A stretch of 64,000 bases of DNA. Source: Gemmatimonadota bacterium. GTDB lineage: Bacteria; Gemmatimonadota; Gemmatimonadetes; Gemmatimonadales; GWC2-71-9. Positions within the stretch are counted from its first letter, which is position 1, and the number at the start of each line of letters is the position of its first letter. A program made the translations under genes and the position numbers. The stretch is from the NCBI GenBank assembly GCA_039587475.1, contig JBDHIK010000300.1, positions 7,045 through 71,044 of the forward strand, written 5' to 3'. The notes below the pieces were generated by a model that was given only the letters and a program-made list of their open reading frames with translations, was not told the DNA's origin and searched no databases. Below, piece by piece: positions 1-64,000 of this stretch.

Positions 1-1240
1 CGCGGATGGCGTCGGTGACAACGGCGCTGCTCTGGTGAGTTGCCGCCAGGGCCGGCGTCAATTGCGAAGCGTCATAATCGACCAGAGACTGGGGAACGTT
101 GACGTAGTGCCGAACCGCAGCATCCAGCGTCGTATACGCTCCATTGTGCATCCACGGGCCGGTGAGTTCCACGTTGCGGAGCGGAGGCGTGCGGAAGGCG
201 AATCGGTCGGTCGCATTCGCGGTTATCCGCTCCCGGCCGAAGTCCAGTGGGGCTTCAGGATTCTTGCCCGGACCGATGGCCGGGATGCCGATGTTGGCGA
301 ACTCCATGTCGGTGAGGTGGGGGCCGGAATGGCACTGGACACAACCCGCATCGCCGATGACCCCGAAGAAGAGCTGGGCGCCCCGCTTGGCCGGCGTGTC
401 CAAGGCATGGTCGTCGCCGGCAAGGTAGCGATCGAACGGGGATCCAGCGGAGTGCCACGTCGCCGCCTCGAACGCCGCGATGGCGTTGGCCGCGTGGGCA
501 ATGCCCGGCGCGGTGTTGCCCAGGGCAGGAAACGCCTCGCGAAACAGGGTGACGTACTCCGGGATTGCCAGCAACCGGTCCATGATTGCTTGCCACAGGC
601 CGATGAAATCGCTGTTGGGCACCATGGCCAATTCGTTGGGCGCCCCTCGCACGTCCACATCACCGGGCAGGCCCTTCATCTCCAACGGGCTCCCCACTGG
701 AAAAAGGGCTTGGGCGGCGAGGGGTCCTGAAAGACCCGTGGGAAGCAGCGCCCCTACCGTAGAGACCAGTGAGCCGTCGGGCTCCCGATGGATACTCCCA
801 TCCCAGAACATGGTCGTAAACTCCGGGGCTCCCCGGTTGAACAATTCCGGGGTGTGGCGCGGGACGAATCCCCGGCCGGGTCCGGGGTGCCGACCCGCCC
901 CCTGACCGATCCCCCCGGTGCCGACCGAGATGGACAGCGGTTCCGAGGTCGCGCTGCTGGGCGAGTGGCAGGTGCCGCAGGAGATGTCCCGGTTGCCGCT
1001 CAGTTCCTTGTCGAACATGAGAGCCTGACCAAGCCGGAGGAGCTCGGGACTGGCCACCGGACGGGCGCCGAGCGGCGCTACCCCGAACATCCGCAGCGCA
1101 TCACGCAATTGCTGGTCGGCAAGGGTGGGGCCGGTCGCCTCGCCGCGGCACCCGACAAGGACGACCATGAGGCCGGCAACGATGGCGGGTGCGGCCCTCC
1201 GCTCGGGGGCGGCACACCGGGAGGCTTGCTTCGATATCAC
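1..1240 (-). CDS. Di-haem cytochrome c peroxidase / MauG-family lipoprotein (C-terminus cut by window edge)
   Basis: Absent from the ORF track because it runs off the window. My reverse-strand translation from GTG at 1240 gives VISKQASRCAAPERRAAPAIVAGLMVVLVGC (signal peptide with lipobox LVGC). Two haem-c motifs follow, CGTCHS and CVQCHS, then a CCP-like stretch FRTPPLRNVELTGPWMHNGAY. The start is uncertain; an in-frame ATG lies at 1168. Confidence 0.8.
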   Translation of the reverse strand, partial: MISKQASRCAAPERRAAPAIVAGLMVVLVGCRGEATGPTLADQQLRDALRMFGVAPLGARPVASPELLRLGQALMFDKELSGNRDISCGTCHSPSSATSEPLSISVGTGGIGQGAGRHPGPGRGFVPRHTPELFNRGAPEFTTMFWDGSIHREPDGSLVSTVGALLPTGLSGPLAAQALFPVGSPLEMKGLPGDVDVRGAPNELAMVPNSDFIGLWQAIMDRLLAIPEYVTLFREAFPALGNTAPGIAHAANAIAAFEAATWHSAGSPFDRYLAGDDHALDTPAKRGAQLFFGVIGDAGCVQCHSGPHLTDMEFANIGIPAIGPGKNPEAPLDFGRERITANATDRFAFRTPPLRNVELTGPWMHNGAYTTLDAAVRHYVNVPQSLVDYDASQLTPALAATHQSSAVVTDAIR

Positions 1241-1285
1241 GGAACCACAGTCCCTTTCCTGCTCGAAAATCGGTCCGACGTCACC

Positions 1286-1319
1286 TGAAGAAGATAGCCG
1301 CGTCCTAGTGCCGACGCGG
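1286..1319 (-). terminator. Candidate intrinsic terminator downstream of the MscS gene
   Basis: 7-bp GC-rich stem (1298-1304 CCGCGTC pairs with 1313-1319 GACGCGG) and an 8-nt loop. On the minus-strand RNA it is followed by CUAUCUUCUUC. It sits about 40 nt after the stop at 1359. Confidence 0.4.
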
Positions 1320-1358
1320 GAGATCCCCGCCGGTGCCACCCGGCCGCGTCCGCCTCGG

Positions 1359-3203
1359 TCAGGCCGTACCGGCCCCGGCGTTCGTGACCTCGACCTCACG
1401 TCGCAGGTAGGGTCTGGCAATGCCGTCGGCCTCGAGCTGGTCCGTGATGAGCCGGGACACTTCCCAATAGACGGTCCAGTAATCCTCGGTGTTAACCCAC
1501 GGTCGGACGAGGAAGTGCACCGCCGAATCCGTCAGATCGTTGACGTCGATCTGCGGTGGTGGATCCTCGAGGACCAGGGGATGGGCGTTCAGCACCGTGC
1601 GAAACGAAACTTCAGCTTGAGCCGTCTGACTCCGGTCCCCGATTTCGAACGTGAGGTCGACGCGCCGGATGGGCTCGGCCGTCTTGTTGCGGATGACGTT
1701 GCTCCACACCTGGCGGTTGGGCACGATGAGCCGCTCGTGATCGAACGTGAGGATGGTGGTCGACACCAACGTCAGGTTCTTGACCGTGCCGGCGACGCCA
1801 GCGGCCTCGATGACGTCCCCGACATCGAATGGACGGTAGATGAGGATCATCATGCCGGAAGCGAAGTTCGACAGCGAGTCCTGCAGGGCGAAACCGACGA
1901 TGAAACCGGCGACTCCGAGGCCTGCCAGAACCGGGCCCACATGGATGCCCAGTTGCGAAAGGCCGATGAGGATGCCCAACAGGAACACCAGGTTGGCCGA
2001 CAGCGTCGCGACCATCTGCTTGAGGAGTGCGGGGACCCGGGTGTCATCGCGGTGGACCGCTGTGGTGACCACCTTCCGCGTAAGACGCGCCAGCAACCGG
2101 AACACGAACACGATCAGGACGAAGATCAGGAAGTTGAACACCATCTGCGGCGCGTTGGCGGCGATCCAATTCGTGATCGAGTCCCAGGCTTGCTGCAGCA
2201 AGCCGGTCGCCACCGTAATGTTCAGGACGTCTGTGGTCACGCGGCCGGTCGCTCTGATCAGCAGTTGCTTCTGTTCGGCTGCGTCGATGGCGCGTCGGTC
2301 CATACCGGCCACGATCGATGTCAACGACGTCGTGGCCGCGTTCAGGCGCTCCTGTGCCGCCGCCGATTCGAGCCGGATACTGGCCGCTTCGACTTCGTCC
2401 GTGACGTCGTTGAGTCGGTCGCCGAGACCTGCCACCACCCGGAGCGTGACGTCGATTTCGCCGGTCAGCCGGTCACTCCGCTGGCGCAGCAACGGATCGA
2501 GGTAGGCGTAGTCCGCCGTGGCGTCGACCTCGAGTGCCGTCTTGAGGTCGGCGATATTGATGAGAGCGATCAGGTTCTCATCGTATTCCCGTCCGGCCTG
2601 CGCCAGGTCGCGCTCGAAGGACAGAAGGCGGTCGGCCGGGACGGTGTCCCGGTTGGCGCGCATGTCCAGAATACGAGCGCCGATGGCGTCCAACTCGTCG
2701 CGAACCATGTTCCGGGCATCGTCCAGAATGATCACGGTCGTCGTGCGCGGGCCGGTCGCGTCGAGTCCGGCGTCCTCCATCTCCAGGATCACCGAGGTCA
2801 GTTGGCCCAACCGTGGACGTACTGCAGCAGCGCGTCGTTCAATCTGGCCGTCCACGACCAGACGCTCATCCCCTTCGGACACGGAGTACTGGACCAGCAG
2901 GCTCTCGATCTCGGCCCACATCGCCGAAACGTCCGCGGTCAGCGAGTCAGCGCGAGCGAGGAGCGCGGTGTTTCGCACGTCGACCGAGTCTTGGATTTGC
3001 CGCAACGAATCCTGGATTCGCTGCAACGAGTCCTGGCCCTGTTGGAGCGTGTCCGCGGCGACAGGATCGGTGGCGGTTGAGTCTGCGGTCGAGTCGCTCT
3101 GTGCCGCCGCGCCTCCGGGGTGCGCGGCGCGACTCACCAGGAGGAACAGCGCAATCAGGGACGAACGTCGCAGTCGTCGGGCGAGGGTGATCGGGTGCGG
3201 CAT
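1359..3203 (-). CDS. Mechanosensitive ion channel (MscS family) with long N-terminal coiled-coil/periplasmic region
   Basis: ORF 1359..3230. The C-terminal half has TM helices followed by the MscS beta-domain signature PFDVGDVIEAAGVAGTVKNLTLVSTTILTFDHERLIVPNRQVWSN. I prefer the ATG at 3203 (MPHPITLARRLRRSSLIALFLLVSRAAHPGGAAAQ, a signal-like N-terminus) over the TTG at 3230. Confidence 0.85.
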   Translation of the reverse strand: MPHPITLARRLRRSSLIALFLLVSRAAHPGGAAAQSDSTADSTATDPVAADTLQQGQDSLQRIQDSLRQIQDSVDVRNTALLARADSLTADVSAMWAEIESLLVQYSVSEGDERLVVDGQIERRAAAVRPRLGQLTSVILEMEDAGLDATGPRTTTVIILDDARNMVRDELDAIGARILDMRANRDTVPADRLLSFERDLAQAGREYDENLIALINIADLKTALEVDATADYAYLDPLLRQRSDRLTGEIDVTLRVVAGLGDRLNDVTDEVEAASIRLESAAAQERLNAATTSLTSIVAGMDRRAIDAAEQKQLLIRATGRVTTDVLNITVATGLLQQAWDSITNWIAANAPQMVFNFLIFVLIVFVFRLLARLTRKVVTTAVHRDDTRVPALLKQMVATLSANLVFLLGILIGLSQLGIHVGPVLAGLGVAGFIVGFALQDSLSNFASGMMILIYRPFDVGDVIEAAGVAGTVKNLTLVSTTILTFDHERLIVPNRQVWSNVIRNKTAEPIRRVDLTFEIGDRSQTAQAEVSFRTVLNAHPLVLEDPPPQIDVNDLTDSAVHFLVRPWVNTEDYWTVYWEVSRLITDQLEADGIARPYLRREVEVTNAGAGTA

Positions 3204-3339
3204 GGATCTGTCCGTGAGGGTCGCCGCCAATCTAACGGTCGGTTGGGGACCGGCGCTATCGTCTTGCCCGGGCGCGTGGCACCAGCGGCCTGAGCCCGTG
3301 GAGGGCCGTCTCGAATCGAGGCGAGATCCGGGTGGGGGA

Positions 3340-3371
3340 GGAGAAGAACCTATGGGGCCCCGAGGGACCCC
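3340..3371 (-). terminator. Hairpin plus U-rich tract just after the lasso precursor ORF
   Basis: Minus-strand RNA GGGGUCC-CUCG-GGGGCCCC (3371..3354) forms a 7-bp stem including one G-U pair, with a tetraloop. AUAGGUUCUUCUC follows. It lies 15 nt downstream of the TAA at 3386-3388. Confidence 0.35.
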
Positions 3372-3385
3372 TCAGGCACCAGTGG

Positions 3386-3526
3386 TTAGGAGCAGTTGGT
3401 CCCCTTGAAGGTACAGCCAAGGTTGCCGTCGATGCGCTGGAACCAGCCGTCATCGAGTCCACTCCAGCCCGCCATGGTCAGCTCTCGGAGCGTCCCAAAC
3501 CGGGTTACCGTGGGTTTCTTGTACAC
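3386..3526 (-). CDS. Lasso-peptide precursor (46 codons, below ORF-track cut-off)
   Basis: Hand translation from GTG at 3526-3524: (M)YKKPTVTRFGTLRELTM|AGWSGLDDGWFQRIDGNLGCTFKGTNCS*. A Shine-Dalgarno AGGAGGG lies 4 nt upstream. The leader matches the lasso recognition pattern Y(-17)xxP(-14)x[L/V](-12)xxxG(-8)xxxxxT(-2)x position for position. The core has Asp at positions 7 and 8. It lies 100 nt downstream of an Asn-synthetase-like (cyclase-type) gene on the same strand. Confidence 0.65.
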   Translation of the reverse strand: MYKKPTVTRFGTLRELTMAGWSGLDDGWFQRIDGNLGCTFKGTNCS

Positions 3527-3545
3527 CGATCCCTCCTGACAACTG

Positions 3546-3572
3546 GGGGTGGTCGGCGCTACGCCCCACCCC
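3546..3572 (-). promoter_or_regulatory. Stable RNA hairpin between cyclase stop and precursor RBS
   Basis: GGGGUGG/CCACCCC (7 bp) plus an inner GGCG/CGCC (4 bp, UAG loop) with a 2-nt bulge. It is 57 nt after the cyclase stop and 8 nt before the precursor SD. No clear U-tract follows, so its role (attenuator, processing site or mRNA stabiliser) is unknown. Confidence 0.3.
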
Positions 3573-3628
3573 AGCGGTGAGGCGCCTGTTCACGAGCGAA
3601 ACACCCGAAAACAGACCGAAGACTCCCG

Positions 3629-5512
3629 TCAGCTGTGGGAGTCAAGCCACATTTCCGTGGCAAACGCATCGTAGGCGGGAGGCCCCAGCGACCCGTTCCC
3701 AGCTGGGTCATCCAGGTATGCCCGGCACGAAGCAAGCAGTTTGCCCGGATCGATGATCCCGAGGTCCGCCAGGTGGGAACACACCCCGGCGGACTCCATC
3801 ATCTCCGATAGTGAATCTGGCAAAGTGCGGGCCAGATACCCGCCAGGAAGCCCGGTGCGCCTGGGCCTTGGCGCCACGACGTCGGCCGGGAGGAAGGACC
3901 GAGCTGCCTGGCGCAGGACCAGCTTGCCTTCGCCTCCTGCGGTCCTATACGGACGTGGGATCGATGCTGCGAATTGCACCAGGCGGCCATCATACAACGG
4001 GGACCTCAGGGCCACCCCTTCCCACAGCCCGATCGAATTCACCAGGGCGTTCACTCTGGCGCCAAACCCGGCCCTGAAATACCAACTCGTCTCCACGGAG
4101 GCCAGCGATTCCCCGGCCCGTCGTTCGACACGTTGGGCCAGCCGCTGGCCGAGGCCGCTCCGCGTCAGAAAATCTGAGCGGATCCACGGGGGCGGACGAT
4201 CCTGGAGGTAGTGAACCAGGGGCCGGCCTCCTCGCGCCAGCCCAGCCAGATCCAAAGCCGTCTGCGGGAGGTTGGGCTGCACGGCCCAGCGAAACAGGAA
4301 CCTGAACCCGGCCCCCCGGTACGCGCGCCGCCATTCGCGGTTCAGGAGTCCCCAGTGCAGTTGCCGCCACAGGTCCCCCAGGTAGACGGGGCTGACCTGA
4401 AACAGCTGATCACCACCGTTGCCACCGAGCGCCACGTGCGCGCCGGCACTTCGAGTGGTCCGCGCCAGTGCGCGATTCCACATCTCGAACTTGTGGGCGA
4501 ACGGCTCATCACGTTGTGCCGCTCGTTGGTACGGTCGGTCCAGCGGAGGCACGGCATCGACATCCGTCCACCGCACCTCGGCGTTCCAATGGGCGGCAGC
4601 CGACTCGATCCATGGATCTTCGTACCCCGGGTCGTCGGGCGGATACCGCATCGAGACCGGCGTCAGCCGCCGGCCCGCTGAGGAGCCCGCCCCGAACACG
4701 GCCGTCGAATCGTACCCACCGCTCATCCACACCGCGGGTCGGTCCACACCGTGTATCCGGGTGGTGACCGCATCGACGAGCAGCGCCTGCAGTTCCTCGG
4801 CGGATTCCTCGAAGGAACCGTGCGAGGGGCTCGTCCCGAAGATCGGTACTTCCCAGTGGGGCTCTGTCCTGGGAAGCCGATCCTGTTCCATCAGTAACGT
4901 CCATCCTGCCGGTAGTCGTTTGATGGCTCGATAACACGTTTCGTCTCGTACCGTGGTCGCGACTCCAGCCGCGTCCTCGGCCAGGGCGCAGAGGTTGTAC
5001 TCCCGGGAGACATCACACGATGCGAGTACGGCGCCGATCGACGAGGCGACCGAGACGATCCCGTCCGAATGGGCGTAGAACAACGGACGTGTACCGGCGA
5101 AGTCCCTGGCGGCGAGCAGGCGTCGGCGATCGCCATCCCAGAGAATGAACGCAAAATCCCCCTCGAGATGTCCTGGACACTCATCGCCCCAGTGATGATA
5201 GGCGTCGAGGATCAGACCGGCCTCAGTCGAGCTGCCGTCGGATCTCGCTTCGCACCGTCGCCGCAAGTCATCGAGGTAGTACAGCGACGCATCAGCTACC
5301 ACGATGACGTTCCCTCGTCTGGCCCACCCGGGCGCGGTTCCAAGCGTTCCGGCCTGTTCCCAGGCGAACGCGCCGAAGGCCAGGGCGCAATCCGGAGCAG
5401 AATCGACCGCTACCTCGTCACCGCGGTCCGACATACTCCGCATGGCCCTGCCGACCCGGTCAGCGAGAACCTTCCCCTGAGCCTTTCCCGTCACGGCGGC
5501 CACGCCACTCAT
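3629..5512 (-). CDS. Asparagine synthetase-like protein, probable lasso-peptide cyclase (McjC-type)
   Basis: ORF 3629..5674, trimmed to the ATG at 5512. The N-terminus MSGVAAV aligns with the AsnB MCGI start, but with Ser in place of the Cys nucleophile. AsnB-fold motifs are present: GDFAFILWDGDRRRLLAARDFAGTRPLFY and the PP-loop WMSGGYDSTAV. A lasso-type precursor lies directly downstream. Confidence 0.8.
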   Translation of the reverse strand: MSGVAAVTGKAQGKVLADRVGRAMRSMSDRGDEVAVDSAPDCALAFGAFAWEQAGTLGTAPGWARRGNVIVVADASLYYLDDLRRRCEARSDGSSTEAGLILDAYHHWGDECPGHLEGDFAFILWDGDRRRLLAARDFAGTRPLFYAHSDGIVSVASSIGAVLASCDVSREYNLCALAEDAAGVATTVRDETCYRAIKRLPAGWTLLMEQDRLPRTEPHWEVPIFGTSPSHGSFEESAEELQALLVDAVTTRIHGVDRPAVWMSGGYDSTAVFGAGSSAGRRLTPVSMRYPPDDPGYEDPWIESAAAHWNAEVRWTDVDAVPPLDRPYQRAAQRDEPFAHKFEMWNRALARTTRSAGAHVALGGNGGDQLFQVSPVYLGDLWRQLHWGLLNREWRRAYRGAGFRFLFRWAVQPNLPQTALDLAGLARGGRPLVHYLQDRPPPWIRSDFLTRSGLGQRLAQRVERRAGESLASVETSWYFRAGFGARVNALVNSIGLWEGVALRSPLYDGRLVQFAASIPRPYRTAGGEGKLVLRQAARSFLPADVVAPRPRRTGLPGGYLARTLPDSLSEMMESAGVCSHLADLGIIDPGKLLASCRAYLDDPAGNGSLGPPAYDAFATEMWLDSHS

Positions 5513-5646
5513 GGCCGAGGCTCTCCGGTCTCTTCTCGTCCTGGCGCGACCTGCCCCGGTCGAACACGTGAGACGTATGTTGCACATTGGGTGGGGACCG
5601 TACGGTCCCACGTGTACCTCACCGGCAGGCGTCTCCGGAGATCCGC

Positions 5647-6828
5647 ATGCGGCAGCAGCACGCCCTCCAGCCAATCACTCTGCGCCGACGCTGGTTGCCG
5701 GCAGTTACCCTGGCCGTCTGGGTGCTGCTGGTATGGTTGGTCCTGCGGCCGCGTCCGCCGCTGGAGCCGGTGAATTGTTGGGTCATCTGTTCCGGGTCTG
5801 CGGTGACGGATATCCTGGCGAATGTTCTGGCGTTCGGAGTTGCCACCTTCCTCCTGGTGCGGTCCGGCGTCCGCTGGTGGCCGGCAGCGCTTCTGGGCGT
5901 GGCGCTCGTGTTGGTCGCGGAGTTTCTTCAGTGGACGGTCTTGCAGGGTCGTGACCCCAACGTCGTCGATCTGGCCACCGGCTCGTTCGGGGCGGTCGTA
6001 GGCGCCATGATGGCCGCAATCGCCTGGCGAGGTGTTCGACCGTCGCGCCGCAGAATGATCCTGATGGGGGTGTGGTTCGGCTGGCAGGGTTGGATGGCGC
6101 TGACGGTATGGGCCTTCCTCCCGGTCGTTGGTCCGGCACCGTACTCCGTGGTCGTGACCCCGGCCGGACACGCCACAGGTATCGAAGTGGACGCGCAGGA
6201 ACGACACGAGAGCTTCCTCATCGACGGTCGGTTCCGGGCGCCCGAGCCGGGGAGGTACCGCACCCTCGCCGTGTTGCTCGACCGGAACGGATGGATCGCC
6301 GAGGTCGCCGTCTCGTGGCGTGGCCTGGTCGTGGGCACGCGCCTGCGGGGTGGGGCACTCGGGCTCGCCACGCCGGGACTGCACCTCATTCGCACGCTGC
6401 CCCCCGAGGGTGGAGGGCCGGTTGCCTTCACAGCTTGGCGGTCGCCACGGGAGTGGCACCTGGACGCATCCCGAGCGGGTTGGGCTGGCGTCGAAGACGT
6501 GGTCCCCAGTCCGTTGTGGGGCTGGGCGCTGTTGTATCCAGGACGTTATGCCATGGGCTGGGAACGTCACGTGTTCACCGGACTCTATGGTGTGCTGCTC
6601 GCGCTGTTCCTCGGGCTGACGACTCGATGGGCCGTCGGTGGCCGCCCCCTTCGCCTGATCCTGGTGGGATTGGCCACCGTGGCCTTCGGTCTCGGCGCCA
6701 TGCCGATGGCCCTGGGGAGCGCCGCCGCCGTCACGTGGCATTGGTTGGTGGTTCTCGGCGGGTACGTGCTGGGCGTGGCTCGGCTGCCGAGGCCACGGGG
6801 TAAGTCCAGTCTTCCTGAGGTGCCGTGA
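5647..6828 (+). CDS. Polytopic membrane protein of unknown function (N-terminal region weakly VanZ-like)
   Basis: ORF 5587..6828, start moved to the ATG at 5647 (MRQQHALQPITLRRRWLPAVTLAVWVLLVWLVL). It has several strongly hydrophobic helices at both ends, a soluble middle section of roughly 150 aa, and high GC3 in this frame. The 454-aa antisense ORF is R/P/G/H-rich and looks spurious. Confidence 0.6.
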   Translation: MRQQHALQPITLRRRWLPAVTLAVWVLLVWLVLRPRPPLEPVNCWVICSGSAVTDILANVLAFGVATFLLVRSGVRWWPAALLGVALVLVAEFLQWTVLQGRDPNVVDLATGSFGAVVGAMMAAIAWRGVRPSRRRMILMGVWFGWQGWMALTVWAFLPVVGPAPYSVVVTPAGHATGIEVDAQERHESFLIDGRFRAPEPGRYRTLAVLLDRNGWIAEVAVSWRGLVVGTRLRGGALGLATPGLHLIRTLPPEGGGPVAFTAWRSPREWHLDASRAGWAGVEDVVPSPLWGWALLYPGRYAMGWERHVFTGLYGVLLALFLGLTTRWAVGGRPLRLILVGLATVAFGLGAMPMALGSAAAVTWHWLVVLGGYVLGVARLPRPRGKSSLPEVP

Positions 6829-6839
6829 CGCCTTCCTCA

Positions 6840-7655
6840 CTATGGACCAAGCGACTCGCCGCAGTGCTTGCAATACCGGGCGTCAGGGGCGTGCCCGGCG
6901 CGATTGCAGGACCCGCACGACGGGCGTTGGCTGCTCATCCCGTGGGCTTTGGTGAGTTCCACGGTGACGATGCTGGTGGGTACCGCGATGATGGCGTAGC
7001 CCAGGATCATGACGAGCGAGGCCAGCGCCTGGCCCCATGGGGTGTGTGGCGTCACATCCCCGTATCCGACGGTCGTCAGTGTGACGATGGCCCAATAGAC
7101 GCTGCGCGGAATGCTCGTGAACCCGTTCGACGGGCCCTCGACCATGTACATGCCCGACCCGAGAATGACTGCAAGGGAGACGACCGCCAGGAAGAAGATG
7201 CTGATCTTGCGGCGGCTTTCCCTGAGTGCCACGATCAGCCGATCGGCCTCCCCCATGTACTGGACCAGCTTGAGGATGCGATAGACCCGCAGGACCCTCA
7301 GGATCCGGATGATCAGGAGATAGCGGCTGCTGGGCAGAATGATGCTGAGGTATGTCGGCAGGATCGACAGCAGTTCCACGATCCCGAAGAAGCTGATCGC
7401 GTAGCGCCACGGCTTGGGGTGACAGGCCAGCCGCAGGAGGTATTCGATGGTGAAGAGGATCGTGAAGGCCCATTCCGCAGCATAGAGAATGGGCCCCCAA
7501 CGGTCCCGGATCGCGGTCACCGAGTCGAGCATGACGGCTGCGACACTTATCAGGATGGCCCCGATCAGGATGAGATCGAAGGTCCGTCCCGCCCGGGTCG
7601 TGTGGCCGAAGATGATGGTGTACAGCGATGTGCGCCAGGAAGAGCGACTGTTCAT
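6840..7655 (-). CDS. Voltage-gated-type K+ channel with C-terminal zinc-ribbon
   Basis: ORF 6840..8027 trimmed to the ATG at 7655 (MNSRSSWRTSLYTIIFG). It has an S4-like helix LLIIRILRVLRVYRILKLVQY, the K+ selectivity filter TLTTVGYGDV, and a C-terminal CGSC-x11-CKHC motif. Confidence 0.8.
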   Translation of the reverse strand: MNSRSSWRTSLYTIIFGHTTRAGRTFDLILIGAILISVAAVMLDSVTAIRDRWGPILYAAEWAFTILFTIEYLLRLACHPKPWRYAISFFGIVELLSILPTYLSIILPSSRYLLIIRILRVLRVYRILKLVQYMGEADRLIVALRESRRKISIFFLAVVSLAVILGSGMYMVEGPSNGFTSIPRSVYWAIVTLTTVGYGDVTPHTPWGQALASLVMILGYAIIAVPTSIVTVELTKAHGMSSQRPSCGSCNRAGHAPDARYCKHCGESLGP

Positions 7656-7931
7656 GGATCCAAAGATACGAACCAGGGCGGATGGCGCGAGGCGCGAGGA
7701 TCGCGCGCCGCGAGGAGCCTCCAATCCGAATATTTGGGATATTGTCCAGGGTAGGTCGGAAAGGCTGGCGTTTGGAGGGCAACTCGCTATCTTGTCTGGC
7801 GTTGTACCAACGAGGTTCCGGCGCTTCTGACCGGAACGGGCCCAGCGTGGGGGCGACGATCCACGCAGCACGAGTAGTCGGTTGTACGGCAGCGCCGGAC
7901 CCGATTGCGACTCGTTACCAGGGAGTGCGGC

Positions 7932-8138
7932 ATGCGTACGACAGGAACAGTGAAGTGGTTCAACGACAGCAAGGGTTTTGGATTCATCACCCCTGACGAC
8001 GGCTCGAAGGACTGCTTCGTCCACCACACCGCCATTCAGTCTGAGGGCTTCCGTTCCCTCAATGAGGGCGACAAGGTCGAGTTCGACATCGTCGAAGGCC
8101 AGAAGGGCCCCGCGGCGGAGAACGTGGCCCCCGTGTAG
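7932..8138 (+). CDS. cspA: Cold-shock protein (CspA family)
   Basis: [65 protein letters not shown] contains the RNP1/RNP2 motifs KGFGFI and VFVHH-like. The start is the ATG at 7932, inside ORF 7905..8138. Confidence 0.95.
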
Positions 8139-8159
8139 GTGGCCCCTCCCCAGGTTGGC

Positions 8160-8200
8160 ACGGGCCGTCGAGAGAGTCTCTCGGCGGCCCGTTGTCGTTG
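8160..8200 (+). terminator. Rho-independent terminator of cspA
   Basis: 15-bp stem (8160-8174 ACGGGCCGTCGAGAG pairs with 8178-8192 CTCTCGGCGGCCCGT, one G-U pair) with a 3-nt loop, followed by TGTCGTTG. It begins 22 nt after the stop codon. Confidence 0.6.
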
Positions 8201-8276
8201 ATCGAGCCCCAGTCGATGGGGTTTACCCCTCTCTGTCGCCACGCCATCTTCCCGGCATCTTCATCCCCATCTGCGA

Positions 8277-10133
8277 ATGACTCACAGCGATCCCTCTGTC
8301 GACCTGATCCCTCTGGAAACGCTGTTCGGGAATCCTGAACGGGCCATGCCGAGGCTCAGCCCCGATGGCCAGCGCCTGGCCATCCTGGCCCCGGTCGACG
8401 GTGTGCTCAATGTCTGGGTGGGGTCGACCGGCCAGGATGACTTCACGCCAGTCACCCGGGATCAGGAGCGTGGCATCCGGACGTACTTCTGGGGCTACGA
8501 CAATCGGTCGATTCTCTACCTGCAGGACATCGGCGGCAACGAAGACTGGCACCTGTTCCGGACCGACCTGGACACCGGCAACACCGTCGATTTGACGCCG
8601 TTCGACGGCATCCAGGCGCAGGTCGTCGACTACTCCAAGCATCATCCCACGACGATCCTCCTCGGTCTCAACCGGAGAGACCAGCGCCTGCACGACGTCT
8701 ATCGCCTCGAACTCCCCGACGGCGCACCAGAGATGGTCGCGGAAAATCCCGGCAATGTGACGGGGTGGCTGGCGGACAAGGAGGCCCGTGTTCGGGGCGC
8801 GCTGGCGGCGCGGGAGGATGGGGGATTCGATGTGTTGCTGCGGGACGGGTCCACGGAAGACTGGCGCGTCTTGCTGAGCTGGTCGGCGGAGGAGAACATC
8901 AACAGCCACCCCGTCGGATTCTCCGGCGACGGGGAACGCCTTCATCTGCTGGATGCACGCGGGGGCAACACCGCTCGGCTGGTGTCTCTCGACCTGGCAA
9001 CCGGGAGCGAGACGGTCCTGGCGGAGGACGACACCTATGATGTGTCGGCCATCGAGTGTCATCCGGATACCTTCGACGTCCAACTCGTGGGATTCGCGCG
9101 CGCCCGCCTGGAATGGCAAGCACTCGATCCGGCGCTGGCAGCCGACCTGGAAGTCATGTCCCGGATCGACGAGGGGGACTTCGCCGTCATCAGCCGCACC
9201 GACGCCGACGACCGCTGGCTCGTCGGCTACACGCGTGACACCGGGCCGGTCGCCTACTACGAACTCGACCGCCGGCAGCACCAGGCCCGGTTCCTGTTCC
9301 ATGACCGTTCCGAGCTTGCTGACTATGCCCTTGCTCCCATGGAGCCGATCGTCTTCACCGCCTCGGACGGCCTGACGATTCACGGCTATCTGACCCGTGC
9401 CGGAGGCGTGTCCGAAGGCCCGAGGCCGATGGTGCTGAATGTCCACGGTGGCCCGTGGGCCAGGGACATGTGGGGCTATGACCCCGAAGCGCAGTGGTTG
9501 GCCAACCGCGGCTACTCCTGTCTCCAGGTCAACTACCGGGGCTCCACTGGATACGGCAAGGACTTCATCAATGCCGGGAACCGGGAGTGGGGCGGCAAGA
9601 TGCACCAGGACCTCATTGACGCCGTGGGCTGGGCGGTCGATGCGGGTGTCGCCGACCCGGATGGGATTGCCATCTATGGGGGATCCTACGGGGGGTACGC
9701 GGCCCTCGTCGGGGCCACGTTCACGCCCGATCTCTTCAAGTGTGCCGTGGACATCGTTGGGCCCAGCAACCTTCTCACCTTCATCAACAGCATCCCCCCG
9801 TACTGGTCGACCTATCTCGAAGTCCTGCACCAGCGGGTCGGTGACCCCGAGCACGACGAGGAGTTCCTGCGGTCCCGGTCCCCACTCACGCATGTCGACC
9901 AGATCAGGATTCCCATGCTCATCGCGCAGGGCGCCAACGACCCCCGGGTCAAGCAGGCGGAATCGGAACAGATCGTCGCAGCCATGGCGGCCAAGGGTAT
10001 CGACCACGAGTATCTTCTCTTCGAGGATGAAGGGCATGGCTTTGCCAAACCGGAGAACAGACTCCGCTTCTATCGTGCCGCCGAAGCATTCCTGGCACGA
10101 CACTTGGGGGGACGGGATGAATCGACGACTTGA
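8277..10133 (+). CDS. S9-family serine peptidase (prolyl oligopeptidase / dipeptidyl aminopeptidase-like)
   Basis: 618 aa with an N-terminal beta-propeller-like region. The catalytic-triad contexts are YGGSYGGYAAL (Ser), AQGANDPRV (Asp) and FEDEGHGF (His). Confidence 0.9.
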   Translation: MTHSDPSVDLIPLETLFGNPERAMPRLSPDGQRLAILAPVDGVLNVWVGSTGQDDFTPVTRDQERGIRTYFWGYDNRSILYLQDIGGNEDWHLFRTDLDTGNTVDLTPFDGIQAQVVDYSKHHPTTILLGLNRRDQRLHDVYRLELPDGAPEMVAENPGNVTGWLADKEARVRGALAAREDGGFDVLLRDGSTEDWRVLLSWSAEENINSHPVGFSGDGERLHLLDARGGNTARLVSLDLATGSETVLAEDDTYDVSAIECHPDTFDVQLVGFARARLEWQALDPALAADLEVMSRIDEGDFAVISRTDADDRWLVGYTRDTGPVAYYELDRRQHQARFLFHDRSELADYALAPMEPIVFTASDGLTIHGYLTRAGGVSEGPRPMVLNVHGGPWARDMWGYDPEAQWLANRGYSCLQVNYRGSTGYGKDFINAGNREWGGKMHQDLIDAVGWAVDAGVADPDGIAIYGGSYGGYAALVGATFTPDLFKCAVDIVGPSNLLTFINSIPPYWSTYLEVLHQRVGDPEHDEEFLRSRSPLTHVDQIRIPMLIAQGANDPRVKQAESEQIVAAMAAKGIDHEYLLFEDEGHGFAKPENRLRFYRAAEAFLARHLGGRDESTT

Positions 10134-10197
10134 AGGAGCTTGCGAGTCTCCATTGGAGGGTGTCTTGATACATTCGAGAACGGCGCCTGCCGGCGTG

Positions 10198-11463
10198 ATG
10201 CGACGCCTTGCTTCGGTTGCCCTCCTGGCGATGGTCCTGGTGCCGGGGAACGCCGTCGGTCAGGCGGCTTGTTGTCTCGAGGCGGGACTTGCCATCGCAC
10301 AGCAGTACCGCATACCGGGGTTGGATGACCGCCGGTTCACCCACGAGCAATATTGGGCGGCGGTGTTGCCGGTAACCGGATCCGACCGGATACGCGTGAC
10401 CCAGGTTGGGCGGTCCATCGAAGGCCGGGCCATCAATGCGGTCACCTTCGGGGTCGGGCCGATCTCCGTGCTGCTCTGGTCCCAGATGCACGGCAACGAA
10501 TCGACGGCGTCCATGTCGCTGGCCGATCTGATCTCCTACATGGCGGGTGCCCCTGAGGATGATCAGATCGTGTCGGCGCTCGAAGCCGCGCTCACCGTCA
10601 CCATGATCCCGATGCTCAACCCCGACGGCGCCGAGCGATTCATCCGCGAGAACGCGGTCGGTATCGATGTGAATCGCGATGCCCGCCGGACGGCGACACC
10701 GGAGGGTCGGTTATTGAAGCGGGTGCGCGACAGCCTCGACGCCCAGTTCGGCTTCAATCTCCACGACCAGGGCTCACGGACCGCCGGCGATGATGGCCTG
10801 CTCGTAGCGATCGCGCTGCTGGCTCCCGCGGCAGACGAAGAGCGCTCCTGGGGGCCGGTGCGCCTGCGGGCCCGGAAGGTCGCCTCGGTGATTTCCGCGG
10901 CGCTCGAGCCGGAGATCCCAGGCCGGATGGCCCGCTACAACGACGCCTACGCTCCACGCGCTTTCGGCGACCGCATGCAGCAGTGGGGCACCAGCACGGT
11001 CCTGATTGAGAGCGGCGCCCTGCCGGATGACCCGCAGAAGCAGCGTCTCAGGGCCATCAATGTTGCGGCGCTCCTGTCGGCGCTCCATGCCATTGCTGAC
11101 GGATCCTATGAGGACGTGGACGACATCGCCTACGAACGGCTCCCCTCGAATCGCGGCGTCGGCAATGACCTGCTGGTGCTCGGAGGGAACGTGGTGATCG
11201 GGGATGGCGACCCCATCCGGGCCGACATTGCCATCATCTTCGAAGACGCCGTGGCCAGGACCGGGCCACGCTACGGAGAGGTCGGCGATCTCGCGGAGGC
11301 CATCGCGATGGACACCGTGGACGCCACCGGGCTCTACGTTCACCCGGTCCTGTCAGAGGGTCTGCTGCGGCGTGGCGAGGCCGCGGTCCTCACGCTGCGC
11401 CGTGAAGCGAGTCCGGAGAGCGAGGAAGTCTGGTCGCTCGGAGTCCCACGAGATCGGGAGTAG
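10198..11463 (+). CDS. M14-family zinc carboxypeptidase, secreted
   Basis: This is the C-terminal part of ORF 9439..11463. I take the ATG at 10198 as start (MRRLASVALLAMVLVPGNAVG, a signal peptide). Motifs are the M14 HxxE zinc ligand in WSQMHGNEST, plus MIPMLNPDG and IDVNRD. Confidence 0.8.
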   Translation: MRRLASVALLAMVLVPGNAVGQAACCLEAGLAIAQQYRIPGLDDRRFTHEQYWAAVLPVTGSDRIRVTQVGRSIEGRAINAVTFGVGPISVLLWSQMHGNESTASMSLADLISYMAGAPEDDQIVSALEAALTVTMIPMLNPDGAERFIRENAVGIDVNRDARRTATPEGRLLKRVRDSLDAQFGFNLHDQGSRTAGDDGLLVAIALLAPAADEERSWGPVRLRARKVASVISAALEPEIPGRMARYNDAYAPRAFGDRMQQWGTSTVLIESGALPDDPQKQRLRAINVAALLSALHAIADGSYEDVDDIAYERLPSNRGVGNDLLVLGGNVVIGDGDPIRADIAIIFEDAVARTGPRYGEVGDLAEAIAMDTVDATGLYVHPVLSEGLLRRGEAAVLTLRREASPESEEVWSLGVPRDRE

Positions 11464-11538
11464 CCTGGCGCTGCTCCCGAAGGCCCAAGGGGCGCCTCGC
11501 TTCGGAACCTCGGGTCGTGCCGGTCATTGCTCGGGTGG

Positions 11539-14500
11539 CTAGGGGTCTCGATCCCCCGCCAGAGCCTTGTAGTAGTTCTCGACCATTTCCTCGTAGCCAT
11601 CCGGCACTTCGTCGGTCCCCACCTGCAGGAGACGTTCTTCGTCACTGGGAAGGATGCTCTTCCGCAATCCGAACTCGAATTCCTTCAGGCCCTGGACGAT
11701 GTCCCGTTCCAGCACGGCGATGCTCTCCGGGCCCGCCAGCGACTCGCCCGAACCGAGGCCCCGGAGACGGCCGATGATACGATCGAGCTCCGAGGGGTCG
11801 ACGCCCTCTTCCCGCAACTGATCGCGGAGCTCCTCGAGTTGCTGTCGGCGCTCGGCCAGTTCCCGGCCGAACTGCCGAAGATCCTGGGGACGCAAGCGGC
11901 CGCTTCCTCCACCCTGTGCCCGATTGGTATTGGTCGCTGTTGAATCACCGGCCGCCCCGTTCGGTGCGCCTCCGGGCTGTTGCCCATCCTGCGGTGCGCC
12001 CTGCTGCTGACCAGCCTGGCTGCCCTCCCGCAACCGATCCTCGAGAGACTCGAGTGCCGTCACGACCTCCCTGGTCTCTTCGAGGGCCTGCTCCAGGCGT
12101 TGTTCGCGGCTTTCACCGGTGGCGTCCAAGGCCGATTGCACCTGCTCCTCCAGCCGTTCCAGCGTGCCCGCGATGTGGTTTTCGAAGTTCCGGGCATACT
12201 CCTTCGACCGTTGCTGTACGACGCCGCGGGAATACAGGATCTTCTCGCGTATCTGATCGTCGCGGATGGTGCCGGCCGCCCCCTGGAGCCGACGGGCGGC
12301 ATCGGGCTGATCCCGCATCGACTCCCGTGCCATCTGGTCGAGGTCCGCTTCCAGGTTGCCGACTTCCGATCCCATCCGCTCCTTGGCCTGTTGCACCTCG
12401 CGCAAGTCACGGGCGTAGTCCTGATCTGTCGGATCCAATCGGTCGACCCGATCGACCATTCGCTCCTGCTGCTCGCGGAGGCGTTGGGTGCGCTGCAGCG
12501 CTTCCTGGGCGTCTCGTTCCAGTCGGCGTGACTTGTCCCGGTCGAGTTGGCGGCGAGCTTCGCGCAGCTGGTCGAGCGCCGTGTTCCCGATCGCCTCCCC
12601 GTCACGTTCTCCGGCCGCAGCCGCGCGGCGCATCTCTTCCGCCGCTTCTCGCAGTTGCCGGGCCGTCTCGGCCAAGTCGGGGAGCGACTCCTCGCGGGCC
12701 AGGCGCTCCAGACTCCGTGCGACTTCCTCCGCTTCCTCTGCAAGCTGACGCTGTGACTGGCCAGATCCGCCCGTGCGCTGACCCTGTTGCTGGGCCCGGG
12801 CGCGCATCCGTTCGTTTTCCTGTTGCTGGCGGCGGGCCAGCTCCCGGAGTTTTTCCAGGGTCTCGTCGATCCTATTGTCCACTTCCTGCTGGGCCCCGCG
12901 CTGCACCTGCTCGTACTGATTGCTCAAGCGGTCCAACTCGAGTTCGAACAGGTCGGCGAGTTCCTCGTTGATCTCGCCATCGCCACCCTGACCGCCGCCT
13001 TGCTGGCCTTGGGCTACCTGCACATCGCGGAAGACGGCTTCGGCCCGCTGCAGGAACTGCAGGGCCTTCTGCTCCGGTGCCAGCGCCGAGTCGGGTTCGA
13101 GTTCCCCCAACGCTTCCTCAGCCAGGGCCATCTGCTCCGCGGCCAGGGGCAGGAGCTCGGCGATGGCGGCGAGAGACGAATCCGTCGTCACGCCACGGTT
13201 CACCATTCGCTCGGCCAGGAGGCCCACTTCCTCACGGAGGCGGCCCTGTGACAACGCGACCGTGGACAGATTCTCCTCGAAAGCTTGGCCGGAGTACTGA
13301 TCCCGGTCCCGCACCAACTTGAACGTCGCCGAGATGATCATGCGTTGCTGGCTGGACAACTCGGCGCCACTCATCCCGCCCTGTCCCGGCTGTCCCCCTT
13401 GTTCGACTTGTCGGAAATTGCGGTCGAACGGCCGCACCTCCAGGAAGTACATGTCGGTGATGGTGGGGGCTCGTCCCTGACCCGCGCCATCGGCAGCCCG
13501 CGCGAAATAGGAGACGAGATCTCCAGGAATCAGCCCGTATTCCTCCAGGAACAGGGTATGCGTTCCCAGGTAGTCCGTCCGTCCCGGCCGGCCGGTATAC
13601 AGGGTGTCGACCGTTTCCGGTCCACCGTTGACCGAGTACACGAACTCCAGGCGCCGGACCCCGTAGTCGTCCTGGGCCCGGACTTCTGCCACGACCTCCT
13701 CGATGCTGGTGACCTGGATGTCCCGCCCCGGCCGTGTCATCGTCAGCGTGGGCGGCTGGTCATCCAAGGGGTCGATCAGGTAATCGGCCGAGGCCACGAC
13801 CCTCCGCCCCTGCGGTCCGTCCAGGAGGATGCGATAGCTTCCCGGAATGGTGACGGTGATGGACCCTGCCAGGCCACCGTCCGGCGTGGGGTCCAGCGGG
13901 ATGGTGTCGCCGGGAGATTGCTCGATGGCGCCGCCGGGAACGGGGATCGTCGGCTGGACAGCGATCTCAACACGGGTGCCGACCAGCGCGGCGACGTCAC
14001 CGGACCCACTCTGCGTGACCGGAGCAAGCCCGGTGTATCGCGGGAAGTGATACGTGAGGTCGATGGTTTCCACGTACGGCAGTTCGACCACCTCGACGCG
14101 ATAGACCGGGGACCGCACCCCTCCTGCCTCGACGTAGTACTCCATCGCCTCGTGAAGATCGAACACCATGAGGCTGTGGGCGGTGGTGGTATCCTCCCGC
14201 AGCATCGACCACCGGGTCCACTCCCCTTCGCTGGTTCCCAACACGAGGACGACGTCGGCGGCATCGAAGTTCTCGAGGTGGGCGTTCACCTTGAGATCGG
14301 CACCGACTGCGAGCACGGTGTCGCCGGGCAGCACGCCGATACGATAGGGGTTGTAGCTTGCCGTCTCCGACCACGGGGACACCAGAACCGGAGTCGTCCG
14401 GTGCAGAAATCCCGGTCCCAGCAGGAAGAGCCCGATTCCGAAGACGGTGGATCCGGCGACCAGGCCTGACGAGCGGCGTAACCCCTCGCGTTCGACCCGT

Positions 14501-14946
14501 CGGCCGTCATCGACCTGGTGGCACTCCTCCACCGCTGCATGGACGATGCGCTGAACCAGGATATCCGACGTTCCGGGAGCAACGGCGCGCTGAAATTCGA
14601 CCGCGCTCACCACCCGGCCGGCGAGTGTGGGTTCGTGTTCCTCCAGGTACAGGGCAACCCGTTCGTCGGATACCCGCCGGAACAGCGGGACCATCACGAC
14701 GCGCACCGTGACGGCCGTGAAGGCGAGCCAGGCCAGCACCCGGATGACCGTGACGGCCGTGGCGTCGAACCGGAAGCCGTCAATGGCGAAGCCGGCAGCG
14801 AGGAGGATGCCTGCCGCCGCCAGCATGAGAATCGCCGCACCTCGCAGGACGATCCTGAGACGCCACCGGTTCCGAACGGACCGGACGACGTGAATCAGCT
14901 CATCTCGATCGTTCAGATGCCTGGAGAACAAGGACCCCATGACCAT
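11539..14946 (-). CDS. DUF4175-like membrane protein with very long Glu/Arg/Gln-rich coiled-coil C-terminal half
   Basis: 1135 aa. The N-terminus has TM helices (LRIVLRGAAILMLAAAGILLAAGFAI and others). The C-terminal ~500 aa is a low-complexity coiled coil (RELARRQQQENERMRARAQQQGQ...). It is the last gene of the MoxR/DUF58/BatA-type operon. SD GGGAG lies 5 nt upstream. Confidence 0.75.
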   Translation of the reverse strand: MVMGSLFSRHLNDRDELIHVVRSVRNRWRLRIVLRGAAILMLAAAGILLAAGFAIDGFRFDATAVTVIRVLAWLAFTAVTVRVVMVPLFRRVSDERVALYLEEHEPTLAGRVVSAVEFQRAVAPGTSDILVQRIVHAAVEECHQVDDGRRVEREGLRRSSGLVAGSTVFGIGLFLLGPGFLHRTTPVLVSPWSETASYNPYRIGVLPGDTVLAVGADLKVNAHLENFDAADVVLVLGTSEGEWTRWSMLREDTTTAHSLMVFDLHEAMEYYVEAGGVRSPVYRVEVVELPYVETIDLTYHFPRYTGLAPVTQSGSGDVAALVGTRVEIAVQPTIPVPGGAIEQSPGDTIPLDPTPDGGLAGSITVTIPGSYRILLDGPQGRRVVASADYLIDPLDDQPPTLTMTRPGRDIQVTSIEEVVAEVRAQDDYGVRRLEFVYSVNGGPETVDTLYTGRPGRTDYLGTHTLFLEEYGLIPGDLVSYFARAADGAGQGRAPTITDMYFLEVRPFDRNFRQVEQGGQPGQGGMSGAELSSQQRMIISATFKLVRDRDQYSGQAFEENLSTVALSQGRLREEVGLLAERMVNRGVTTDSSLAAIAELLPLAAEQMALAEEALGELEPDSALAPEQKALQFLQRAEAVFRDVQVAQGQQGGGQGGDGEINEELADLFELELDRLSNQYEQVQRGAQQEVDNRIDETLEKLRELARRQQQENERMRARAQQQGQRTGGSGQSQRQLAEEAEEVARSLERLAREESLPDLAETARQLREAAEEMRRAAAAGERDGEAIGNTALDQLREARRQLDRDKSRRLERDAQEALQRTQRLREQQERMVDRVDRLDPTDQDYARDLREVQQAKERMGSEVGNLEADLDQMARESMRDQPDAARRLQGAAGTIRDDQIREKILYSRGVVQQRSKEYARNFENHIAGTLERLEEQVQSALDATGESREQRLEQALEETREVVTALESLEDRLREGSQAGQQQGAPQDGQQPGGAPNGAAGDSTATNTNRAQGGGSGRLRPQDLRQFGRELAERRQQLEELRDQLREEGVDPSELDRIIGRLRGLGSGESLAGPESIAVLERDIVQGLKEFEFGLRKSILPSDEERLLQVGTDEVPDGYEEMVENYYKALAGDRDP

Positions 14947-14955
14947 ACGTACTCC

Positions 14956-17073
14956 CTATTCGATACCGGCCCGCCGCCATGTGGCGGGAGCTGGATGTTC
15001 CTGGCCTGGACGGTTGGACCACAGGGACTCCACGGTCAGCAACCCAATTGCGCCGAGCAGGAGATACCACCATAGACCCTGACGACGCTCGCGCTCGGCG
15101 GGTGTCAACGTGGCCGTCTGGCCCGCCGAGGCCAGCGCCCCGGTGTCCGGCAACGTGGTCGCGGCCACGAATGCCGCCACGTCGAGACCCCGCAGGTCCG
15201 ATTCCCGCCGGTCCACATTGACCGCCACCGGATAGGATGCTCGCTCTCTTCCGAGAGGGTAGACCTCGTAGAAACCGGCCTCCGTCAGAGCAATGATTGG
15301 GGACGCCCCGGTGACATCGACCGGCCGGCGTTCCCGGCCCGGCGCTTCCACGATGACCTCCTGCCGCAAGGTATCGATATCGATATCCATGTCGGCCAGG
15401 ACATCCTCGAGGTCAACAGCCTGTCCCGCCAGACGCCACCCGTCCGTGGTCCGCTCCCCGCCGAGGAACTGGGTGACCCGGTGGACGAACGGAAGGAAGA
15501 CCGGTTGGACCGGCAGATCGCTCCAGCTGTTGTCGAACGGCGAGCCCCACAGGAGCACCCGACCTCTATGGTAACGGCGGGCCACCAGGGCAGGGGCCCC
15601 GTCGGTGTATCGCGCTACGGTCTCCGAGCTGTCCGCCACGTCCACGGCCCGGTAGCGAAAGAAACGAGGTCCGGCCACGTTGCCGTCGTCCGCTCCCCGG
15701 AATATCTCGAAGGCGGGGTGCCGATAGTCCACGTTGGCCAGGCGAACGCCCTGCCGATCCACGCGGTCCACGACCCCCCGCCAGGTACCCGGCAGCAGCT
15801 CTCTCGCGGCTTCCGGCCAACTGCTCAAGGGGCTCCCCGCACCAAGCACGACCCACAATCCGGCCCCCTCCCCGACGTGGTTCACCAGGGCCGTTCCTGC
15901 GGCGCCTGGCGGAAATGGACTGTCGTGGAGGAGCACCACCTCGGCCGCGAGGATATCCACCGGCCTGACCCGATCGACCCGTCGCCGGTCAACCGCGAAG
16001 GCGGGATCCTCCGCCAGCCGCAGGGCTTCACGCAGGTACAGGGAAGCATTCCCTCTGGCGTTTCGGCCCTCGATGATCAGGACGGAGACGGCCGGACGGC
16101 TCGTCACCGCCACGTGGAATGCGTTGTCCGGCGCCAGGAGGTCGTCGCCCAGCCGGACCGTTGCCCGGGACATGGTGGCGGGTTGCGCCACCGGTCCCAG
16201 TCTGACCGTCTGGCTCTCCGATGGAGGAAGGGACACGTTCGTCCGGAACGCTTCCTGCCCGTTCACCTCCAGGATCACCGGAAGTTCCGCCACCGGTTCC
16301 GACCCCTGGTTCACCACTCGGGCCGCCACCGTCATGGCCTGGCGGCCTTCCTGCTCGGTGCGGGTAATGTCAACCGAGGTCACCAGCCGGTTTGACGGCC
16401 GGTCGGCCGAGACATCAACCGGGCGAAGCGTGGCTCCCGGATGGAGCGCCGTCGGCGTGGTGCGGTCCCAGGCAGCCGCTTGAAAATCCGAAATGACCAC
16501 CACTTCGCGCTGGCCAAGGGGTGATTCGGCGAGGACCTGGTTGGCGCGTTGGATGGCGGCGGGCAGGCGGGTGGCTCTGGCGCCCGGCCCCAGGGTGTCC
16601 AGGGCCCGGACCAGGGCGGAGCCGTCGCTCGTGGGGTCGACGATCAGGGTCGCCTGCTCGTCAAAGGTGATGAGCGACATGCGGGAGGCCGGGCCTTCTC
16701 CGGCCACCGTGGCGCGCACCGCGTCGAGCGCCCTCTCCCAGGTCTGCCCGTACCCCATGCTATAGGAGCGGTCGAGAACCACGATCAGTTCACGGCCGGG
16801 CGCCTCAGTCCCCGGTCCTGCCAGCATGCCGTCGACCAGCGGTCGGCTGAAGGCTGCCACAAGGAGAACGATAGCCAGAGCCCTGAGCGCAAAGAGCATC
16901 CAGTGCTGGATGCGCTGGCGGCGCATCTGTCGGTACGGCAGCCTGGTGAGAAACCTGAGCGACGGAAAGCGGACGACGTCCTTCCGGTCCTTGTTGGTCA
17001 GGTGGACCAGAACCGGGACGCCCAGGGCCACCAGGCCGGCCAGGAAGAGCGGCGCCAACAGAGACAGGTTCAT
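14956..17073 (-). CDS. BatA-N-terminal-domain / VWA-domain membrane protein
   Basis: The N-terminus MNLSLLAPLFLAGLVALGVPVLVHL...FPSLRFL is the aerotolerance-regulator N-terminal double-TM motif. A VWA MIDAS-like LIVVLDRSYSMGYG follows, and there is a C-terminal TM (WWYLLLGAIGLLTV). Its start abuts the DUF58 stop (TAGATG). Confidence 0.85.
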   Translation of the reverse strand: MNLSLLAPLFLAGLVALGVPVLVHLTNKDRKDVVRFPSLRFLTRLPYRQMRRQRIQHWMLFALRALAIVLLVAAFSRPLVDGMLAGPGTEAPGRELIVVLDRSYSMGYGQTWERALDAVRATVAGEGPASRMSLITFDEQATLIVDPTSDGSALVRALDTLGPGARATRLPAAIQRANQVLAESPLGQREVVVISDFQAAAWDRTTPTALHPGATLRPVDVSADRPSNRLVTSVDITRTEQEGRQAMTVAARVVNQGSEPVAELPVILEVNGQEAFRTNVSLPPSESQTVRLGPVAQPATMSRATVRLGDDLLAPDNAFHVAVTSRPAVSVLIIEGRNARGNASLYLREALRLAEDPAFAVDRRRVDRVRPVDILAAEVVLLHDSPFPPGAAGTALVNHVGEGAGLWVVLGAGSPLSSWPEAARELLPGTWRGVVDRVDRQGVRLANVDYRHPAFEIFRGADDGNVAGPRFFRYRAVDVADSSETVARYTDGAPALVARRYHRGRVLLWGSPFDNSWSDLPVQPVFLPFVHRVTQFLGGERTTDGWRLAGQAVDLEDVLADMDIDIDTLRQEVIVEAPGRERRPVDVTGASPIIALTEAGFYEVYPLGRERASYPVAVNVDRRESDLRGLDVAAFVAATTLPDTGALASAGQTATLTPAERERRQGLWWYLLLGAIGLLTVESLWSNRPGQEHPAPATWRRAGIE

Positions 17074-17967
17074 CTAGCGGACTCGCTGCAGACGCTGGCG
17101 CCGCGATAGATAATCGAACAGGGCGTGGTCGAGAGGCCGACTGGTGTTCACTTGGCAGTAATCCACACCGATCTCGCCCATGACCTGGGTGATCTGGCCG
17201 ATGTGGTTCTCGATCAGCCCCTTGTACCCCGCACGGATGCGGTCCGGAATGACGGGGATGCGGTCGCCGCTTTCCAGGTCTTCGAACTGTCGAGGTTCAT
17301 CGAAGGAGAAGTCCAACTCCGCCGGGTCCAGCAGGTGAAAGGCGATTACGTCGTTGCCCTTGAGGGACAACCGATTGACGGCACGCCGCACCGCCTCCGG
17401 GTCTTCATAGAAATCCGAGATGAGAACCACGATACTCCGACGCCTGATGGCTTGCGCGATCCTGCGGAGTGGGCGATCGAGGTTGCCGGACCCGCCAGGC
17501 CTGAGCTGATCGATGGTGTGGAGCACGGTGTCCAGTTGCCGTCCGGTCGCTGGGACCTGAGCCACGATCTCCTGATCGAAGCCGATGACGCCCACCCGAT
17601 CGCGCTGTTGGTAGGAGAAGTAGGCCAGGCACGCTGCCAGGTACCGGGCGTAGTCCAGCTTGGTGATGACGTCCGATCCGAAGTCCATCGAAGCCGACAC
17701 GTCGATGAGCAACAGGACGTTGGCATTGGTTTCCGCCTCGAATTCCTTCACGTACAAACGATCGGTCCGGCCGTAGACGCGCCAGTCGATCCGGCGGATG
17801 TCGTCTCCAACCATGTAGGGCCGGTGTTCGGCGAAGTCCGTCGAGACGCCGAGGTGTGGCGACTGATGCAGCCCGTGGACGAACCCGGTGACCAGAGCCT
17901 TCGCCACGAGCGACAGGTTGTCGATGCGCGCCAGCACTCTTGGATCGACGAAGCGGGTCAGGGTCAC
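17074..17967 (-). CDS. DUF58-domain protein (VWA-like, MoxR partner)
   Basis: HRPYMVGDDIRRIDWRVYGRTDRLYVKEFEAETNANVLLLIDVSASM is the classic DUF58 signature. The GTG start overlaps the MoxR stop (GTGA). Confidence 0.9.
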   Translation of the reverse strand: MTLTRFVDPRVLARIDNLSLVAKALVTGFVHGLHQSPHLGVSTDFAEHRPYMVGDDIRRIDWRVYGRTDRLYVKEFEAETNANVLLLIDVSASMDFGSDVITKLDYARYLAACLAYFSYQQRDRVGVIGFDQEIVAQVPATGRQLDTVLHTIDQLRPGGSGNLDRPLRRIAQAIRRRSIVVLISDFYEDPEAVRRAVNRLSLKGNDVIAFHLLDPAELDFSFDEPRQFEDLESGDRIPVIPDRIRAGYKGLIENHIGQITQVMGEIGVDYCQVNTSRPLDHALFDYLSRRQRLQRVR

Positions 17968-18998
17968 AGGTCGGAACTCGGTGGGGTGACGACCTCCAGC
18001 AGTCGGCTGACCAGGATGTCCGACGTGATTCCCTCAGACTCCGCGAAGAAATTCGTCAATACCCGGTGACGCAACACCGGGTGCGCCAGGGCCCGAATGT
18101 CGTCCACGGTCACGTGATAGCGACCTTGCATCAGGGCCCGGGCCTTGGAGCCCAGGACCAGGTACTGTGCCGCCCGAACCGAAGCTCCGTACGACACCGC
18201 CTTGGTGATGAAGTCCGGTGCGCCCGGTTCGGCCGGCCGGGTGCGGCGGACCAGGGTCAGGGCATACCGGGCCACATGATCTGAAACGGGGACCCGGCGC
18301 ACCAGGCGCTGGTAGGCAACGAGGGTAGGGCCATCGACGGCGTGCTGGAATTCGGGTTCCTGAATGGCGGTCGTGTTCTTGACGACCTCGAGTTCCTCGT
18401 CTTCCGGGAGGTGATCGATCATGATGTTGAACATGAACCGGTCGAGCTGCGCCTCCGGGAGCGGGTATGTCCCTTCCAGCTCGATGGGATTCTGGGTGGC
18501 GAAGACGTGGAACGGCTCGTCCAGCGTGTAGGTCCGGCCCTGGACCGTCACGCGGTGTTCCTGCATCGCTTCCAGCAAGGCCGATTGGGTCTTCGGTGGC
18601 GTGCGGTTGATCTCGTCGGCGAGTACGATGTTGCTGAACACCGGACCTGGCATGAAGCGCATGCGCCGCTCCCCGGATGCCGGGTCTTCCTGCACCAGGT
18701 CCGTCCCCACGATGTCCGACGGCATCAGGTCCGGCGTGAACTGGATGCGGGAAAACTTGAGGTCGAGGACCTGTGAGATGGTCTGGATCAGCAGGGTCTT
18801 GGCCAGCCCGGGCACGCCGACGATCAGGCTATTGCCCCCGGCAAAGAGCGTCAGCAAGATCTGGTCGACCACTTCCTGCTGGCCCACGATCAGCTTGCGT
18901 AGCTCCGCGACGATCTTGTCGTGGCCGTCCTTGAGCTGGTCGGCCAGGGTGACGTCGTCGGTCGGCGGCGCGGTCTCAGGTTGCAGTTCGGTGCTCAT
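17964..18998 (-). CDS. MoxR-family AAA+ ATPase
   Basis: Walker A GVPGLAKT and Walker B LADEINRTPPKTQSALLEAMQE mark the AAA_3 family. I take the ATG at 18998, preceded by AAGGAAGG; the track start at 19043 looks over-extended. Confidence 0.95.
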   Translation of the reverse strand: MSTELQPETAPPTDDVTLADQLKDGHDKIVAELRKLIVGQQEVVDQILLTLFAGGNSLIVGVPGLAKTLLIQTISQVLDLKFSRIQFTPDLMPSDIVGTDLVQEDPASGERRMRFMPGPVFSNIVLADEINRTPPKTQSALLEAMQEHRVTVQGRTYTLDEPFHVFATQNPIELEGTYPLPEAQLDRFMFNIMIDHLPEDEELEVVKNTTAIQEPEFQHAVDGPTLVAYQRLVRRVPVSDHVARYALTLVRRTRPAEPGAPDFITKAVSYGASVRAAQYLVLGSKARALMQGRYHVTVDDIRALAHPVLRHRVLTNFFAESEGITSDILVSRLLEVVTPPSSDL

Positions 18999-19056
18999 GT
19001 CACCTTCCTTGGGCCCATAGGGGCGGTCCAGGCGGCTCGGCAAGGGGCCGACCGCG

Positions 19057-19866
19057 TCAATGCGTCATGGCGTACATCACGTAATTCACACCCAGTTTGT
19101 AGGCCACGTTCGAGATTTCGATAGGGATGAAGCCGGTGTCCGAGAACTCCCAGGACTCCCCAATGTCGTTGTTGTAGTTGGCGACGAGGAGAAGCCGCTT
19201 CTCCGGATCGTTGTCCTGGTACACGCCGAGAAAGGCGGAGGGGAGCCCCTGGTACGGGTGGAAGAAATCGAGAGACTCGATGTCGAAGAACGAATGAAAG
19301 ATCGGGTGGTCCGCCGTGAGACGCACCAGCCGCGCCTCGGGGAGAATCCGGTCCAGCATGTCCAGAAGGTTGCGAAGCGACCATGTCTGGGAGAAGTCGT
19401 CCAGAATGAGAAAGCCACCCTTGTGGAGGTACGCCTGCAGGTTGGCTGCCTCCTCATCCGACAGTGTCATCCAGCCGGGTTCCACCAGGTAGGCCAACGG
19501 ATACTTGAACAGCTCGGGGTCGCCCACAGAGAGAATGTTGTGTCCGTCCACGTTGGCCCGAACCCCGGTCAGTTCATCGATGATCTGGATGAAGTTCCGG
19601 TCGGCCCGGGGATAGTCATGGTCCCATTGAAAGTTGATGCCGCCGAAGTATCCGCCGCCGCCCCCGTAGCCGGTCTGCGACGGCGTGTAGCGCAGACGCA
19701 CGAAGGTGAAGCGGCCGTCGTAGGGCACGTTCGCCTGGCCGAATTCGTCCTCGTCCACCGGAGCCGGTGGGGTGCGGAAGCCGGGTCGTTGTGCCGCCGC
19801 CGGCGAGGCCGCCACGCTCGTCAGGATGCATACCAGCGCCGGCAGGCACCACCGAGACCTCCTCAC
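19057..19866 (-). CDS. DUF4159-domain protein (paralog 1), secreted
   Basis: RFTFVRLRY...WDHDYPRADRNFIQII...FKYPLAYLVEPGWMTLSDEEAANLQAYLHKGGFLILDDF...YVMYAMTH. The GTG at 19866 gives the signal peptide (M)RRSRWCLPALVCILTSVAASPAAAQ and overlaps the upstream stop (GTGA). Confidence 0.8.
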   Translation of the reverse strand: MRRSRWCLPALVCILTSVAASPAAAQRPGFRTPPAPVDEDEFGQANVPYDGRFTFVRLRYTPSQTGYGGGGGYFGGINFQWDHDYPRADRNFIQIIDELTGVRANVDGHNILSVGDPELFKYPLAYLVEPGWMTLSDEEAANLQAYLHKGGFLILDDFSQTWSLRNLLDMLDRILPEARLVRLTADHPIFHSFFDIESLDFFHPYQGLPSAFLGVYQDNDPEKRLLLVANYNNDIGESWEFSDTGFIPIEISNVAYKLGVNYVMYAMTH

Positions 19867-22472
19867 GGTCGATCTTCCCTGATCTCGAGTAGCAAGTCCA
19901 GCGCCTCCTGGTAGTTCGGAGCCTGCTCCAACGCCTGGAGCACGGTGCTCCGCGCGGTCCGCCGTTGTCCGGCGGCCCATTGGGCCTGCGCCAGGCCCAG
20001 GAGCGCCTCGGCGCGGTTGAACGGGTTCAACGCCAGAATGGCCCTGCGCTCCCGGAGGGCCAGCATGGTCTCACCCTCACCTGAGAACCCCAGGGCGAGC
20101 AGGCGATGGTCCTCTTCCTGGTACGGATAGAGGTACTGCACGTCTCCTAACGGGTCGAGGGCCGACGAGGTGTCCGCCAGTTGGAGACGGACTTCGGTCA
20201 GCATGCGGAGCCCTGGGTAATGGGCCCGGTTCCGTGTCGTCAGGGCCTCGAGTTCCACCTGTACCTTGCCCAGGCGCCCGGAGCGGTGATGGGCGGCCGC
20301 GAGCAGCCAGTAGGGACTGTCCCCTCCTGCATACTCGGGGAACAGCGCCTTGGCTCGCTCGAGATACGGCAGGGAGGAGTCGGGTTCAGTCTCCATCAAG
20401 GCGCGTCCCGTAAAGAGGTGGGCCAGGAAATCCGTCGAGTCCCGGTCCGCCCGTTCACGCATTTCGTCCAGACTCGCTCCCGGCCCGTCTTCCGCCATGG
20501 CAAGAGCCGCCAGCGGCCCCGCAAATCGCTCGCGGAAGTAGTCGTCGTAGGCCGTGGCGAAGGCCTCGAGATCCAGACCGAGGGTGGTCGTGAAGATGTC
20601 GGGCGTATTGGCGCCCTCACCGTAGCCGCGCAGCATATCGACGATGGCGTCGAACCCCCACCGCTGAGCGATGAAATCGAACACCAGCGATGACTGGTAG
20701 TACGAGAAGCCTATCTGCTGGGGATAGGCCGGCCGCATGAATCCTTGATTGAGATCCTCTACCGGCGCCAGCCGATCCTGGAGATAGGCCAGCAGGAACT
20801 GCCAGCCAATACGGTCACCCCATCCCGGTCGGGCTCGTCGCTCTTCGAAGACCGCGAGCCCCTCGGTAAACCAGCGCGGCACTCGGCTGCCGCTGACCGC
20901 CATATGAAAGGAGTGGGCCAGCTCGTGCCACAGGGTCGACCCCCAATGGAAGGACCCTTCCGGTCGGGCCGAAGGCGCGTCCATGGCGATGACGGGACCA
21001 AAGCTCACGCCCAGGGCGCCCATGCCCACCAGGCCGATGGTACGTACCGAGAAGTCAGCCTCCCGGGGATACACCTCCACACGGAGGGGGGTCGCGGGCG
21101 CGATGCCGTAGTGGGCTGTCAGGCTGTCCCAGGCAGCCTCGGCCAGTGGGACCATGTACAGCGCCAGCAGGTCGGACTGCTGACCGGGAACGGCAAAGAC
21201 GAATCGTTCGGTCGTCACCTCACGGTATTCGTCGAGGTCGTCCAGGAGATCGAGGGTGTTCTTGGTCCAGACATCGAATGGGTCGCCTGCAAACGCTACC
21301 TCGAGGTCGGCCCTGCCGCCGATCATCAGGCCGATGCGCAACCGGTTGATACCACGAAGCGCGTACCCGCGCCACGAGATCGAGTCGAGGGCCAGCGCCG
21401 AGTCAGCGAACTCCACGGCCAGGCGATACAGGCGATTGCGGGCCGCCACCTCGGACAAAGAAAGGAACACCTGCGGGTCGTGCGGGGCGACGTCACGGGC
21501 AACGGCGAGCCGCTCGGCATACAGGGCTCCGTCACCGCTCAGCAGCGCCGAGGCCGTTCGCATGGCGTGGGCCTCGGGGTTGCGCGGGTCGATTGCCAGG
21601 GCCCTGGCGCCTTCTTCGTCTGCCGCGGCATAGTCTTCGAGGTCGAGGTACTGGCGGGCCCGGAAGGTCCGGGCGGCCACCAGGTTGGGATTGGTCTCCA
21701 GGCTTTGTTCGACAAGGTCGAACGCGTCGGACGCACCTTCGAAGCGGCGGGCCCGTGCCAAGCCGAGCAGGGCCGATGGGTGATGGGGGTTGCGGCTCAG
21801 GGCGACCTGAAACGTGGCGCTGGCGTCCGTGCCGTTGAACTTGCTCAGAAACAGGTTCCCCAGGGCGACCTGGGCGTCGAGATACGTGGAGTCGGCGGCG
21901 ATTGCCTGGTCGTAGAGCCGGAGGGCGTCGCGAAGACGGGAGTAGTCGCGCCGACCCATGAGCGTCAGGGCGCCCGCGACCGCCGCCAACTGCTGCGCTG
22001 TACGCACCTGGCCGCCGTTGTACTCCGCGACGATGGATCGCAGCAACGATTCACCTTCCTCGGCGCGTCCGGCCCGAACCCTGATCTGGGCCAACCGGAG
22101 ACGCGCCTGAAGCGCTCCATCGCCACCGGAGCTGGCCGCACGCTGGAACAGGACCGTGGCCTCGGCATCGTTGCCGGTCGTGTGAAGCGTCTCCCCCAAC
22201 TCGACTTCCAGGGCGCTCCGTGCTGGGTACGTGTCGACATTGCGGCGCAGCAGTTCTTCGGCCTCGTCGTAGCGTCCGGTCTCCCGCAACACTCTGGCAA
22301 GAAGCACCACGGCGTCCGCGCCGGGTTGGCTGCGCAATTCGGCGCTCAGCGCCGTGACGGCAGCCGAGTACTCGCCTGCCCGGTAGGCGTCGTAGGCACT
22401 GGCCACCCGGTCTTGAGCCAGGAGCGTGGTCGGTAGCAGCCACACGGCGATCGCAACACGAAAATGAGACAC
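19863..22472 (-). CDS. TPR-repeat protein with gluzincin (peptidase-MA-like, HExxH) domain
   Basis: The N-terminal ~400 aa is TPR-like. It is followed by WHELAHSFHMAVSGSRVPRWFTEGLAVFEE (HExxH plus a downstream Glu), with more TPR repeats at the C-terminus. I prefer the GTG at 22472 ((M)SHFRVAIAVWLLPTTLLAQ, a signal peptide); the track start is 22505. Confidence 0.8.
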   Translation of the reverse strand: MSHFRVAIAVWLLPTTLLAQDRVASAYDAYRAGEYSAAVTALSAELRSQPGADAVVLLARVLRETGRYDEAEELLRRNVDTYPARSALEVELGETLHTTGNDAEATVLFQRAASSGGDGALQARLRLAQIRVRAGRAEEGESLLRSIVAEYNGGQVRTAQQLAAVAGALTLMGRRDYSRLRDALRLYDQAIAADSTYLDAQVALGNLFLSKFNGTDASATFQVALSRNPHHPSALLGLARARRFEGASDAFDLVEQSLETNPNLVAARTFRARQYLDLEDYAAADEEGARALAIDPRNPEAHAMRTASALLSGDGALYAERLAVARDVAPHDPQVFLSLSEVAARNRLYRLAVEFADSALALDSISWRGYALRGINRLRIGLMIGGRADLEVAFAGDPFDVWTKNTLDLLDDLDEYREVTTERFVFAVPGQQSDLLALYMVPLAEAAWDSLTAHYGIAPATPLRVEVYPREADFSVRTIGLVGMGALGVSFGPVIAMDAPSARPEGSFHWGSTLWHELAHSFHMAVSGSRVPRWFTEGLAVFEERRARPGWGDRIGWQFLLAYLQDRLAPVEDLNQGFMRPAYPQQIGFSYYQSSLVFDFIAQRWGFDAIVDMLRGYGEGANTPDIFTTTLGLDLEAFATAYDDYFRERFAGPLAALAMAEDGPGASLDEMRERADRDSTDFLAHLFTGRALMETEPDSSLPYLERAKALFPEYAGGDSPYWLLAAAHHRSGRLGKVQVELEALTTRNRAHYPGLRMLTEVRLQLADTSSALDPLGDVQYLYPYQEEDHRLLALGFSGEGETMLALRERRAILALNPFNRAEALLGLAQAQWAAGQRRTARSTVLQALEQAPNYQEALDLLLEIREDRP

Positions 22473-22476
22473 GCCG

Positions 22477-23499
22477 TCAGCTCTCTTCCCGCAGGCGGAT
22501 GTCACGGTTGACTGCCGCCAGCGCCACGAGCAGTTCTTCCAGTTGGTCCTCGTATTCTTCCAGGGTCAACGTCTCCTTGCGGCGCCGCAGGTCCGTAATG
22601 CCTTGCTCCAGTCGGGCCTTGTCGCCGTAGAGGCGCGCGGTGACGCTGTCGGACGACGACACTCCGGCCGCGGTGGTGCGGCTGACTCCGCTCAGCATCA
22701 TGACAGCCGCCAGTCGCCCGTCCTCCACGTCGACGCCGGGTTCAGGACTTCCCTTGCCGTCGCCGTTGTCGTCCAGGACGGCATGCTCGCTCAACAACTT
22801 CTGTTCTCGCTCATAGGCGCGGGCCACCTCCACATTCGCGTAGGTGAACGCCTCGAGGATCGACAACCGCTGGTCGTTGTTGGCGTCCGCTTCACTTCCC
22901 ACGAAGGCAGCCACGAAGAATTGGCCGAACAGTGATGCGTTCCGTTCCATCCCGCTCTTGGTGGCGGTGATGATGACCCGGTTGGTTCCGGACAGCGCTT
23001 CGACGAATTCTCCGCTCGCGCTCGTGAGGTTGGCGAACACCAGGGGCCGGTCCCCGAACGCGTCCAACAGCGCGGCGACTTCGACCGAGGTCAGGTCGGG
23101 GCCCGGAAGATTGATCTTGGAAACGCCGTTCCGGTAGCTCCCGTGTCCGATGACCACGATGAAGATCTGGCTGTCGGGGGGCAACGAGTCGGCCAGCCCG
23201 GACAGCGTGGCGACGACGACGTCCTTGGTCGACCGCCCACGAGTGCGCTCCGGGGCGAGTTCGGGGGCCGCCGCGAGGTAGACCACATTGCTGTCCGCCA
23301 GGCCGAATCGGTCAACGGCGGCGTCCATGAGGGTGGCGGCCCAGGTATGGAACCGTTCAGTGTAGTGCGGCTCCCCGCCGATGCCCGTGATCACGACCAG
23401 TATGCTCTGGCCCCAGAGCAGTGAAGGCGCCAGGGCCATCGCGGCCAGCACGACGATGACGCGGGTCACACCAGCCCCCGGCGGCGACGGACGCCCCAT
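22477..23499 (-). CDS. Peptidase-C13 (legumain/caspase-fold)-like protein with Ser at the catalytic Cys position, plus C-terminal coiled coil
   Basis: This is the C-terminal part of ORF 22477..24273. The signal peptide is VTRVIVVLAAMALAPSLLWG. Motifs are IFIVVIGHGSY (His-Gly) and, 41 residues later, FANLTSASGEF. The start is either the ATG at 23499 or the GTG at 23469; the latter overlaps the upstream stop as GTGA. Confidence 0.65.
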   Translation of the reverse strand: MGRPSPPGAGVTRVIVVLAAMALAPSLLWGQSILVVITGIGGEPHYTERFHTWAATLMDAAVDRFGLADSNVVYLAAAPELAPERTRGRSTKDVVVATLSGLADSLPPDSQIFIVVIGHGSYRNGVSKINLPGPDLTSVEVAALLDAFGDRPLVFANLTSASGEFVEALSGTNRVIITATKSGMERNASLFGQFFVAAFVGSEADANNDQRLSILEAFTYANVEVARAYEREQKLLSEHAVLDDNGDGKGSPEPGVDVEDGRLAAVMMLSGVSRTTAAGVSSSDSVTARLYGDKARLEQGITDLRRRKETLTLEEYEDQLEELLVALAAVNRDIRLREES

Positions 23500-25745
23500 T
23501 CTGCAGCCAGTAACGTCAGCAACAGCAACAACGCGATCGGCATGTCCCACAGCTCGAACGTTTCGGTCACGGTCCTGCCGCTGTCGGTGAATTCGACATC
23601 CTGTACGATTCCCCCCAGGGTGCTGCGCGTATAGAATCGCCCTCCTGTCTCCTCGGCGATGCGCCGCAGCAGGCCGGTGTTTCTCTCGGCGCCGAAGAAC
23701 TCGGTCGGGAGGTCCACACTGCGGATTCCGGTGTGGGACGTCCCGATATCTGAACCGCCATAGGCGGCAGACACGCGAATGTCGTATCCGCCCAGCTGGT
23801 CCGGAACGAACGTGCCCCGATACTCCCCGTCTTCCTCGACGGACCACTCGAGAGGAACCGTCGTTTCGGCACCGGTGGGATCCGTGATGGTGGCGATCAC
23901 CTCGGCGCCATTGATGCCCAGGTAGCTGGAATCGCTCACCTCGGCCTGAATGGCCACGGGCTCGCCTGGCGAGAACTGGGTCTTGGGCGTTTCGACAGAC
24001 ACCTGGTCGGGGACCGAACTCACCAGCCACCGGGAGACTTGCCGCCAGAAACGCTCGTGGGTCAGATCTTCGAGGGGAATGTCGGCGTGCATCTGCCAGA
24101 GCCAGGAATCCTGGACCGTCAGCGCCACCGATCGACCTCGCCCGAAGGGCTGGGTTGCCAGGATGACGAGGTCGTCGCCGCCCTCTGCCGGACGTCCGGT
24201 CAGCAGCAGGCTGGCTCCCGGCTTCACGCGGTACAGCGGGTTGGGAGTCGTCAGAGGAGGGAGTTCGGCCCAACGCTCCCGGGACGCGTCCGGGCTCGCC
24301 TCGAGTTGCAGGGCGGAATGCGAGGCTCCGCTCGCGGTCGGCAGGATATCCACCTCCGCGAGAAAGTCGCCAGAGCTGGTCGGTTCCTCCAATACCACCG
24401 GAAGCACGTTTTCGAGAGGCGTTCCGGCATAGCCCCCTTCCGCGAAGGAGGCCCGTCCACCGAGGAACATCAAACCGCCCCCCCGCTGGCTGACGAATTC
24501 TTCGATGATCTGAAGCTGGTTGTGGGTGAAGTAGCTGGCTTCGACCGATCCGAGGATGAGACCGCGGTAGGCAAACAGCTCCTCACGGGTCGACGGGAAG
24601 CCACTCGCCAGTTCGAGGGAGTCCTCGACACCCAGTCGGAGGTACTTGTTCTCTGCCGTGCGCTGCAGGACCACGAGGTGGACATTGGGGTCGTCGGTCA
24701 TGGCCTGGCGCATGAATTTGACTTCGAATCGGGGCTCGCCCTCGAAGTAGAGGACTCTCTCGCGACTGTCCTCGATGGAGAGCAACACCGATTGGGCATT
24801 GTTGGCACTGACCTGCTCGTCCTCTGCCGGGGCGATCGAGAATCGGTAGTCGTGAGTCCCGGGTGCCTCAGCGACGAGGATCATCCGGGCGGTGGTGCCG
24901 GGTTGTCCCCGTCCGAAGGTGATCGAACGAGACCCAGCGATGATGCCGTCTTCCTCAGCCACCAGGGTCACCGTCTGACCATCGAAACCACGTTGGTCGA
25001 TCATTACGTCGACGGCAAAGGCCGACCCGGCCAGCACCCGGTTCGGGGCCTCGATCCTGGTGACCTCGATGTCCTTACGGAACGCTTCCTCTCCGAAACC
25101 GACGGTGTAGACCGGAATGCCACGCGACTTGAGCTGGAGCAGCGGTTCCGTCACCGTGGTGTCGGCGTTGTCGGCGCCGTCGGAAACGAGGACCATGCCC
25201 GCCAGAGGGACCCCCGTCAGATCGCGTCGCACGTAGTCGAGTGCCGCGCCGATGTTGGTCGATCGGCCCTGGAAGGACGGAGCCAGGCCGGGGTCCATTC
25301 TGGCGGCGACATCCGAGAAGCGGTAGTGACGGACCGTGAATCGCTCGCCCAGTTGCTCCACTGCTTCACCAGAGGGGCTGAACGCGTCGTACGCGTTCTG
25401 GCCGCGTGACTGGATTCCCTCGTCCGCCAACTGCATGCTTCTCGAGTCGTCGATGATGACCGCCAGAAAATTCTCGCCAGGGATGACGCGCGAGATCACC
25501 AGGGCGGGGCGGAGCAGGGCGAAAAGCAACAGGGCGAGGACGGCCACCCGGATGCCCGTGAGGGTCCACACCATCCTGGTGCCGACCCGGTCGCGCTGGC
25601 GCCGGTACATGGCGCCGAGGACCACCGCCCCCGCCAGGCCCGCGAACACCATCGCAGGCCAGGGGCCGCCCTCGAAAGCGAAGGTGCCGTTCTCGAAAAC
25701 GATGGGCCGGTACTTGAACAGGGCTGTGAAGAGCGACTCGGGCAC
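23466..25745 (-). CDS. Membrane-anchored VWA-domain protein with class-I-glutamine-amidotransferase-like middle domain
   Basis: 759 aa. The N-terminus has TM helices, then VWA FLAVIIDDSRSMQLAD ... MVLVSDGADN. A middle VLYFEGEPRFEVKFMRQ...GGGLMFLGG segment looks GATase1-like. There is a C-terminal TM (IALLLLLTLLAAEWGVRRRR). Start is GTG. Confidence 0.8.
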   Translation of the reverse strand: MPESLFTALFKYRPIVFENGTFAFEGGPWPAMVFAGLAGAVVLGAMYRRQRDRVGTRMVWTLTGIRVAVLALLLFALLRPALVISRVIPGENFLAVIIDDSRSMQLADEGIQSRGQNAYDAFSPSGEAVEQLGERFTVRHYRFSDVAARMDPGLAPSFQGRSTNIGAALDYVRRDLTGVPLAGMVLVSDGADNADTTVTEPLLQLKSRGIPVYTVGFGEEAFRKDIEVTRIEAPNRVLAGSAFAVDVMIDQRGFDGQTVTLVAEEDGIIAGSRSITFGRGQPGTTARMILVAEAPGTHDYRFSIAPAEDEQVSANNAQSVLLSIEDSRERVLYFEGEPRFEVKFMRQAMTDDPNVHLVVLQRTAENKYLRLGVEDSLELASGFPSTREELFAYRGLILGSVEASYFTHNQLQIIEEFVSQRGGGLMFLGGRASFAEGGYAGTPLENVLPVVLEEPTSSGDFLAEVDILPTASGASHSALQLEASPDASRERWAELPPLTTPNPLYRVKPGASLLLTGRPAEGGDDLVILATQPFGRGRSVALTVQDSWLWQMHADIPLEDLTHERFWRQVSRWLVSSVPDQVSVETPKTQFSPGEPVAIQAEVSDSSYLGINGAEVIATITDPTGAETTVPLEWSVEEDGEYRGTFVPDQLGGYDIRVSAAYGGSDIGTSHTGIRSVDLPTEFFGAERNTGLLRRIAEETGGRFYTRSTLGGIVQDVEFTDSGRTVTETFELWDMPIALLLLLTLLAAEWGVRRRRGLV

Positions 25746-25751
25746 GGTGCC

Positions 25752-26549
25752 TCAGTGACTCATGGCGTAGACGATCAGGTTGACTCCCAGTTGGTAAGCG
25801 AAATTGGAAAAGCGCAGGGGGTAGTACGGATCCTCGGCCCACTCCCATGCATCTCCCAGGTCGCTGTTCCACACGATGGCGACCAGCAGACGGCCGTCCT
25901 CATTCATGATGCCCCGGAGGGCAGGGATGTAGCCGTCCTTCTCCCATGTGGGACCGCCGGCCCTCCCTTGCCCCACGTTCGGCACCTGGACGATTTCCTC
26001 GATGTCGTAGAAGACGTGAAGCACTTCGTGGTCCAGGGGGATGTCGACCACCGGATACTCGGGGAGCACGGACTGAATCTGACGCTGGAAGTTGAACCAC
26101 TCCCAGCTGCCCCAGAAGTCGTCGACCACCAGGAATCCACCCGCCAACAGGTAGCTACGAAGCCCCTCTCGCTCGGCCGGGGTCAGTGACATGTATCCGA
26201 CCTCGACGGCATAGAGATAGGGGAAGCGTCGCAGGTCGGGGTCGTCGAGGCGAACCGGGTGCTCGGCTCCTGACGCGTCGATGTTGGTCAGACGCTTCAG
26301 GCCGATCAGGAATTGCCGGTCCGCCTTGGGGAAGTCGACACTCCAGGACGGGAAGCGCGCACGAAGGTCGCTGTAGATCGCCCGCGTGAAGTAGAACTCG
26401 CGGTGCATGGTATCGTGCACCTGGAGTTCCGTGACCACGGATGGATCCACAAGACGGTTCTGCGCCGGGATCGCCATCGGGGGCTGCAACGCCATGAGCG
26501 CCAGTGCCCAACCCAGCGATCGGCGCGCGTGAGTCAACTCTCTCGGCAA
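25752..26549 (-). CDS. DUF4159-domain protein (paralog 2), first gene of the operon
   Basis: FYFTRAIYSD...VDFPKADRQFLIGL...RRFPYLYAVEVGYMSLTPAEREGLRSYLLAGGFLVVDDF...LIVYAMSH is clearly paralogous to 19057..19866. The start is ambiguous (TTG at 26549 or at 26537). Confidence 0.8.
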   Translation of the reverse strand: MPRELTHARRSLGWALALMALQPPMAIPAQNRLVDPSVVTELQVHDTMHREFYFTRAIYSDLRARFPSWSVDFPKADRQFLIGLKRLTNIDASGAEHPVRLDDPDLRRFPYLYAVEVGYMSLTPAEREGLRSYLLAGGFLVVDDFWGSWEWFNFQRQIQSVLPEYPVVDIPLDHEVLHVFYDIEEIVQVPNVGQGRAGGPTWEKDGYIPALRGIMNEDGRLLVAIVWNSDLGDAWEWAEDPYYPLRFSNFAYQLGVNLIVYAMSH

Positions 26550-26727
26550 CGCCAGACCCTCACCAAAGTCCCTTCCCGCCGAACCGCGTTTGCGGCAGGC
26601 GCTGTAACCTTGTAATACGCATTATGATGGGATGTGGTTGCGGTGCAAATGCCGCGGCGGGCTCGCAACCGCATTGTAACGTTCCGTTGTGCAACGACGC
26701 CGCTTCCCCTTGGCTCCGGACCGACTC

Positions 26728-28377
26728 ATGAGACGCCGTGATTTCCTGCAGACCACCTCTGGGCTCGGACTGGCTGCCCTTCCGGCGTGGGCGATGGTCC
26801 CGCAGTTCCTTGGGCCGCTGGGTCCCGCCGCGATGATCTTCAAGGGCGGGACGGTGTACGATGGCACCGGGAGTCCTCCCGTGGAGGCGGACGTCGCCAT
26901 CGACGGCGACAGGGTCGTCGCCCTGGGTCCCGACCTGTCTTTCCCCGGGGTGGCCGAACTGGACGTTCGAGGCAAGGCCGTTGCCCCCGGCTTCATCGAC
27001 ATCCACTCCCATACGGATCGCGAACTGCTGGTCAATCCGCGGGCCGAGTCCAAGATCCGCCAGGGCGTAACCACCGAGATCATCGGCCAGGACGGGGGGT
27101 CCCTCGGTCCGTGGCGAGACACGAGGCCCGAAGCCGCGGAGCGGGAGGTTCGGGACATCGCCAGTTTTTATCAGGTGCTCGAGCGCGACGGTTCCTCGGT
27201 GAACATCGCGAGCATGATTGGCGCCGGGACGGTTCGGGGACTGGTGGTGGGGCGTGAGGACCGGCCGGCCACATTGGAGGAGATCGACCAGATGGTGGTG
27301 CTGGTCACCGAGGCGATTCGTGAAGGCGCCTGTGGCCTCTCGACCGGTCTGGAATACGTCCCCGGCGGTTTCGCCGACCTCGACGAACTGGTTGCGCTGG
27401 CGGGGGTGCTGAGGGGTACGGGTCTGCCCTACGCTTCACACATGCGCAATGAAGACGACCAGTTGCTCGCAGCCATCGAAGAGGCCATCAACGTCGGCAT
27501 TCAGGCTGACGTGCCGGTGCACATCTCGCATCTCAAGGCCCAGGGGGAGCGCAACTGGTGGAAGGCCGGACCGGCGCTTGCCACCATCGAGCGCGCGGCC
27601 GAGGAGCGGGAGGTCACCTTCGATCGCTATCCCTATGTTGCGTACAGTACCGGGTTGGCGTCGCTGTTCCCGCTCTGGTCACGGGATGGCGGTACGGACG
27701 CCTTTCTGGCCAGGCTGGACGATCCGGCCCAGCAGCCGGCTCTCGAAGCAGCCGTGCGCGGCAAAGTGGCCGAGCTCGGTAGTTGGAATGCCGTGCAGAT
27801 GACGTCCGCGGACAGTGCGGAGCTCGACTGGGTTCGCGGTCGCCGTCTTGGTGACTTGGCACAGGAGCGCAATGCCGACCCCTACACGCTGTTGGTGTCC
27901 ATCATGCTGACGGGCAGGGCAGCCATCGGCATGGTTGGGTTCGGCATGAGTGAAGAGAACACCGCTGCGATTCTGGCTCATCCGCTTGGCATGGTCTGTT
28001 CGGACGGCTCGGCCAGGGCCACCTACGGGCCCCTTTCTGAAGGATCCCCTCATCCCCGGTCATACGGGTCCTTCCCACGAGTGTTGGGTCACTATTGCCG
28101 GGATCAGAGGCTGATGCCGCTCGAGGTTGGTATCCACAAGATGACCGGCATGCCGGCTCGCCGGCTCCGACTCGACCACCGAGGCGTCCTGGCGGTTGGC
28201 GCCTATGCCGATCTGGTCGTGTTCGATCCAGCCGCCATCAACGACCGCGCGACGTTCGAAGCCCCGCATCAGTACGCGGTGGGAATCGACCTGGTCCTGG
28301 TGAACGGGTCGGTGGTGCTGCGGGACGGGGAGCACACCGGAAGCCTCCCGGGCCGACCGCTCCGGGTAGGGCGCTAG
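26728..28377 (+). CDS. D-aminoacylase (N-acyl-D-amino-acid deacylase family amidohydrolase), Tat-exported
   Basis: The twin-arginine signal is MRRRDFLQTTSGLGLAALPAWA. The metal-binding motif GFIDIHSHTD is present, and overall similarity to the D-aminoacylase family runs to the C-terminus (VNGSVVLRDGEHTG). Start is the ATG at 26728. Confidence 0.85.
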   Translation: MRRRDFLQTTSGLGLAALPAWAMVPQFLGPLGPAAMIFKGGTVYDGTGSPPVEADVAIDGDRVVALGPDLSFPGVAELDVRGKAVAPGFIDIHSHTDRELLVNPRAESKIRQGVTTEIIGQDGGSLGPWRDTRPEAAEREVRDIASFYQVLERDGSSVNIASMIGAGTVRGLVVGREDRPATLEEIDQMVVLVTEAIREGACGLSTGLEYVPGGFADLDELVALAGVLRGTGLPYASHMRNEDDQLLAAIEEAINVGIQADVPVHISHLKAQGERNWWKAGPALATIERAAEEREVTFDRYPYVAYSTGLASLFPLWSRDGGTDAFLARLDDPAQQPALEAAVRGKVAELGSWNAVQMTSADSAELDWVRGRRLGDLAQERNADPYTLLVSIMLTGRAAIGMVGFGMSEENTAAILAHPLGMVCSDGSARATYGPLSEGSPHPRSYGSFPRVLGHYCRDQRLMPLEVGIHKMTGMPARRLRLDHRGVLAVGAYADLVVFDPAAINDRATFEAPHQYAVGIDLVLVNGSVVLRDGEHTGSLPGRPLRVGR

Positions 28378-28483
28378 GCTGCGGAACCCAGCAGGTGACT
28401 TCCACGTTCGGCATTGCAGCACCGTTACTCACCTGGGCGACGTCGTCTGCACCAGGTCCTGTCCATCCATTACTCTTTGGGCC

Positions 28484-28828
28484 ATGTCTCTAGGGAAGAT
28501 CGTGATTTCCGGCATCGGCGGCGTGACGGCCTCGTTCGTCTCCATGTTGTGCTGTACCGGTCCATTGCTCATGGCCAGCATCGGGGTGTCAGGCGCGGGC
28601 CTGTCGGTCATGCGGCCTTACCGGCCCATCTTCCTGGTGCTCACGGGAGTGTCACTGTACCTGGCCTACCGGATGCTGGAGCGTGAAGAGAAGCGGGCCT
28701 GCGAGCCTGGGCAATGGTGTGCCGATCCGCGCACCCGGAAGCGCCTGAAGTGGGCTCTCTGGGTCATGACTGGGGTTGCCTTCCTTTTCGCTTCCAGCCC
28801 GCGGTGGGCGGAGTGGGTGCTTGGGTAG
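28484..28828 (+). CDS. merT: MerT-family mercuric-ion transport protein
   Basis: 114 aa. It has the first-TM SMLCCTGPLL, then PYRPIFLV, and the loop pair ACEPGQWCADP. These match MerT features as I recall them (ACCLGPLV, PYRPIF, ACKPGEVCAIP). Confidence 0.8.
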   Translation: MSLGKIVISGIGGVTASFVSMLCCTGPLLMASIGVSGAGLSVMRPYRPIFLVLTGVSLYLAYRMLEREEKRACEPGQWCADPRTRKRLKWALWVMTGVAFLFASSPRWAEWVLG

Positions 28829-29912
28829 GGACCCGAGTTCACTCGAGCGGGCCCGGCAGCTCGTTCTGGCCCACGGCTTCAATCCGACGGCCTACCAGAT
28901 CCTCAACCCCGGTATCGAGCTGTGGTTTTCTGACACGGGGCACGCCGTGGCAGGATACGTAGACCGCTCCGGGGTCCGCGTGGTCGCCGGTAACCCGGTG
29001 TGCCCACCCGAGGAGCTGGAGGCGGTGGTAGAGGAGCTGGAGACGGCCTGCCGTCGCCAGCGCCTGCGCTTCTGTTTTCTGGGCGCTGATCCCCTTCTGC
29101 ATTCCCTCTTCGCCACCTCCGGCAGCCACGCCAGTATCGTCGTCGGTGCCCACCCCATCGTCGACCCGGCTCGGTGGAGCCACACCCTCGAGCACCATCA
29201 TTCGCTCAGAGCGCAACTCAATCGGGCACGCAACAAGTCCGTGACGGTGGAGGAATGGCCTGCCACCGAGGCTACCAATCATCCGGAGCTCCGGCACTGT
29301 CTCGGTGAATGGTTGCGCGCCAGAGGGTTGCCGCCGCTCCATTTCCTCGTCGAGCCCGACACGCTGGGGTCGCTCGCCGATCGCTGCACCCTGGTGGCGC
29401 GGCGAGGTGAGCGCGTCGTCGGGTTTCTGGTAGCGTCGCCGGTCCCACGGAAGAACGGCTGGCAGATCGAGCACCTGGTTCGGGGAGATGCCGCTCCCAA
29501 CGGCAGTATGGAGCTGCTGGTCGACGGGGCTTTGCGTCGGCTCGGTGCCGGCGGGGCTCGCTACGTGGCACTCGGGGCCGCGCCGCTCTCGTCGAGGGCG
29601 CCCCGTGACCCCACGACCCCCAAGCGGCTCGCCGCCCTGCTCGCCTGGCAACGGGCACACGGTCGACGGTTCTACAATTTCGAAGGTCTCGAACGGTTCA
29701 AGGCCAAGTTCTGGCCCGATCAGTGGGAGCCGGTCCATGCCATCTCCGACGAACCGAGGTTTTCGGTGGGGACGATGTACGCCATCGCCGGAGCCTACTG
29801 CGCCGGTTCGCCGTTCGGTACGCTGCTCCGGGCCATGGCCCGCGCCGCCCGGCAGGAAGGGGTCTGGCTATGGAATGCGGCCAATCACCCCGCCAGGCGA
29901 GCCACGAGGTAG
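28821..29912 (+). CDS. DUF2156-domain protein (MprF/LysX C-terminal, aminoacyl-phosphatidylglycerol-synthase-like fold)
   Basis: GFNPTAYQILNPGIELWFSDTGHAVAGYVDRSGVRVVAGNPVCPPEE ... FYNFEGLERFKAKFWPDQWEPVHAI is typical of DUF2156. No ATG or GTG is available. The candidate starts are TTG at 28821, overlapping the merT stop by 8 nt, or TTG at 28776. Confidence 0.7.
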   Translation: MGRDPSSLERARQLVLAHGFNPTAYQILNPGIELWFSDTGHAVAGYVDRSGVRVVAGNPVCPPEELEAVVEELETACRRQRLRFCFLGADPLLHSLFATSGSHASIVVGAHPIVDPARWSHTLEHHHSLRAQLNRARNKSVTVEEWPATEATNHPELRHCLGEWLRARGLPPLHFLVEPDTLGSLADRCTLVARRGERVVGFLVASPVPRKNGWQIEHLVRGDAAPNGSMELLVDGALRRLGAGGARYVALGAAPLSSRAPRDPTTPKRLAALLAWQRAHGRRFYNFEGLERFKAKFWPDQWEPVHAISDEPRFSVGTMYAIAGAYCAGSPFGTLLRAMARAARQEGVWLWNAANHPARRATR

Positions 29913-30355
29913 GGTTGCACACCCCATTGGACCAGACGAATCGGACCGGCATAGAGTCGGGCCAGGGCGTGCCGATAGTGGAAGACGGTCGTCACGGTGA
30001 GTTCACGCCCGAGGTTGCCCTCGTGGAGAGCGTAACCAACGTGCACTTGCAGCCCTGGCAGGGTTGCCCGGTAGACAACCTCGGCGGCGCCTCTGCCACT
30101 GATCGCCATACGCCTGTCAGGAGCCATCGTGGTCAGCACCACTTCATCCGCAAACGCGGCCTCTGACACCGGGACCCGAACGGCATAGGCCAGGGCGGCA
30201 TCGGCTGCCAGGGTTCCGATCATGGTACTGTCGACGATGGCGGCGCGTTCCACACCCTTGGAACGGGCCATGGCCGCCAGGCCAATGGTGAGATCGAACC
30301 CCACCACGACCACCGTCAGGACCGAGAGAAACAGCACTTTGGTGAATCGCGTCAT
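29885..30355 (-). CDS. Hypothetical membrane-anchored protein
   Basis: ORF 29885..30424 trimmed to the ATG at 30355 (MTRFTKVLFLSVLTVVVVGF). GC3 is coding-like. I recognised no motif. Confidence 0.45.
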   Translation of the reverse strand: MTRFTKVLFLSVLTVVVVGFDLTIGLAAMARSKGVERAAIVDSTMIGTLAADAALAYAVRVPVSEAAFADEVVLTTMAPDRRMAISGRGAAEVVYRATLPGLQVHVGYALHEGNLGRELTVTTVFHYRHALARLYAGPIRLVQWGVQPYLVARLAG

Positions 30356-30570
30356 GGTCGGCGCCGTCGACGTGGGAACCAGATGGCCCTCGCGGTGCCG
30401 GGGCCTGTCCCCCGGCAGGTCCACCGGACCTCATGAGGCGGTCGGTGGTGGGTGCCGAGGTCTGCTGGCCGGTGCCAGAAGCTGAAGCAGGGCAGCGGGT
30501 TAGCCTGTGGATCATATATAGCGGCTGCTATCCTGGCAGCAAGGCCCGAAACGCCATCGGAGGGTCCGGG

Positions 30571-30599
30571 TTGACCGGGCTGAAACTCTCTGGTATAGT
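30571..30599 (+). promoter_or_regulatory. Sigma-70-type promoter for padR-permease operon
   Basis: TTGACC (30571-30576), a 17-nt spacer, then TATAGT (30594-30599) preceded by an extended -10 TG (TGGTATAGT). It lies 28-43 nt upstream of the candidate padR starts. Confidence 0.45.
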
Positions 30600-30641
30600 C
30601 AGCGTAGTTTACTAAATCGCGCTACTATGGGAGTCGAGGCC

Positions 30642-30977
30642 ATGGCCAGGGAATCCTTGGGAGAATTTGAGCAACTGGTCCTGTTGGCGATCCTGCGTCT
30701 TGGGGAAGAGGCCTACGGGGTCCCCATCGTCGACGAGATCGAGGCACGGACTGGTCGCACCGTATCGCGCCCGGCCGTGTACATCGCCCTGCGCCGACTC
30801 GGCTCCAAGGGGCTGGTCCGTTCCACGCTCGGGGAGCCTACTCCTGAGCAAGGCGGCCGGGCCAAGCGGTTCTATCGGGTAGAGCGGGCAGGACTGGACC
30901 GGTTGGCTTCCGCCCGACGCGACCTTCTCAACATGTGGGATGGCATTGCCCCGGTCCTGGACCGCTCCGGCACATGA
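30642..30977 (+). CDS. PadR-family transcriptional regulator
   Basis: LGEFEQLVLLAILRLGEEAYGVPIVDEIEARTGRTVSRPAVYIALRRLGSKGLV...GGRAKRFYRV is a winged-helix PadR signature. I prefer the ATG at 30642 (GGGAG/GAGG upstream); the alternative is 30627. Confidence 0.9.
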   Translation: MARESLGEFEQLVLLAILRLGEEAYGVPIVDEIEARTGRTVSRPAVYIALRRLGSKGLVRSTLGEPTPEQGGRAKRFYRVERAGLDRLASARRDLLNMWDGIAPVLDRSGT

Positions 30978-33664
30978 CCGAGCCAAGACCACCTCAGGCC
31001 GCCCAGGCCCTGTTGCTGCGCGGCCTCCCGCCCGACCAGGCTGCGGAGATCGTAGGCGACCTGGGAGAGGTCTATTGCTCGCGTTTTCCGGGAGACGGGG
31101 TCCGGGGACGACTCTGGTTCTGGTGGCAAACCGTCGCTTTTCTGTTCCGCTTTATCCCCGAACGCATCCTTGAACGCCTGGGTCGGGTGGGCAGTCGCTA
31201 TTGGCGGCCCATGAAGGCCAGTCGGCCCAGGAGGGCCTCCGCCATGGAACAATTCGCCGAAGACATCCGCTACGCCATCAGGAGCCTTCTCAGGGAGCGC
31301 GGTTTTAGCACCCTGGTCGTCGTCACACTGGCGATTGGGGTGGGTGCCACGACGGCGGTCTTCAGCGTCGTCAACGGCTTTCTGCTCAGGCCACTTCCGG
31401 TCCGTGACGCCGACAGGGTGATGATGGTGTGGGAGAACGACCGTGTTTCAGGGACGGAGCGTGAATTCGCCTCGGTGCCGGATTACTTCGATTTCCTGGA
31501 ACAGAACACGGTCTTCGAGGACATGGCCATGTTCCAGCAATCGTCGCTCAACTTCACCGCGGAGGGAATGGACCCGCAACGCCTCATGGCTGCCTTCGTC
31601 TCTCACAGTTGGGACGACCTGCTCGGCATTCGCCTCGTAGCCGGACGAGGCATCGGGCGTGAAGAGGACCAGCCGGGTGGCCGGCGAGTCGCAATGATCA
31701 GTGAAGGACTGTGGCAGCGTCTTGGTGGCGGGCCCGAGGTCGTGGGACAGACCATCGACCTGAACGATGAGTCGTACACGGCGATTGCGGTCGTGGCACG
31801 GGAGGTGACCCTCCCGTCCGCCGACACTGACGTGTGGCTCCCGCTCCAGGTGGGACCGACGTCCACTCCCCGGGCAGTCCACAACGTGGGGCAGTTGGCG
31901 CGTCTCAAAGACGGCGTCACGGTGGCGCAGGCCCAGGAGGAGATGACCAGCCTGGCAGCCCATCTGGAAGAGGCCTACCCTGAGAACGCGGCACGCGGGG
32001 CGTTCGTCGAACCGATCACCGAGGTGTTGCGAGGCGACATCCGTCCAGCCCTCCTTGTGCTGTTCGGTGCGGTACTGGCGGTGCTCCTCATCGCATGTGC
32101 CAACGTTGCCAATCTTCTTCTGGCGCGCGGGTCGCGCCGCGCCACCGAACTGGCGGTGCACGCGGCTCTGGGTGCCACGCCGCGCCGGATGTTGCAGCGA
32201 TTCCTGGTGGAGAGCGCCTTGCTCACCGCTGCAGCCTGGACCGGCGGTGTCGTGCTGGCGCTCCTGGGGCTCAAAGGGATTCTGAGCCTCGTCCCGGCCC
32301 AACTCGCCACGCTCGGAACGGTGACGCCTGACATCGGAGTGCTGGCCTTCACATTGTTCGTCAGCGGAGTGATTGCCTTCGGATTCGGGCTCCTTCCGGC
32401 TTGGCAGGGACGCCACATCGATCTTCAGGCCAATCTCAAGGAGGGGCGCCGGCAGGGGGAGTCCGCGTCCATCGAGCGCATGCGGTTCCAGCGTGTGTTG
32501 GTCGTGGCCCAGGTGGGCATGGCGTTCATTCTGCTGGTGGGCTCCGCACTGCTGATCAACAGTTTCTGGCGCCTGGAACGGGTCGACCCAGGATTCGTGA
32601 CGGACAACATCGTGCGCATGAGTTTTCGTCTTCCCGAGTCGCGCTATCCCAGAGACTTCTCGACCTATCCCAATTGGCCCAGGACGCACGACTTCAACCA
32701 CCGACTCCTCGAAGCGGTCGAGGCCAGTCCCACCGTGGTGAGTGCCGCGCTGGCCGTCAATCATCCGCTGGATGGTGGCTTCACCAATTCGTTCCGCATC
32801 GTAGGGCGCGAGGACGAGGCAGCGGCACAACCGGAGATGCGGATGCGCCTGGTCAGTAGTCGCTACTTCCAGACGGTGGGCGTGCCGCTGCTGGAAGGCC
32901 GCATGTTCGATGAACGCGATCTGGCGGATGCTCCACTGGTGATGCTCCTCAATCAGGCAGCCGTGGACCGCTTCTTCCCCGAGGGCGACGCCCTTGGCGC
33001 CCGGATCGCGTTCTGGGGCATGCAGCGGGAGGTCGTCGGCGTCGTCGGTAATGAACGATTCCAGGGATTGGCGGAGGATGCCCCGCCGGCCATGTACGCC
33101 GCCATCAGCCAGGCACCCCCCGTCGGTGGATCGGTGCTCATGCTGCGGACGGCGGCCGAACCGATGACGGCGGTGCCCCTGGCCCGAAGCGCCATCGCCG
33201 AGCTCGACGCCGACCTGGCGGTGTACGACGTGTCCACCATGGAGGCCACCCTGGCCGAGTCATTGGCTGCGGACCGGTTCATCATGGTGCTCTTGACGGC
33301 GTTCGGGGCCGTGGCGGTGTTCCTGGCAGTCATCGGGGTGTACGGGACCCTGGCGTACCTGGTGGCTCGGCGCCGCCATGAACTCGGCGTACGATTGGCC
33401 ATTGGCGCATCCCAGCGCCAGGTCCTGGTGTTGGTCCTGCGTCAGGGCATGAGGCTGACGCTGCTGGGTCTCGGCCTGGGGTTGGTCGGGGCCCTGGCAC
33501 TCTCGGGATCGCTTCAGAGCCTGCTGTTCGAGATCTCTCCCCTGGATCCGGTCACCTGGGTTTCGGCGGTGGTGGTACTGGCGGCCGCCGCCATCCTCGC
33601 CGGCCTGGTGCCGGCGCGAAGAGCCAGTCAGGTGGACCCGCTGGAGACGATGCGGGCCGATTGA
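30974..33664 (+). CDS. ADOP-family duplicated ABC-type permease (MacB-like/FtsX x2, no ATPase partner)
   Basis: The ATG at 30974 overlaps the padR stop (ATGA). The N-terminal prefix is LLLRGLPPDQAAEIVGDLGEVY. It is followed by two MacB-periplasmic-plus-FtsX modules (FLLVGSALLINSF..., VFLAVIGVYGTLAYLVARRRHELGVRLAIGA). Confidence 0.9.
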   Translation: MTEPRPPQAAQALLLRGLPPDQAAEIVGDLGEVYCSRFPGDGVRGRLWFWWQTVAFLFRFIPERILERLGRVGSRYWRPMKASRPRRASAMEQFAEDIRYAIRSLLRERGFSTLVVVTLAIGVGATTAVFSVVNGFLLRPLPVRDADRVMMVWENDRVSGTEREFASVPDYFDFLEQNTVFEDMAMFQQSSLNFTAEGMDPQRLMAAFVSHSWDDLLGIRLVAGRGIGREEDQPGGRRVAMISEGLWQRLGGGPEVVGQTIDLNDESYTAIAVVAREVTLPSADTDVWLPLQVGPTSTPRAVHNVGQLARLKDGVTVAQAQEEMTSLAAHLEEAYPENAARGAFVEPITEVLRGDIRPALLVLFGAVLAVLLIACANVANLLLARGSRRATELAVHAALGATPRRMLQRFLVESALLTAAAWTGGVVLALLGLKGILSLVPAQLATLGTVTPDIGVLAFTLFVSGVIAFGFGLLPAWQGRHIDLQANLKEGRRQGESASIERMRFQRVLVVAQVGMAFILLVGSALLINSFWRLERVDPGFVTDNIVRMSFRLPESRYPRDFSTYPNWPRTHDFNHRLLEAVEASPTVVSAALAVNHPLDGGFTNSFRIVGREDEAAAQPEMRMRLVSSRYFQTVGVPLLEGRMFDERDLADAPLVMLLNQAAVDRFFPEGDALGARIAFWGMQREVVGVVGNERFQGLAEDAPPAMYAAISQAPPVGGSVLMLRTAAEPMTAVPLARSAIAELDADLAVYDVSTMEATLAESLAADRFIMVLLTAFGAVAVFLAVIGVYGTLAYLVARRRHELGVRLAIGASQRQVLVLVLRQGMRLTLLGLGLGLVGALALSGSLQSLLFEISPLDPVTWVSAVVVLAAAAILAGLVPARRASQVDPLETMRAD

Positions 33665-33679
33665 TCGACCGATTCGGCG

Positions 33680-34249
33680 TCAGGGTGAAGCCAGGGCGGC
33701 CGTAGGCGGTCGAGCGAAATCGGCGCGGGTGAGGTGGTACCAGGCAACGGTGTGTTCCCGCTCCTGACGCGTGCCCTGATAGTGCATTCCCAGGCGTTCC
33801 GCGACACGACGGGATGCGGTGTTGTGTGGGAACATGATGGCAACGATCGATTCCACGCCCAGTTGCTTGAAGCCGTAGGTCAGCATCCCCTCCGCGGACT
33901 CGCTGGCGATGCCGAGACCCCGGTGGCCCGACCCGACCAGCCAACCCACCTCCACTTCGCCGGTGTCCATCGGCTTGAGCAACACGTGGCCGGCCAGCGC
34001 TGGCCCCGCCTTGAGTTCTACGGCGAAGATGCCATACCCCTCATGTTCATCGTAGTAGCGGCAGGTGCGCTCCAGGCACGCCTCGGCGCTGACGACATCG
34101 GTGACCCAGGGCACGCCGCTTCCGAGCATGCGCATGCTCTCCGGGTGGCTCCAGATCGGCATGATGGCTGGGGCGTCTTCGTGCCTGAAGGGCCGTACGA
34201 TGAGCCGGGGTGTCGTGAACAGCATGGTCCTCGTGTGGTCGTTGTCCAT
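33680..34249 (-). CDS. GNAT-family N-acetyltransferase (RimJ/RimL-like)
   Basis: TPRLIVRPFRHEDAPAI ... VGWLVGSGHRGLGIASESAEGMLTYGF is the acetyl-CoA motif A region. The start is the ATG at 34249 or at 34225; the track start at 34492 is over-extended. Confidence 0.8.
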   Translation of the reverse strand: MDNDHTRTMLFTTPRLIVRPFRHEDAPAIMPIWSHPESMRMLGSGVPWVTDVVSAEACLERTCRYYDEHEGYGIFAVELKAGPALAGHVLLKPMDTGEVEVGWLVGSGHRGLGIASESAEGMLTYGFKQLGVESIVAIMFPHNTASRRVAERLGMHYQGTRQEREHTVAWYHLTRADFARPPTAALASP

Positions 34250-34289
34250 TGGAAGGAAGTGTAAGGTCCTAACGCGAAGGCCGAAAGCG

Positions 34290-35207
34290 CTAGGGTGGAG
34301 GCACCAGCCCGATACGGACCGCCAGCCAATCAACAAGGTCGGCCACCCGTTCCTGGGTGAGTGCATGGCCGCCTGCGTACCAGATCTGGGTCTTGGGTTG
34401 GCTCGCCGCCTGGTAATACGCTTCGGCATCCTGTTCTGGCACCAGCCGGTCACCCAGGCCGGATTGAAACAACAGGTGCGCGGGGGCGGCACTTCCGACG
34501 AAGCGGATGGGCTCGATCGGAGTCATGGCCGCCAGCCAGGCTTCCCGCTGCTCTCGAGGCAGCCGCTCGAGTGGCCCGGGGTCGTCGTCGGGCCCGGTGA
34601 AATGGGACACCAGTCCACCATCGCCAACGACGAGTACATACGCCTGGATGCGATGTTCCAGTCCGGCTAGCAGTCCGCCCATGGCGCCGCCGTAGCTCAC
34701 CCCGGCATAGCCGAGGCGTTCCGAATCCACCCCCTCGTGCGCCAGCAACAGATCGACCCCGCGCCGCAGGTCGATCATCAGTTGGATCTGGTCGGTGCGG
34801 TCTTGTTCCGTAAAGAGAACCGGGTTGTTGCGGGGCCCGTCGGGCCGGGCCCATGGTGCGGACGGCGCCAGCACGACAGCGCCGCTCAGCACCAGTTGGG
34901 TTGCCAGCCGGGAGCCTCCGCTTCTGCTCCCGGGCATGCCGTGCATCAACAGCATCCCGGCATGAGGCCCAGGGGTATCGGGGACGTAGAGGTAGGCTGG
35001 AACCCGGCCGCCTTTGGGGCTGGCGTAACTCAGGTCGAGGATCCGGAAGCCGTCGCGTTGGCCCGTGCTGGCGATCCGGACGTCCAGTGGGGCCGACGCG
35101 TCATAGGCGAACAGGGCAATGGTCGCCGGATCGGGCGGTGACGATTGGGCGCGCAGCGCCGCGCCAGCGACCACCAGAAACGACAACGCTCGTACGGTCC
35201 GGGTCAT
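34290..35207 (-). CDS. Secreted alpha/beta hydrolase (dienelactone hydrolase / S9-like)
   Basis: Signal peptide MTRTVRALSFLVVAGAALRAQS. The nucleophile elbow is GYAGVSYGGAMGG, and there is a C-terminal GGHAL His context. Confidence 0.8.
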   Translation of the reverse strand: MTRTVRALSFLVVAGAALRAQSSPPDPATIALFAYDASAPLDVRIASTGQRDGFRILDLSYASPKGGRVPAYLYVPDTPGPHAGMLLMHGMPGSRSGGSRLATQLVLSGAVVLAPSAPWARPDGPRNNPVLFTEQDRTDQIQLMIDLRRGVDLLLAHEGVDSERLGYAGVSYGGAMGGLLAGLEHRIQAYVLVVGDGGLVSHFTGPDDDPGPLERLPREQREAWLAAMTPIEPIRFVGSAAPAHLLFQSGLGDRLVPEQDAEAYYQAASQPKTQIWYAGGHALTQERVADLVDWLAVRIGLVPPP

Positions 35208-35277
35208 GGGAGCTTCCGTTGCAGGGTCCTGCTCCCTACGCGATTCCGGCGTCTGGAGTTGCTCGTCACATCGCGGT

Positions 35278-35754
35278 TCAGCGGTCGTCCGAGTCAGTCG
35301 TCACACAGTCCCGCTCGACGGTATAGACGATGCCGGCGATCTTCCACCCGTCCGCGGTCTCTATGAGGCTGAAGGCATCGACCCCACAGTGGCTGAACTC
35401 ACCGTTCACGTGAAAGTCGTACGGCGTCCATACCACGGCGATGGCGCCGCGGATGCTCACCTCAGCGTCCCACATCCGTTCCTGGAGGACATCCGTTCCG
35501 CCGGCGAGTCCCTCGACGAACGCGCGATTCGTCGAACCACGGATCACCGGAACACCATCCTGCTCTCGCACGCTGAAGTAGGTGGCATCCAGGATCAGAA
35601 CATCGCCCGCCAAGGCGGTATCGCGTGTGGCCATGGCGTCGAAGAAGCGTTGCACGGTTCCCAGGACCGCGGAGCGCTCGTCCTGGGCCTCCGCCACCGT
35701 CGAGATTCCTGTCAGGAGGGTGGCGAGGAGGACACATCGGATGGTCGTCAACAT
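35278..35754 (-). CDS. NTF2-like (SnoaL/DUF4440-type) secreted protein
   Basis: The ATG at 35754 gives the signal MLTTIRCVLLATLLTGISTVAEAQ, followed by VQRFFDAMATRD...WKIAGIVYT, the typical NTF2-fold pattern. Confidence 0.7.
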   Translation of the reverse strand: MLTTIRCVLLATLLTGISTVAEAQDERSAVLGTVQRFFDAMATRDTALAGDVLILDATYFSVREQDGVPVIRGSTNRAFVEGLAGGTDVLQERMWDAEVSIRGAIAVVWTPYDFHVNGEFSHCGVDAFSLIETADGWKIAGIVYTVERDCVTTDSDDR

Positions 35755-35921
35755 TCGGGTTCCCTGGGTCAGAGGAAGGGCGGTGAGGCCCCAAGATGAA
35801 TGGAGACGGCGTGGCCGGCCAGGGCCGTTCCTGAAACAGGTTCCCAGGCTGGACCGTACCATCCTAGAGTTCCGCGAGGATCGCCGCTGCGTTTGGCCAC
35901 TACCGGGTGAGGGGTTCGTAC

Positions 35922-36809
35922 ATGCTGGCACTCACGACTGCCATTGTTGCGCTGGTTGGCCTGCCATCCGATTCGACCCAGGCGGTCGCCTCGAAGTACC
36001 TCGAGTTGACCTTCGCCCAGCGATATGACGACTTGCGGGGCCTCTATGCCGACGACGTCTACTTCGTGGATCCCACCGGCGACGTCTGGGGCGGGACCCT
36101 GGCCTCCGGGGTCAGGGGGGCAGACCAGGTCATCGCTCTTCAGAAGTCCTGGGGCCTGACCAGCTCCGCATTCCTGGTCGACGACCAGTTCGTCTCTGGC
36201 GAGTACGCGCTGTTTCGCGGCACCCTGAGCTGGACGACGGTCAGCGCTCCCGACGGGGTGACGACGGACTTCGTGACCCTGCTCCGAGTGAAGGACGGCA
36301 AGGTGGTGGAGCGGCATGATTACGGGAACTATGCCGCCATTCATGCCGGCACCGACCCCGCGTTCCAGGCCGCCAACACCGCCGCGGCGAAGAGGGTTGG
36401 GGAGCGCTACCTGCAGGCCTACTTGGACCAGCGCCACAGCGACATGCTCGCCATGTATGGTCCGGCTCCGTCCTTTCAGGATCCGACGGCGGCAGTCTTC
36501 GGCCTGGAGAGCGGAGCACTGTATCGAGGGACCGAGGCCATCGCCGCCATGTTGGCGCGGGCCTTCCAGCCCATCAGCCAGTTCACCTTCGACTTCGAAG
36601 ACGCGTGGTTTTCCAATCGGCACGCCGTGTTCGGGGGCACCATCCGATACACCCTGGATGGCGCTGCGCTGGGCACACCGACCGACGTGACGTTTGAGAA
36701 CTCAGCGGTCTTCGTCGTCACCGTGCAAGACGGCGCGGTCGTGGCCCACCGAGACTACGTGGACTACTCGCACTTCCAGGACCAACTCGAGGCGGCCCGC
36801 AGCGACTAG
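35922..36809 (+). CDS. Tandem SnoaL/NTF2-like domain protein
   Basis: Two repeats of about 130 aa each carry ...Y.DDVYFVDPTG... and ...GKVVERHDY / GAVVAHRDYVDY. Start is the ATG at 35922 (MLALTTAIVALVGLP). Confidence 0.7.
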   Translation: MLALTTAIVALVGLPSDSTQAVASKYLELTFAQRYDDLRGLYADDVYFVDPTGDVWGGTLASGVRGADQVIALQKSWGLTSSAFLVDDQFVSGEYALFRGTLSWTTVSAPDGVTTDFVTLLRVKDGKVVERHDYGNYAAIHAGTDPAFQAANTAAAKRVGERYLQAYLDQRHSDMLAMYGPAPSFQDPTAAVFGLESGALYRGTEAIAAMLARAFQPISQFTFDFEDAWFSNRHAVFGGTIRYTLDGAALGTPTDVTFENSAVFVVTVQDGAVVAHRDYVDYSHFQDQLEAARSD

Positions 36810-36833
36810 TCGCTCGTGAGACCGGACGAAGAA

Positions 36834-37316
36834 CTACGGGTCCGCGGGGTCGCTGGCCCTCTCGGTAGTTGCCTTCTTGAGCTCCCTGCCCACCCACTGC
36901 AGCCTGGCCCAGACCAGCGCTCCCTGAAAGAATGAACCGGCCGTGACCGTGACCGGCCGGTCGAGATCTTCGGTCGGCGAAACGATGCCGCGCAGGGACA
37001 CCCTCGTCAGAGGCCCCAGAGAAACCAGGTCGGCACGGAACTGGGCATAGGCATAGGGCGCTCGCCGTCCCATGCGCTCCGTCTCCGAGAGGACCAGGCC
37101 CTGGGCTGTCGAGGCAATGGCGACCTCGATGCCTGCCTCGGCGAACGCGTCGAGGACCATGGCGAAAGCCGTGTCGGCTTCGCGGGGTACGTCCACGACC
37201 ATCATCGAATCGGGGGCTTGTGCTTCGAGGCCGGACGCCCCGAACGAGGAGATCACAGGGGCGGTGATGGCCAGTAGCGTTGCCCATGGAACGGTACGGC
37301 GAAACACGTGGCGCAT
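36834..37316 (-). CDS. Hypothetical secreted protein
   Basis: This is the C-terminal part of ORF 36834..37787. The ATG at 37316 gives MRHVFRRTVPWATLLAITAPVISSFGASGLEAQA (signal-like). No motif was recognised. Confidence 0.5.
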   Translation of the reverse strand: MRHVFRRTVPWATLLAITAPVISSFGASGLEAQAPDSMMVVDVPREADTAFAMVLDAFAEAGIEVAIASTAQGLVLSETERMGRRAPYAYAQFRADLVSLGPLTRVSLRGIVSPTEDLDRPVTVTAGSFFQGALVWARLQWVGRELKKATTERASDPADP

Positions 37317-37332
37317 GCACCAATCTAGAGTG

Positions 37333-37716
37333 CTAGGAAGAGCGCACGGTAGCCCGTCGTCGTCGGCGCAGCCAGGCCGCACCGTACAGGACGACGTTGA
37401 GGACGAGCACCGCGACGCCGAACGCCACCTGGTGGGAACGGGTGAGACCTTCCGGGTAGAGCACGGGGAGGACGTAGTGCTCGACGAACCCACCGGTGTA
37501 GCCCCGCTCCCCGCCGGCCTGGCGCAAGCGGTTCTCCAGGGGCGTGAGCGGGCAGATCCAGCCCTGGAACTCGATGAGGGCTCCCCACGCCGCCGCCGGG
37601 ACGTGAAGGTACGCCATCCGTGGCCATCTGAGGCTGAGGGCCGCGCCGAACAAGACGAAGAGCACGAACGCGGCGTGCGTGAGGACGACGAGGTCCGCGG
37701 CGAGTCGGTAGCCCAT
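37333..37716 (-). CDS. DUF2784-like small membrane protein
   Basis: 127 aa with 4 predicted TM helices and the motif GWICPLTPLEN.LR, which I associate with DUF2784. Confidence 0.7.
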   Translation of the reverse strand: MGYRLAADLVVLTHAAFVLFVLFGAALSLRWPRMAYLHVPAAAWGALIEFQGWICPLTPLENRLRQAGGERGYTGGFVEHYVLPVLYPEGLTRSHQVAFGVAVLVLNVVLYGAAWLRRRRRATVRSS

Positions 37717-37944
37717 GGGTACGCTTGCGTTCGCCCCCGATCCTCAGGACGACTGATGGCATCCCCTGTACCGTGAGGGCACCACACTCAGGTACGCGGT
37801 GTGTCGTCGGATGCCGGCGGCGACGAAGGGACAGCGTGGCCGGATATCGATGGATCGAGCTCGAGCGTCTTCCAGGCCGTCGTCCACCACCGGCGCGTAT
37901 CGCGCGTCGGCCTCATTGTCGATGATGTCGCTGCCGGCCACGGG

Positions 37945-38952
37945 CTACGTCACGCTCCAGGTTCGACCGGCCCGGATCAGGTCGTTGAGTGGCGTGTGCT
38001 GGTCGGCGGTCTCCTTGGGCACGATCTGTGATTCGTAGCTCTCCGCCGGATTGTCGTACAATACCCCCAACACCTCGGGAAATTCCGGCGGTTTGAGGGC
38101 GCCCAGCAGGCCGGCCAGGGTCTTGTCCGTCTGGTCATGTACCAGAACGTCGTCGTCCGTGATGCCGTCTGCGCCGACCACGATGGACTCCAGCTGCAAG
38201 GTCCCCGGTTTGATGCGAAGGCCCCGATTGCCATCGGCGCCGTACCGCATCGGCTTGCCGTGTTCAACGTGGAGCTGGGTATCCGTCGCGGTTGCCCGGT
38301 CGGTGAAATCGGCAAAGACGTTGTCGTTGTAGACGACACAATTCTGGAAGATCTCGACGAAGGACGCTCCCCGATGCTGCTGGGCCGCGGTCAAGACGCC
38401 GATCAGACGCTTCTGGTCGATGTCGATGGCTCGCCCGACGAAACGAGCACCGGCGCCGAGCGCCACCGCCACCGGATTGAGCGGATGTGCCACCGAGCCC
38501 CGCGGAGAGGTGGGCGACTTGGTGCCGACCCGGGATGTCGGAGAGACTTGTCCCTTCGTCAGCCCGTAGATCTCGTTGTTGAACAGAACGATCTGGAGGT
38601 CCACGTTGCGCCGCAAGACATGAAGGAGATGATTACCGCCGATGCTGAACCCGTCTCCGTCGCCGGTGATCACCCAAACGTCCAGGTCCGGGTTCGCGAG
38701 CTTCAAGCCCGTGGCAATCGCCGGGGCTCGGCCATGAATGGTGTGGAACCCGTAGGTCGACATGTAATACGGAAACCGGGACGAACACCCGATGCCCGAC
38801 ACGAACACGGTACTCTCCGGGCGGGCCTCCAGGTCGGCGAGCGTCTTTTGCAGAGCCTTGAGGATGGCGTAATCACCGCAGCCAGGGCACCAGCGGACCT
38901 CCTGGTCGGAGGCGAAATCCTTGGGAGCGAGTGGCAACGTCGAGGTCGTCAT
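37945..38952 (-). CDS. korB: 2-oxoglutarate:ferredoxin oxidoreductase, beta subunit
   Basis: WCPGCGDYAILKALQ and GIGCSSRFPYY form the TPP-binding subunit signature. The ATGA overlap with korA supports co-translation. Confidence 0.95.
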   Translation of the reverse strand: MTTSTLPLAPKDFASDQEVRWCPGCGDYAILKALQKTLADLEARPESTVFVSGIGCSSRFPYYMSTYGFHTIHGRAPAIATGLKLANPDLDVWVITGDGDGFSIGGNHLLHVLRRNVDLQIVLFNNEIYGLTKGQVSPTSRVGTKSPTSPRGSVAHPLNPVAVALGAGARFVGRAIDIDQKRLIGVLTAAQQHRGASFVEIFQNCVVYNDNVFADFTDRATATDTQLHVEHGKPMRYGADGNRGLRIKPGTLQLESIVVGADGITDDDVLVHDQTDKTLAGLLGALKPPEFPEVLGVLYDNPAESYESQIVPKETADQHTPLNDLIRAGRTWSVT

Positions 38953-40826
38953 GGTTGCGACTCCAGGGCCGCATCGATGGCGGCCTCGATCTCTGAGATC
39001 TTGAACGGCTGTCCGGTCACCTTGGTCAAGGGCTCAGCGGGGACCAGGAAGGTGCTGCGCAGCATCGTCACGAGTTGCCCGTTGTTCATTTCCGGGACCA
39101 GGATTCGTTCGAAATTCCCCAGCAGGGTGCCCAGGTTGGCCGGGAACGGGTTGAGGTAGCGCAGATGGACGTGCGAGACCGCCTGCCCCTTGGCGCGGGC
39201 ACGTTCTACTCCCTTGTTGATCGGCCCAAAGGTAGAGCCCCAGCCCACGACGGCCAGACGGCCGGTGTCCTCACCCAGCGCCACGGCCTGGGGCGGAACG
39301 TCGTCGGCGATGCCAGCGATCTTGGCGGCGCGGACGTCGGTCATGGTCTGGTGGTTGTCCGGATCGTAGGAGATGTGACCGGTGCCGTCCTGCTTCTCGA
39401 TGCCGCCGATCCGATGCATGAGCCCCGGGGTCCCGGGCACCGCCCAGGGGCGAGCCAGCGTCACCGGATCTCGCCGGAATGGCTCAAAGCCCTCCGGGTC
39501 GGTGTGGAACCGGACCGGCCAAGTCTCCAGGCCGTCGAGGTCCGGGAGAAGCCATGGCTCGGCGGCATTGGCCAGGTAGCCGTCGGAGAGCAGGATGACC
39601 GGCGTCATGTACTTGGTGGCCAGCCGGACCGCCTCACGGCCGACCTCGAAGCAGTCCGTCGACGTCGCTGCGGCAAGGACCGCCACTGGCGTGTCTCCGT
39701 TCCGACCGTACACGGCCTGGAACAGGTCCGACTGCTCGGTCTTGGTCGGCAGGCCGGTCGAAGGACCGGCCCGTTGCATGTTGAGGATGATCAACGGGAG
39801 TTCGGCGCTCACGGCCAGGCCGATGGCTTCGGTCTTGAGCGCGATGCCGGGTCCCGAGCTCGAGGTGACCCCGAGCGCACCGCCGTACGACGCCCCGATG
39901 GCAGAACACACCGCCGCGATTTCGTCTTCCGCCTGGAACGTGATCACGCCGAGGTCCCGCATGGTGGCCAGAGAATGCAGCACCGGCGACGCCGGCGTAA
40001 TCGGGTACGATCCGAACACCAGTCGCGGAATACCGGCGGACCGAAGGCCCGACACCAGGCCCCAGACGAGTGCCTCCGTGCCGCTGATGGTCCGGTACTC
40101 ACCGGGAGGGAGGTCCGCGTCCGCGACCCGGTACCCGGTCAGGTTGCCGGACAGCTCCGCCGTTTCCCCGTACGCATGTCCGGCATTGATCGCTGCGATG
40201 TTGGCCTGCGCCAGGGTCTCGCGGCTGGCGAATTTCTTGGCGAGCCAGGACGTCGTGGCAGTGCGATCGCGGTCGTACATCCACAACATCAGTCCCAGGG
40301 CCCACATGTTGCGACAGCGGAGAGCCTCCTTCTTGCTCAACCCGAACGACTCAACCGCGTTCATGGTCAGCTGGGTGACGTCGAGCCGGATCACCTGATA
40401 GGGCGCCAGGGTGTTGTCTTCGAGCGGGTTGGCGTCGTAGCCGGCCTTGGCGAGGTTTCGGTCGCCGAAGCTGCCGCTGTCGGCCACGATAATCCCACCC
40501 AGACGCAGGTTCCCCAGATTCACCTTGAGCGCCGCAGGGTTCATGGCGACGAGCACGTCGATTTCGTCTCCGGCGGTCTTGACGTCCACCGAGCCGAAGT
40601 GGATCTGAAAAGCGGAAACTCCGAAGGTGGTACCGACCGGCGCCCGAATTTCTGCGGGGTAGTCGGGAAACGTGGTCAGGTCGAGGCCGGCCAGGGCCGT
40701 CTCCAGGGTGAACTGGGAGCCGGTCAACTGCATGCCGTCCCCGGAATCGCCCGCAAACCGGACGACGACGGCCTCGCGAACCTCGCGGGTCCCGGTACGG
40801 TCGTGCGTGGGTGCCGTGGTGCTCAT
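38949..40826 (-). CDS. korA: 2-oxoglutarate:ferredoxin oxidoreductase, alpha subunit
   Basis: 625 aa with RFAGDSGDGMQLTG at the N-terminus and typical KorA domains I-III. It is translationally coupled to korB. Confidence 0.95.
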   Translation of the reverse strand: MSTTAPTHDRTGTREVREAVVVRFAGDSGDGMQLTGSQFTLETALAGLDLTTFPDYPAEIRAPVGTTFGVSAFQIHFGSVDVKTAGDEIDVLVAMNPAALKVNLGNLRLGGIIVADSGSFGDRNLAKAGYDANPLEDNTLAPYQVIRLDVTQLTMNAVESFGLSKKEALRCRNMWALGLMLWMYDRDRTATTSWLAKKFASRETLAQANIAAINAGHAYGETAELSGNLTGYRVADADLPPGEYRTISGTEALVWGLVSGLRSAGIPRLVFGSYPITPASPVLHSLATMRDLGVITFQAEDEIAAVCSAIGASYGGALGVTSSSGPGIALKTEAIGLAVSAELPLIILNMQRAGPSTGLPTKTEQSDLFQAVYGRNGDTPVAVLAAATSTDCFEVGREAVRLATKYMTPVILLSDGYLANAAEPWLLPDLDGLETWPVRFHTDPEGFEPFRRDPVTLARPWAVPGTPGLMHRIGGIEKQDGTGHISYDPDNHQTMTDVRAAKIAGIADDVPPQAVALGEDTGRLAVVGWGSTFGPINKGVERARAKGQAVSHVHLRYLNPFPANLGTLLGNFERILVPEMNNGQLVTMLRSTFLVPAEPLTKVTGQPFKISEIEAAIDAALESQP

Positions 40827-41002
40827 CAGGGCCTTTCATTACGTGTCTGCGGCGCCGACCCCGCCCGGGCCGAACATGCTGAATCTGCCCGGAACGGCTT
40901 CCCCGCGCCACCGTCCACCGTCACGGCGGTTGCCGATCCCCGGCGGGCGGTTACCATCTCAGCATTGCTCCCTGCCCCGTTCTACCAACAGCCGGGAAAG
41001 CC

Positions 41003-41845
41003 ATGACACGTAAGACCGACGACTCCGCCGCGAGTCTTCCCCGAGCGGCGGACCAGCCCGCCGAGGGGATCAAGCTGACCAAGGGCGTGTACAGCAAGGA
41101 ATTGCGACGCCTGCAGATCGAGCTGGTCAAGCTCCAGGAACACATCAGTGAGCATGGGCTCAAGGTGGTCGTGCTGTTCGAAGGCAGGGACGGAGCCGGG
41201 AAGGGCGGCACCATCAAACGCATCACCGAAAGCCTCAACCCCCGGATCGTCAGGGTCGTGGCGCTCGCCAAGCCAACGGAAAAGGAACGTACCCAGTGGT
41301 ACTTCCAGCGTTACGTCGCTGAACTCCCCTCCGGCGGCGAGATGGTGCTGTTCGACCGGAGTTGGTACAACCGGGCCGGCGTCGAGCGGGTGATGGGGTT
41401 CTGCACCGAGAAGGAATACGTGGAGTTCATGCGGACCGCTCCCCAGTTCGAGCGGGCCCTCATTCGCTCCGGCATCATCCTGATCAAGTACTGGTTCTCG
41501 GTCTCCGCCGAGGAGCAGGCCCGGCGCTTCCGGGATCGAATCAAGAACCCCACGAAGCGCTGGAAACTGAGTGGCATGGACCTGACGGCCCGGACCCACT
41601 GGGTCGACTACGCCAAGGCCAAGGACGAGATGTTCGCCTACACGGACATCCGGCAGTCCCCTTGGTTTGTCGTCGAATCGGACAACAAGAAGGCCGCACG
41701 GCTCAACTGCATCAGCCATCTGCTGAGCTTGATTCCCTATGACGAGCCCAGCCACGATTCCATCTCGCTGCCGCCACTCCAGTCGGACAAGTACGTGCGA
41801 ACGCCGGAAGACGAGCAGAATTTCATCCCCAGAAGGTTCGTCTAG
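41003..41845 (+). CDS. ppk2: Polyphosphate kinase 2
   Basis: VVVLFEGRDGAGKGGTIKRITESLNPR (P-loop) and FDRSWYNRAGVERVMGF are PPK2 hallmarks. Confidence 0.95.
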   Translation: MTRKTDDSAASLPRAADQPAEGIKLTKGVYSKELRRLQIELVKLQEHISEHGLKVVVLFEGRDGAGKGGTIKRITESLNPRIVRVVALAKPTEKERTQWYFQRYVAELPSGGEMVLFDRSWYNRAGVERVMGFCTEKEYVEFMRTAPQFERALIRSGIILIKYWFSVSAEEQARRFRDRIKNPTKRWKLSGMDLTARTHWVDYAKAKDEMFAYTDIRQSPWFVVESDNKKAARLNCISHLLSLIPYDEPSHDSISLPPLQSDKYVRTPEDEQNFIPRRFV

Positions 41846-41894
41846 GCCGGGGTCGGGTCGGGTCGTCTGCCTGCGTGGCCCCGAGGGAGCCCGG

Positions 41895-42923
41895 TCAGTT
41901 CTGTTCCATCGGTCGATAGCGCTGCCCGAAGGCGGCCTCCGCTTCCGCGGCCAGGTACCCGAACGCCGGCCACTGGCCACTGGCCAGAATGGCTTGTCGC
42001 AGATCGTTCGCGGCTGCCGGATTTCCTTGCCACTGATACCAGGCAGTAACTCCGTAGGCCTGCGTCACCTCACCGACGGCGAGGGCCGCCGTCGGTTCCA
42101 GAGCCAGCGAGTCGACCGGCAGGATGCCCCCATAGAGCAGGAGCAGCCGGTGATAGGTGTGGTTCTCAATAAGCGGCCACTGGGGGTCCACGGCCTCAAC
42201 CACCGCCTGTGCCTCATCCCAGCGACCCAAGCGCGTCAGGGTCAGGAACAGCCAGTAGCGGGTTGCCACTTCCATGTCGGGCGTCGCCGACACCTCCAGG
42301 CATGCCCGGTAGGCCTCGAGGGCTCCGGCGTCGTCGCCGCTCAGGAAGCGCGCCAACCCCAGGTGGTACCAGATGTTGGACTGGAGGGTGCTGGTGGGCA
42401 TGTTGCGGACGTTGGGGAGGCCGTCCGGTTCGATCTGATCCGACTGATCCGCGATCAGTGCCGCCGCCCGCTCGAGATCGATGACAGCGCTGTCGAGTTG
42501 TCGGGTCGTGATGTAGCGGTGGCCCCGGTGGCGATACAGACGCGGTTCGTCGGGGTACTGTTGCAGCCCCAGTCCGAAGATGAGGATGGCCTCCTGGTAC
42601 CGGCCCAGATAGGCGGCTCGACGCCCGGCCCAGACGATAGCCTCGATGCTGGTAGGGTCCGCCACCCAGCGGAGCCGGGCCTCTTCGAATTGTTGTTCGC
42701 GCTGCGATCGGATGGCATCATCCAGGGGGATCTCGCTCAAGGTGTCACCCAGGAACGAAATCGCCTCGATCCGCCTTTCCACCGGGAGCACGGCATCGTC
42801 AGGAACTTCGGTGGGCGGCGCCGCGTTGGTCTCATCGACCAGAGTCGGCGAAGGGGCCGGGTCGGCGGGCTTCCGATTGCATGCCGCCACCAGGACGGTC
42901 AGACACAGCAGGCAGGTTCGCAC
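41895..42923 (-). CDS. TPR-like lipoprotein
   Basis: GTG start. The signal peptide with lipobox is (M)RTCLLCLTVLVAAC. The body consists of TPR-like helical repeats. Confidence 0.7.
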   Translation of the reverse strand: MRTCLLCLTVLVAACNRKPADPAPSPTLVDETNAAPPTEVPDDAVLPVERRIEAISFLGDTLSEIPLDDAIRSQREQQFEEARLRWVADPTSIEAIVWAGRRAAYLGRYQEAILIFGLGLQQYPDEPRLYRHRGHRYITTRQLDSAVIDLERAAALIADQSDQIEPDGLPNVRNMPTSTLQSNIWYHLGLARFLSGDDAGALEAYRACLEVSATPDMEVATRYWLFLTLTRLGRWDEAQAVVEAVDPQWPLIENHTYHRLLLLYGGILPVDSLALEPTAALAVGEVTQAYGVTAWYQWQGNPAAANDLRQAILASGQWPAFGYLAAEAEAAFGQRYRPMEQN

Positions 42924-42993
42924 TAGATCATCCGCGGGAAACGGTCGACCCTAAGTTAGCCTCACTCGCGGACCACCCACAGCCCACGGAACC

Positions 42994-43443
42994 ATGAGCA
43001 AGAACAACGACAAGACGGACGCCGAGTGGCGCCAAACCCTGACGCCCGAGCAATACCACGTGACTCGTGAGAAGGGAACCGAGCGGCCCTTCACGGGCGC
43101 CTACCTCGACAACAAAGCCGACGGGACGTACCGCTGTGTCTGTTGCGGCGCCGAGCTGTTCGATTCGGAGACCAAGTACGACTCGCGGAGCGGGTGGCCG
43201 AGCTTCACCAGCCCCGCGGCAAGCGGCGCGGTTGCGGAAGAGGCCGATGACAGCCTGGGAATGCGCCGCACCGAAGTCATGTGCGCCCAGTGCCACGCCC
43301 ATCTGGGCCACGTGTTTCCAGACGGTCCGGGACCCACGGGCCTGAGGTACTGCATCAACTCGTGTGCCTTGGACTTCGAAGAGGGTGAAGAGCCGGGACC
43401 AGCGGCTCAGGAGCCCCCGGGACCATCCGGAACTCCCTCCTAG
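42994..43443 (+). CDS. msrB: Peptide-methionine (R)-S-oxide reductase
   Basis: GTERPFTG, the two CxxC zinc pairs ([11 protein letters not shown] and [13 protein letters not shown]) and the catalytic RYCINS motif are all present. Confidence 0.95.
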
Positions 43444-43640
43444 TCACCGTCCCACATGGCCGCTTCGATGGCGGAGATGAAGCGCATCAGCCAGCCGAAC
43501 CCGAAGAGTCCCAGCGCCAGGTAGGCGCCGAACTGCACGGCGGCAGCCAGGAACCGACCTTGAAACAGCTGTCCCAAACCCGGTAGGAAGAAACTGATCA
43601 CGGCGGCGAGGATGTTTCCTGCCGATCCACGTCTGGACAT
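43440..43640 (-). CDS. Small two-TM membrane protein (PGLGQ motif)
   Basis: The ATG at 43640 gives [51 protein letters not shown]. Its stop overlaps the msrB stop (CTAG). Confidence 0.5.
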
Positions 43641-43740
43641 CGTTGCGGACCCCTGATGAGTGATGCAGGACAATACGGCGGCCCCGATGAAATGTTTCAT
43701 CGGGGGACGTTGGATAGATAACTGCCTTTATGGCATCTGT

Positions 43741-45003
43741 TTACGGGTTGGACAAGTGCCCTGAAAGCGCCCGGATATCGCCACCGGTCGGGGTCTGGAA
43801 CACCCGGAGGCCGAATTCGGGGGCGATGGCCAGCAGATGATCGAAGATGTCGGCCTGGATGCCCTCGTAGTTCACCCAGTTGGTATCGTTGAGGAATACG
43901 TAGATCTCGAGTGGGAGCCCCTGTGTCGTCGGGGCCAGCTGGCGCACCATCTGGGTGAACCCGGAATGGTGAACCTTGGGATGGCGCTGGAGGTAGGCCC
44001 GAATGTACGCCCGGAACGTTCCGATGTTGGTCAGGCGTCGTACGTTGGAGATCACGTCAGGGGTGTGCACGTGTTCGGCGTTGTACTCGGCGAGTTCCCG
44101 GCGCTTGGTCGTCACGTATTCGGTCAGCAGGTCGTAGCGCTCGAAGTGATCCAGGTCGTCCGGAGTCAGGAAGCGGATCGACTCCATGTCGATGACCAAT
44201 GGACGCTTGACCCGTCGTCCTCCCGACTCGGACATGAAACGCCAGTTCTTGAACGAACCCTGGGTCAGCCGGTAGGTCGGAATGGTGGTGATGGTCCGGT
44301 CCCAGTTGCGGACGCTGACCGTGAGCAGATCCACCCGTTCGACGTCGCCGTCGGCTCCGAACTCCGGCACCTCGATCCAATCGCCCACTCGCACCATGTC
44401 ATACCAGGTAATCTGCAAACTGGAGACGAAGGACACGATCGTGTCGCGAAACACCAGCACCAGTACGGCCGTCGCGGCGCCGATGCCGCTGAGGAGCACG
44501 ATCGGGTTCTGACCCAGCAGGGACGCCAGGAATAGCAGCCCGGCCACCACGTAGACGGCGATGGTGGCGACCTGGAAGTAGGCCCGCAGGGGTCGGCCCC
44601 GGGCCAGGTTGCTGTCGCGGGCGATGTCGGCCACGGCGCTGATAGCCGACCCGATGGCCACGGCTGCGAGCAGAATGGTCACGGCCCCGGTAATGCGCTG
44701 GGCCGCGGACGCCAGCGGGTCGCTCAGGCCGGGGACCAGCATGATGCCGTAGTACACCACCATGGCGGGCGCCAGGTGGGCCAGGCGATGGAACGCCTTG
44801 TTCTCGAGGAAGGCGTCGTCCCAGGTCGCGCTGGTCTTCTTGATGATCCGGTCGACGATGCGCACCAGGATCCGACTGGCAATGCGGTCGACCAGCCAGG
44901 CCACCATGGCCAGGGCCACGATCCCGGCCGATGACGCGAACAGCGGGTGGGACGTGACCCGGGTGAGCCAGGAGTCGGTGGACGAAGGCGCTTGAGGAAT
45001 CAT
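43741..45003 (-). CDS. Mechanosensitive ion channel family protein (MscS-like, paralog 2)
   Basis: TM helices are followed by VRVGDWIEVPEFGADGDVERVDLLTVSVRNWDRTITTIPTYRL. Start is the ATG at 45003. Confidence 0.85.
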   Translation of the reverse strand: MIPQAPSSTDSWLTRVTSHPLFASSAGIVALAMVAWLVDRIASRILVRIVDRIIKKTSATWDDAFLENKAFHRLAHLAPAMVVYYGIMLVPGLSDPLASAAQRITGAVTILLAAVAIGSAISAVADIARDSNLARGRPLRAYFQVATIAVYVVAGLLFLASLLGQNPIVLLSGIGAATAVLVLVFRDTIVSFVSSLQITWYDMVRVGDWIEVPEFGADGDVERVDLLTVSVRNWDRTITTIPTYRLTQGSFKNWRFMSESGGRRVKRPLVIDMESIRFLTPDDLDHFERYDLLTEYVTTKRRELAEYNAEHVHTPDVISNVRRLTNIGTFRAYIRAYLQRHPKVHHSGFTQMVRQLAPTTQGLPLEIYVFLNDTNWVNYEGIQADIFDHLLAIAPEFGLRVFQTPTGGDIRALSGHLSNP

Positions 45004-45131
45004 CACGTGATGCGACAGGTGGATGGTTCGAAGGACGACGAACGAACGCGCTGGCGCCCACCGGCGTCAGCGGGCATACTGATCGGTTCCGACGATAGAC
45101 CTTCCTTCACCGACTTACAAGGGCAGGCGTG

Positions 45132-45860
45132 ATGTACGGACTTCTTCTCGGGCTTCTCGCCGTGCTGTCACCAGGTCAGGCTCAGGACGAGGGCACGTAT
45201 CGGGCTCTGTTGCTCCGGGCGGCGCCCGGCCATCTCACCGAGCTGATCGACCTCTACCGGGAGCGGGTTGGCCTGTTGACGGCCCTCGGCGAAGATCCCC
45301 CGGTGTTCATGCGGCACAGCCAGGGCGATCAATGGGATCTGATGCTGTTGTTTCCGATCGAGAGCCTGGAGCACTACTTCTCGGCCGAGCGTGCTGAGAG
45401 GCTCGCCCAGGCCGGTGGTGTCGGGTTCGTAGACCGGGTCCGGGCCATCACCGCCTGGCAAGAGGAACTGTTCGTCGCCGGCCCGCCAGTGGACACTGTG
45501 GCGGCGCGGAATGCCGAGGCCGGGTTCTACCACGTCGAGATCTTCCGGGCGCTGCCGGGACGGTATGACGCTCTCGTCGAACAGCGTGTCATGGAGAATC
45601 GCTACTACCACCGATCCGAACGGGATGGCAACCTCATATTCACTCGTCTCGCGGGGGCGGCGTGGGATGTCTTCACGCTGGGCTTCTACCGCGACATCCA
45701 GCATTTCGTCGCGACCCCCGACCTGGCTCCCGAGGTATTCGAGCAGGCCGCTGTCGACGCCGGGTTTGAATCCCGTGGCGCCATCGGGACGTATCTCCGA
45801 ACACTGATCGACGCCCATCACGATACTCTGGCGAACCGGGTCGCGTTCGAAAGCGACTGA
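45132..45860 (+). CDS. Hypothetical secreted protein (two internal repeats of ~110 aa)
   Basis: The signal peptide is MYGLLLGLLAVLSPGQAQ. The two halves share a pattern, YRALLLRAAPGHLTELIDLY and YHVEIFRALPGRYDALVEQ. I could not assign a family. Confidence 0.6.
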   Translation: MYGLLLGLLAVLSPGQAQDEGTYRALLLRAAPGHLTELIDLYRERVGLLTALGEDPPVFMRHSQGDQWDLMLLFPIESLEHYFSAERAERLAQAGGVGFVDRVRAITAWQEELFVAGPPVDTVAARNAEAGFYHVEIFRALPGRYDALVEQRVMENRYYHRSERDGNLIFTRLAGAAWDVFTLGFYRDIQHFVATPDLAPEVFEQAAVDAGFESRGAIGTYLRTLIDAHHDTLANRVAFESD

Positions 45861-45999
45861 TTCCGGGGGCTAAGCCGCTCCCGGACAGCAGGTTACGCGT
45901 CGGCGCCGCGGCGCATTCCACCCGGTGTCCGGACGGACCGCCATCCGGCCGACAGTCCGCCTCTTCCATCCACCCCAACGTTGCTCTAGCGTTCGTGCC

Positions 46000-46806
46000 A
46001 TGACCCCTTGGGTAAAGCGACTTCTGATCGCCAATTTCGCCGTGTTCTTCATCAGCACGGCCGTCGCCACCGTGCCGGTTGCCGGGACCACCATGGACCG
46101 GGCCATCATGTACTGGGGTGCGTTCATCCCGGCCCTGGCCCTGGTCCATCCATGGTCGGTGATCAGCTACATGTTCCTGCACGGCGGGTTCATGCACATC
46201 TTCTTCAACATGTTGGGGTTGTTCTTCTTCGGCCCCAGGCTCGAAGTGCGGCTTGGACACAAACGTTTCCTCACCCTCTATCTCCTGGCAGGGGTCACCG
46301 GTGCCTTGCTCTACCTGCCGACCCAATGGGGCAGCGTCATCCCCATGGTCGGGGCCTCCGGCGCCGTGTACGGCGTGCTACTGGGATTTGCCTATTTCTG
46401 GCCGAGGGAAAAGATCTTCATCTGGGGCGTTCTGCCCGTCGAAGCGCGGATCCTGGTAGCGGTCTTTACGGCCATCTCCCTGTACTCCGGCGTACGCGGT
46501 GGTGGTGTCGTCGCGCACTTCGCCCACCTCGGTGGCTTCCTCGGCGCCTATCTCTACCTCAAGTACCTGGAGCACAATTCGCCGGCCAAGAAATGGCAGC
46601 GGCAAATGCAACCGCAGGTACCCGTGGGCCACGGCGGCAATCATTCGGAAATGGAGCGATGGACCCGCATTCGTCCGGACGATCTCCATCCTGTCAACCG
46701 TGATGAGGTGCTGCGCCTCCTCGAGAAGGTGCGCCAGCACGGCGCTTCCGGGCTGACGCCCACCGAGCGCGACACGCTGAACCGCTTCACGCCCATTCTG
46801 CACTGA
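46000..46806 (+). CDS. Rhomboid-family intramembrane serine protease
   Basis: HGGFMHIFFNMLGLFFFG, the catalytic GASGAVYGVL and AHLGGFLGAYL are present. Start is the ATG at 46000. Confidence 0.85.
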   Translation: MTPWVKRLLIANFAVFFISTAVATVPVAGTTMDRAIMYWGAFIPALALVHPWSVISYMFLHGGFMHIFFNMLGLFFFGPRLEVRLGHKRFLTLYLLAGVTGALLYLPTQWGSVIPMVGASGAVYGVLLGFAYFWPREKIFIWGVLPVEARILVAVFTAISLYSGVRGGGVVAHFAHLGGFLGAYLYLKYLEHNSPAKKWQRQMQPQVPVGHGGNHSEMERWTRIRPDDLHPVNRDEVLRLLEKVRQHGASGLTPTERDTLNRFTPILH

Positions 46807-46920
46807 CGGCCGCCGCCCTGGTCGCCGGGCGTGCCGCACACGAGGGGCAGGCAGAGCGCTCGACACTCCCGGTGGTGGCTCCTACCTTGGGGCCAACGCG
46901 GACATCGCCCGGGAGCCGAC

Positions 46921-47181
46921 ATGTCCAAGCCTGACCGGCGCCACTACTGGCGCACCAACCTCCGATATCTCTCGATCCTTCTCACCATCTGGTTCGTGGT
47001 GAGCTACGGTTTCGGTATCCTGCTGGTCGACCAACTCGACACCGTCCGCATCGGCGGCTTCAAGCTGGGCTTCTGGTTCGCGCAACAGGGCTCCATCTAC
47101 GTCTTCATCGTTCTCATTTTCGTGTACGTCCGGTTGATGAACCGGCTCGACAAGCGCTTCGGCGTGGACGAGAGCGAATGA
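46921..47181 (+). CDS. DUF4212 small membrane subunit of sodium:solute symporter
   Basis: YWRTNLRYLSILLTIWFVVSYGFGILLVDQL...GFKLGFWFAQQGSIYVF. It is ATGA-coupled to the SSS gene. Confidence 0.85.
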   Translation: MSKPDRRHYWRTNLRYLSILLTIWFVVSYGFGILLVDQLDTVRIGGFKLGFWFAQQGSIYVFIVLIFVYVRLMNRLDKRFGVDESE

Positions 47182-48884
47182 ACGTTCAAGCATGGACCTT
47201 CACCCTCGTCGGCCTGTCCTTCGCGCTCTACATCGGTGTGGCCATCTGGTCCCGCGCCCGCTCGACCGGCGAGTTCTACGTGGCTGGCGCGAAAGTCCAT
47301 CCGGTCCTGAACGGCATGGCGACCGCGGCCGACTGGATGTCGGCCGCATCCTTCATCTCCATGGCCGGCCTTATTTCCTTCATGGGCCGCGATGGCTCGG
47401 TGTATCTCATGGGCTGGACGGGTGGGTACGTCCTGCTGGCGTTACTCCTGGCACCCTATCTTCGGAAGTTCGGCAAGTTCACGGTCCCCGACTTCGTGGG
47501 CGACCGGTACTACTCCAGAGTGGCGCGTGTGGTCGCCGTGGTGTGCGCCCTGTTCGTGTCCTTCACCTACGTCGCCGGCCAGATGCGCGGCGTCGGCATC
47601 GTGTTCTCCCGCTTCCTGAACGTCGACATCAATCACGGCGTCTTCATCGGCATGGGCATCGTGTTCTTCTATGCCGTCCTCGGCGGCATGAAAGGCATCA
47701 CGTACACCCAGGTGGCGCAGTACTGCGTCCTCATCTTTGCCTACCTGGTGCCGGCCATCTTCATTTCCCTTCTCATGACCGGTGTGGCACTGCCGCAGCT
47801 TGGATTCGGGTCCACGCTGGCCGACGGATCCGGCGTCTACCTCCTCGACAAGCTGGACGGCTTGAGCCGAGAGCTGGGATTCCACGAATACACGTCAGGC
47901 CAGAAGGGTACGCTGGACGTGTTCTTCATTACCGCCGCGCTCATGGTGGGGACGGCCGGGCTGCCGCACGTCATCGTGCGGTTCTATACGGTGCCCAAAG
48001 TCGCGGCTGCACGGAGTTCCGCCGGGTGGGCTCTCGTGTTCATCGCCCTGCTGTACACCACGGCGCCCGCCGTCGCGGCGTTTGCCCGGACCAACCTCCT
48101 CACCACGATCGAGGATGTTCCGTACCGTGAGGCCCCGGGCTGGTTCACCAACTGGGAACTGACGGGACTCATCGAGTATCAGGACCTGAATGGCGACGGC
48201 CGGGTCCAGTACCGTGGCCCCGCTTCCGATGTGGCCAACGAAGTCGCCATCGACCCGGATATCATGGTATTGGCGAATCCAGAAATCGCCCGACTCCCCA
48301 ACTGGGTCGTGGCCCTCGTGGCCGCGGGAGCCCTGGCCGCGGCGCTGTCCACCGCTGCCGGATTGCTCCTCGTCATCTCCACCTCGATCGCCCACGACCT
48401 GCTGAAGCGCACCCTCAAACCGGACATCGATGAGAAACACGAACTCATCGCCGCCCGAGTCGCCGCCGGTGTCGCGGTGATTGTCGCGGGTCACTTCGGT
48501 ATCCACCCTCCAGGATTCGTGGCCCAAGTGGTAGCCCTGGCGTTCGGCCTGGCCGCTGCCTCGTTCTTCCCGGTGATCATCCTGGGGATATTCACCAAGC
48601 GAACGAACACCTACGGTGCGGTGGCTGGAATGCTGACCGGGATCGTGTTTACCGGCGGCTACATCGTGTGGTTCAAGGGTTTGTACCCCGAACTCAACAC
48701 CGCAGAGCACTGGTTGTTGGGGATCAGTCCCGAAGGGATCGGGACGTTGGGGATGGTATTGAACTTCATCGTCGCGATCACGGTGTCGCGCCTCACACGC
48801 CCACCGCCGGATGCCGTGCAGCGGATGGTCGAAGAGATCCGAGTGCCGCGCGGCGCCGGCGAGGCCCACGAGATCCGCGCCTAG
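47178..48884 (+). CDS. Sodium:solute symporter family permease (cation/acetate symporter-like)
   Basis: 568 aa with about 13 TM helices. EFYVAGAKVHPVLNGMATAADWMSAASFISMAG is typical of the ActP / VC_2705-type SSS group. Confidence 0.9.
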   Translation: MNVQAWTFTLVGLSFALYIGVAIWSRARSTGEFYVAGAKVHPVLNGMATAADWMSAASFISMAGLISFMGRDGSVYLMGWTGGYVLLALLLAPYLRKFGKFTVPDFVGDRYYSRVARVVAVVCALFVSFTYVAGQMRGVGIVFSRFLNVDINHGVFIGMGIVFFYAVLGGMKGITYTQVAQYCVLIFAYLVPAIFISLLMTGVALPQLGFGSTLADGSGVYLLDKLDGLSRELGFHEYTSGQKGTLDVFFITAALMVGTAGLPHVIVRFYTVPKVAAARSSAGWALVFIALLYTTAPAVAAFARTNLLTTIEDVPYREAPGWFTNWELTGLIEYQDLNGDGRVQYRGPASDVANEVAIDPDIMVLANPEIARLPNWVVALVAAGALAAALSTAAGLLLVISTSIAHDLLKRTLKPDIDEKHELIAARVAAGVAVIVAGHFGIHPPGFVAQVVALAFGLAAASFFPVIILGIFTKRTNTYGAVAGMLTGIVFTGGYIVWFKGLYPELNTAEHWLLGISPEGIGTLGMVLNFIVAITVSRLTRPPPDAVQRMVEEIRVPRGAGEAHEIRA

Positions 48885-48905
48885 CGCCCCCGATCTCCTC
48901 ACCGG

Positions 48906-50321
48906 ATGACCTCCACCGATTCGACTGCCGGGGCGCCCTTTCGCCTCTGGCCCGCCCTCAAGGAAGCCGTTCGCGGCTCGCAACAGGACTACACCACCGG
49001 CCCCATCGGGCGGGCGGTCCTGCTGCTGGCCGTGCCGATGGTGCTGGAGACGGCCATGGAATCGGTGTTCGCCGTCGTGGACGTGTTCTTCGTGTCCCGG
49101 TTGGGGCCCGAGGCGGTCGCGACGGTCGGGCTGACCGAATCAATGCTCACGTTGATCTACACGGTCGCCCTTGGCCTTTCGATCGGCGTGACCGCCATGG
49201 TGGCGCGCCGCATCGGCGAGAAGGATCCGGAGGGAGCGGCCGCGACGGCGGTACAAGCCATTCTGCTCGGCGTGGGAATCGCGGTCGGGCTCGGCGTTCT
49301 CGGTGCCATGTTTGCACCCCAGCTCCTCGGCCTGATGGGAGCGGCGCCGGAGGTCATCAGCGCCGGGGCCCCGTACACCAGAATCATGCTGGGCGGGAAC
49401 GCCACCGTGCTGCTCCTGTTCATGATCAATGCCATCTTCCGTGGTGCCGGCGATGCCGCGGTCGCCATGCGCGTGTTGTGGCTGGCAAACGGGATCAACA
49501 TCGTGCTCGACCCGATGCTCATCTTCGGGATCGGACCGTTCCCGGAGCTCGGCATCCAGGGCGCCGCGGTCGCGACGAACATCGGCCGCGGGACGGCGGT
49601 CGTGTTCCAGTTCTATCTCCTGGCCCAACGGCATGGCCGCATCCGGATCCAGGCCCGGCATCTTGTCGTTCGCGTGGCGGTGATGTGGCAACTGGTGCGC
49701 CTGTCGTCGACCGGGATGTTCCAGGTGTTCATCGGCATGGCCAGTTGGGTGGGCCTGATACGGATCCTCGCTGGCTTCGGGAGCGAGGTGCTGGCCGGGT
49801 ACACGATCGGCATTCGACTGATCATCTTCGCGCTGCTGCCCAGCTGGGGCATGTCCAACGCCGCCGCCACCATGGTGGGGCAGGCCCTTGGCGCCGGAAA
49901 GCCGGATCGTGCGGAACGGGCGGTCTGGATCGCGGGCGCGCTCAACATGGTATTTCTGGGCATCGTGGGATTGTGTTTCGTGGTGTTCGCTCCGCAGTTG
50001 GTGTCGATTTTCACCAGCGACCCCGAGCCGACTCGCTACGCCATTCTGTGTCTGCGGGTGGTGAGCTCGGGCTTCCTGTTCTACGCCTATGGCATGGTGC
50101 TGACCCAGTCGTTCAATGGCGCTGGAGACACCTGGACTCCCACCTATATCAACCTGTTCGTGTTCTGGTTGTTCGAGCTTCCCTTCGCCTACCTGATGGC
50201 ACACACCCTGGGTGTTGGTCCCCTGGGGGTGTTCTTGGCGATGACCATCGCCTTTTCCTCTTTGGCGGTCATCAGTGCCATCATCTTCCGGCGGGGTCAC
50301 TGGAAGCTCAAGAGGGTGTGA
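48906..50321 (+). CDS. MATE-family efflux transporter
   Basis: 471 aa, 12 TM helices. LLLAVPMVLETAMESVFAVVDVFFVSRLG is the MATE N-terminal signature. Confidence 0.9.
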   Translation: MTSTDSTAGAPFRLWPALKEAVRGSQQDYTTGPIGRAVLLLAVPMVLETAMESVFAVVDVFFVSRLGPEAVATVGLTESMLTLIYTVALGLSIGVTAMVARRIGEKDPEGAAATAVQAILLGVGIAVGLGVLGAMFAPQLLGLMGAAPEVISAGAPYTRIMLGGNATVLLLFMINAIFRGAGDAAVAMRVLWLANGINIVLDPMLIFGIGPFPELGIQGAAVATNIGRGTAVVFQFYLLAQRHGRIRIQARHLVVRVAVMWQLVRLSSTGMFQVFIGMASWVGLIRILAGFGSEVLAGYTIGIRLIIFALLPSWGMSNAAATMVGQALGAGKPDRAERAVWIAGALNMVFLGIVGLCFVVFAPQLVSIFTSDPEPTRYAILCLRVVSSGFLFYAYGMVLTQSFNGAGDTWTPTYINLFVFWLFELPFAYLMAHTLGVGPLGVFLAMTIAFSSLAVISAIIFRRGHWKLKRV

Positions 50322-50404
50322 CCGAGCCTGCAGAGGGACGGAACTGCCGGGCCGTGGTTGCCGTTTGCTAGGACGACGCGGTCTTCACATTCGGAGGTGG
50401 CGCG

Positions 50405-51013
50405 ATGGTGTACGACTTTCTGGTGGACACCTATGCCACGGAACGCCTGAAGGTGCTGGCGATGTGGAGCATGTTCCGGGGCGACGATCTCCCGACCAGG
50501 CCGCACCCTTCCGACAGGCGCGGGCGCAGTGTCCTGGAACACATGGTCCACCAGTGCCTCTCGGAGGACATCTGGTTTCGGACCATGCTGGGCATCGATG
50601 TCGGAGCCCCACCCGTGCCGGCCAACGAGACGCGGGTCGGTTTTCTGCAACAGTACGCCTTGGATTCGACTGCGCGGCTCATCGTGTTGCGAGCCAAGCC
50701 TGCAACGTGGTGGGAGGGTGAGGTGCCGTTCTTTGAGGTCCAGCGGAGCCGGGCCTGGGTCATGGTGCGGCGGATCGCCCACACGGCGCATCACCGGGGA
50801 CAGCAGGCGGTCCTGCTTCGCGTGCTGGGTCGAGACGTCTACAGCACCTACGGTCCCACGGCGGATACCGGCGGGCTGATGAAGGACCATGCCCCCACGG
50901 TCTATCCCTGGGTGACCGAAGAGGAGCTCCTGGCCGGCGAGTCGTCGGGCGGGGCCAAGCGGGCGTTGCACGGTCGTGCCGGTGCCGTCGTCACTGAACG
51001 CCCCGACCGATGA
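50405..51013 (+). CDS. DinB-family protein
   Basis: The pattern is a four-helix bundle with LEHMVHQCLSED and IAHTAHHRGQ (metal-binding His triad context). Confidence 0.8.
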   Translation: MVYDFLVDTYATERLKVLAMWSMFRGDDLPTRPHPSDRRGRSVLEHMVHQCLSEDIWFRTMLGIDVGAPPVPANETRVGFLQQYALDSTARLIVLRAKPATWWEGEVPFFEVQRSRAWVMVRRIAHTAHHRGQQAVLLRVLGRDVYSTYGPTADTGGLMKDHAPTVYPWVTEEELLAGESSGGAKRALHGRAGAVVTERPDR

Positions 51014-51076
51014 ACCCTGCCGGCACACCCCGCGCTCACCGCAGGATACTCAACCCGCTCTCGCGGAGATCTGTCC

Positions 51077-52306
51077 ATGTCGACTGAACGCCTGACGTTC
51101 CCGGGAGCTCTGGGAGATGCCCTCGCCGCCCGCCTCGACCGACCGGCCACGGCACCTCGAGCCACCGCTCTCTTTGCCCATTGCTTCACGTGCTCCAAGG
51201 ACTTCAAGGCCGTGCGTCGCATCAGCCAGGCGCTGATTGATGAGGGCATTGCCGTGCTGTCGTTCGATTTCACCGGGTTGGGTGAGAGCGAGGGCGACTT
51301 CGCCGACACCAATTTTTCCTCCAACGTCGACGACCTCGAAGCGGCGGCACGGTTCCTCGAGGAAGGCGTCGGCGCGCCGTCCCTGCTCATTGGTCATAGC
51401 CTGGGTGGCGCCGCCGCACTGGCGGTGGCCCACCGTCTCGATTCGGTCCGTGCGGTGGCCTCCATCGCCGCCCCGAGCGATCCCGCCCACCTGGTGTCCA
51501 CGCTGGAGCGCGCCGCCCCGGCGTTGGGGACCAGCGACGAGGCGGAGGTGACCCTGGCCGGAAGGTCGTTCACCATCAGGCGACAACTGTTGGAGGACCT
51601 CGAAGCCCAGCGGCTCACGACGCTGGTGCGCGACCTGGGCCGTCCGCTGATGATCTTTCATTCCCCAGTCGATGCCATCGTGGGCATCGAACACGCCGCG
51701 GCTCTGTATCAGGCGGCAAGGCATCCCAAGAGCTTTGTCTCACTGGATACCGCTGATCACCTGCTCCTGAACGATCCGGCGGACGCGGCCCTGGTCGGTT
51801 CCGTGATGGCTGCCTGGGCCGGACGGTATCTCCCCGAGGTCCCCGGACATGGCGATCAGGAGGGTACCGTGGTGGTCGAAACGGGTGCCTCCGGGTACTT
51901 CACCGACATCCATGCTGGCCACCATCACCTGGCGGCGGACGAGCCGAGGTCGGTGGGAGGCAGCGACCGCGGACCGACCCCCTACGACCTCCTCCTCAGC
52001 GCGCTCGGCGCCTGTACCACCATGACGCTTCGCATGTACGCCGACCGAAAGGGCTGGCCGCTCGAGGGCGTCCGGGCCAGGCTCCGGCACGAGAAGATCC
52101 ACGCCACTGACTGCGCTGACTGTGAGACGACCGCTGGGTTCATTGACCGGATCGAACGCGATCTGGAGTTGACCGGGCCGCTCGATGACGGTCAACGACG
52201 CCGGTTGCTAGACATCGCGGACAAGTGCCCGGTGCACAAGACGCTGTCGTCGGAGACTGTGGTGGCGACCCGGGAAGTGACCACCGTTCAGGACGACGAG
52301 TCGTAG
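51077..52306 (+). CDS. Bifunctional alpha/beta hydrolase - OsmC-family fusion protein
   Basis: The N-terminal half has the nucleophile elbow [12 protein letters not shown]. The C-terminal ~140 aa is OsmC-like ([20 protein letters not shown]...DKCPVHKTL). Confidence 0.85.
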
Positions 52307-52394
52307 CGAAGCGCACCGGGACCGCCCGCTGAATCCTTCCTCGCTGCGGACCCGTACGGCCCGGTCGCATCCCCTCACCCGACAGGAGGTCGTC

Positions 52395-52850
52395 ATGTTC
52401 GGTCCCGTGCGTCGCTTTGGCTGGGCCCTGTTCGCTCCAGCCTTGTTCCTGCTGCCCTCCGCCGCCAGCGCCCAGTCGGACGCTGACCGGGCGGGTGTCG
52501 AGGCTGCCGTCCTCGACTACGTCGAGGGGATCTACCTGGTCCAGCCCGAGCGGATCGAACGCAGCGTCCACAAGGACTTGCGGAAGGTCGGTTATTGGCG
52601 GCAGGACAGTGCGTCGGACTACCAGGAAGCTCCGATGACCTATCAGCAGTTGTACGACCTTGCGGCTCGCTGGAATGCCAATGGTCAGGTCGATCCCGAG
52701 ACGGCGCCCAAAGACATCGTCGTGTTCGACGTACTCGACAAGACCGCCGCAGCCAAGCTGACCGCGGCCTGGGGTGTCGACTACTTCCAACTCGGCAAGT
52801 ACGATGGCACATGGATGATCGTCAACGTGCTGTGGCAGAGCGTCGACTAG
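52395..52850 (+). CDS. NTF2-like, putative lumazine-binding family protein, secreted
   Basis: SD GGAGG lies upstream and a signal peptide is present. [21 protein letters not shown]...WMIVNVLWQ is typical of the lumazine_bd_2-type NTF2 fold. Confidence 0.7.
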
Positions 52851-52968
52851 ACGGCCCGGCAGGTGTTCGCTTCGGGGTGAGCCGGAGGGAGAACCAGGGG
52901 ATAGTGGCGGCCGGCTGGGAGCGGGGCTACCTTCGGGACTCGTCCTTCCCCAGACACAGCGCACGCCG

Positions 52969-53670
52969 ATGCCTCACGACTCCGGTCCCGAACCGCCCGA
53001 GTGGCAGCAACCCGACCTCATCCCGCTCGAGGACTATCGGGAATACCCCGTGGCCGACATGCGAACCCGGGCGCTGGAGTTCTATCAGGAGCTGAATCGT
53101 CGCCGTACGGTCCGGGAGTTTTCGTCCCGGGAGGTTCCCCGCGACGTCCTGGAACACTGTCTCCTGGCCGCCGGGACCGCACCATCGGGCGCCCACCGGC
53201 AACCCTGGCGTTTCGTGGTGGTGTCTGACCCCGGACTCAAGAAGCGCATTCGCGAGGCCGCCGAACTCGAGGAACAGGAGTTTTACGAAAGTCGGGCGCC
53301 CGAAGAATGGCTCGAAGCCTTGGCGCCCCTGGGGACCGATGCTCGGAAACCGTTCCTCGAGACTGCGCCGTGCCTGATCGCCATATTCGCCGAACGATTC
53401 GGTCTCAGGCACGACGGCTTTCATGTGCAGAACTACTATGTCAGCGAGTCCGTCGGAATCGCCACGGGCATGCTGATTGCCGCACTCCATCGTGCCGGCC
53501 TCGCCACCTTGACGCATACGCCCAGTCCCATGGGGTTTCTCAACGAACTTCTGGACCGGCCCAAGAACGAACGCCCCTTTCTCCTTCTGGTCGTGGGGTT
53601 CCCCGACCCGGAGGCGAAGGTCCCCAACCTCACACGAAAGCCGCTCGACGCCATCGCCGACTTTCGCTGA
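52969..53670 (+). CDS. Nitroreductase-family flavoprotein (iodotyrosine-deiodinase-like subgroup)
   Basis: [41 protein letters not shown], together with the inserted EEQEFY...EWLEAL segment. Confidence 0.85.
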
Positions 53671-53696
53671 CCCGTTCCCGAACCCCACAGGCGGAC

Positions 53697-54185
53697 ATGA
53701 GCACCATCACGCTGACGACATCACACGGCGACATCCTCATCGAATTGCATGCCAACGAGGCCCCGGTCACGGTGGAGAACTTCCTGGCCTACGTCGACGC
53801 GGGTCACTTCGACGGCACCATCTTCCATCGGGTCATCCCCGGCTTCATGGTCCAGGGTGGCGGGTTCGAGGCCAACATGAACCAGAAGGCGACGCGCGAC
53901 CCCATCAAGAACGAGGCGGACAACGGGCTCAAGAACAAGCGAGGAACGTTGTCGATGGCCCGGACATCGGACGTCAACAGTGCCACCAGCCAGTTCTTCA
54001 TCAACCTCACGGACAACGTGTTCCTGGATCATGGATCCAGGGACTTCGGCTATGCCGTGTTCGCCAGTGTGGTGGACGGGATGGACGTGGTGGACGCCAT
54101 CGCGGGCGTCGCCACGGGGAACCACGGTGGGCATTCAGACGTCCCGGTCGAACCGGTGAGAATCGAGAAGGCCGTCAGGGCCTGA
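53697..54185 (+). CDS. ppiB: Peptidyl-prolyl cis-trans isomerase B (cyclophilin type)
   Basis: It is near-collinear with E. coli PpiB as I recall it: [37 protein letters not shown]. Start is the ATG at 53697, inside ORF 53307..54185. Confidence 0.95.
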
Positions 54186-55689
54186 GGTCGGTCTCGCCGA
54201 ATACCTGCTGCATGATGCGTCTGGCCTGGGGGGGCATCCCGGTGATTTCCACCTCCAGGCCCGCCAGCCGAGCCTCGTTGCTTACCGTCTTCATCGCCAA
54301 CGCGCCGGTATAATCGATTCGTCCCAGGCTCGACATGTCGAGGAGCAGCCTGCTGGCGTTTGGGTGGGCCGCCAGTTGGTTCAGAAGCGCCTCTTCCAGG
54401 CCGGGCGCGGAGGCGAAGAACAGGACCCCCATCGGCTCCAGGCGAAGGGTCCCATTCTCCGCGCTGGAGCGGACATCGACGTGCAGCTCGCGCCATACGT
54501 GAACCATGGTGGCGGCGCCGATCCCCAGAATCACCGCATACTCCACGTGGGGCGCCAGCCACAGGGTGGCGATGGCCGTGGTCCACGCGACGAAAGCCTG
54601 CGGCCGTGATTTCGCCACCAGGCGAACCATGCGCGGGATGGCGATCAGCTGAAGGACCGCGGCGATGACGATGGCCCCGAGGATGGCGCGGGGTAGCGGG
54701 GCCAGGATGCCGGCGAACGGAAGAAACAGCAGCAACGTCAGGCCGGTGATTGCTCCGGCCCACTGAGAACGCGCGCCCGCCAGCCGGCTCACCGATGTCC
54801 GGGAGAACGATCCGCCAACCGGAAAGCCACCCGACAACCCCGAGGCCAGGTTGGCGACCCCCTGTGAGACGAACTCCCGGCTGGGATTCCAACGCTCGCG
54901 ATCCTGGGCTGCAAAGGTCCGTGCGATCGCTGCCGGTTCGGCGAAGCCGACCAGCGCGATGATGGCCGCCGGGATGAGGAGGCCGCCGACGGCGGTCCAG
55001 GGAACGTCGAGCGAGATCGGCGGCAGGCCCGCGGGCAAGCTGCCGACCACCGTGCCGCCGTACCCGGTGATCACGCTGTATCCCATGCCAAGGAGTACCG
55101 CCACGAGCACGCCGGGAAACAGACGGTGCAGCCGCCGGCCTCCCAGAATGGCCAGGACCGTGAACGCCGCCAGCGCGACGGCCGTCGGCTCCCACTCCCC
55201 CGGGTGGGCCAGCGCCCAGACGGCTCGACCGAGGAGCGTCCCGTCCGGCGGTTGGGCGCCGAGCGCGGTGGGGAGTTGCGAGGAGATGATGAGAATCGCG
55301 GCGGCGGTGGTGAAGCCGACGAGTACCGGTTCCGACATGAGGTACGACAGCCAGCCCGCCTTCATGAAGCCCAGGGCCACCCGGATGACTCCGACCAGTA
55401 TGGCCAACAGGGCGGCCAGGGCGACATACTCGGAACTGAGCGGGGCGGCCATCGTTCCCAGGGCCCCGAAGGTCAGCAAACTGGTAATGGCGACCGGACC
55501 TGTTTGCAGGTACCGGGAGGAGGCGACGGCCGCGGCGATCAGGGCAGGAAGGGCAGCAGCATACAGCCCGTGCTGGGCCGGCATGCCCGCCAGGTCGGCA
55601 TAGGCCACCGCCTGGGGAATCAGGACGGCGGCGACGCTCAGGCCTGCGACGAGGTCCCCGGCTGTGATGCGCACCCACGGTCTCCGCAT
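54175..55689 (-). CDS. SulP-family anion transporter with C-terminal STAS domain
   Basis: [26 protein letters not shown] is the N-terminal SulP signature. The C-terminal ~110 aa is STAS-like ([19 protein letters not shown]). Confidence 0.9.
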
Positions 55690-55726
55690 TGAAGTGTTCG
55701 GAATGTAACGCTACCGGCCAAGCACC

Positions 55727-55770
55727 GAGGCCGGTGCCCGGGTCTCTCCTGCCGCCCTGGCACCGGCCTC
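55727..55770 (-). terminator. Very stable stem-loop between the FadL-like gene and the SulP gene
   Basis: Perfect 12-bp inverted repeat GAGGCCGGTGCC (55727-55738) / GGCACCGGCCTC (55759-55770). After one mismatch it extends 3-4 bp further. It starts 24 nt after the OMP stop. No U-tract follows. Confidence 0.45.
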
Positions 55771-55793
55771 GTTCCCGCGTGGGAGCGGTGGCG

Positions 55794-57131
55794 CTAGATC
55801 TGCCCCCGCGTGACGTAGGAGAACTGGGGCTGGATCGAATCCTCGTGCATCGTGTTGGTGACACTGCTGCCCGGAACTGGCCCGGATGGACCGTAGATGG
55901 GTCCGGATCCGCTGTTCTCGAACACGTGGTAGTACCCGACGGTGATCTCGAGATGCCGGGTCGGACGGATCCCCACGCCGAAGGTGGCGTGGTGCTGGAC
56001 CACGGCCGGCGCCGGCACGTTGATCATGGACCATTCATCGGGAATCGGGTTCTGGGAGTAGTTGTAGCCGCCGTACAGCGCGAACAGGGACGAGGCATCG
56101 AACTTGAGTCCCGTGGCGATGGAGTAGATGTTCTGCCACGCGAAGCCCGAGACGGATCCGTCAGCATTGAAGGGGCTCGATCCCTGCAGTTCGAAGCCGG
56201 GGGTACTCTCGTAGAAGTAGTACTTGAAGTCCCCGGTGAGGAGCAGTGACGGAAGAGCCTGCACGCCGATGCCGGCTCCGGCGATGGCAGGGGCGTTCAA
56301 CTTGAACTTGATGGTCCGCGGTTCGCCGAAGTTGGCCAGGTTGGGATTGGCGTGCGTGGAGTTCCATTCGAAGGAGCTGAACCACTGCTCGCTCGCGTAG
56401 GAAGCGCCCAGGGCGATCATGTCGTTGACGTTGTAGAGCAATCCGAGCTGGAAGCCATACCCGAAGGCGCCGTCCGCCGCGCCGGCCTGTGGGAAGTAGG
56501 CGGTGCCACTCCCGGAGTCGAAGTCCGGTGCCGCGACAGGAGCCGGGATGATGGCGAGCTGTGCCCAGTCGATATTGACTGCGGCGCCCAGCCACAGTTT
56601 CTCCGTCGCCTCCCAGGCCACCGACGGCGTCACCTTGAGCAGCGAGTAGTTGCTGTAGACCTGCCCGAAGCCGTTGGGTTGCGGAAACAGAATGGGGTTG
56701 GTGCCGTTGGGTGGATTCTGCTCGGCTGGGTAGTCAACGCCGAAGCCGCCGATCCCCAGGCCGCCCAATCCGAGCACGACGCGTTCGCTCGACAACTTGT
56801 AGGTGGCGCCGAAGGCCGGAATCGGGACCCAGTCACTCACGCTGGTCGTGGAGCCACTGAACGGGCCGGCGCTGCTGGCCACGCTGCGGTCGGCCTTGAA
56901 GGCTTCCATGCTGAATTCCATGCGCGTCCCGTCGAAGGCCATCAGGCCAGCGGGATTCAGGGCAAACGTCCCCAGCAGACTGGCGGGTGCGGCAATGCCC
57001 GCGCCGCCCATCGCGGCGTTGATGGCTCCCACGCCGTGCAGGAAGTGGCCATCCGTGGCCTCGGCCGTGGGCGCGCTCGCCAGCAGCAGCAGGCCGACGA
57101 GGCCCATGCCTGACAAATGACGACGGATCAT
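55794..57131 (-). CDS. Outer-membrane transport protein, OmpP1/FadL/TodX family
   Basis: The ATG at 57131 is preceded by AAGGAGGAAAC. The signal peptide is MIRRHLSGMGLVGLLLLASAPTAEA. GAINAAMGGAGIAAP...NPAGL is the FadL N-terminal hatch pattern. An aromatic-rich beta-strand periodicity runs to the C-terminus. Confidence 0.8.
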   Translation of the reverse strand: MIRRHLSGMGLVGLLLLASAPTAEATDGHFLHGVGAINAAMGGAGIAAPASLLGTFALNPAGLMAFDGTRMEFSMEAFKADRSVASSAGPFSGSTTSVSDWVPIPAFGATYKLSSERVVLGLGGLGIGGFGVDYPAEQNPPNGTNPILFPQPNGFGQVYSNYSLLKVTPSVAWEATEKLWLGAAVNIDWAQLAIIPAPVAAPDFDSGSGTAYFPQAGAADGAFGYGFQLGLLYNVNDMIALGASYASEQWFSSFEWNSTHANPNLANFGEPRTIKFKLNAPAIAGAGIGVQALPSLLLTGDFKYYFYESTPGFELQGSSPFNADGSVSGFAWQNIYSIATGLKFDASSLFALYGGYNYSQNPIPDEWSMINVPAPAVVQHHATFGVGIRPTRHLEITVGYYHVFENSGSGPIYGPSGPVPGSSVTNTMHEDSIQPQFSYVTRGQI

Positions 57132-57174
57132 GTTTCCTCCTTGGATTGTATCCATGCGGTGGCCTGGGCCACGT

Positions 57175-57729
57175 TTAGTACAAGCTTTCCTCGACCTTGT
57201 CCCGTACCTCGTTTTCGATGGACCCCGGCATCCGCATGTTGGCGGCGAATTTCATCTTGCCGGCGTCTTCGAAGTACATCTTCATGCGGAACATGCTGTC
57301 GACCATGTAGATGGTGATCTCCTCTCCCGTGCGCGTCAGAAGAATCGCGAAGGGGAAGGCTGCGGCGTGGTCGAGACCGGGGCACGTCAGATCGGAGCGC
57401 GAGTCGTCGTTGCCCGCCCCCACGATGGCAAAGGCGCGGCTCTCGATCGGCGCGCCGGTGATCCCGATGAGGGCGACGTTGCGATCTGCGTAGTCGAGCA
57501 GGAAGACAGGCCGCGTCTCCCACTTGCGATCTCCGCCCTTGGCTGTGAGGGCTTCATAGAGGGCGGTGGCCACCTCCAGCAGGCCGTTGTCGCCTTGAAG
57601 CTTCACCGAGGCGATCTTCTCGATCTTGTCTTCGAACGGACCACCGGCCACGACACCCATCGTCTTGCTGATGAGACCCCGATCACGCATCTGGCCGTAC
57701 TGGCGGTTGGCGAGATGATCCTTGAACAC
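57175..57729 (-). CDS. Hypothetical protein (no signal peptide), co-oriented upstream of the FadL-like OMP
   Basis: 184-aa ORF (GTG start) with coding-like GC3, lying 43 nt upstream of the OMP gene. No motif was recognised. Confidence 0.55.
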   Translation of the reverse strand: MFKDHLANRQYGQMRDRGLISKTMGVVAGGPFEDKIEKIASVKLQGDNGLLEVATALYEALTAKGGDRKWETRPVFLLDYADRNVALIGITGAPIESRAFAIVGAGNDDSRSDLTCPGLDHAAAFPFAILLTRTGEEITIYMVDSMFRMKMYFEDAGKMKFAANMRMPGSIENEVRDKVEESLY

Positions 57730-57875
57730 CCCTCCGCGGCGTATGAGCGTTCGATGAAGGCCGTTGGAGAGGCCTTCAGAGGGCTGTCACGGCGCCACAA
57801 TCCGCGCTATCATGACGGGGAGGACAGACGCACGAGCCCGACACGAATTGGGCAACCAGTTTCGGGGGAACGCGC

Positions 57876-58946
57876 ATGTGCGATCGGGATCCGGGTATAC
57901 GGATGGTTCTGGCGACTGCGGTCGCGCTCATGGCTGCGGTGACGTTTGCCGCGCCAACCGTTGCCGCGGCCCAGGGTCAGGCAGGCGCTCACCAGTGGCG
58001 ATTCCAATCCCGGGCCCACGTCGACCTGTGGTTCCATGGGCTGGCCGTCGTCGGCTACGAGGGGTTTGGTCTCCTGCCGCTCTACGACCCGGGGTACGCC
58101 GATGCCGTGCGCTCCCTGAAGGAGACCCGCGGCGTCGCACCAACCCCGCTGGACGTCGCCGCTCCCCGGCTCCTGGAGGCGTTCGACCGGGACAGTCTTT
58201 TCGAAGTGCTACACTTCGTCCCTCTCTACTTCGAACATGGGACCGTCGAAAGCGTCCTTGGCGCACTTGACGCCGTGGCCCTGGGGCAGGAGCCTCAGGC
58301 GCTCGGCGCGGAGATCGTCGTGGCCGTGATCACGGGAGATGCACGCCGGCAGGTGTTGGGAGAATTCGTGGCGGCCCTACGTGCCGAGTGGAGCCTGTTC
58401 TTCGAGGCCGTGTGGCAGGAGCAGACGGATGCCCGTCAGGTGCGACTCGAGGAGGCGCAACGGTTCTGGGGCGCTGTGCTGGAGCCGTCGCTGGCACCGT
58501 TCCTTGCGCGACGTGGGCTGGGTGGTGGCGCAGTGTACGCATCCGCCGCTCTCGGTGCGGAAGGCCGGGTCTTCGCCGGTGCGCCGGGCAATCAACTGGA
58601 CAATCGGGCGGCGGGAGCCCTTCCGCCGCCTCCGGTGAGTGACGATGTCATGGCGTTCGCGCTGGTTCGGGAGGTGTGCTTTCCGCTCGTGAGCCAGGTG
58701 GTGGCTCGCTCCCGCGCCGGCCACTGGGATCGCGTCGTGGCGGAACGGATGAGCAGCATCGGCGCGGTGCGTTGCGGCGCCGCCTTGCTGGATCGCCATG
58801 TCCCCGACCAGGCCACGCCGTATCGCATGGCGTTCCTGCGGGCCGCGGATGTACCGGAGGCCTCGCCCGAGGATTTTGCTGCGGTCTTCCCGTTGGACCC
58901 GAGTGTCGAGCAGGGAATCGAAGACGCGCTCGATCTCGATGCCTGA
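57876..58946 (+). CDS. Hypothetical secreted protein
   Basis: 356-aa ORF. The signal-like N-terminus is MVLATAVALMAAVTFAAPTVAAAQ (alternative start at 57903). No family was recognised. Confidence 0.55.
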   Translation: MCDRDPGIRMVLATAVALMAAVTFAAPTVAAAQGQAGAHQWRFQSRAHVDLWFHGLAVVGYEGFGLLPLYDPGYADAVRSLKETRGVAPTPLDVAAPRLLEAFDRDSLFEVLHFVPLYFEHGTVESVLGALDAVALGQEPQALGAEIVVAVITGDARRQVLGEFVAALRAEWSLFFEAVWQEQTDARQVRLEEAQRFWGAVLEPSLAPFLARRGLGGGAVYASAALGAEGRVFAGAPGNQLDNRAAGALPPPPVSDDVMAFALVREVCFPLVSQVVARSRAGHWDRVVAERMSSIGAVRCGAALLDRHVPDQATPYRMAFLRAADVPEASPEDFAAVFPLDPSVEQGIEDALDLDA

Positions 58947-59005
58947 CGCGGGCGGCCGTGCCGGAAGGCCGGGTGCGGCCCCGGTGAACTCGAGCGCCGT
59001 GCTTT

Positions 59006-60553
59006 GTGAGGAGGGTGCATAACACCGTGACGGAGTCCACTGCCTCTACCGTCGCCCAATGGGCCAAGGCCATCGACCACACGCGGTGTATCGGGTGTCA
59101 CGCATGCAGCACCGCCTGCAAGTCCGAGAACGACGTCCCGCTCTCCGTGAACCGTACCTATGTGAAGTACGTCGATGTCGGCGCCTTTCCCCAGGCGCGG
59201 CGGGCCTTCCAGGTCACTCGCTGCAATCAATGCGCCGACCCTCCCTGTGTGGCGGCCTGTCCCACCGCGGCGATGTATCAGCGGGACGACGGGATCGTCG
59301 ATTTTGACAAGGCGGCCTGTATTGGATGCAAGGCCTGCATCGCCGCGTGCCCCTACGACGCCATCTTCATCAATCCGGACGACCATTCCGCCGAGAAGTG
59401 CAACTTCTGCGCTCATCGCATCGACATGGGATTGGAACCGGCTTGTGTCGTGGTGTGCCCGACCCAGGCCATCGTGGTCGGCGATCTCCAGGATCCCACG
59501 GCACGGGTTACCCAGTTGGCCCAACGTGAAGCCGTCGCCGTCCGCAGGCCTGAAAAGGAGACCCGGCCCAAGCTGTTCTACCTCGGCGCCCATCACGCCA
59601 CGCTCGACCCCATCGCGGCCACCCGTCCGGACGGCGGTCTCTTCATGTGGAGTGAGCAGGCCACCGGACCGCATTCGGTCGTGTCCGGCCACCCGGGGGC
59701 GACGACCAGTTCCGCTGCTGCGATCTTGTCTTACGACGTGCCGCACAAGGCGCCGTGGGACTGGCGTGTCAGTCTGTACACCTGGACCAAGGGCATCGCC
59801 GCGGGAGCCTACCTGGTCCCACTGCTGCTCGTGGTGCTCGGCGTGCTGGATCCTGCCAGTGCCTTGTGGCACTATGGCGCGCCGGTCATGGGCGGCGCCT
59901 TCCTGGGGTTGACCGGCCTGCTCCTCATCTGGGATCTGGAACACCCCGGCCGCTTCTGGTACATCTTCGCCCGCCCCCAGCTACGGAGTTGGCTCGTTCG
60001 TGGCGGATTCATCATCGGGGGCTACTCGGTTGTGCTTGCCGGGCACTTTGCCGCGGTCCTGGCAGGTGTCGATGGTGCGCTCATGTGGCTGGCCTTCGCA
60101 GGCGTGCCACTGGCAGCTCTCACCGCGATCTATACGGCCTACCTGTTTGCCCAGGCCAAGGGACGGGACTTGTGGCAGAACCCGCTCCTGCCCCCTCAGT
60201 TGCTGGTGCAGACCATCCTGGTCGGGGCCGCGGCGTTCTTGCCCCTGGCGGCTGTATGGGAACCATCCGTCGCGCCGGTGTTGCTCCGTCTCGTGGCCGG
60301 TGGCGCCAGTCTGTATCTCCTGCTGGTCCTGGGCGAGATGACGTTGGCTCACCCGACCGCGCATGCCAAGCTGGCCGCCTGGGAGATGACCTCCGGGCGT
60401 TACCGTCACTATTTCTGGGCCGGGATGGTGCTGCTTGCGGCGGCCGTCACCGCCCCCTGGCTCGGGATCACCGCCGCGCCACTGGCTCTGGCCGGGGTCC
60501 TGGCGCACGAGCACGCCTACGTGCAGGCGGGGCAAGCCGTCCCGCTGGCATGA
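59006..60553 (+). CDS. Fused 4x[4Fe-4S] ferredoxin (DmsB/PsrB-like) - NrfD/PsrC-like membrane subunit
   Basis: Four Cys clusters are present: CIGCHACSTAC, CNQCADPPCVAACP, CIGCKACIAACP and CNFCAHR...CVVVCP. From about residue 250 there are roughly 8 TM helices (WTKGIAAGAYLVPLLLVVLGVL...). The start is the GTG at 59006 or at 59027. Confidence 0.85.
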   Translation: MRRVHNTVTESTASTVAQWAKAIDHTRCIGCHACSTACKSENDVPLSVNRTYVKYVDVGAFPQARRAFQVTRCNQCADPPCVAACPTAAMYQRDDGIVDFDKAACIGCKACIAACPYDAIFINPDDHSAEKCNFCAHRIDMGLEPACVVVCPTQAIVVGDLQDPTARVTQLAQREAVAVRRPEKETRPKLFYLGAHHATLDPIAATRPDGGLFMWSEQATGPHSVVSGHPGATTSSAAAILSYDVPHKAPWDWRVSLYTWTKGIAAGAYLVPLLLVVLGVLDPASALWHYGAPVMGGAFLGLTGLLLIWDLEHPGRFWYIFARPQLRSWLVRGGFIIGGYSVVLAGHFAAVLAGVDGALMWLAFAGVPLAALTAIYTAYLFAQAKGRDLWQNPLLPPQLLVQTILVGAAAFLPLAAVWEPSVAPVLLRLVAGGASLYLLLVLGEMTLAHPTAHAKLAAWEMTSGRYRHYFWAGMVLLAAAVTAPWLGITAAPLALAGVLAHEHAYVQAGQAVPLA

Positions 60554-60563
60554 GGAAACGACC

Positions 60564-63485
60564 ATGACGTCGAACGAACTGAACGAGCGGGTCACCGCTG
60601 CCCGGGACCAGGTAGAACGACGAGGGGAGACGTTCTACCCGGGTCCCAGCCGGATCCACCTCGCCGCGTTCCCGCCAAAGGAGCGCTGGGATGATTGGGT
60701 CGAGCTGGACTCGAAGGCATGGCCCGAGGCCAGCGAGCGGCGTTATACCCTGATCCCCACGACCTGCTTCAACTGCGAGTCCGCGTGCGGCCTGCTGGCG
60801 TACGTAGACCGCGACACGCTCGGGGTTCGGAAGTTCGAGGGGAATCCGGAGCATCCCGGGTCCCGGGGGCGCAATTGTGCCAAGGGACCGGCGACCCTGA
60901 ACCAGATTACCGATCCCGACCGTATCCTGGCGCCGCTCAAGCGCGCCGGGGCTCGCGGGGAAGGCCGGTGGGTCGAAGTGGGATGGGATGAAGCCCTGGA
61001 CGACATCGCGGGCCGCATCCGGAAGGCCATCCAGGAGAAGCGTCACAACGAGATCATGTATCACGTGGGGCGCCCTGGCGAGGACGGCTACACCGAACGC
61101 ATCATGGCGGCCTGGGGTGTGGACGGGCACAACTCGCACACCAACGTGTGTTCCTCCAACGCAAGAGCCGGCTACCAGTACTGGAGTGGTATCGACCGTC
61201 CCAGTCCGGATTTCGCCAACGCCCGGGTGATCCTGTTGGTGTCGGCGCACCTCGAGACCGGCCACTACTTCAACCCCCATGCCCAGCGCATCATGGAGGG
61301 GAAACAGGACGGCGCCAAACTGGTGGTGTTCGATACCCGGCTGTCCAACACCGCCACCCACGCCGACCACTGGGTATCGCCCCATCCCGGGTCGGAGGCC
61401 GCGGTCTTTCTTGCCATCGCCAACGACCTGATTCAGCACGACCGCTACGACCGGGATTTCGTCCGTCGCTGGTGGAACTGGTCCGAGTACCTCGAGGCGG
61501 AATACCCGGACCGGGCGGCGACGTTCGAGACGTTCGAGGAGGTTCTCAAGGAACTCTACGCCGATTACACCTTCGCGTTCGCGGCGCAGGAGTCCGGCGT
61601 GGACGAAGAGACGCTGAGAGACATCTCCCGACTGGTCGCGTCCGCGGGGACCCGGCTGGCCACGCATAACTGGCGCAGTGCCGCGGCCGGCAACGAAGGT
61701 GGATGGCAGGTCAGCCGCACGCTCTTTCTGCTGAATGCGTTGCTGGGAGCCATCGCCACCGAGGGCGGCACCACTCCCAACGCCTGGAACAAGTTCGTTC
61801 CCAAGCCCATTCACCTGCCGCCACACCCCAATGTCTGGAATCCGTTGACTTGGCCGGGAGAGTATCCACTGGCCATGAACGAGTTGTCCTTCCTGCTGCC
61901 GCATTTTCTGAAGGAGGGTCGCGGCCGACTGGATGTCTATTTCACACGCGTCTACAACCCGGTCTGGACCAATCCGGATGGGTTTTCGTGGATCGAGGTT
62001 CTGTCGGACGAGTCCCTCATCGGGATGCACGTCGCACTGACGCCCACCTGGAACGAGTCGGCCTACTTCGCCGACTACGTCCTTCCCATGGGGCACAGTT
62101 CCGAGCGGCACGACCTGACCTCCTACGAGACGGCCAACGGCCAGTGGATCGGCTTTCGCCAGCCGGTCCTGCGTGCCATGCGTGAGCGGCTCGGACAGCC
62201 CGTGTCGGATACCCGCGAAACCAACCCGGGCCAGGTCTGGGAGGAAAACGAGTTCTGGATCGACCTCACCTGGCGCATCGACCCCGACGGGTCATTGGGA
62301 ATCCGCCAGTATGTGGAATCGAGATCCGCACCCGGAACGAAACTCGGCGTCGACGAATACTATGGCTATGCCTTCGAGCACTCGGTCCCGGGGCTGCCGG
62401 AGCGAGCCCAGGCCGAAGGCCTGACACCCCTCGAGTACATGCGGCGCTACGGTGCGTTCAGTGTCACGGCCAACGTGGATCCACCATACGAACGCGCGGT
62501 CCCCACCGAGGAACTGGAGGACCCCGCAGAGTCAGCCCATGGGAGGGTCTTCACCCGGGCTCACAAGCCGCCCAATCCCAACATTGCCCCGCAGGCCGCG
62601 CCAGAGGGAGATGCCGAGGGCCGGCGCCCGGTCGGCGTCAATGTGGACGGGACGGTCCTGCGCGGCTTCCCCACTCCCAGCGGACGGCTGGAGTTCTACT
62701 CTACCACGCTCGCCCAATGGGGCTGGCCCGAGTTTGCGCTTCCGACGTACATCAAGAGCCATGTCCACCCCGACCGGTTGGCCGACGACCAGGTCGTCCT
62801 GATTTCGACGTTCCGCCTGCCGGTGCACATCCACACCCGGAGTGCCAACGCCAAGTGGCTCACGGAAATCGCCCACACCAATCCCCTGTGGCTGCACCCG
62901 GACGACGCGGGACCGCTCGGTGTCGGGACGGGCGATCTGATGCGTGTCGAGACGGAGATCGGCCATTTCGTCGTCAAGGCCTGGGTGACGGACGGCATCC
63001 GCCCCGGGGTGGTGGCCTGCAGCCATCACATGGGCCGCTGGAAACTCTCGGCGGAAGCCCATGGGACCATCACCGCCACGGCCGACCTGAATCATCAGGG
63101 GCACGATTGGCGCCTGCGCCGCTCCAGCGGATCCACCAGGCCCGGCGCCGGAAGCGCAGAGGCCGCCCGGATCTGGTGGACCGACGTCGGTGTCCATCAA
63201 AACCTGACGTTCCCCGTGCATCCCGACCCGGTGACCGGACAACACTGTTGGCACCAGGCGGTGCGTGTTCGCAGGGCCCTTCCCAGCGATTGCCACGGCG
63301 ACGTCTCGGTCGATAGCGCCAAGGCCGGGGCCGTTTACCGTGCCTGGCTGCAGAGGACCCGGTCGGCGCAAGAGCACTCTCCGGACGGGACCCGGAGACC
63401 GTTCTGGCTCATCCGCCCGCTCAAGCCTCCCAAGGAGGTGTTCCGGCTACCGGGGACCCCGGCTACCCGGGCAGGCTCGGAATAG
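60564..63485 (+). CDS. Molybdopterin (bis-MGD) oxidoreductase catalytic subunit, DMSO-reductase superfamily, no Tat signal
   Basis: The ATG at 60564 follows GAGGAAACGACC. The N-terminal FeS motif is CFNCESACGLLAYVD...GRNCAKG. The protein is about 970 aa with MGD-binding domains. There is no RRxFLK motif at the N-terminus (MTSNELNERVTAARDQ...). Confidence 0.9.
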   Translation: MTSNELNERVTAARDQVERRGETFYPGPSRIHLAAFPPKERWDDWVELDSKAWPEASERRYTLIPTTCFNCESACGLLAYVDRDTLGVRKFEGNPEHPGSRGRNCAKGPATLNQITDPDRILAPLKRAGARGEGRWVEVGWDEALDDIAGRIRKAIQEKRHNEIMYHVGRPGEDGYTERIMAAWGVDGHNSHTNVCSSNARAGYQYWSGIDRPSPDFANARVILLVSAHLETGHYFNPHAQRIMEGKQDGAKLVVFDTRLSNTATHADHWVSPHPGSEAAVFLAIANDLIQHDRYDRDFVRRWWNWSEYLEAEYPDRAATFETFEEVLKELYADYTFAFAAQESGVDEETLRDISRLVASAGTRLATHNWRSAAAGNEGGWQVSRTLFLLNALLGAIATEGGTTPNAWNKFVPKPIHLPPHPNVWNPLTWPGEYPLAMNELSFLLPHFLKEGRGRLDVYFTRVYNPVWTNPDGFSWIEVLSDESLIGMHVALTPTWNESAYFADYVLPMGHSSERHDLTSYETANGQWIGFRQPVLRAMRERLGQPVSDTRETNPGQVWEENEFWIDLTWRIDPDGSLGIRQYVESRSAPGTKLGVDEYYGYAFEHSVPGLPERAQAEGLTPLEYMRRYGAFSVTANVDPPYERAVPTEELEDPAESAHGRVFTRAHKPPNPNIAPQAAPEGDAEGRRPVGVNVDGTVLRGFPTPSGRLEFYSTTLAQWGWPEFALPTYIKSHVHPDRLADDQVVLISTFRLPVHIHTRSANAKWLTEIAHTNPLWLHPDDAGPLGVGTGDLMRVETEIGHFVVKAWVTDGIRPGVVACSHHMGRWKLSAEAHGTITATADLNHQGHDWRLRRSSGSTRPGAGSAEAARIWWTDVGVHQNLTFPVHPDPVTGQHCWHQAVRVRRALPSDCHGDVSVDSAKAGAVYRAWLQRTRSAQEHSPDGTRRPFWLIRPLKPPKEVFRLPGTPATRAGSE

Positions 63486-63488
63486 TCG

Positions 63489-64000
63489 ATGGAGTTGTTC
63501 AGGGCCCTGGGCGCCCTGGCCGAGCGGCCTGATGCCGCGACGACCAGGCTGGCGGAAATCCTCGGCCTCGATCGGGCGCCGACGGCGGAGGAACACACGG
63601 CCCTGTTCCACCTGGAACTGTCCCCGTATGCCTCGGTCTATCTCAATCCCGAAGGCATGCTTGGTGGGGAAGCGCGCGACCGCGTGGCCGGCTTCTGGCG
63701 CGCGGTGGGCCAGGATCCGCCGGGGGAGACGGATCATGTCGCGGTCCTCATGGCCACCTATGCCAGCCTGGCGGACCTGGAGCAGGCAGAGCAGCAGGAG
63801 CGCCAACAGGCCGCCTTCAGCCGCATGCGATCCGCGTTTCTGTGGGAACACCTCCTCAGTTGGCTTCCGCCGTTTCTCGATGCCGTTCAGGCCGTCGGCC
63901 CCGCACCGTACCGCCAATGGGGCCGGCTGGTGGATGAGGCCCTCGAGACCGAGGCCCGTCGCACCACGCCTCCGGATAGTCTCTCCATGCACCTGAAACA
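63489..64000 (+). CDS. TorD/DmsD-family redox-enzyme maturation chaperone (3' end cut by window)
   Basis: Absent from the track because it runs off the window. My translation is MELFRALGALAERPD...EEHTALFHLELSPYASVYLNPEGMLGGEARDRVAGFWRAVG...TDHVAVLMATYASL. This matches the TorD-family pattern (LF..SPY.S.Y......G......FY...G.....PDH). Confidence 0.75.
   Translation, partial: MELFRALGALAERPDAATTRLAEILGLDRAPTAEEHTALFHLELSPYASVYLNPEGMLGGEARDRVAGFWRAVGQDPPGETDHVAVLMATYASLADLEQAEQQERQQAAFSRMRSAFLWEHLLSWLPPFLDAVQAVGPAPYRQWGRLVDEALETEARRTTPPDSLSMHLK

Follow-up and report, generated by a model that had tools for sequence, protein, structure and literature searches.

The stretch of DNA analysed here (hereafter the window; 64,000 nucleotides from a Gemmatimonadota bacterium) carries on its minus strand a small precursor gene, A (3386..3526), which consists of 46 codons and a TAA stop codon. 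The start codon is a GTG (3526..3524), preceded at a distance of 4 nt (ATCG) by the Shine–Dalgarno sequence AGGAGGG (3531..3537). The 46-amino acid product, MYKKPTVTRFGTLRELTMAGWSGLDDGWFQRIDGNLGCTFKGTNCS, is divided into a predicted leader from M1 to M18 (MYKKPTVTRFGTLRELTM, 3473..3526) and a predicted core from A19 to S46 (AGWSGLDDGWFQRIDGNLGCTFKGTNCS, 3389..3472). All of these positions agreed with the original prediction upon re-reading of the DNA, and the translation was identical. The GC content at the three codon positions is 0.49/0.51/0.79, and the value at the third position is coding-like for a genome of 65% GC. A GC-rich hairpin without a U-tract (3345..3380, minus strand) starts 5 nt past the stop codon, and the 60 nt 3′ of the stop have a predicted folding energy of −25.5 kcal/mol. 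Because scans for a consensus terminator and promoter over 3200..5800 gave no match, the role of this element has to be inferred; the stem-loop probably stabilizes or terminates the transcript. No Rfam family was matched in a search of the whole window.

The product of the ORF was matched by the NCBIfam model NF033521 (lasso_leader_L3, "lasso RiPP family leader peptide-containing protein") with 21.2 bits and so exceeded its curated cutoff, 19 bits (E = 2.1e-4, one protein searched with 18,950 models). Scoring with lasso precursor models had been proposed along with the original prediction. The match corresponds to approximately 1e-8 per comparison; with 1,079 reading frames of at least 30 aa in the window, about 1e-5 such matches are expected by chance. 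The gene had been described as unannotated, which holds for the ORF track used at that time, but not for NCBI and JGI/IMG, where the identical 46-aa protein is called as a "hypothetical protein". It is, hence, unnamed rather than undetected.

Gene C (3629..5512, minus strand) adjoins the precursor gene upstream and encodes a protein of 627 aa (601 aa with a start at 5434 in the JGI call). The protein begins with MSGVAAV and contains the Pfam domains GATase_7 and Asn_synthase (PF00733, 2.3e-27). As noted in the original prediction, which described an asparagine synthetase homologue on the same strand lacking the Cys nucleophile, this residue is replaced by Ser2; the PP-loop SGGYDS is intact. 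An alignment of six enzymes (the window enzyme and five relatives) displayed Ser, Ala, or Thr at position 2, never Cys, and an invariant SGGxDS motif (S264). The best-scoring NCBIfam model was that of the lasso cyclase (NF033535, "lass_lactam_cya") with 188.3 bits (cutoff 525), and NF033561 scored 98.3 bits (cutoff 300). The AsnB equivalogs reached 154 bits (TIGR01536, cutoff 267) and 73 bits (a second model, cutoff 499), so that none of the curated cutoffs of named NCBIfam models was attained. NF033535 and NF033561 are lineage-specific "exception/subfamily" models; L002 and L005, both canonical clusters, encode cyclases that likewise scored below these cutoffs (142 and 238 bits). Since these canonical enzymes also fail, the sub-cutoff score of the window enzyme is uninformative with respect to function. 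The closest sequences in the PDB are an amidotransferase and AsnB; a solved lasso cyclase structure of the lineage of the window enzyme was not found there. With AsnB (PDB 1ct9), the enzyme shares the GATase-like N-terminal domain and the PP-loop synthetase domain with SGGxDS. Unlike AsnB, it carries Ser in place of the N-terminal Cys, scores below the AsnB cutoffs, and has a leader-bearing peptide as the product of its partner gene.

To place the enzyme among its homologues, 689 cyclase homologues were collected from the protein database (E ≤ 1e-30), among which the source-named ones of the top matches listed belonged to Gemmatimonadota, and 80 further cyclase loci were obtained in a metagenome scan. 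Six-frame translations of all loci were screened for B1, B2, HPr-kinase-like, and VanZ-like proteins by means of iteratively enriched profiles, the family profiles being built from 63 B1, 63 B2, and 53 kinase sequences. In the relatives, the genes usually follow the order B1-B2-C-A-kinase, and A comes immediately behind C, as it does in the window. Where 1.5 kb or more of sequence upstream of C was available (61 related loci), 52 loci carried B1 and/or B2; where 1.8 kb or more of downstream sequence was available (51 loci), 43 carried an HprK-related kinase. The relatives of the window cyclase at 36% to 48% identity are located within clusters encoding curated lasso B1, B2, and HprK-related kinase proteins, and the precursors of these canonical clusters match the same leader model NF033521. 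Because of this context, the enzyme was placed with the lasso cyclases. The original prediction had named a grouping with genuine AsnB enzymes as the opposing outcome; the comparison came out in favor of the lasso model (188 versus 154 bits), with the relatives residing in lasso clusters. An assignment of the window enzyme to the lasso cyclase lineage rather than to AsnB is therefore supported at the level of sequence comparison.

Examples of the canonical type are L002 (PqqD, 1.8e-18; NF033537 "lasso peptide biosynthesis B2", 2.6e-19), L005 (Transglut_core3, 5.4e-19), and L049 and L014, in which the lasso PqqD chaperone and a B2 above the cutoff were identified, L049 also encoding an HprK-related kinase. 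The L049 locus (Ga0101944_10003930, 5601..9900 and 13643..15040) comprises the full B1-B2-C-A-kinase set, and a VanZ-like gene is located 4 kb away. Its core, AGWEGLDDGWFQRIDGNLECSFTGRRCS, is identical to the window core in 25 of 28 residues, although the two cyclases share only about 42% identity. Gene order is fluid in the family. The B genes are found 2 to 3 kb from C in L005 and L036. A precursor in the gap after C was searched for in L005 and L006 and was absent from both; that of L005 is located 2 kb further, beside B2. Both loci, which are 45% to 48% relatives, have one or two Ferritin_2 genes (PF13668) after the cyclase (L005 7202..8856, L006 12216..13118) and a large GAF/PAS histidine kinase gene in front of it. 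The cyclase of L006 stands alone, with no precursor or B2 within 10 kb. In a basal clade, L066 (675..4990; likewise L084) comprises an HprK-like kinase, C, and A, and neither the local profiles nor Pfam detected B1 or B2 on the 11-kb contig of L066; its layout is similar to that of the cyanobacterial cluster without B genes described in PMC6993621. Three tandem precursors with a shared leader and different cores follow one cyclase in L029 (3680..4900) and L030 (3250..4450); B1, B2, and kinase were not found on these contigs of about 7 kb. At least two cyclase loci each occur in the single assemblies JACDJB01 (L063, L083) and CAJDVF01 (L073, L080).

Orthologous precursors of exactly 46 codons are located behind orthologous cyclases in four other Gemmatimonadota loci, L001 (a GTDB MAG), L003, L004, and L008. 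The window peptide shares 74% to 83% identity with them. All four start with GTG, which is preceded by AGGAGG, GGAGG, or AGGAGA at a distance of 4 to 5 nt. A GC-rich 3′ hairpin is also found behind orthologous precursors, with comparable structures in L003, L004, and the sister locus L049. The cutoff of NF033521 was passed by four of the five other precursors tested (L001, L003, L008, and L049); the orthologues scored 19.4, 22.8, and 22.7 bits, and L004 remained below it with 15.4 bits. The 46-codon ORF is thus a real and conserved lasso peptide precursor gene.

The leader motif YxxPxLxxxGxxxxxTx is represented in the window precursor by Y2, P5, V7, G11, and T17, and is near-invariant across the 11 family precursors aligned. 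Invariant positions are Tyr−17, Pro−14, Arg−10, Gly−8, Arg-Glu-Leu (−5 to −3), Gly2 of the core, and Asp8 of the core. The original prediction had correctly counted Tyr−17, Pro−14, Val−12, Gly−8, and Thr−2 back from Ala19. It had treated Val−12 as a departure from the usual Leu, but Val is common at this position in the canonical Gemmatimonadota relatives. Thr−2 is present in 10 of the 11 precursors. In L004 (approximately 3641..3781), it is replaced by Cys (RELCL/AGW), and a leader with Ile at −2 has been validated experimentally (PMC10368454), so that Thr−2 is not an absolute requirement.

Between the window and L001, 19 of the 32 nucleotide differences in the precursor gene are located at third codon positions, and the changed codons comprise 16 synonymous and 10 non-synonymous ones. 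The dN/dS ratio (Nei–Gojobori, ten within-clade pairs, dS being saturated in most of them) was 0.05 to 0.29 for the precursor; that of the cyclase within the clade was 0.13 to 0.18. For the unsaturated pair L001–L008, a ratio of 0.13 was obtained for precursor and cyclase alike. The leader (dN 0.06 to 0.18 versus dS 0.5 to 3.3) is constrained like the core, its dN being no higher than that of the core. Taken together, dN/dS is close to 0.1 for leader, core, and cyclase, and, as judged from these substitution patterns, cyclase and precursor are maintained by purifying selection.

The core starts with the small residue Ala1 and contains the potential acceptor Asp8, the second Asp of the core, which is invariant in the family alignment. 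Following established lasso biochemistry, the 18-residue leader (YxxPxVxxxGxxxxxTx) would be cut off after Met18, and the PP-loop chemistry of the cyclase would adenylate the side chain of Asp8 and couple it to the free Ala1 amine. The Ala1–Asp8 link would close a ring of 8 residues, with the 20-residue tail threaded through it. For this peptide, the ring position, the disulfide, the threading, and a supply of B1/B2 in trans are our predictions. The cleavage register appears ambiguous, because a Gly1–Asp7 ring with Thr−3 suits every family member equally. Two Cys residues of the core, Cys20 and Cys27, are located in the tail and are conserved in the clade. They would probably form a disulfide resembling the single one in the tail of class IV lasso peptides. 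The block DDGWFQRIDGNL of the core is invariant in the clade. The calculated monoisotopic masses are 3004.323 Da for the linear core, 2986.313 Da for the lactam, and 2984.297 Da for the lactam with the disulfide ([M+2H]2+ 1493.156, [M+3H]3+ 995.773); in the Gly1–Asp7 register, the latter two masses would be 2915.276 and 2913.260 Da. The precursor ends in NCS, and this C-terminal Ser (3386..3391) is shared by all five clade members and most relatives. In lasso peptides associated with a kinase, phosphorylation takes place at this C-terminal Ser; the clade without B genes has no kinase nearby.

On the other side of the cyclase gene, a divergently oriented gene (5587..6828, plus strand; start at 5647 in the JGI call) encodes a VanZ-like membrane protein, which scored 29.3 bits against PF04892 (cutoff 30.1). 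A VanZ-like gene adjoins C in every member of the clade lacking B genes and is also present in several canonical sister clusters. The protein may have a role in immunity or export rather than as a protease. Further genes near C and A encode a K+ channel, an S9 peptidase (8277..10133), and an M14 carboxypeptidase, and an MscS channel gene is located at 1359..3230. The second gene downstream of the precursor, on the minus strand (2 to approximately 1168), encodes a di-haem cytochrome c peroxidase of the MauG type; it is cut by the window start and was completed from the adjoining sequence L007 (14267..15589). The window core contains two Trp, a residue that MauG enzymes modify in proteins, and the MauG-type gene is absent from the other clade members. 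In three of these, a large convergent gene encoding an LVIVD/FG-GAP repeat protein (approximately 800 to 930 aa) immediately follows the precursor (L001 5441..5926, L004 3851..6220, L008 4909..7713). The corresponding gene of the source contig (L007 15620..18007) is located about 4 kb from the precursor, with the MscS and MauG genes in between. The proximity of the LVIVD/FG-GAP gene to the precursor could reflect conserved synteny or a functional link. Farther away, the window harbors a BatA/DUF58/VWA/DUF4159 aerotolerance-like operon (11539..22505), in which a protein of 1,135 aa (11539..14946) has no Pfam match on record and includes a long, coiled-coil-like region rich in Gln, Glu, and Arg. 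At its end (59006..64000; L088 8584..13783), an operon encodes a molybdopterin oxidoreductase (973 aa), a 4Fe-4S/NrfD-type subunit, and a Nitrate_red_del-type chaperone.

Neither an exporter nor a kinase gene is adjacent to C and A in the window. B1 and B2 were not detected in the window using tblastn with the L002 proteins or a two-sequence profile, and none was among the Pfam matches listed for the 28 smaller predicted genes (25 of the 27 families matched). The search was extended to the source contig (JGI Ga0451564_000619, 103,477 bp), of which positions 701–80,557 are covered by the window, L007, and L088. The 63-sequence B2 profile, run against all six frames of these three sequences, gave a best E-value of 0.71, and no B2 (PF13471/NF033537) was found. 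The 63-sequence B1 profile (RRE/PqqD-like, PF05402) had no match at E ≤ 10, either in the covered part of the source contig (approximately 80 kb) or in the loci lacking B genes; the same profile recovers B1 in most canonical loci. The best match of the kinase profile in these sequences had an E-value of 4, and no kinase was identified. L001, L004, and L008 (contigs of 6 to 9 kb) display the same layout of a VanZ-like gene next to C-A, without B1, B2, or kinase. Because B1 and B2 are both absent over about 80 kb, the window locus is not termed a complete canonical lasso cluster; it is a lasso-type C-A module.

Several candidates for the missing functions were rejected. A B2-profile match at 22468..22932 on the plus strand (E = 0.039) left the catalytic Cys unaligned, showed no Cys-His-Asp pattern, and was gone with the richer profile. 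The S9 peptidase was weighed as a candidate isopeptidase for the lasso or protease for the leader. Among solved structures, it is closest to an acylaminoacyl peptidase (5l8s, 1.4e-59); the 60 matches listed included no lasso isopeptidase, and the gene is not syntenic in L001, L004, and L008. The VanZ-like protein was not retained as a stand-in protease, its invariant residues being confined to the membrane VanZ domain; the C-terminal domain is poorly conserved and contains no triad. The 101-aa and 322-aa genes of L007 past the window start had no relevant Pfam or NCBIfam match that would indicate a cryptic B1 or B2. Translation from an internal start codon at Met18, with Met-aminopeptidase then exposing Ala1, was dismissed: position −1 is occupied by Leu (CTG/TTG) in L004 and L008, and purifying selection acts on the leader.

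In a neighbor-joining tree of 83 cyclases calculated without an outgroup, the window enzyme and those of L001, L004, and L008 grouped in a single clade. Its sister group comprises L049, L027, L017, L014, and L015, all of which have B1-B2 directly upstream of C; in L014 and L015, the VanZ-like gene is located next to B1-B2-C-A. Given the monophyly of the clade lacking B genes and its sister position to canonical clusters, the simplest history would be that B1-B2 and the kinase were lost or relocated once at its base.

How the leader is processed in this clade can be read in different ways. We favor, with moderate confidence, that the ORF is a lasso-type precursor and the upstream gene its cyclase, both forming a satellite C-A module whose leader is bound and cut in trans by B1/B2 encoded elsewhere, for example in a second lasso cluster of the same genome. 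The clade would descend from B1-B2-C-A-kinase clusters and would now retain the VanZ-like gene, C, and A. The original prediction had assumed recognition by a B1/RRE protein. The recognition element in the leader is indeed present, but no gene for B1 or B2 was found in the window or the approximately 80 kb of the contig. Recognition by B1/B2 in trans appears most likely, with a probability we put somewhat above even, because the leader has kept its RRE-binding motif in full and evolves under purifying selection, and the fluid gene order together with the two cyclase loci per assembly makes a supply in trans plausible.

A possible, although rather unlikely, alternative is a maturation independent of B1/B2, in which housekeeping proteases clip the leader and the cyclase alone closes the ring, yielding either a threaded lasso or a branched-cyclic product; the tail disulfide may replace the C-terminal phosphorylation as a bulky lock. 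The absence of B1, B2, and kinase from about 80 kb and from the L001, L004, and L008 contigs (63/63/53-sequence profiles) fits such a pathway, as does the purifying selection on the C-A pair since the loss, and further loci of the family (L066, L029/L030, L006) lack B genes as well. There is precedent in PsmA and PsmC and in a Stanieria C-A-kinase cluster (PMC6993621), and because the pseudomycoidin cyclase works without B1/B2, the step in trans is not compulsory (PMC6993621). However, pseudomycoidin made without the kinase is not a threaded lasso (PMC6993621), and the L001, L004, and L008 contigs are short (6 to 9 kb), so that distant B genes are possible. Moreover, the leader residues Y−17, P−14, V/I/L−12, and the residue at −2 are as conserved as in the clusters bearing B1/B2, and a leader dN no higher than that of the core is hard to explain if the leader goes unread. 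The stricter version, a lasso or branched-cyclic pathway naturally freed of B1/B2, for which cyclase, precursor, and VanZ-like partner suffice and the leader is recognized by the cyclase itself or trimmed off by housekeeping proteases, is offered as a tentative proposal of low probability. That the module is a decaying remnant left after deletion of B1-B2 and the kinase, from which no product is made, would account for the missing core biosynthetic genes, and removal of B1-B2 from the L014/L015 arrangement yields exactly the layout of the window. A and C are, however, intact in five independent genomes with cyclases down to 59% identity, ω is low (0.13 to 0.18 for C and 0.05 to 0.29 for A), and length, GTG start, Shine–Dalgarno sequence, and 3′ hairpin have all been kept; on account of the selection data, a relic is very unlikely. 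Similarly improbable is a non-lasso function, with the enzyme being AsnB, a PEP-CTERM-type amidotransferase, or a catalyst of other macrolactam chemistry, and the small ORF unrelated or differently modified. The scores below all named NCBIfam cutoffs (188 versus 525 bits for the lasso cyclase) and the nearest solved structures, an amidotransferase and AsnB, would be in line with it. Against it stand the clade-wide lack of the nucleophilic Cys, the lasso cyclase as best-scoring model, the homologues within curated lasso clusters, and the small ORF, which always directly follows the enzyme and combines a lasso leader with a ring-compatible Asp. Compared with these alternatives, a satellite C-A module served by B1/B2 in trans remains our preferred reading.

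Among characterized systems, PsmA and PsmC give pseudomycoidin in E. coli and Bacillus subtilis without B1/B2 (Zyubko et al., PMC6993621). Clusters of the paeninodin/pseudomycoidin type from Firmicutes (C-A-K-B1-B2-(N)-D; PMC6993621) share with the window the position of A directly downstream of C. The pseudomycoidin core begins with Ala (PMC6993621) and its precursor ends in Ser, the same being true for the window peptide, and HprK-related kinases are also encoded in the canonical Gemmatimonadota relatives. Unlike this type, the window locus belongs to another phylum, has no adjacent kinase, B1, B2, or ABC exporter, and possesses two tail Cys and a VanZ-like gene. The putative natural lasso cluster without B genes in Stanieria cyanosphaera PCC 7437 (PMC6993621) resembles the window in combining cyclase and precursor without B genes. 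It retains a kinase and a glycosyltransferase, whereas the window has no kinase, and it is a single case, whereas the window layout is conserved throughout a clade and under selection. The nearest counterparts are the uncharacterized canonical Gemmatimonadota clusters (L049, L014, and L002), which have the same NF033521 leader and the same order of C and A; L049 also has a near-identical core and VanZ-like genes nearby, as in the window. In these clusters, B1 (lasso PqqD chaperone), B2 (NF033537), and an HprK-related kinase flank C-A, in contrast to the window clade, which has none of them. Lasso gene clusters in Gemmatimonadota MAGs have been counted by genome mining at the antiSMASH level (PMC11316326), and our literature search retrieved no report of a characterized lasso peptide from this phylum.

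The window locus provides a concrete precursor/cyclase pair of the Gemmatimonadota with a defined predicted product. The lasso assignment by itself is ordinary, and the layout of the clade lacking B genes is the more interesting part. What is new, as far as the comparison of sequences tells, is a conserved, monophyletic, and selected clade without B genes beside a canonical sister that encodes nearly the same core. Such a clade lends itself to testing, in a clean natural setting, whether every lasso pathway needs B1/B2. Cluster-based mining rules that ask for a B protein, as those of antiSMASH and RODEO generally do, would miss such C-A modules. If B1 and B2 are truly absent, the clade would represent the first natural lasso biosynthesis independent of B proteins at the level of a clade, such independence so far being known only from gene deletion in a heterologous host (PMC6993621); the window and L049 would then form a natural matched pair for asking what B1 and B2 do. 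If B1 and B2 act in trans, lasso "clusters" can split into satellites.
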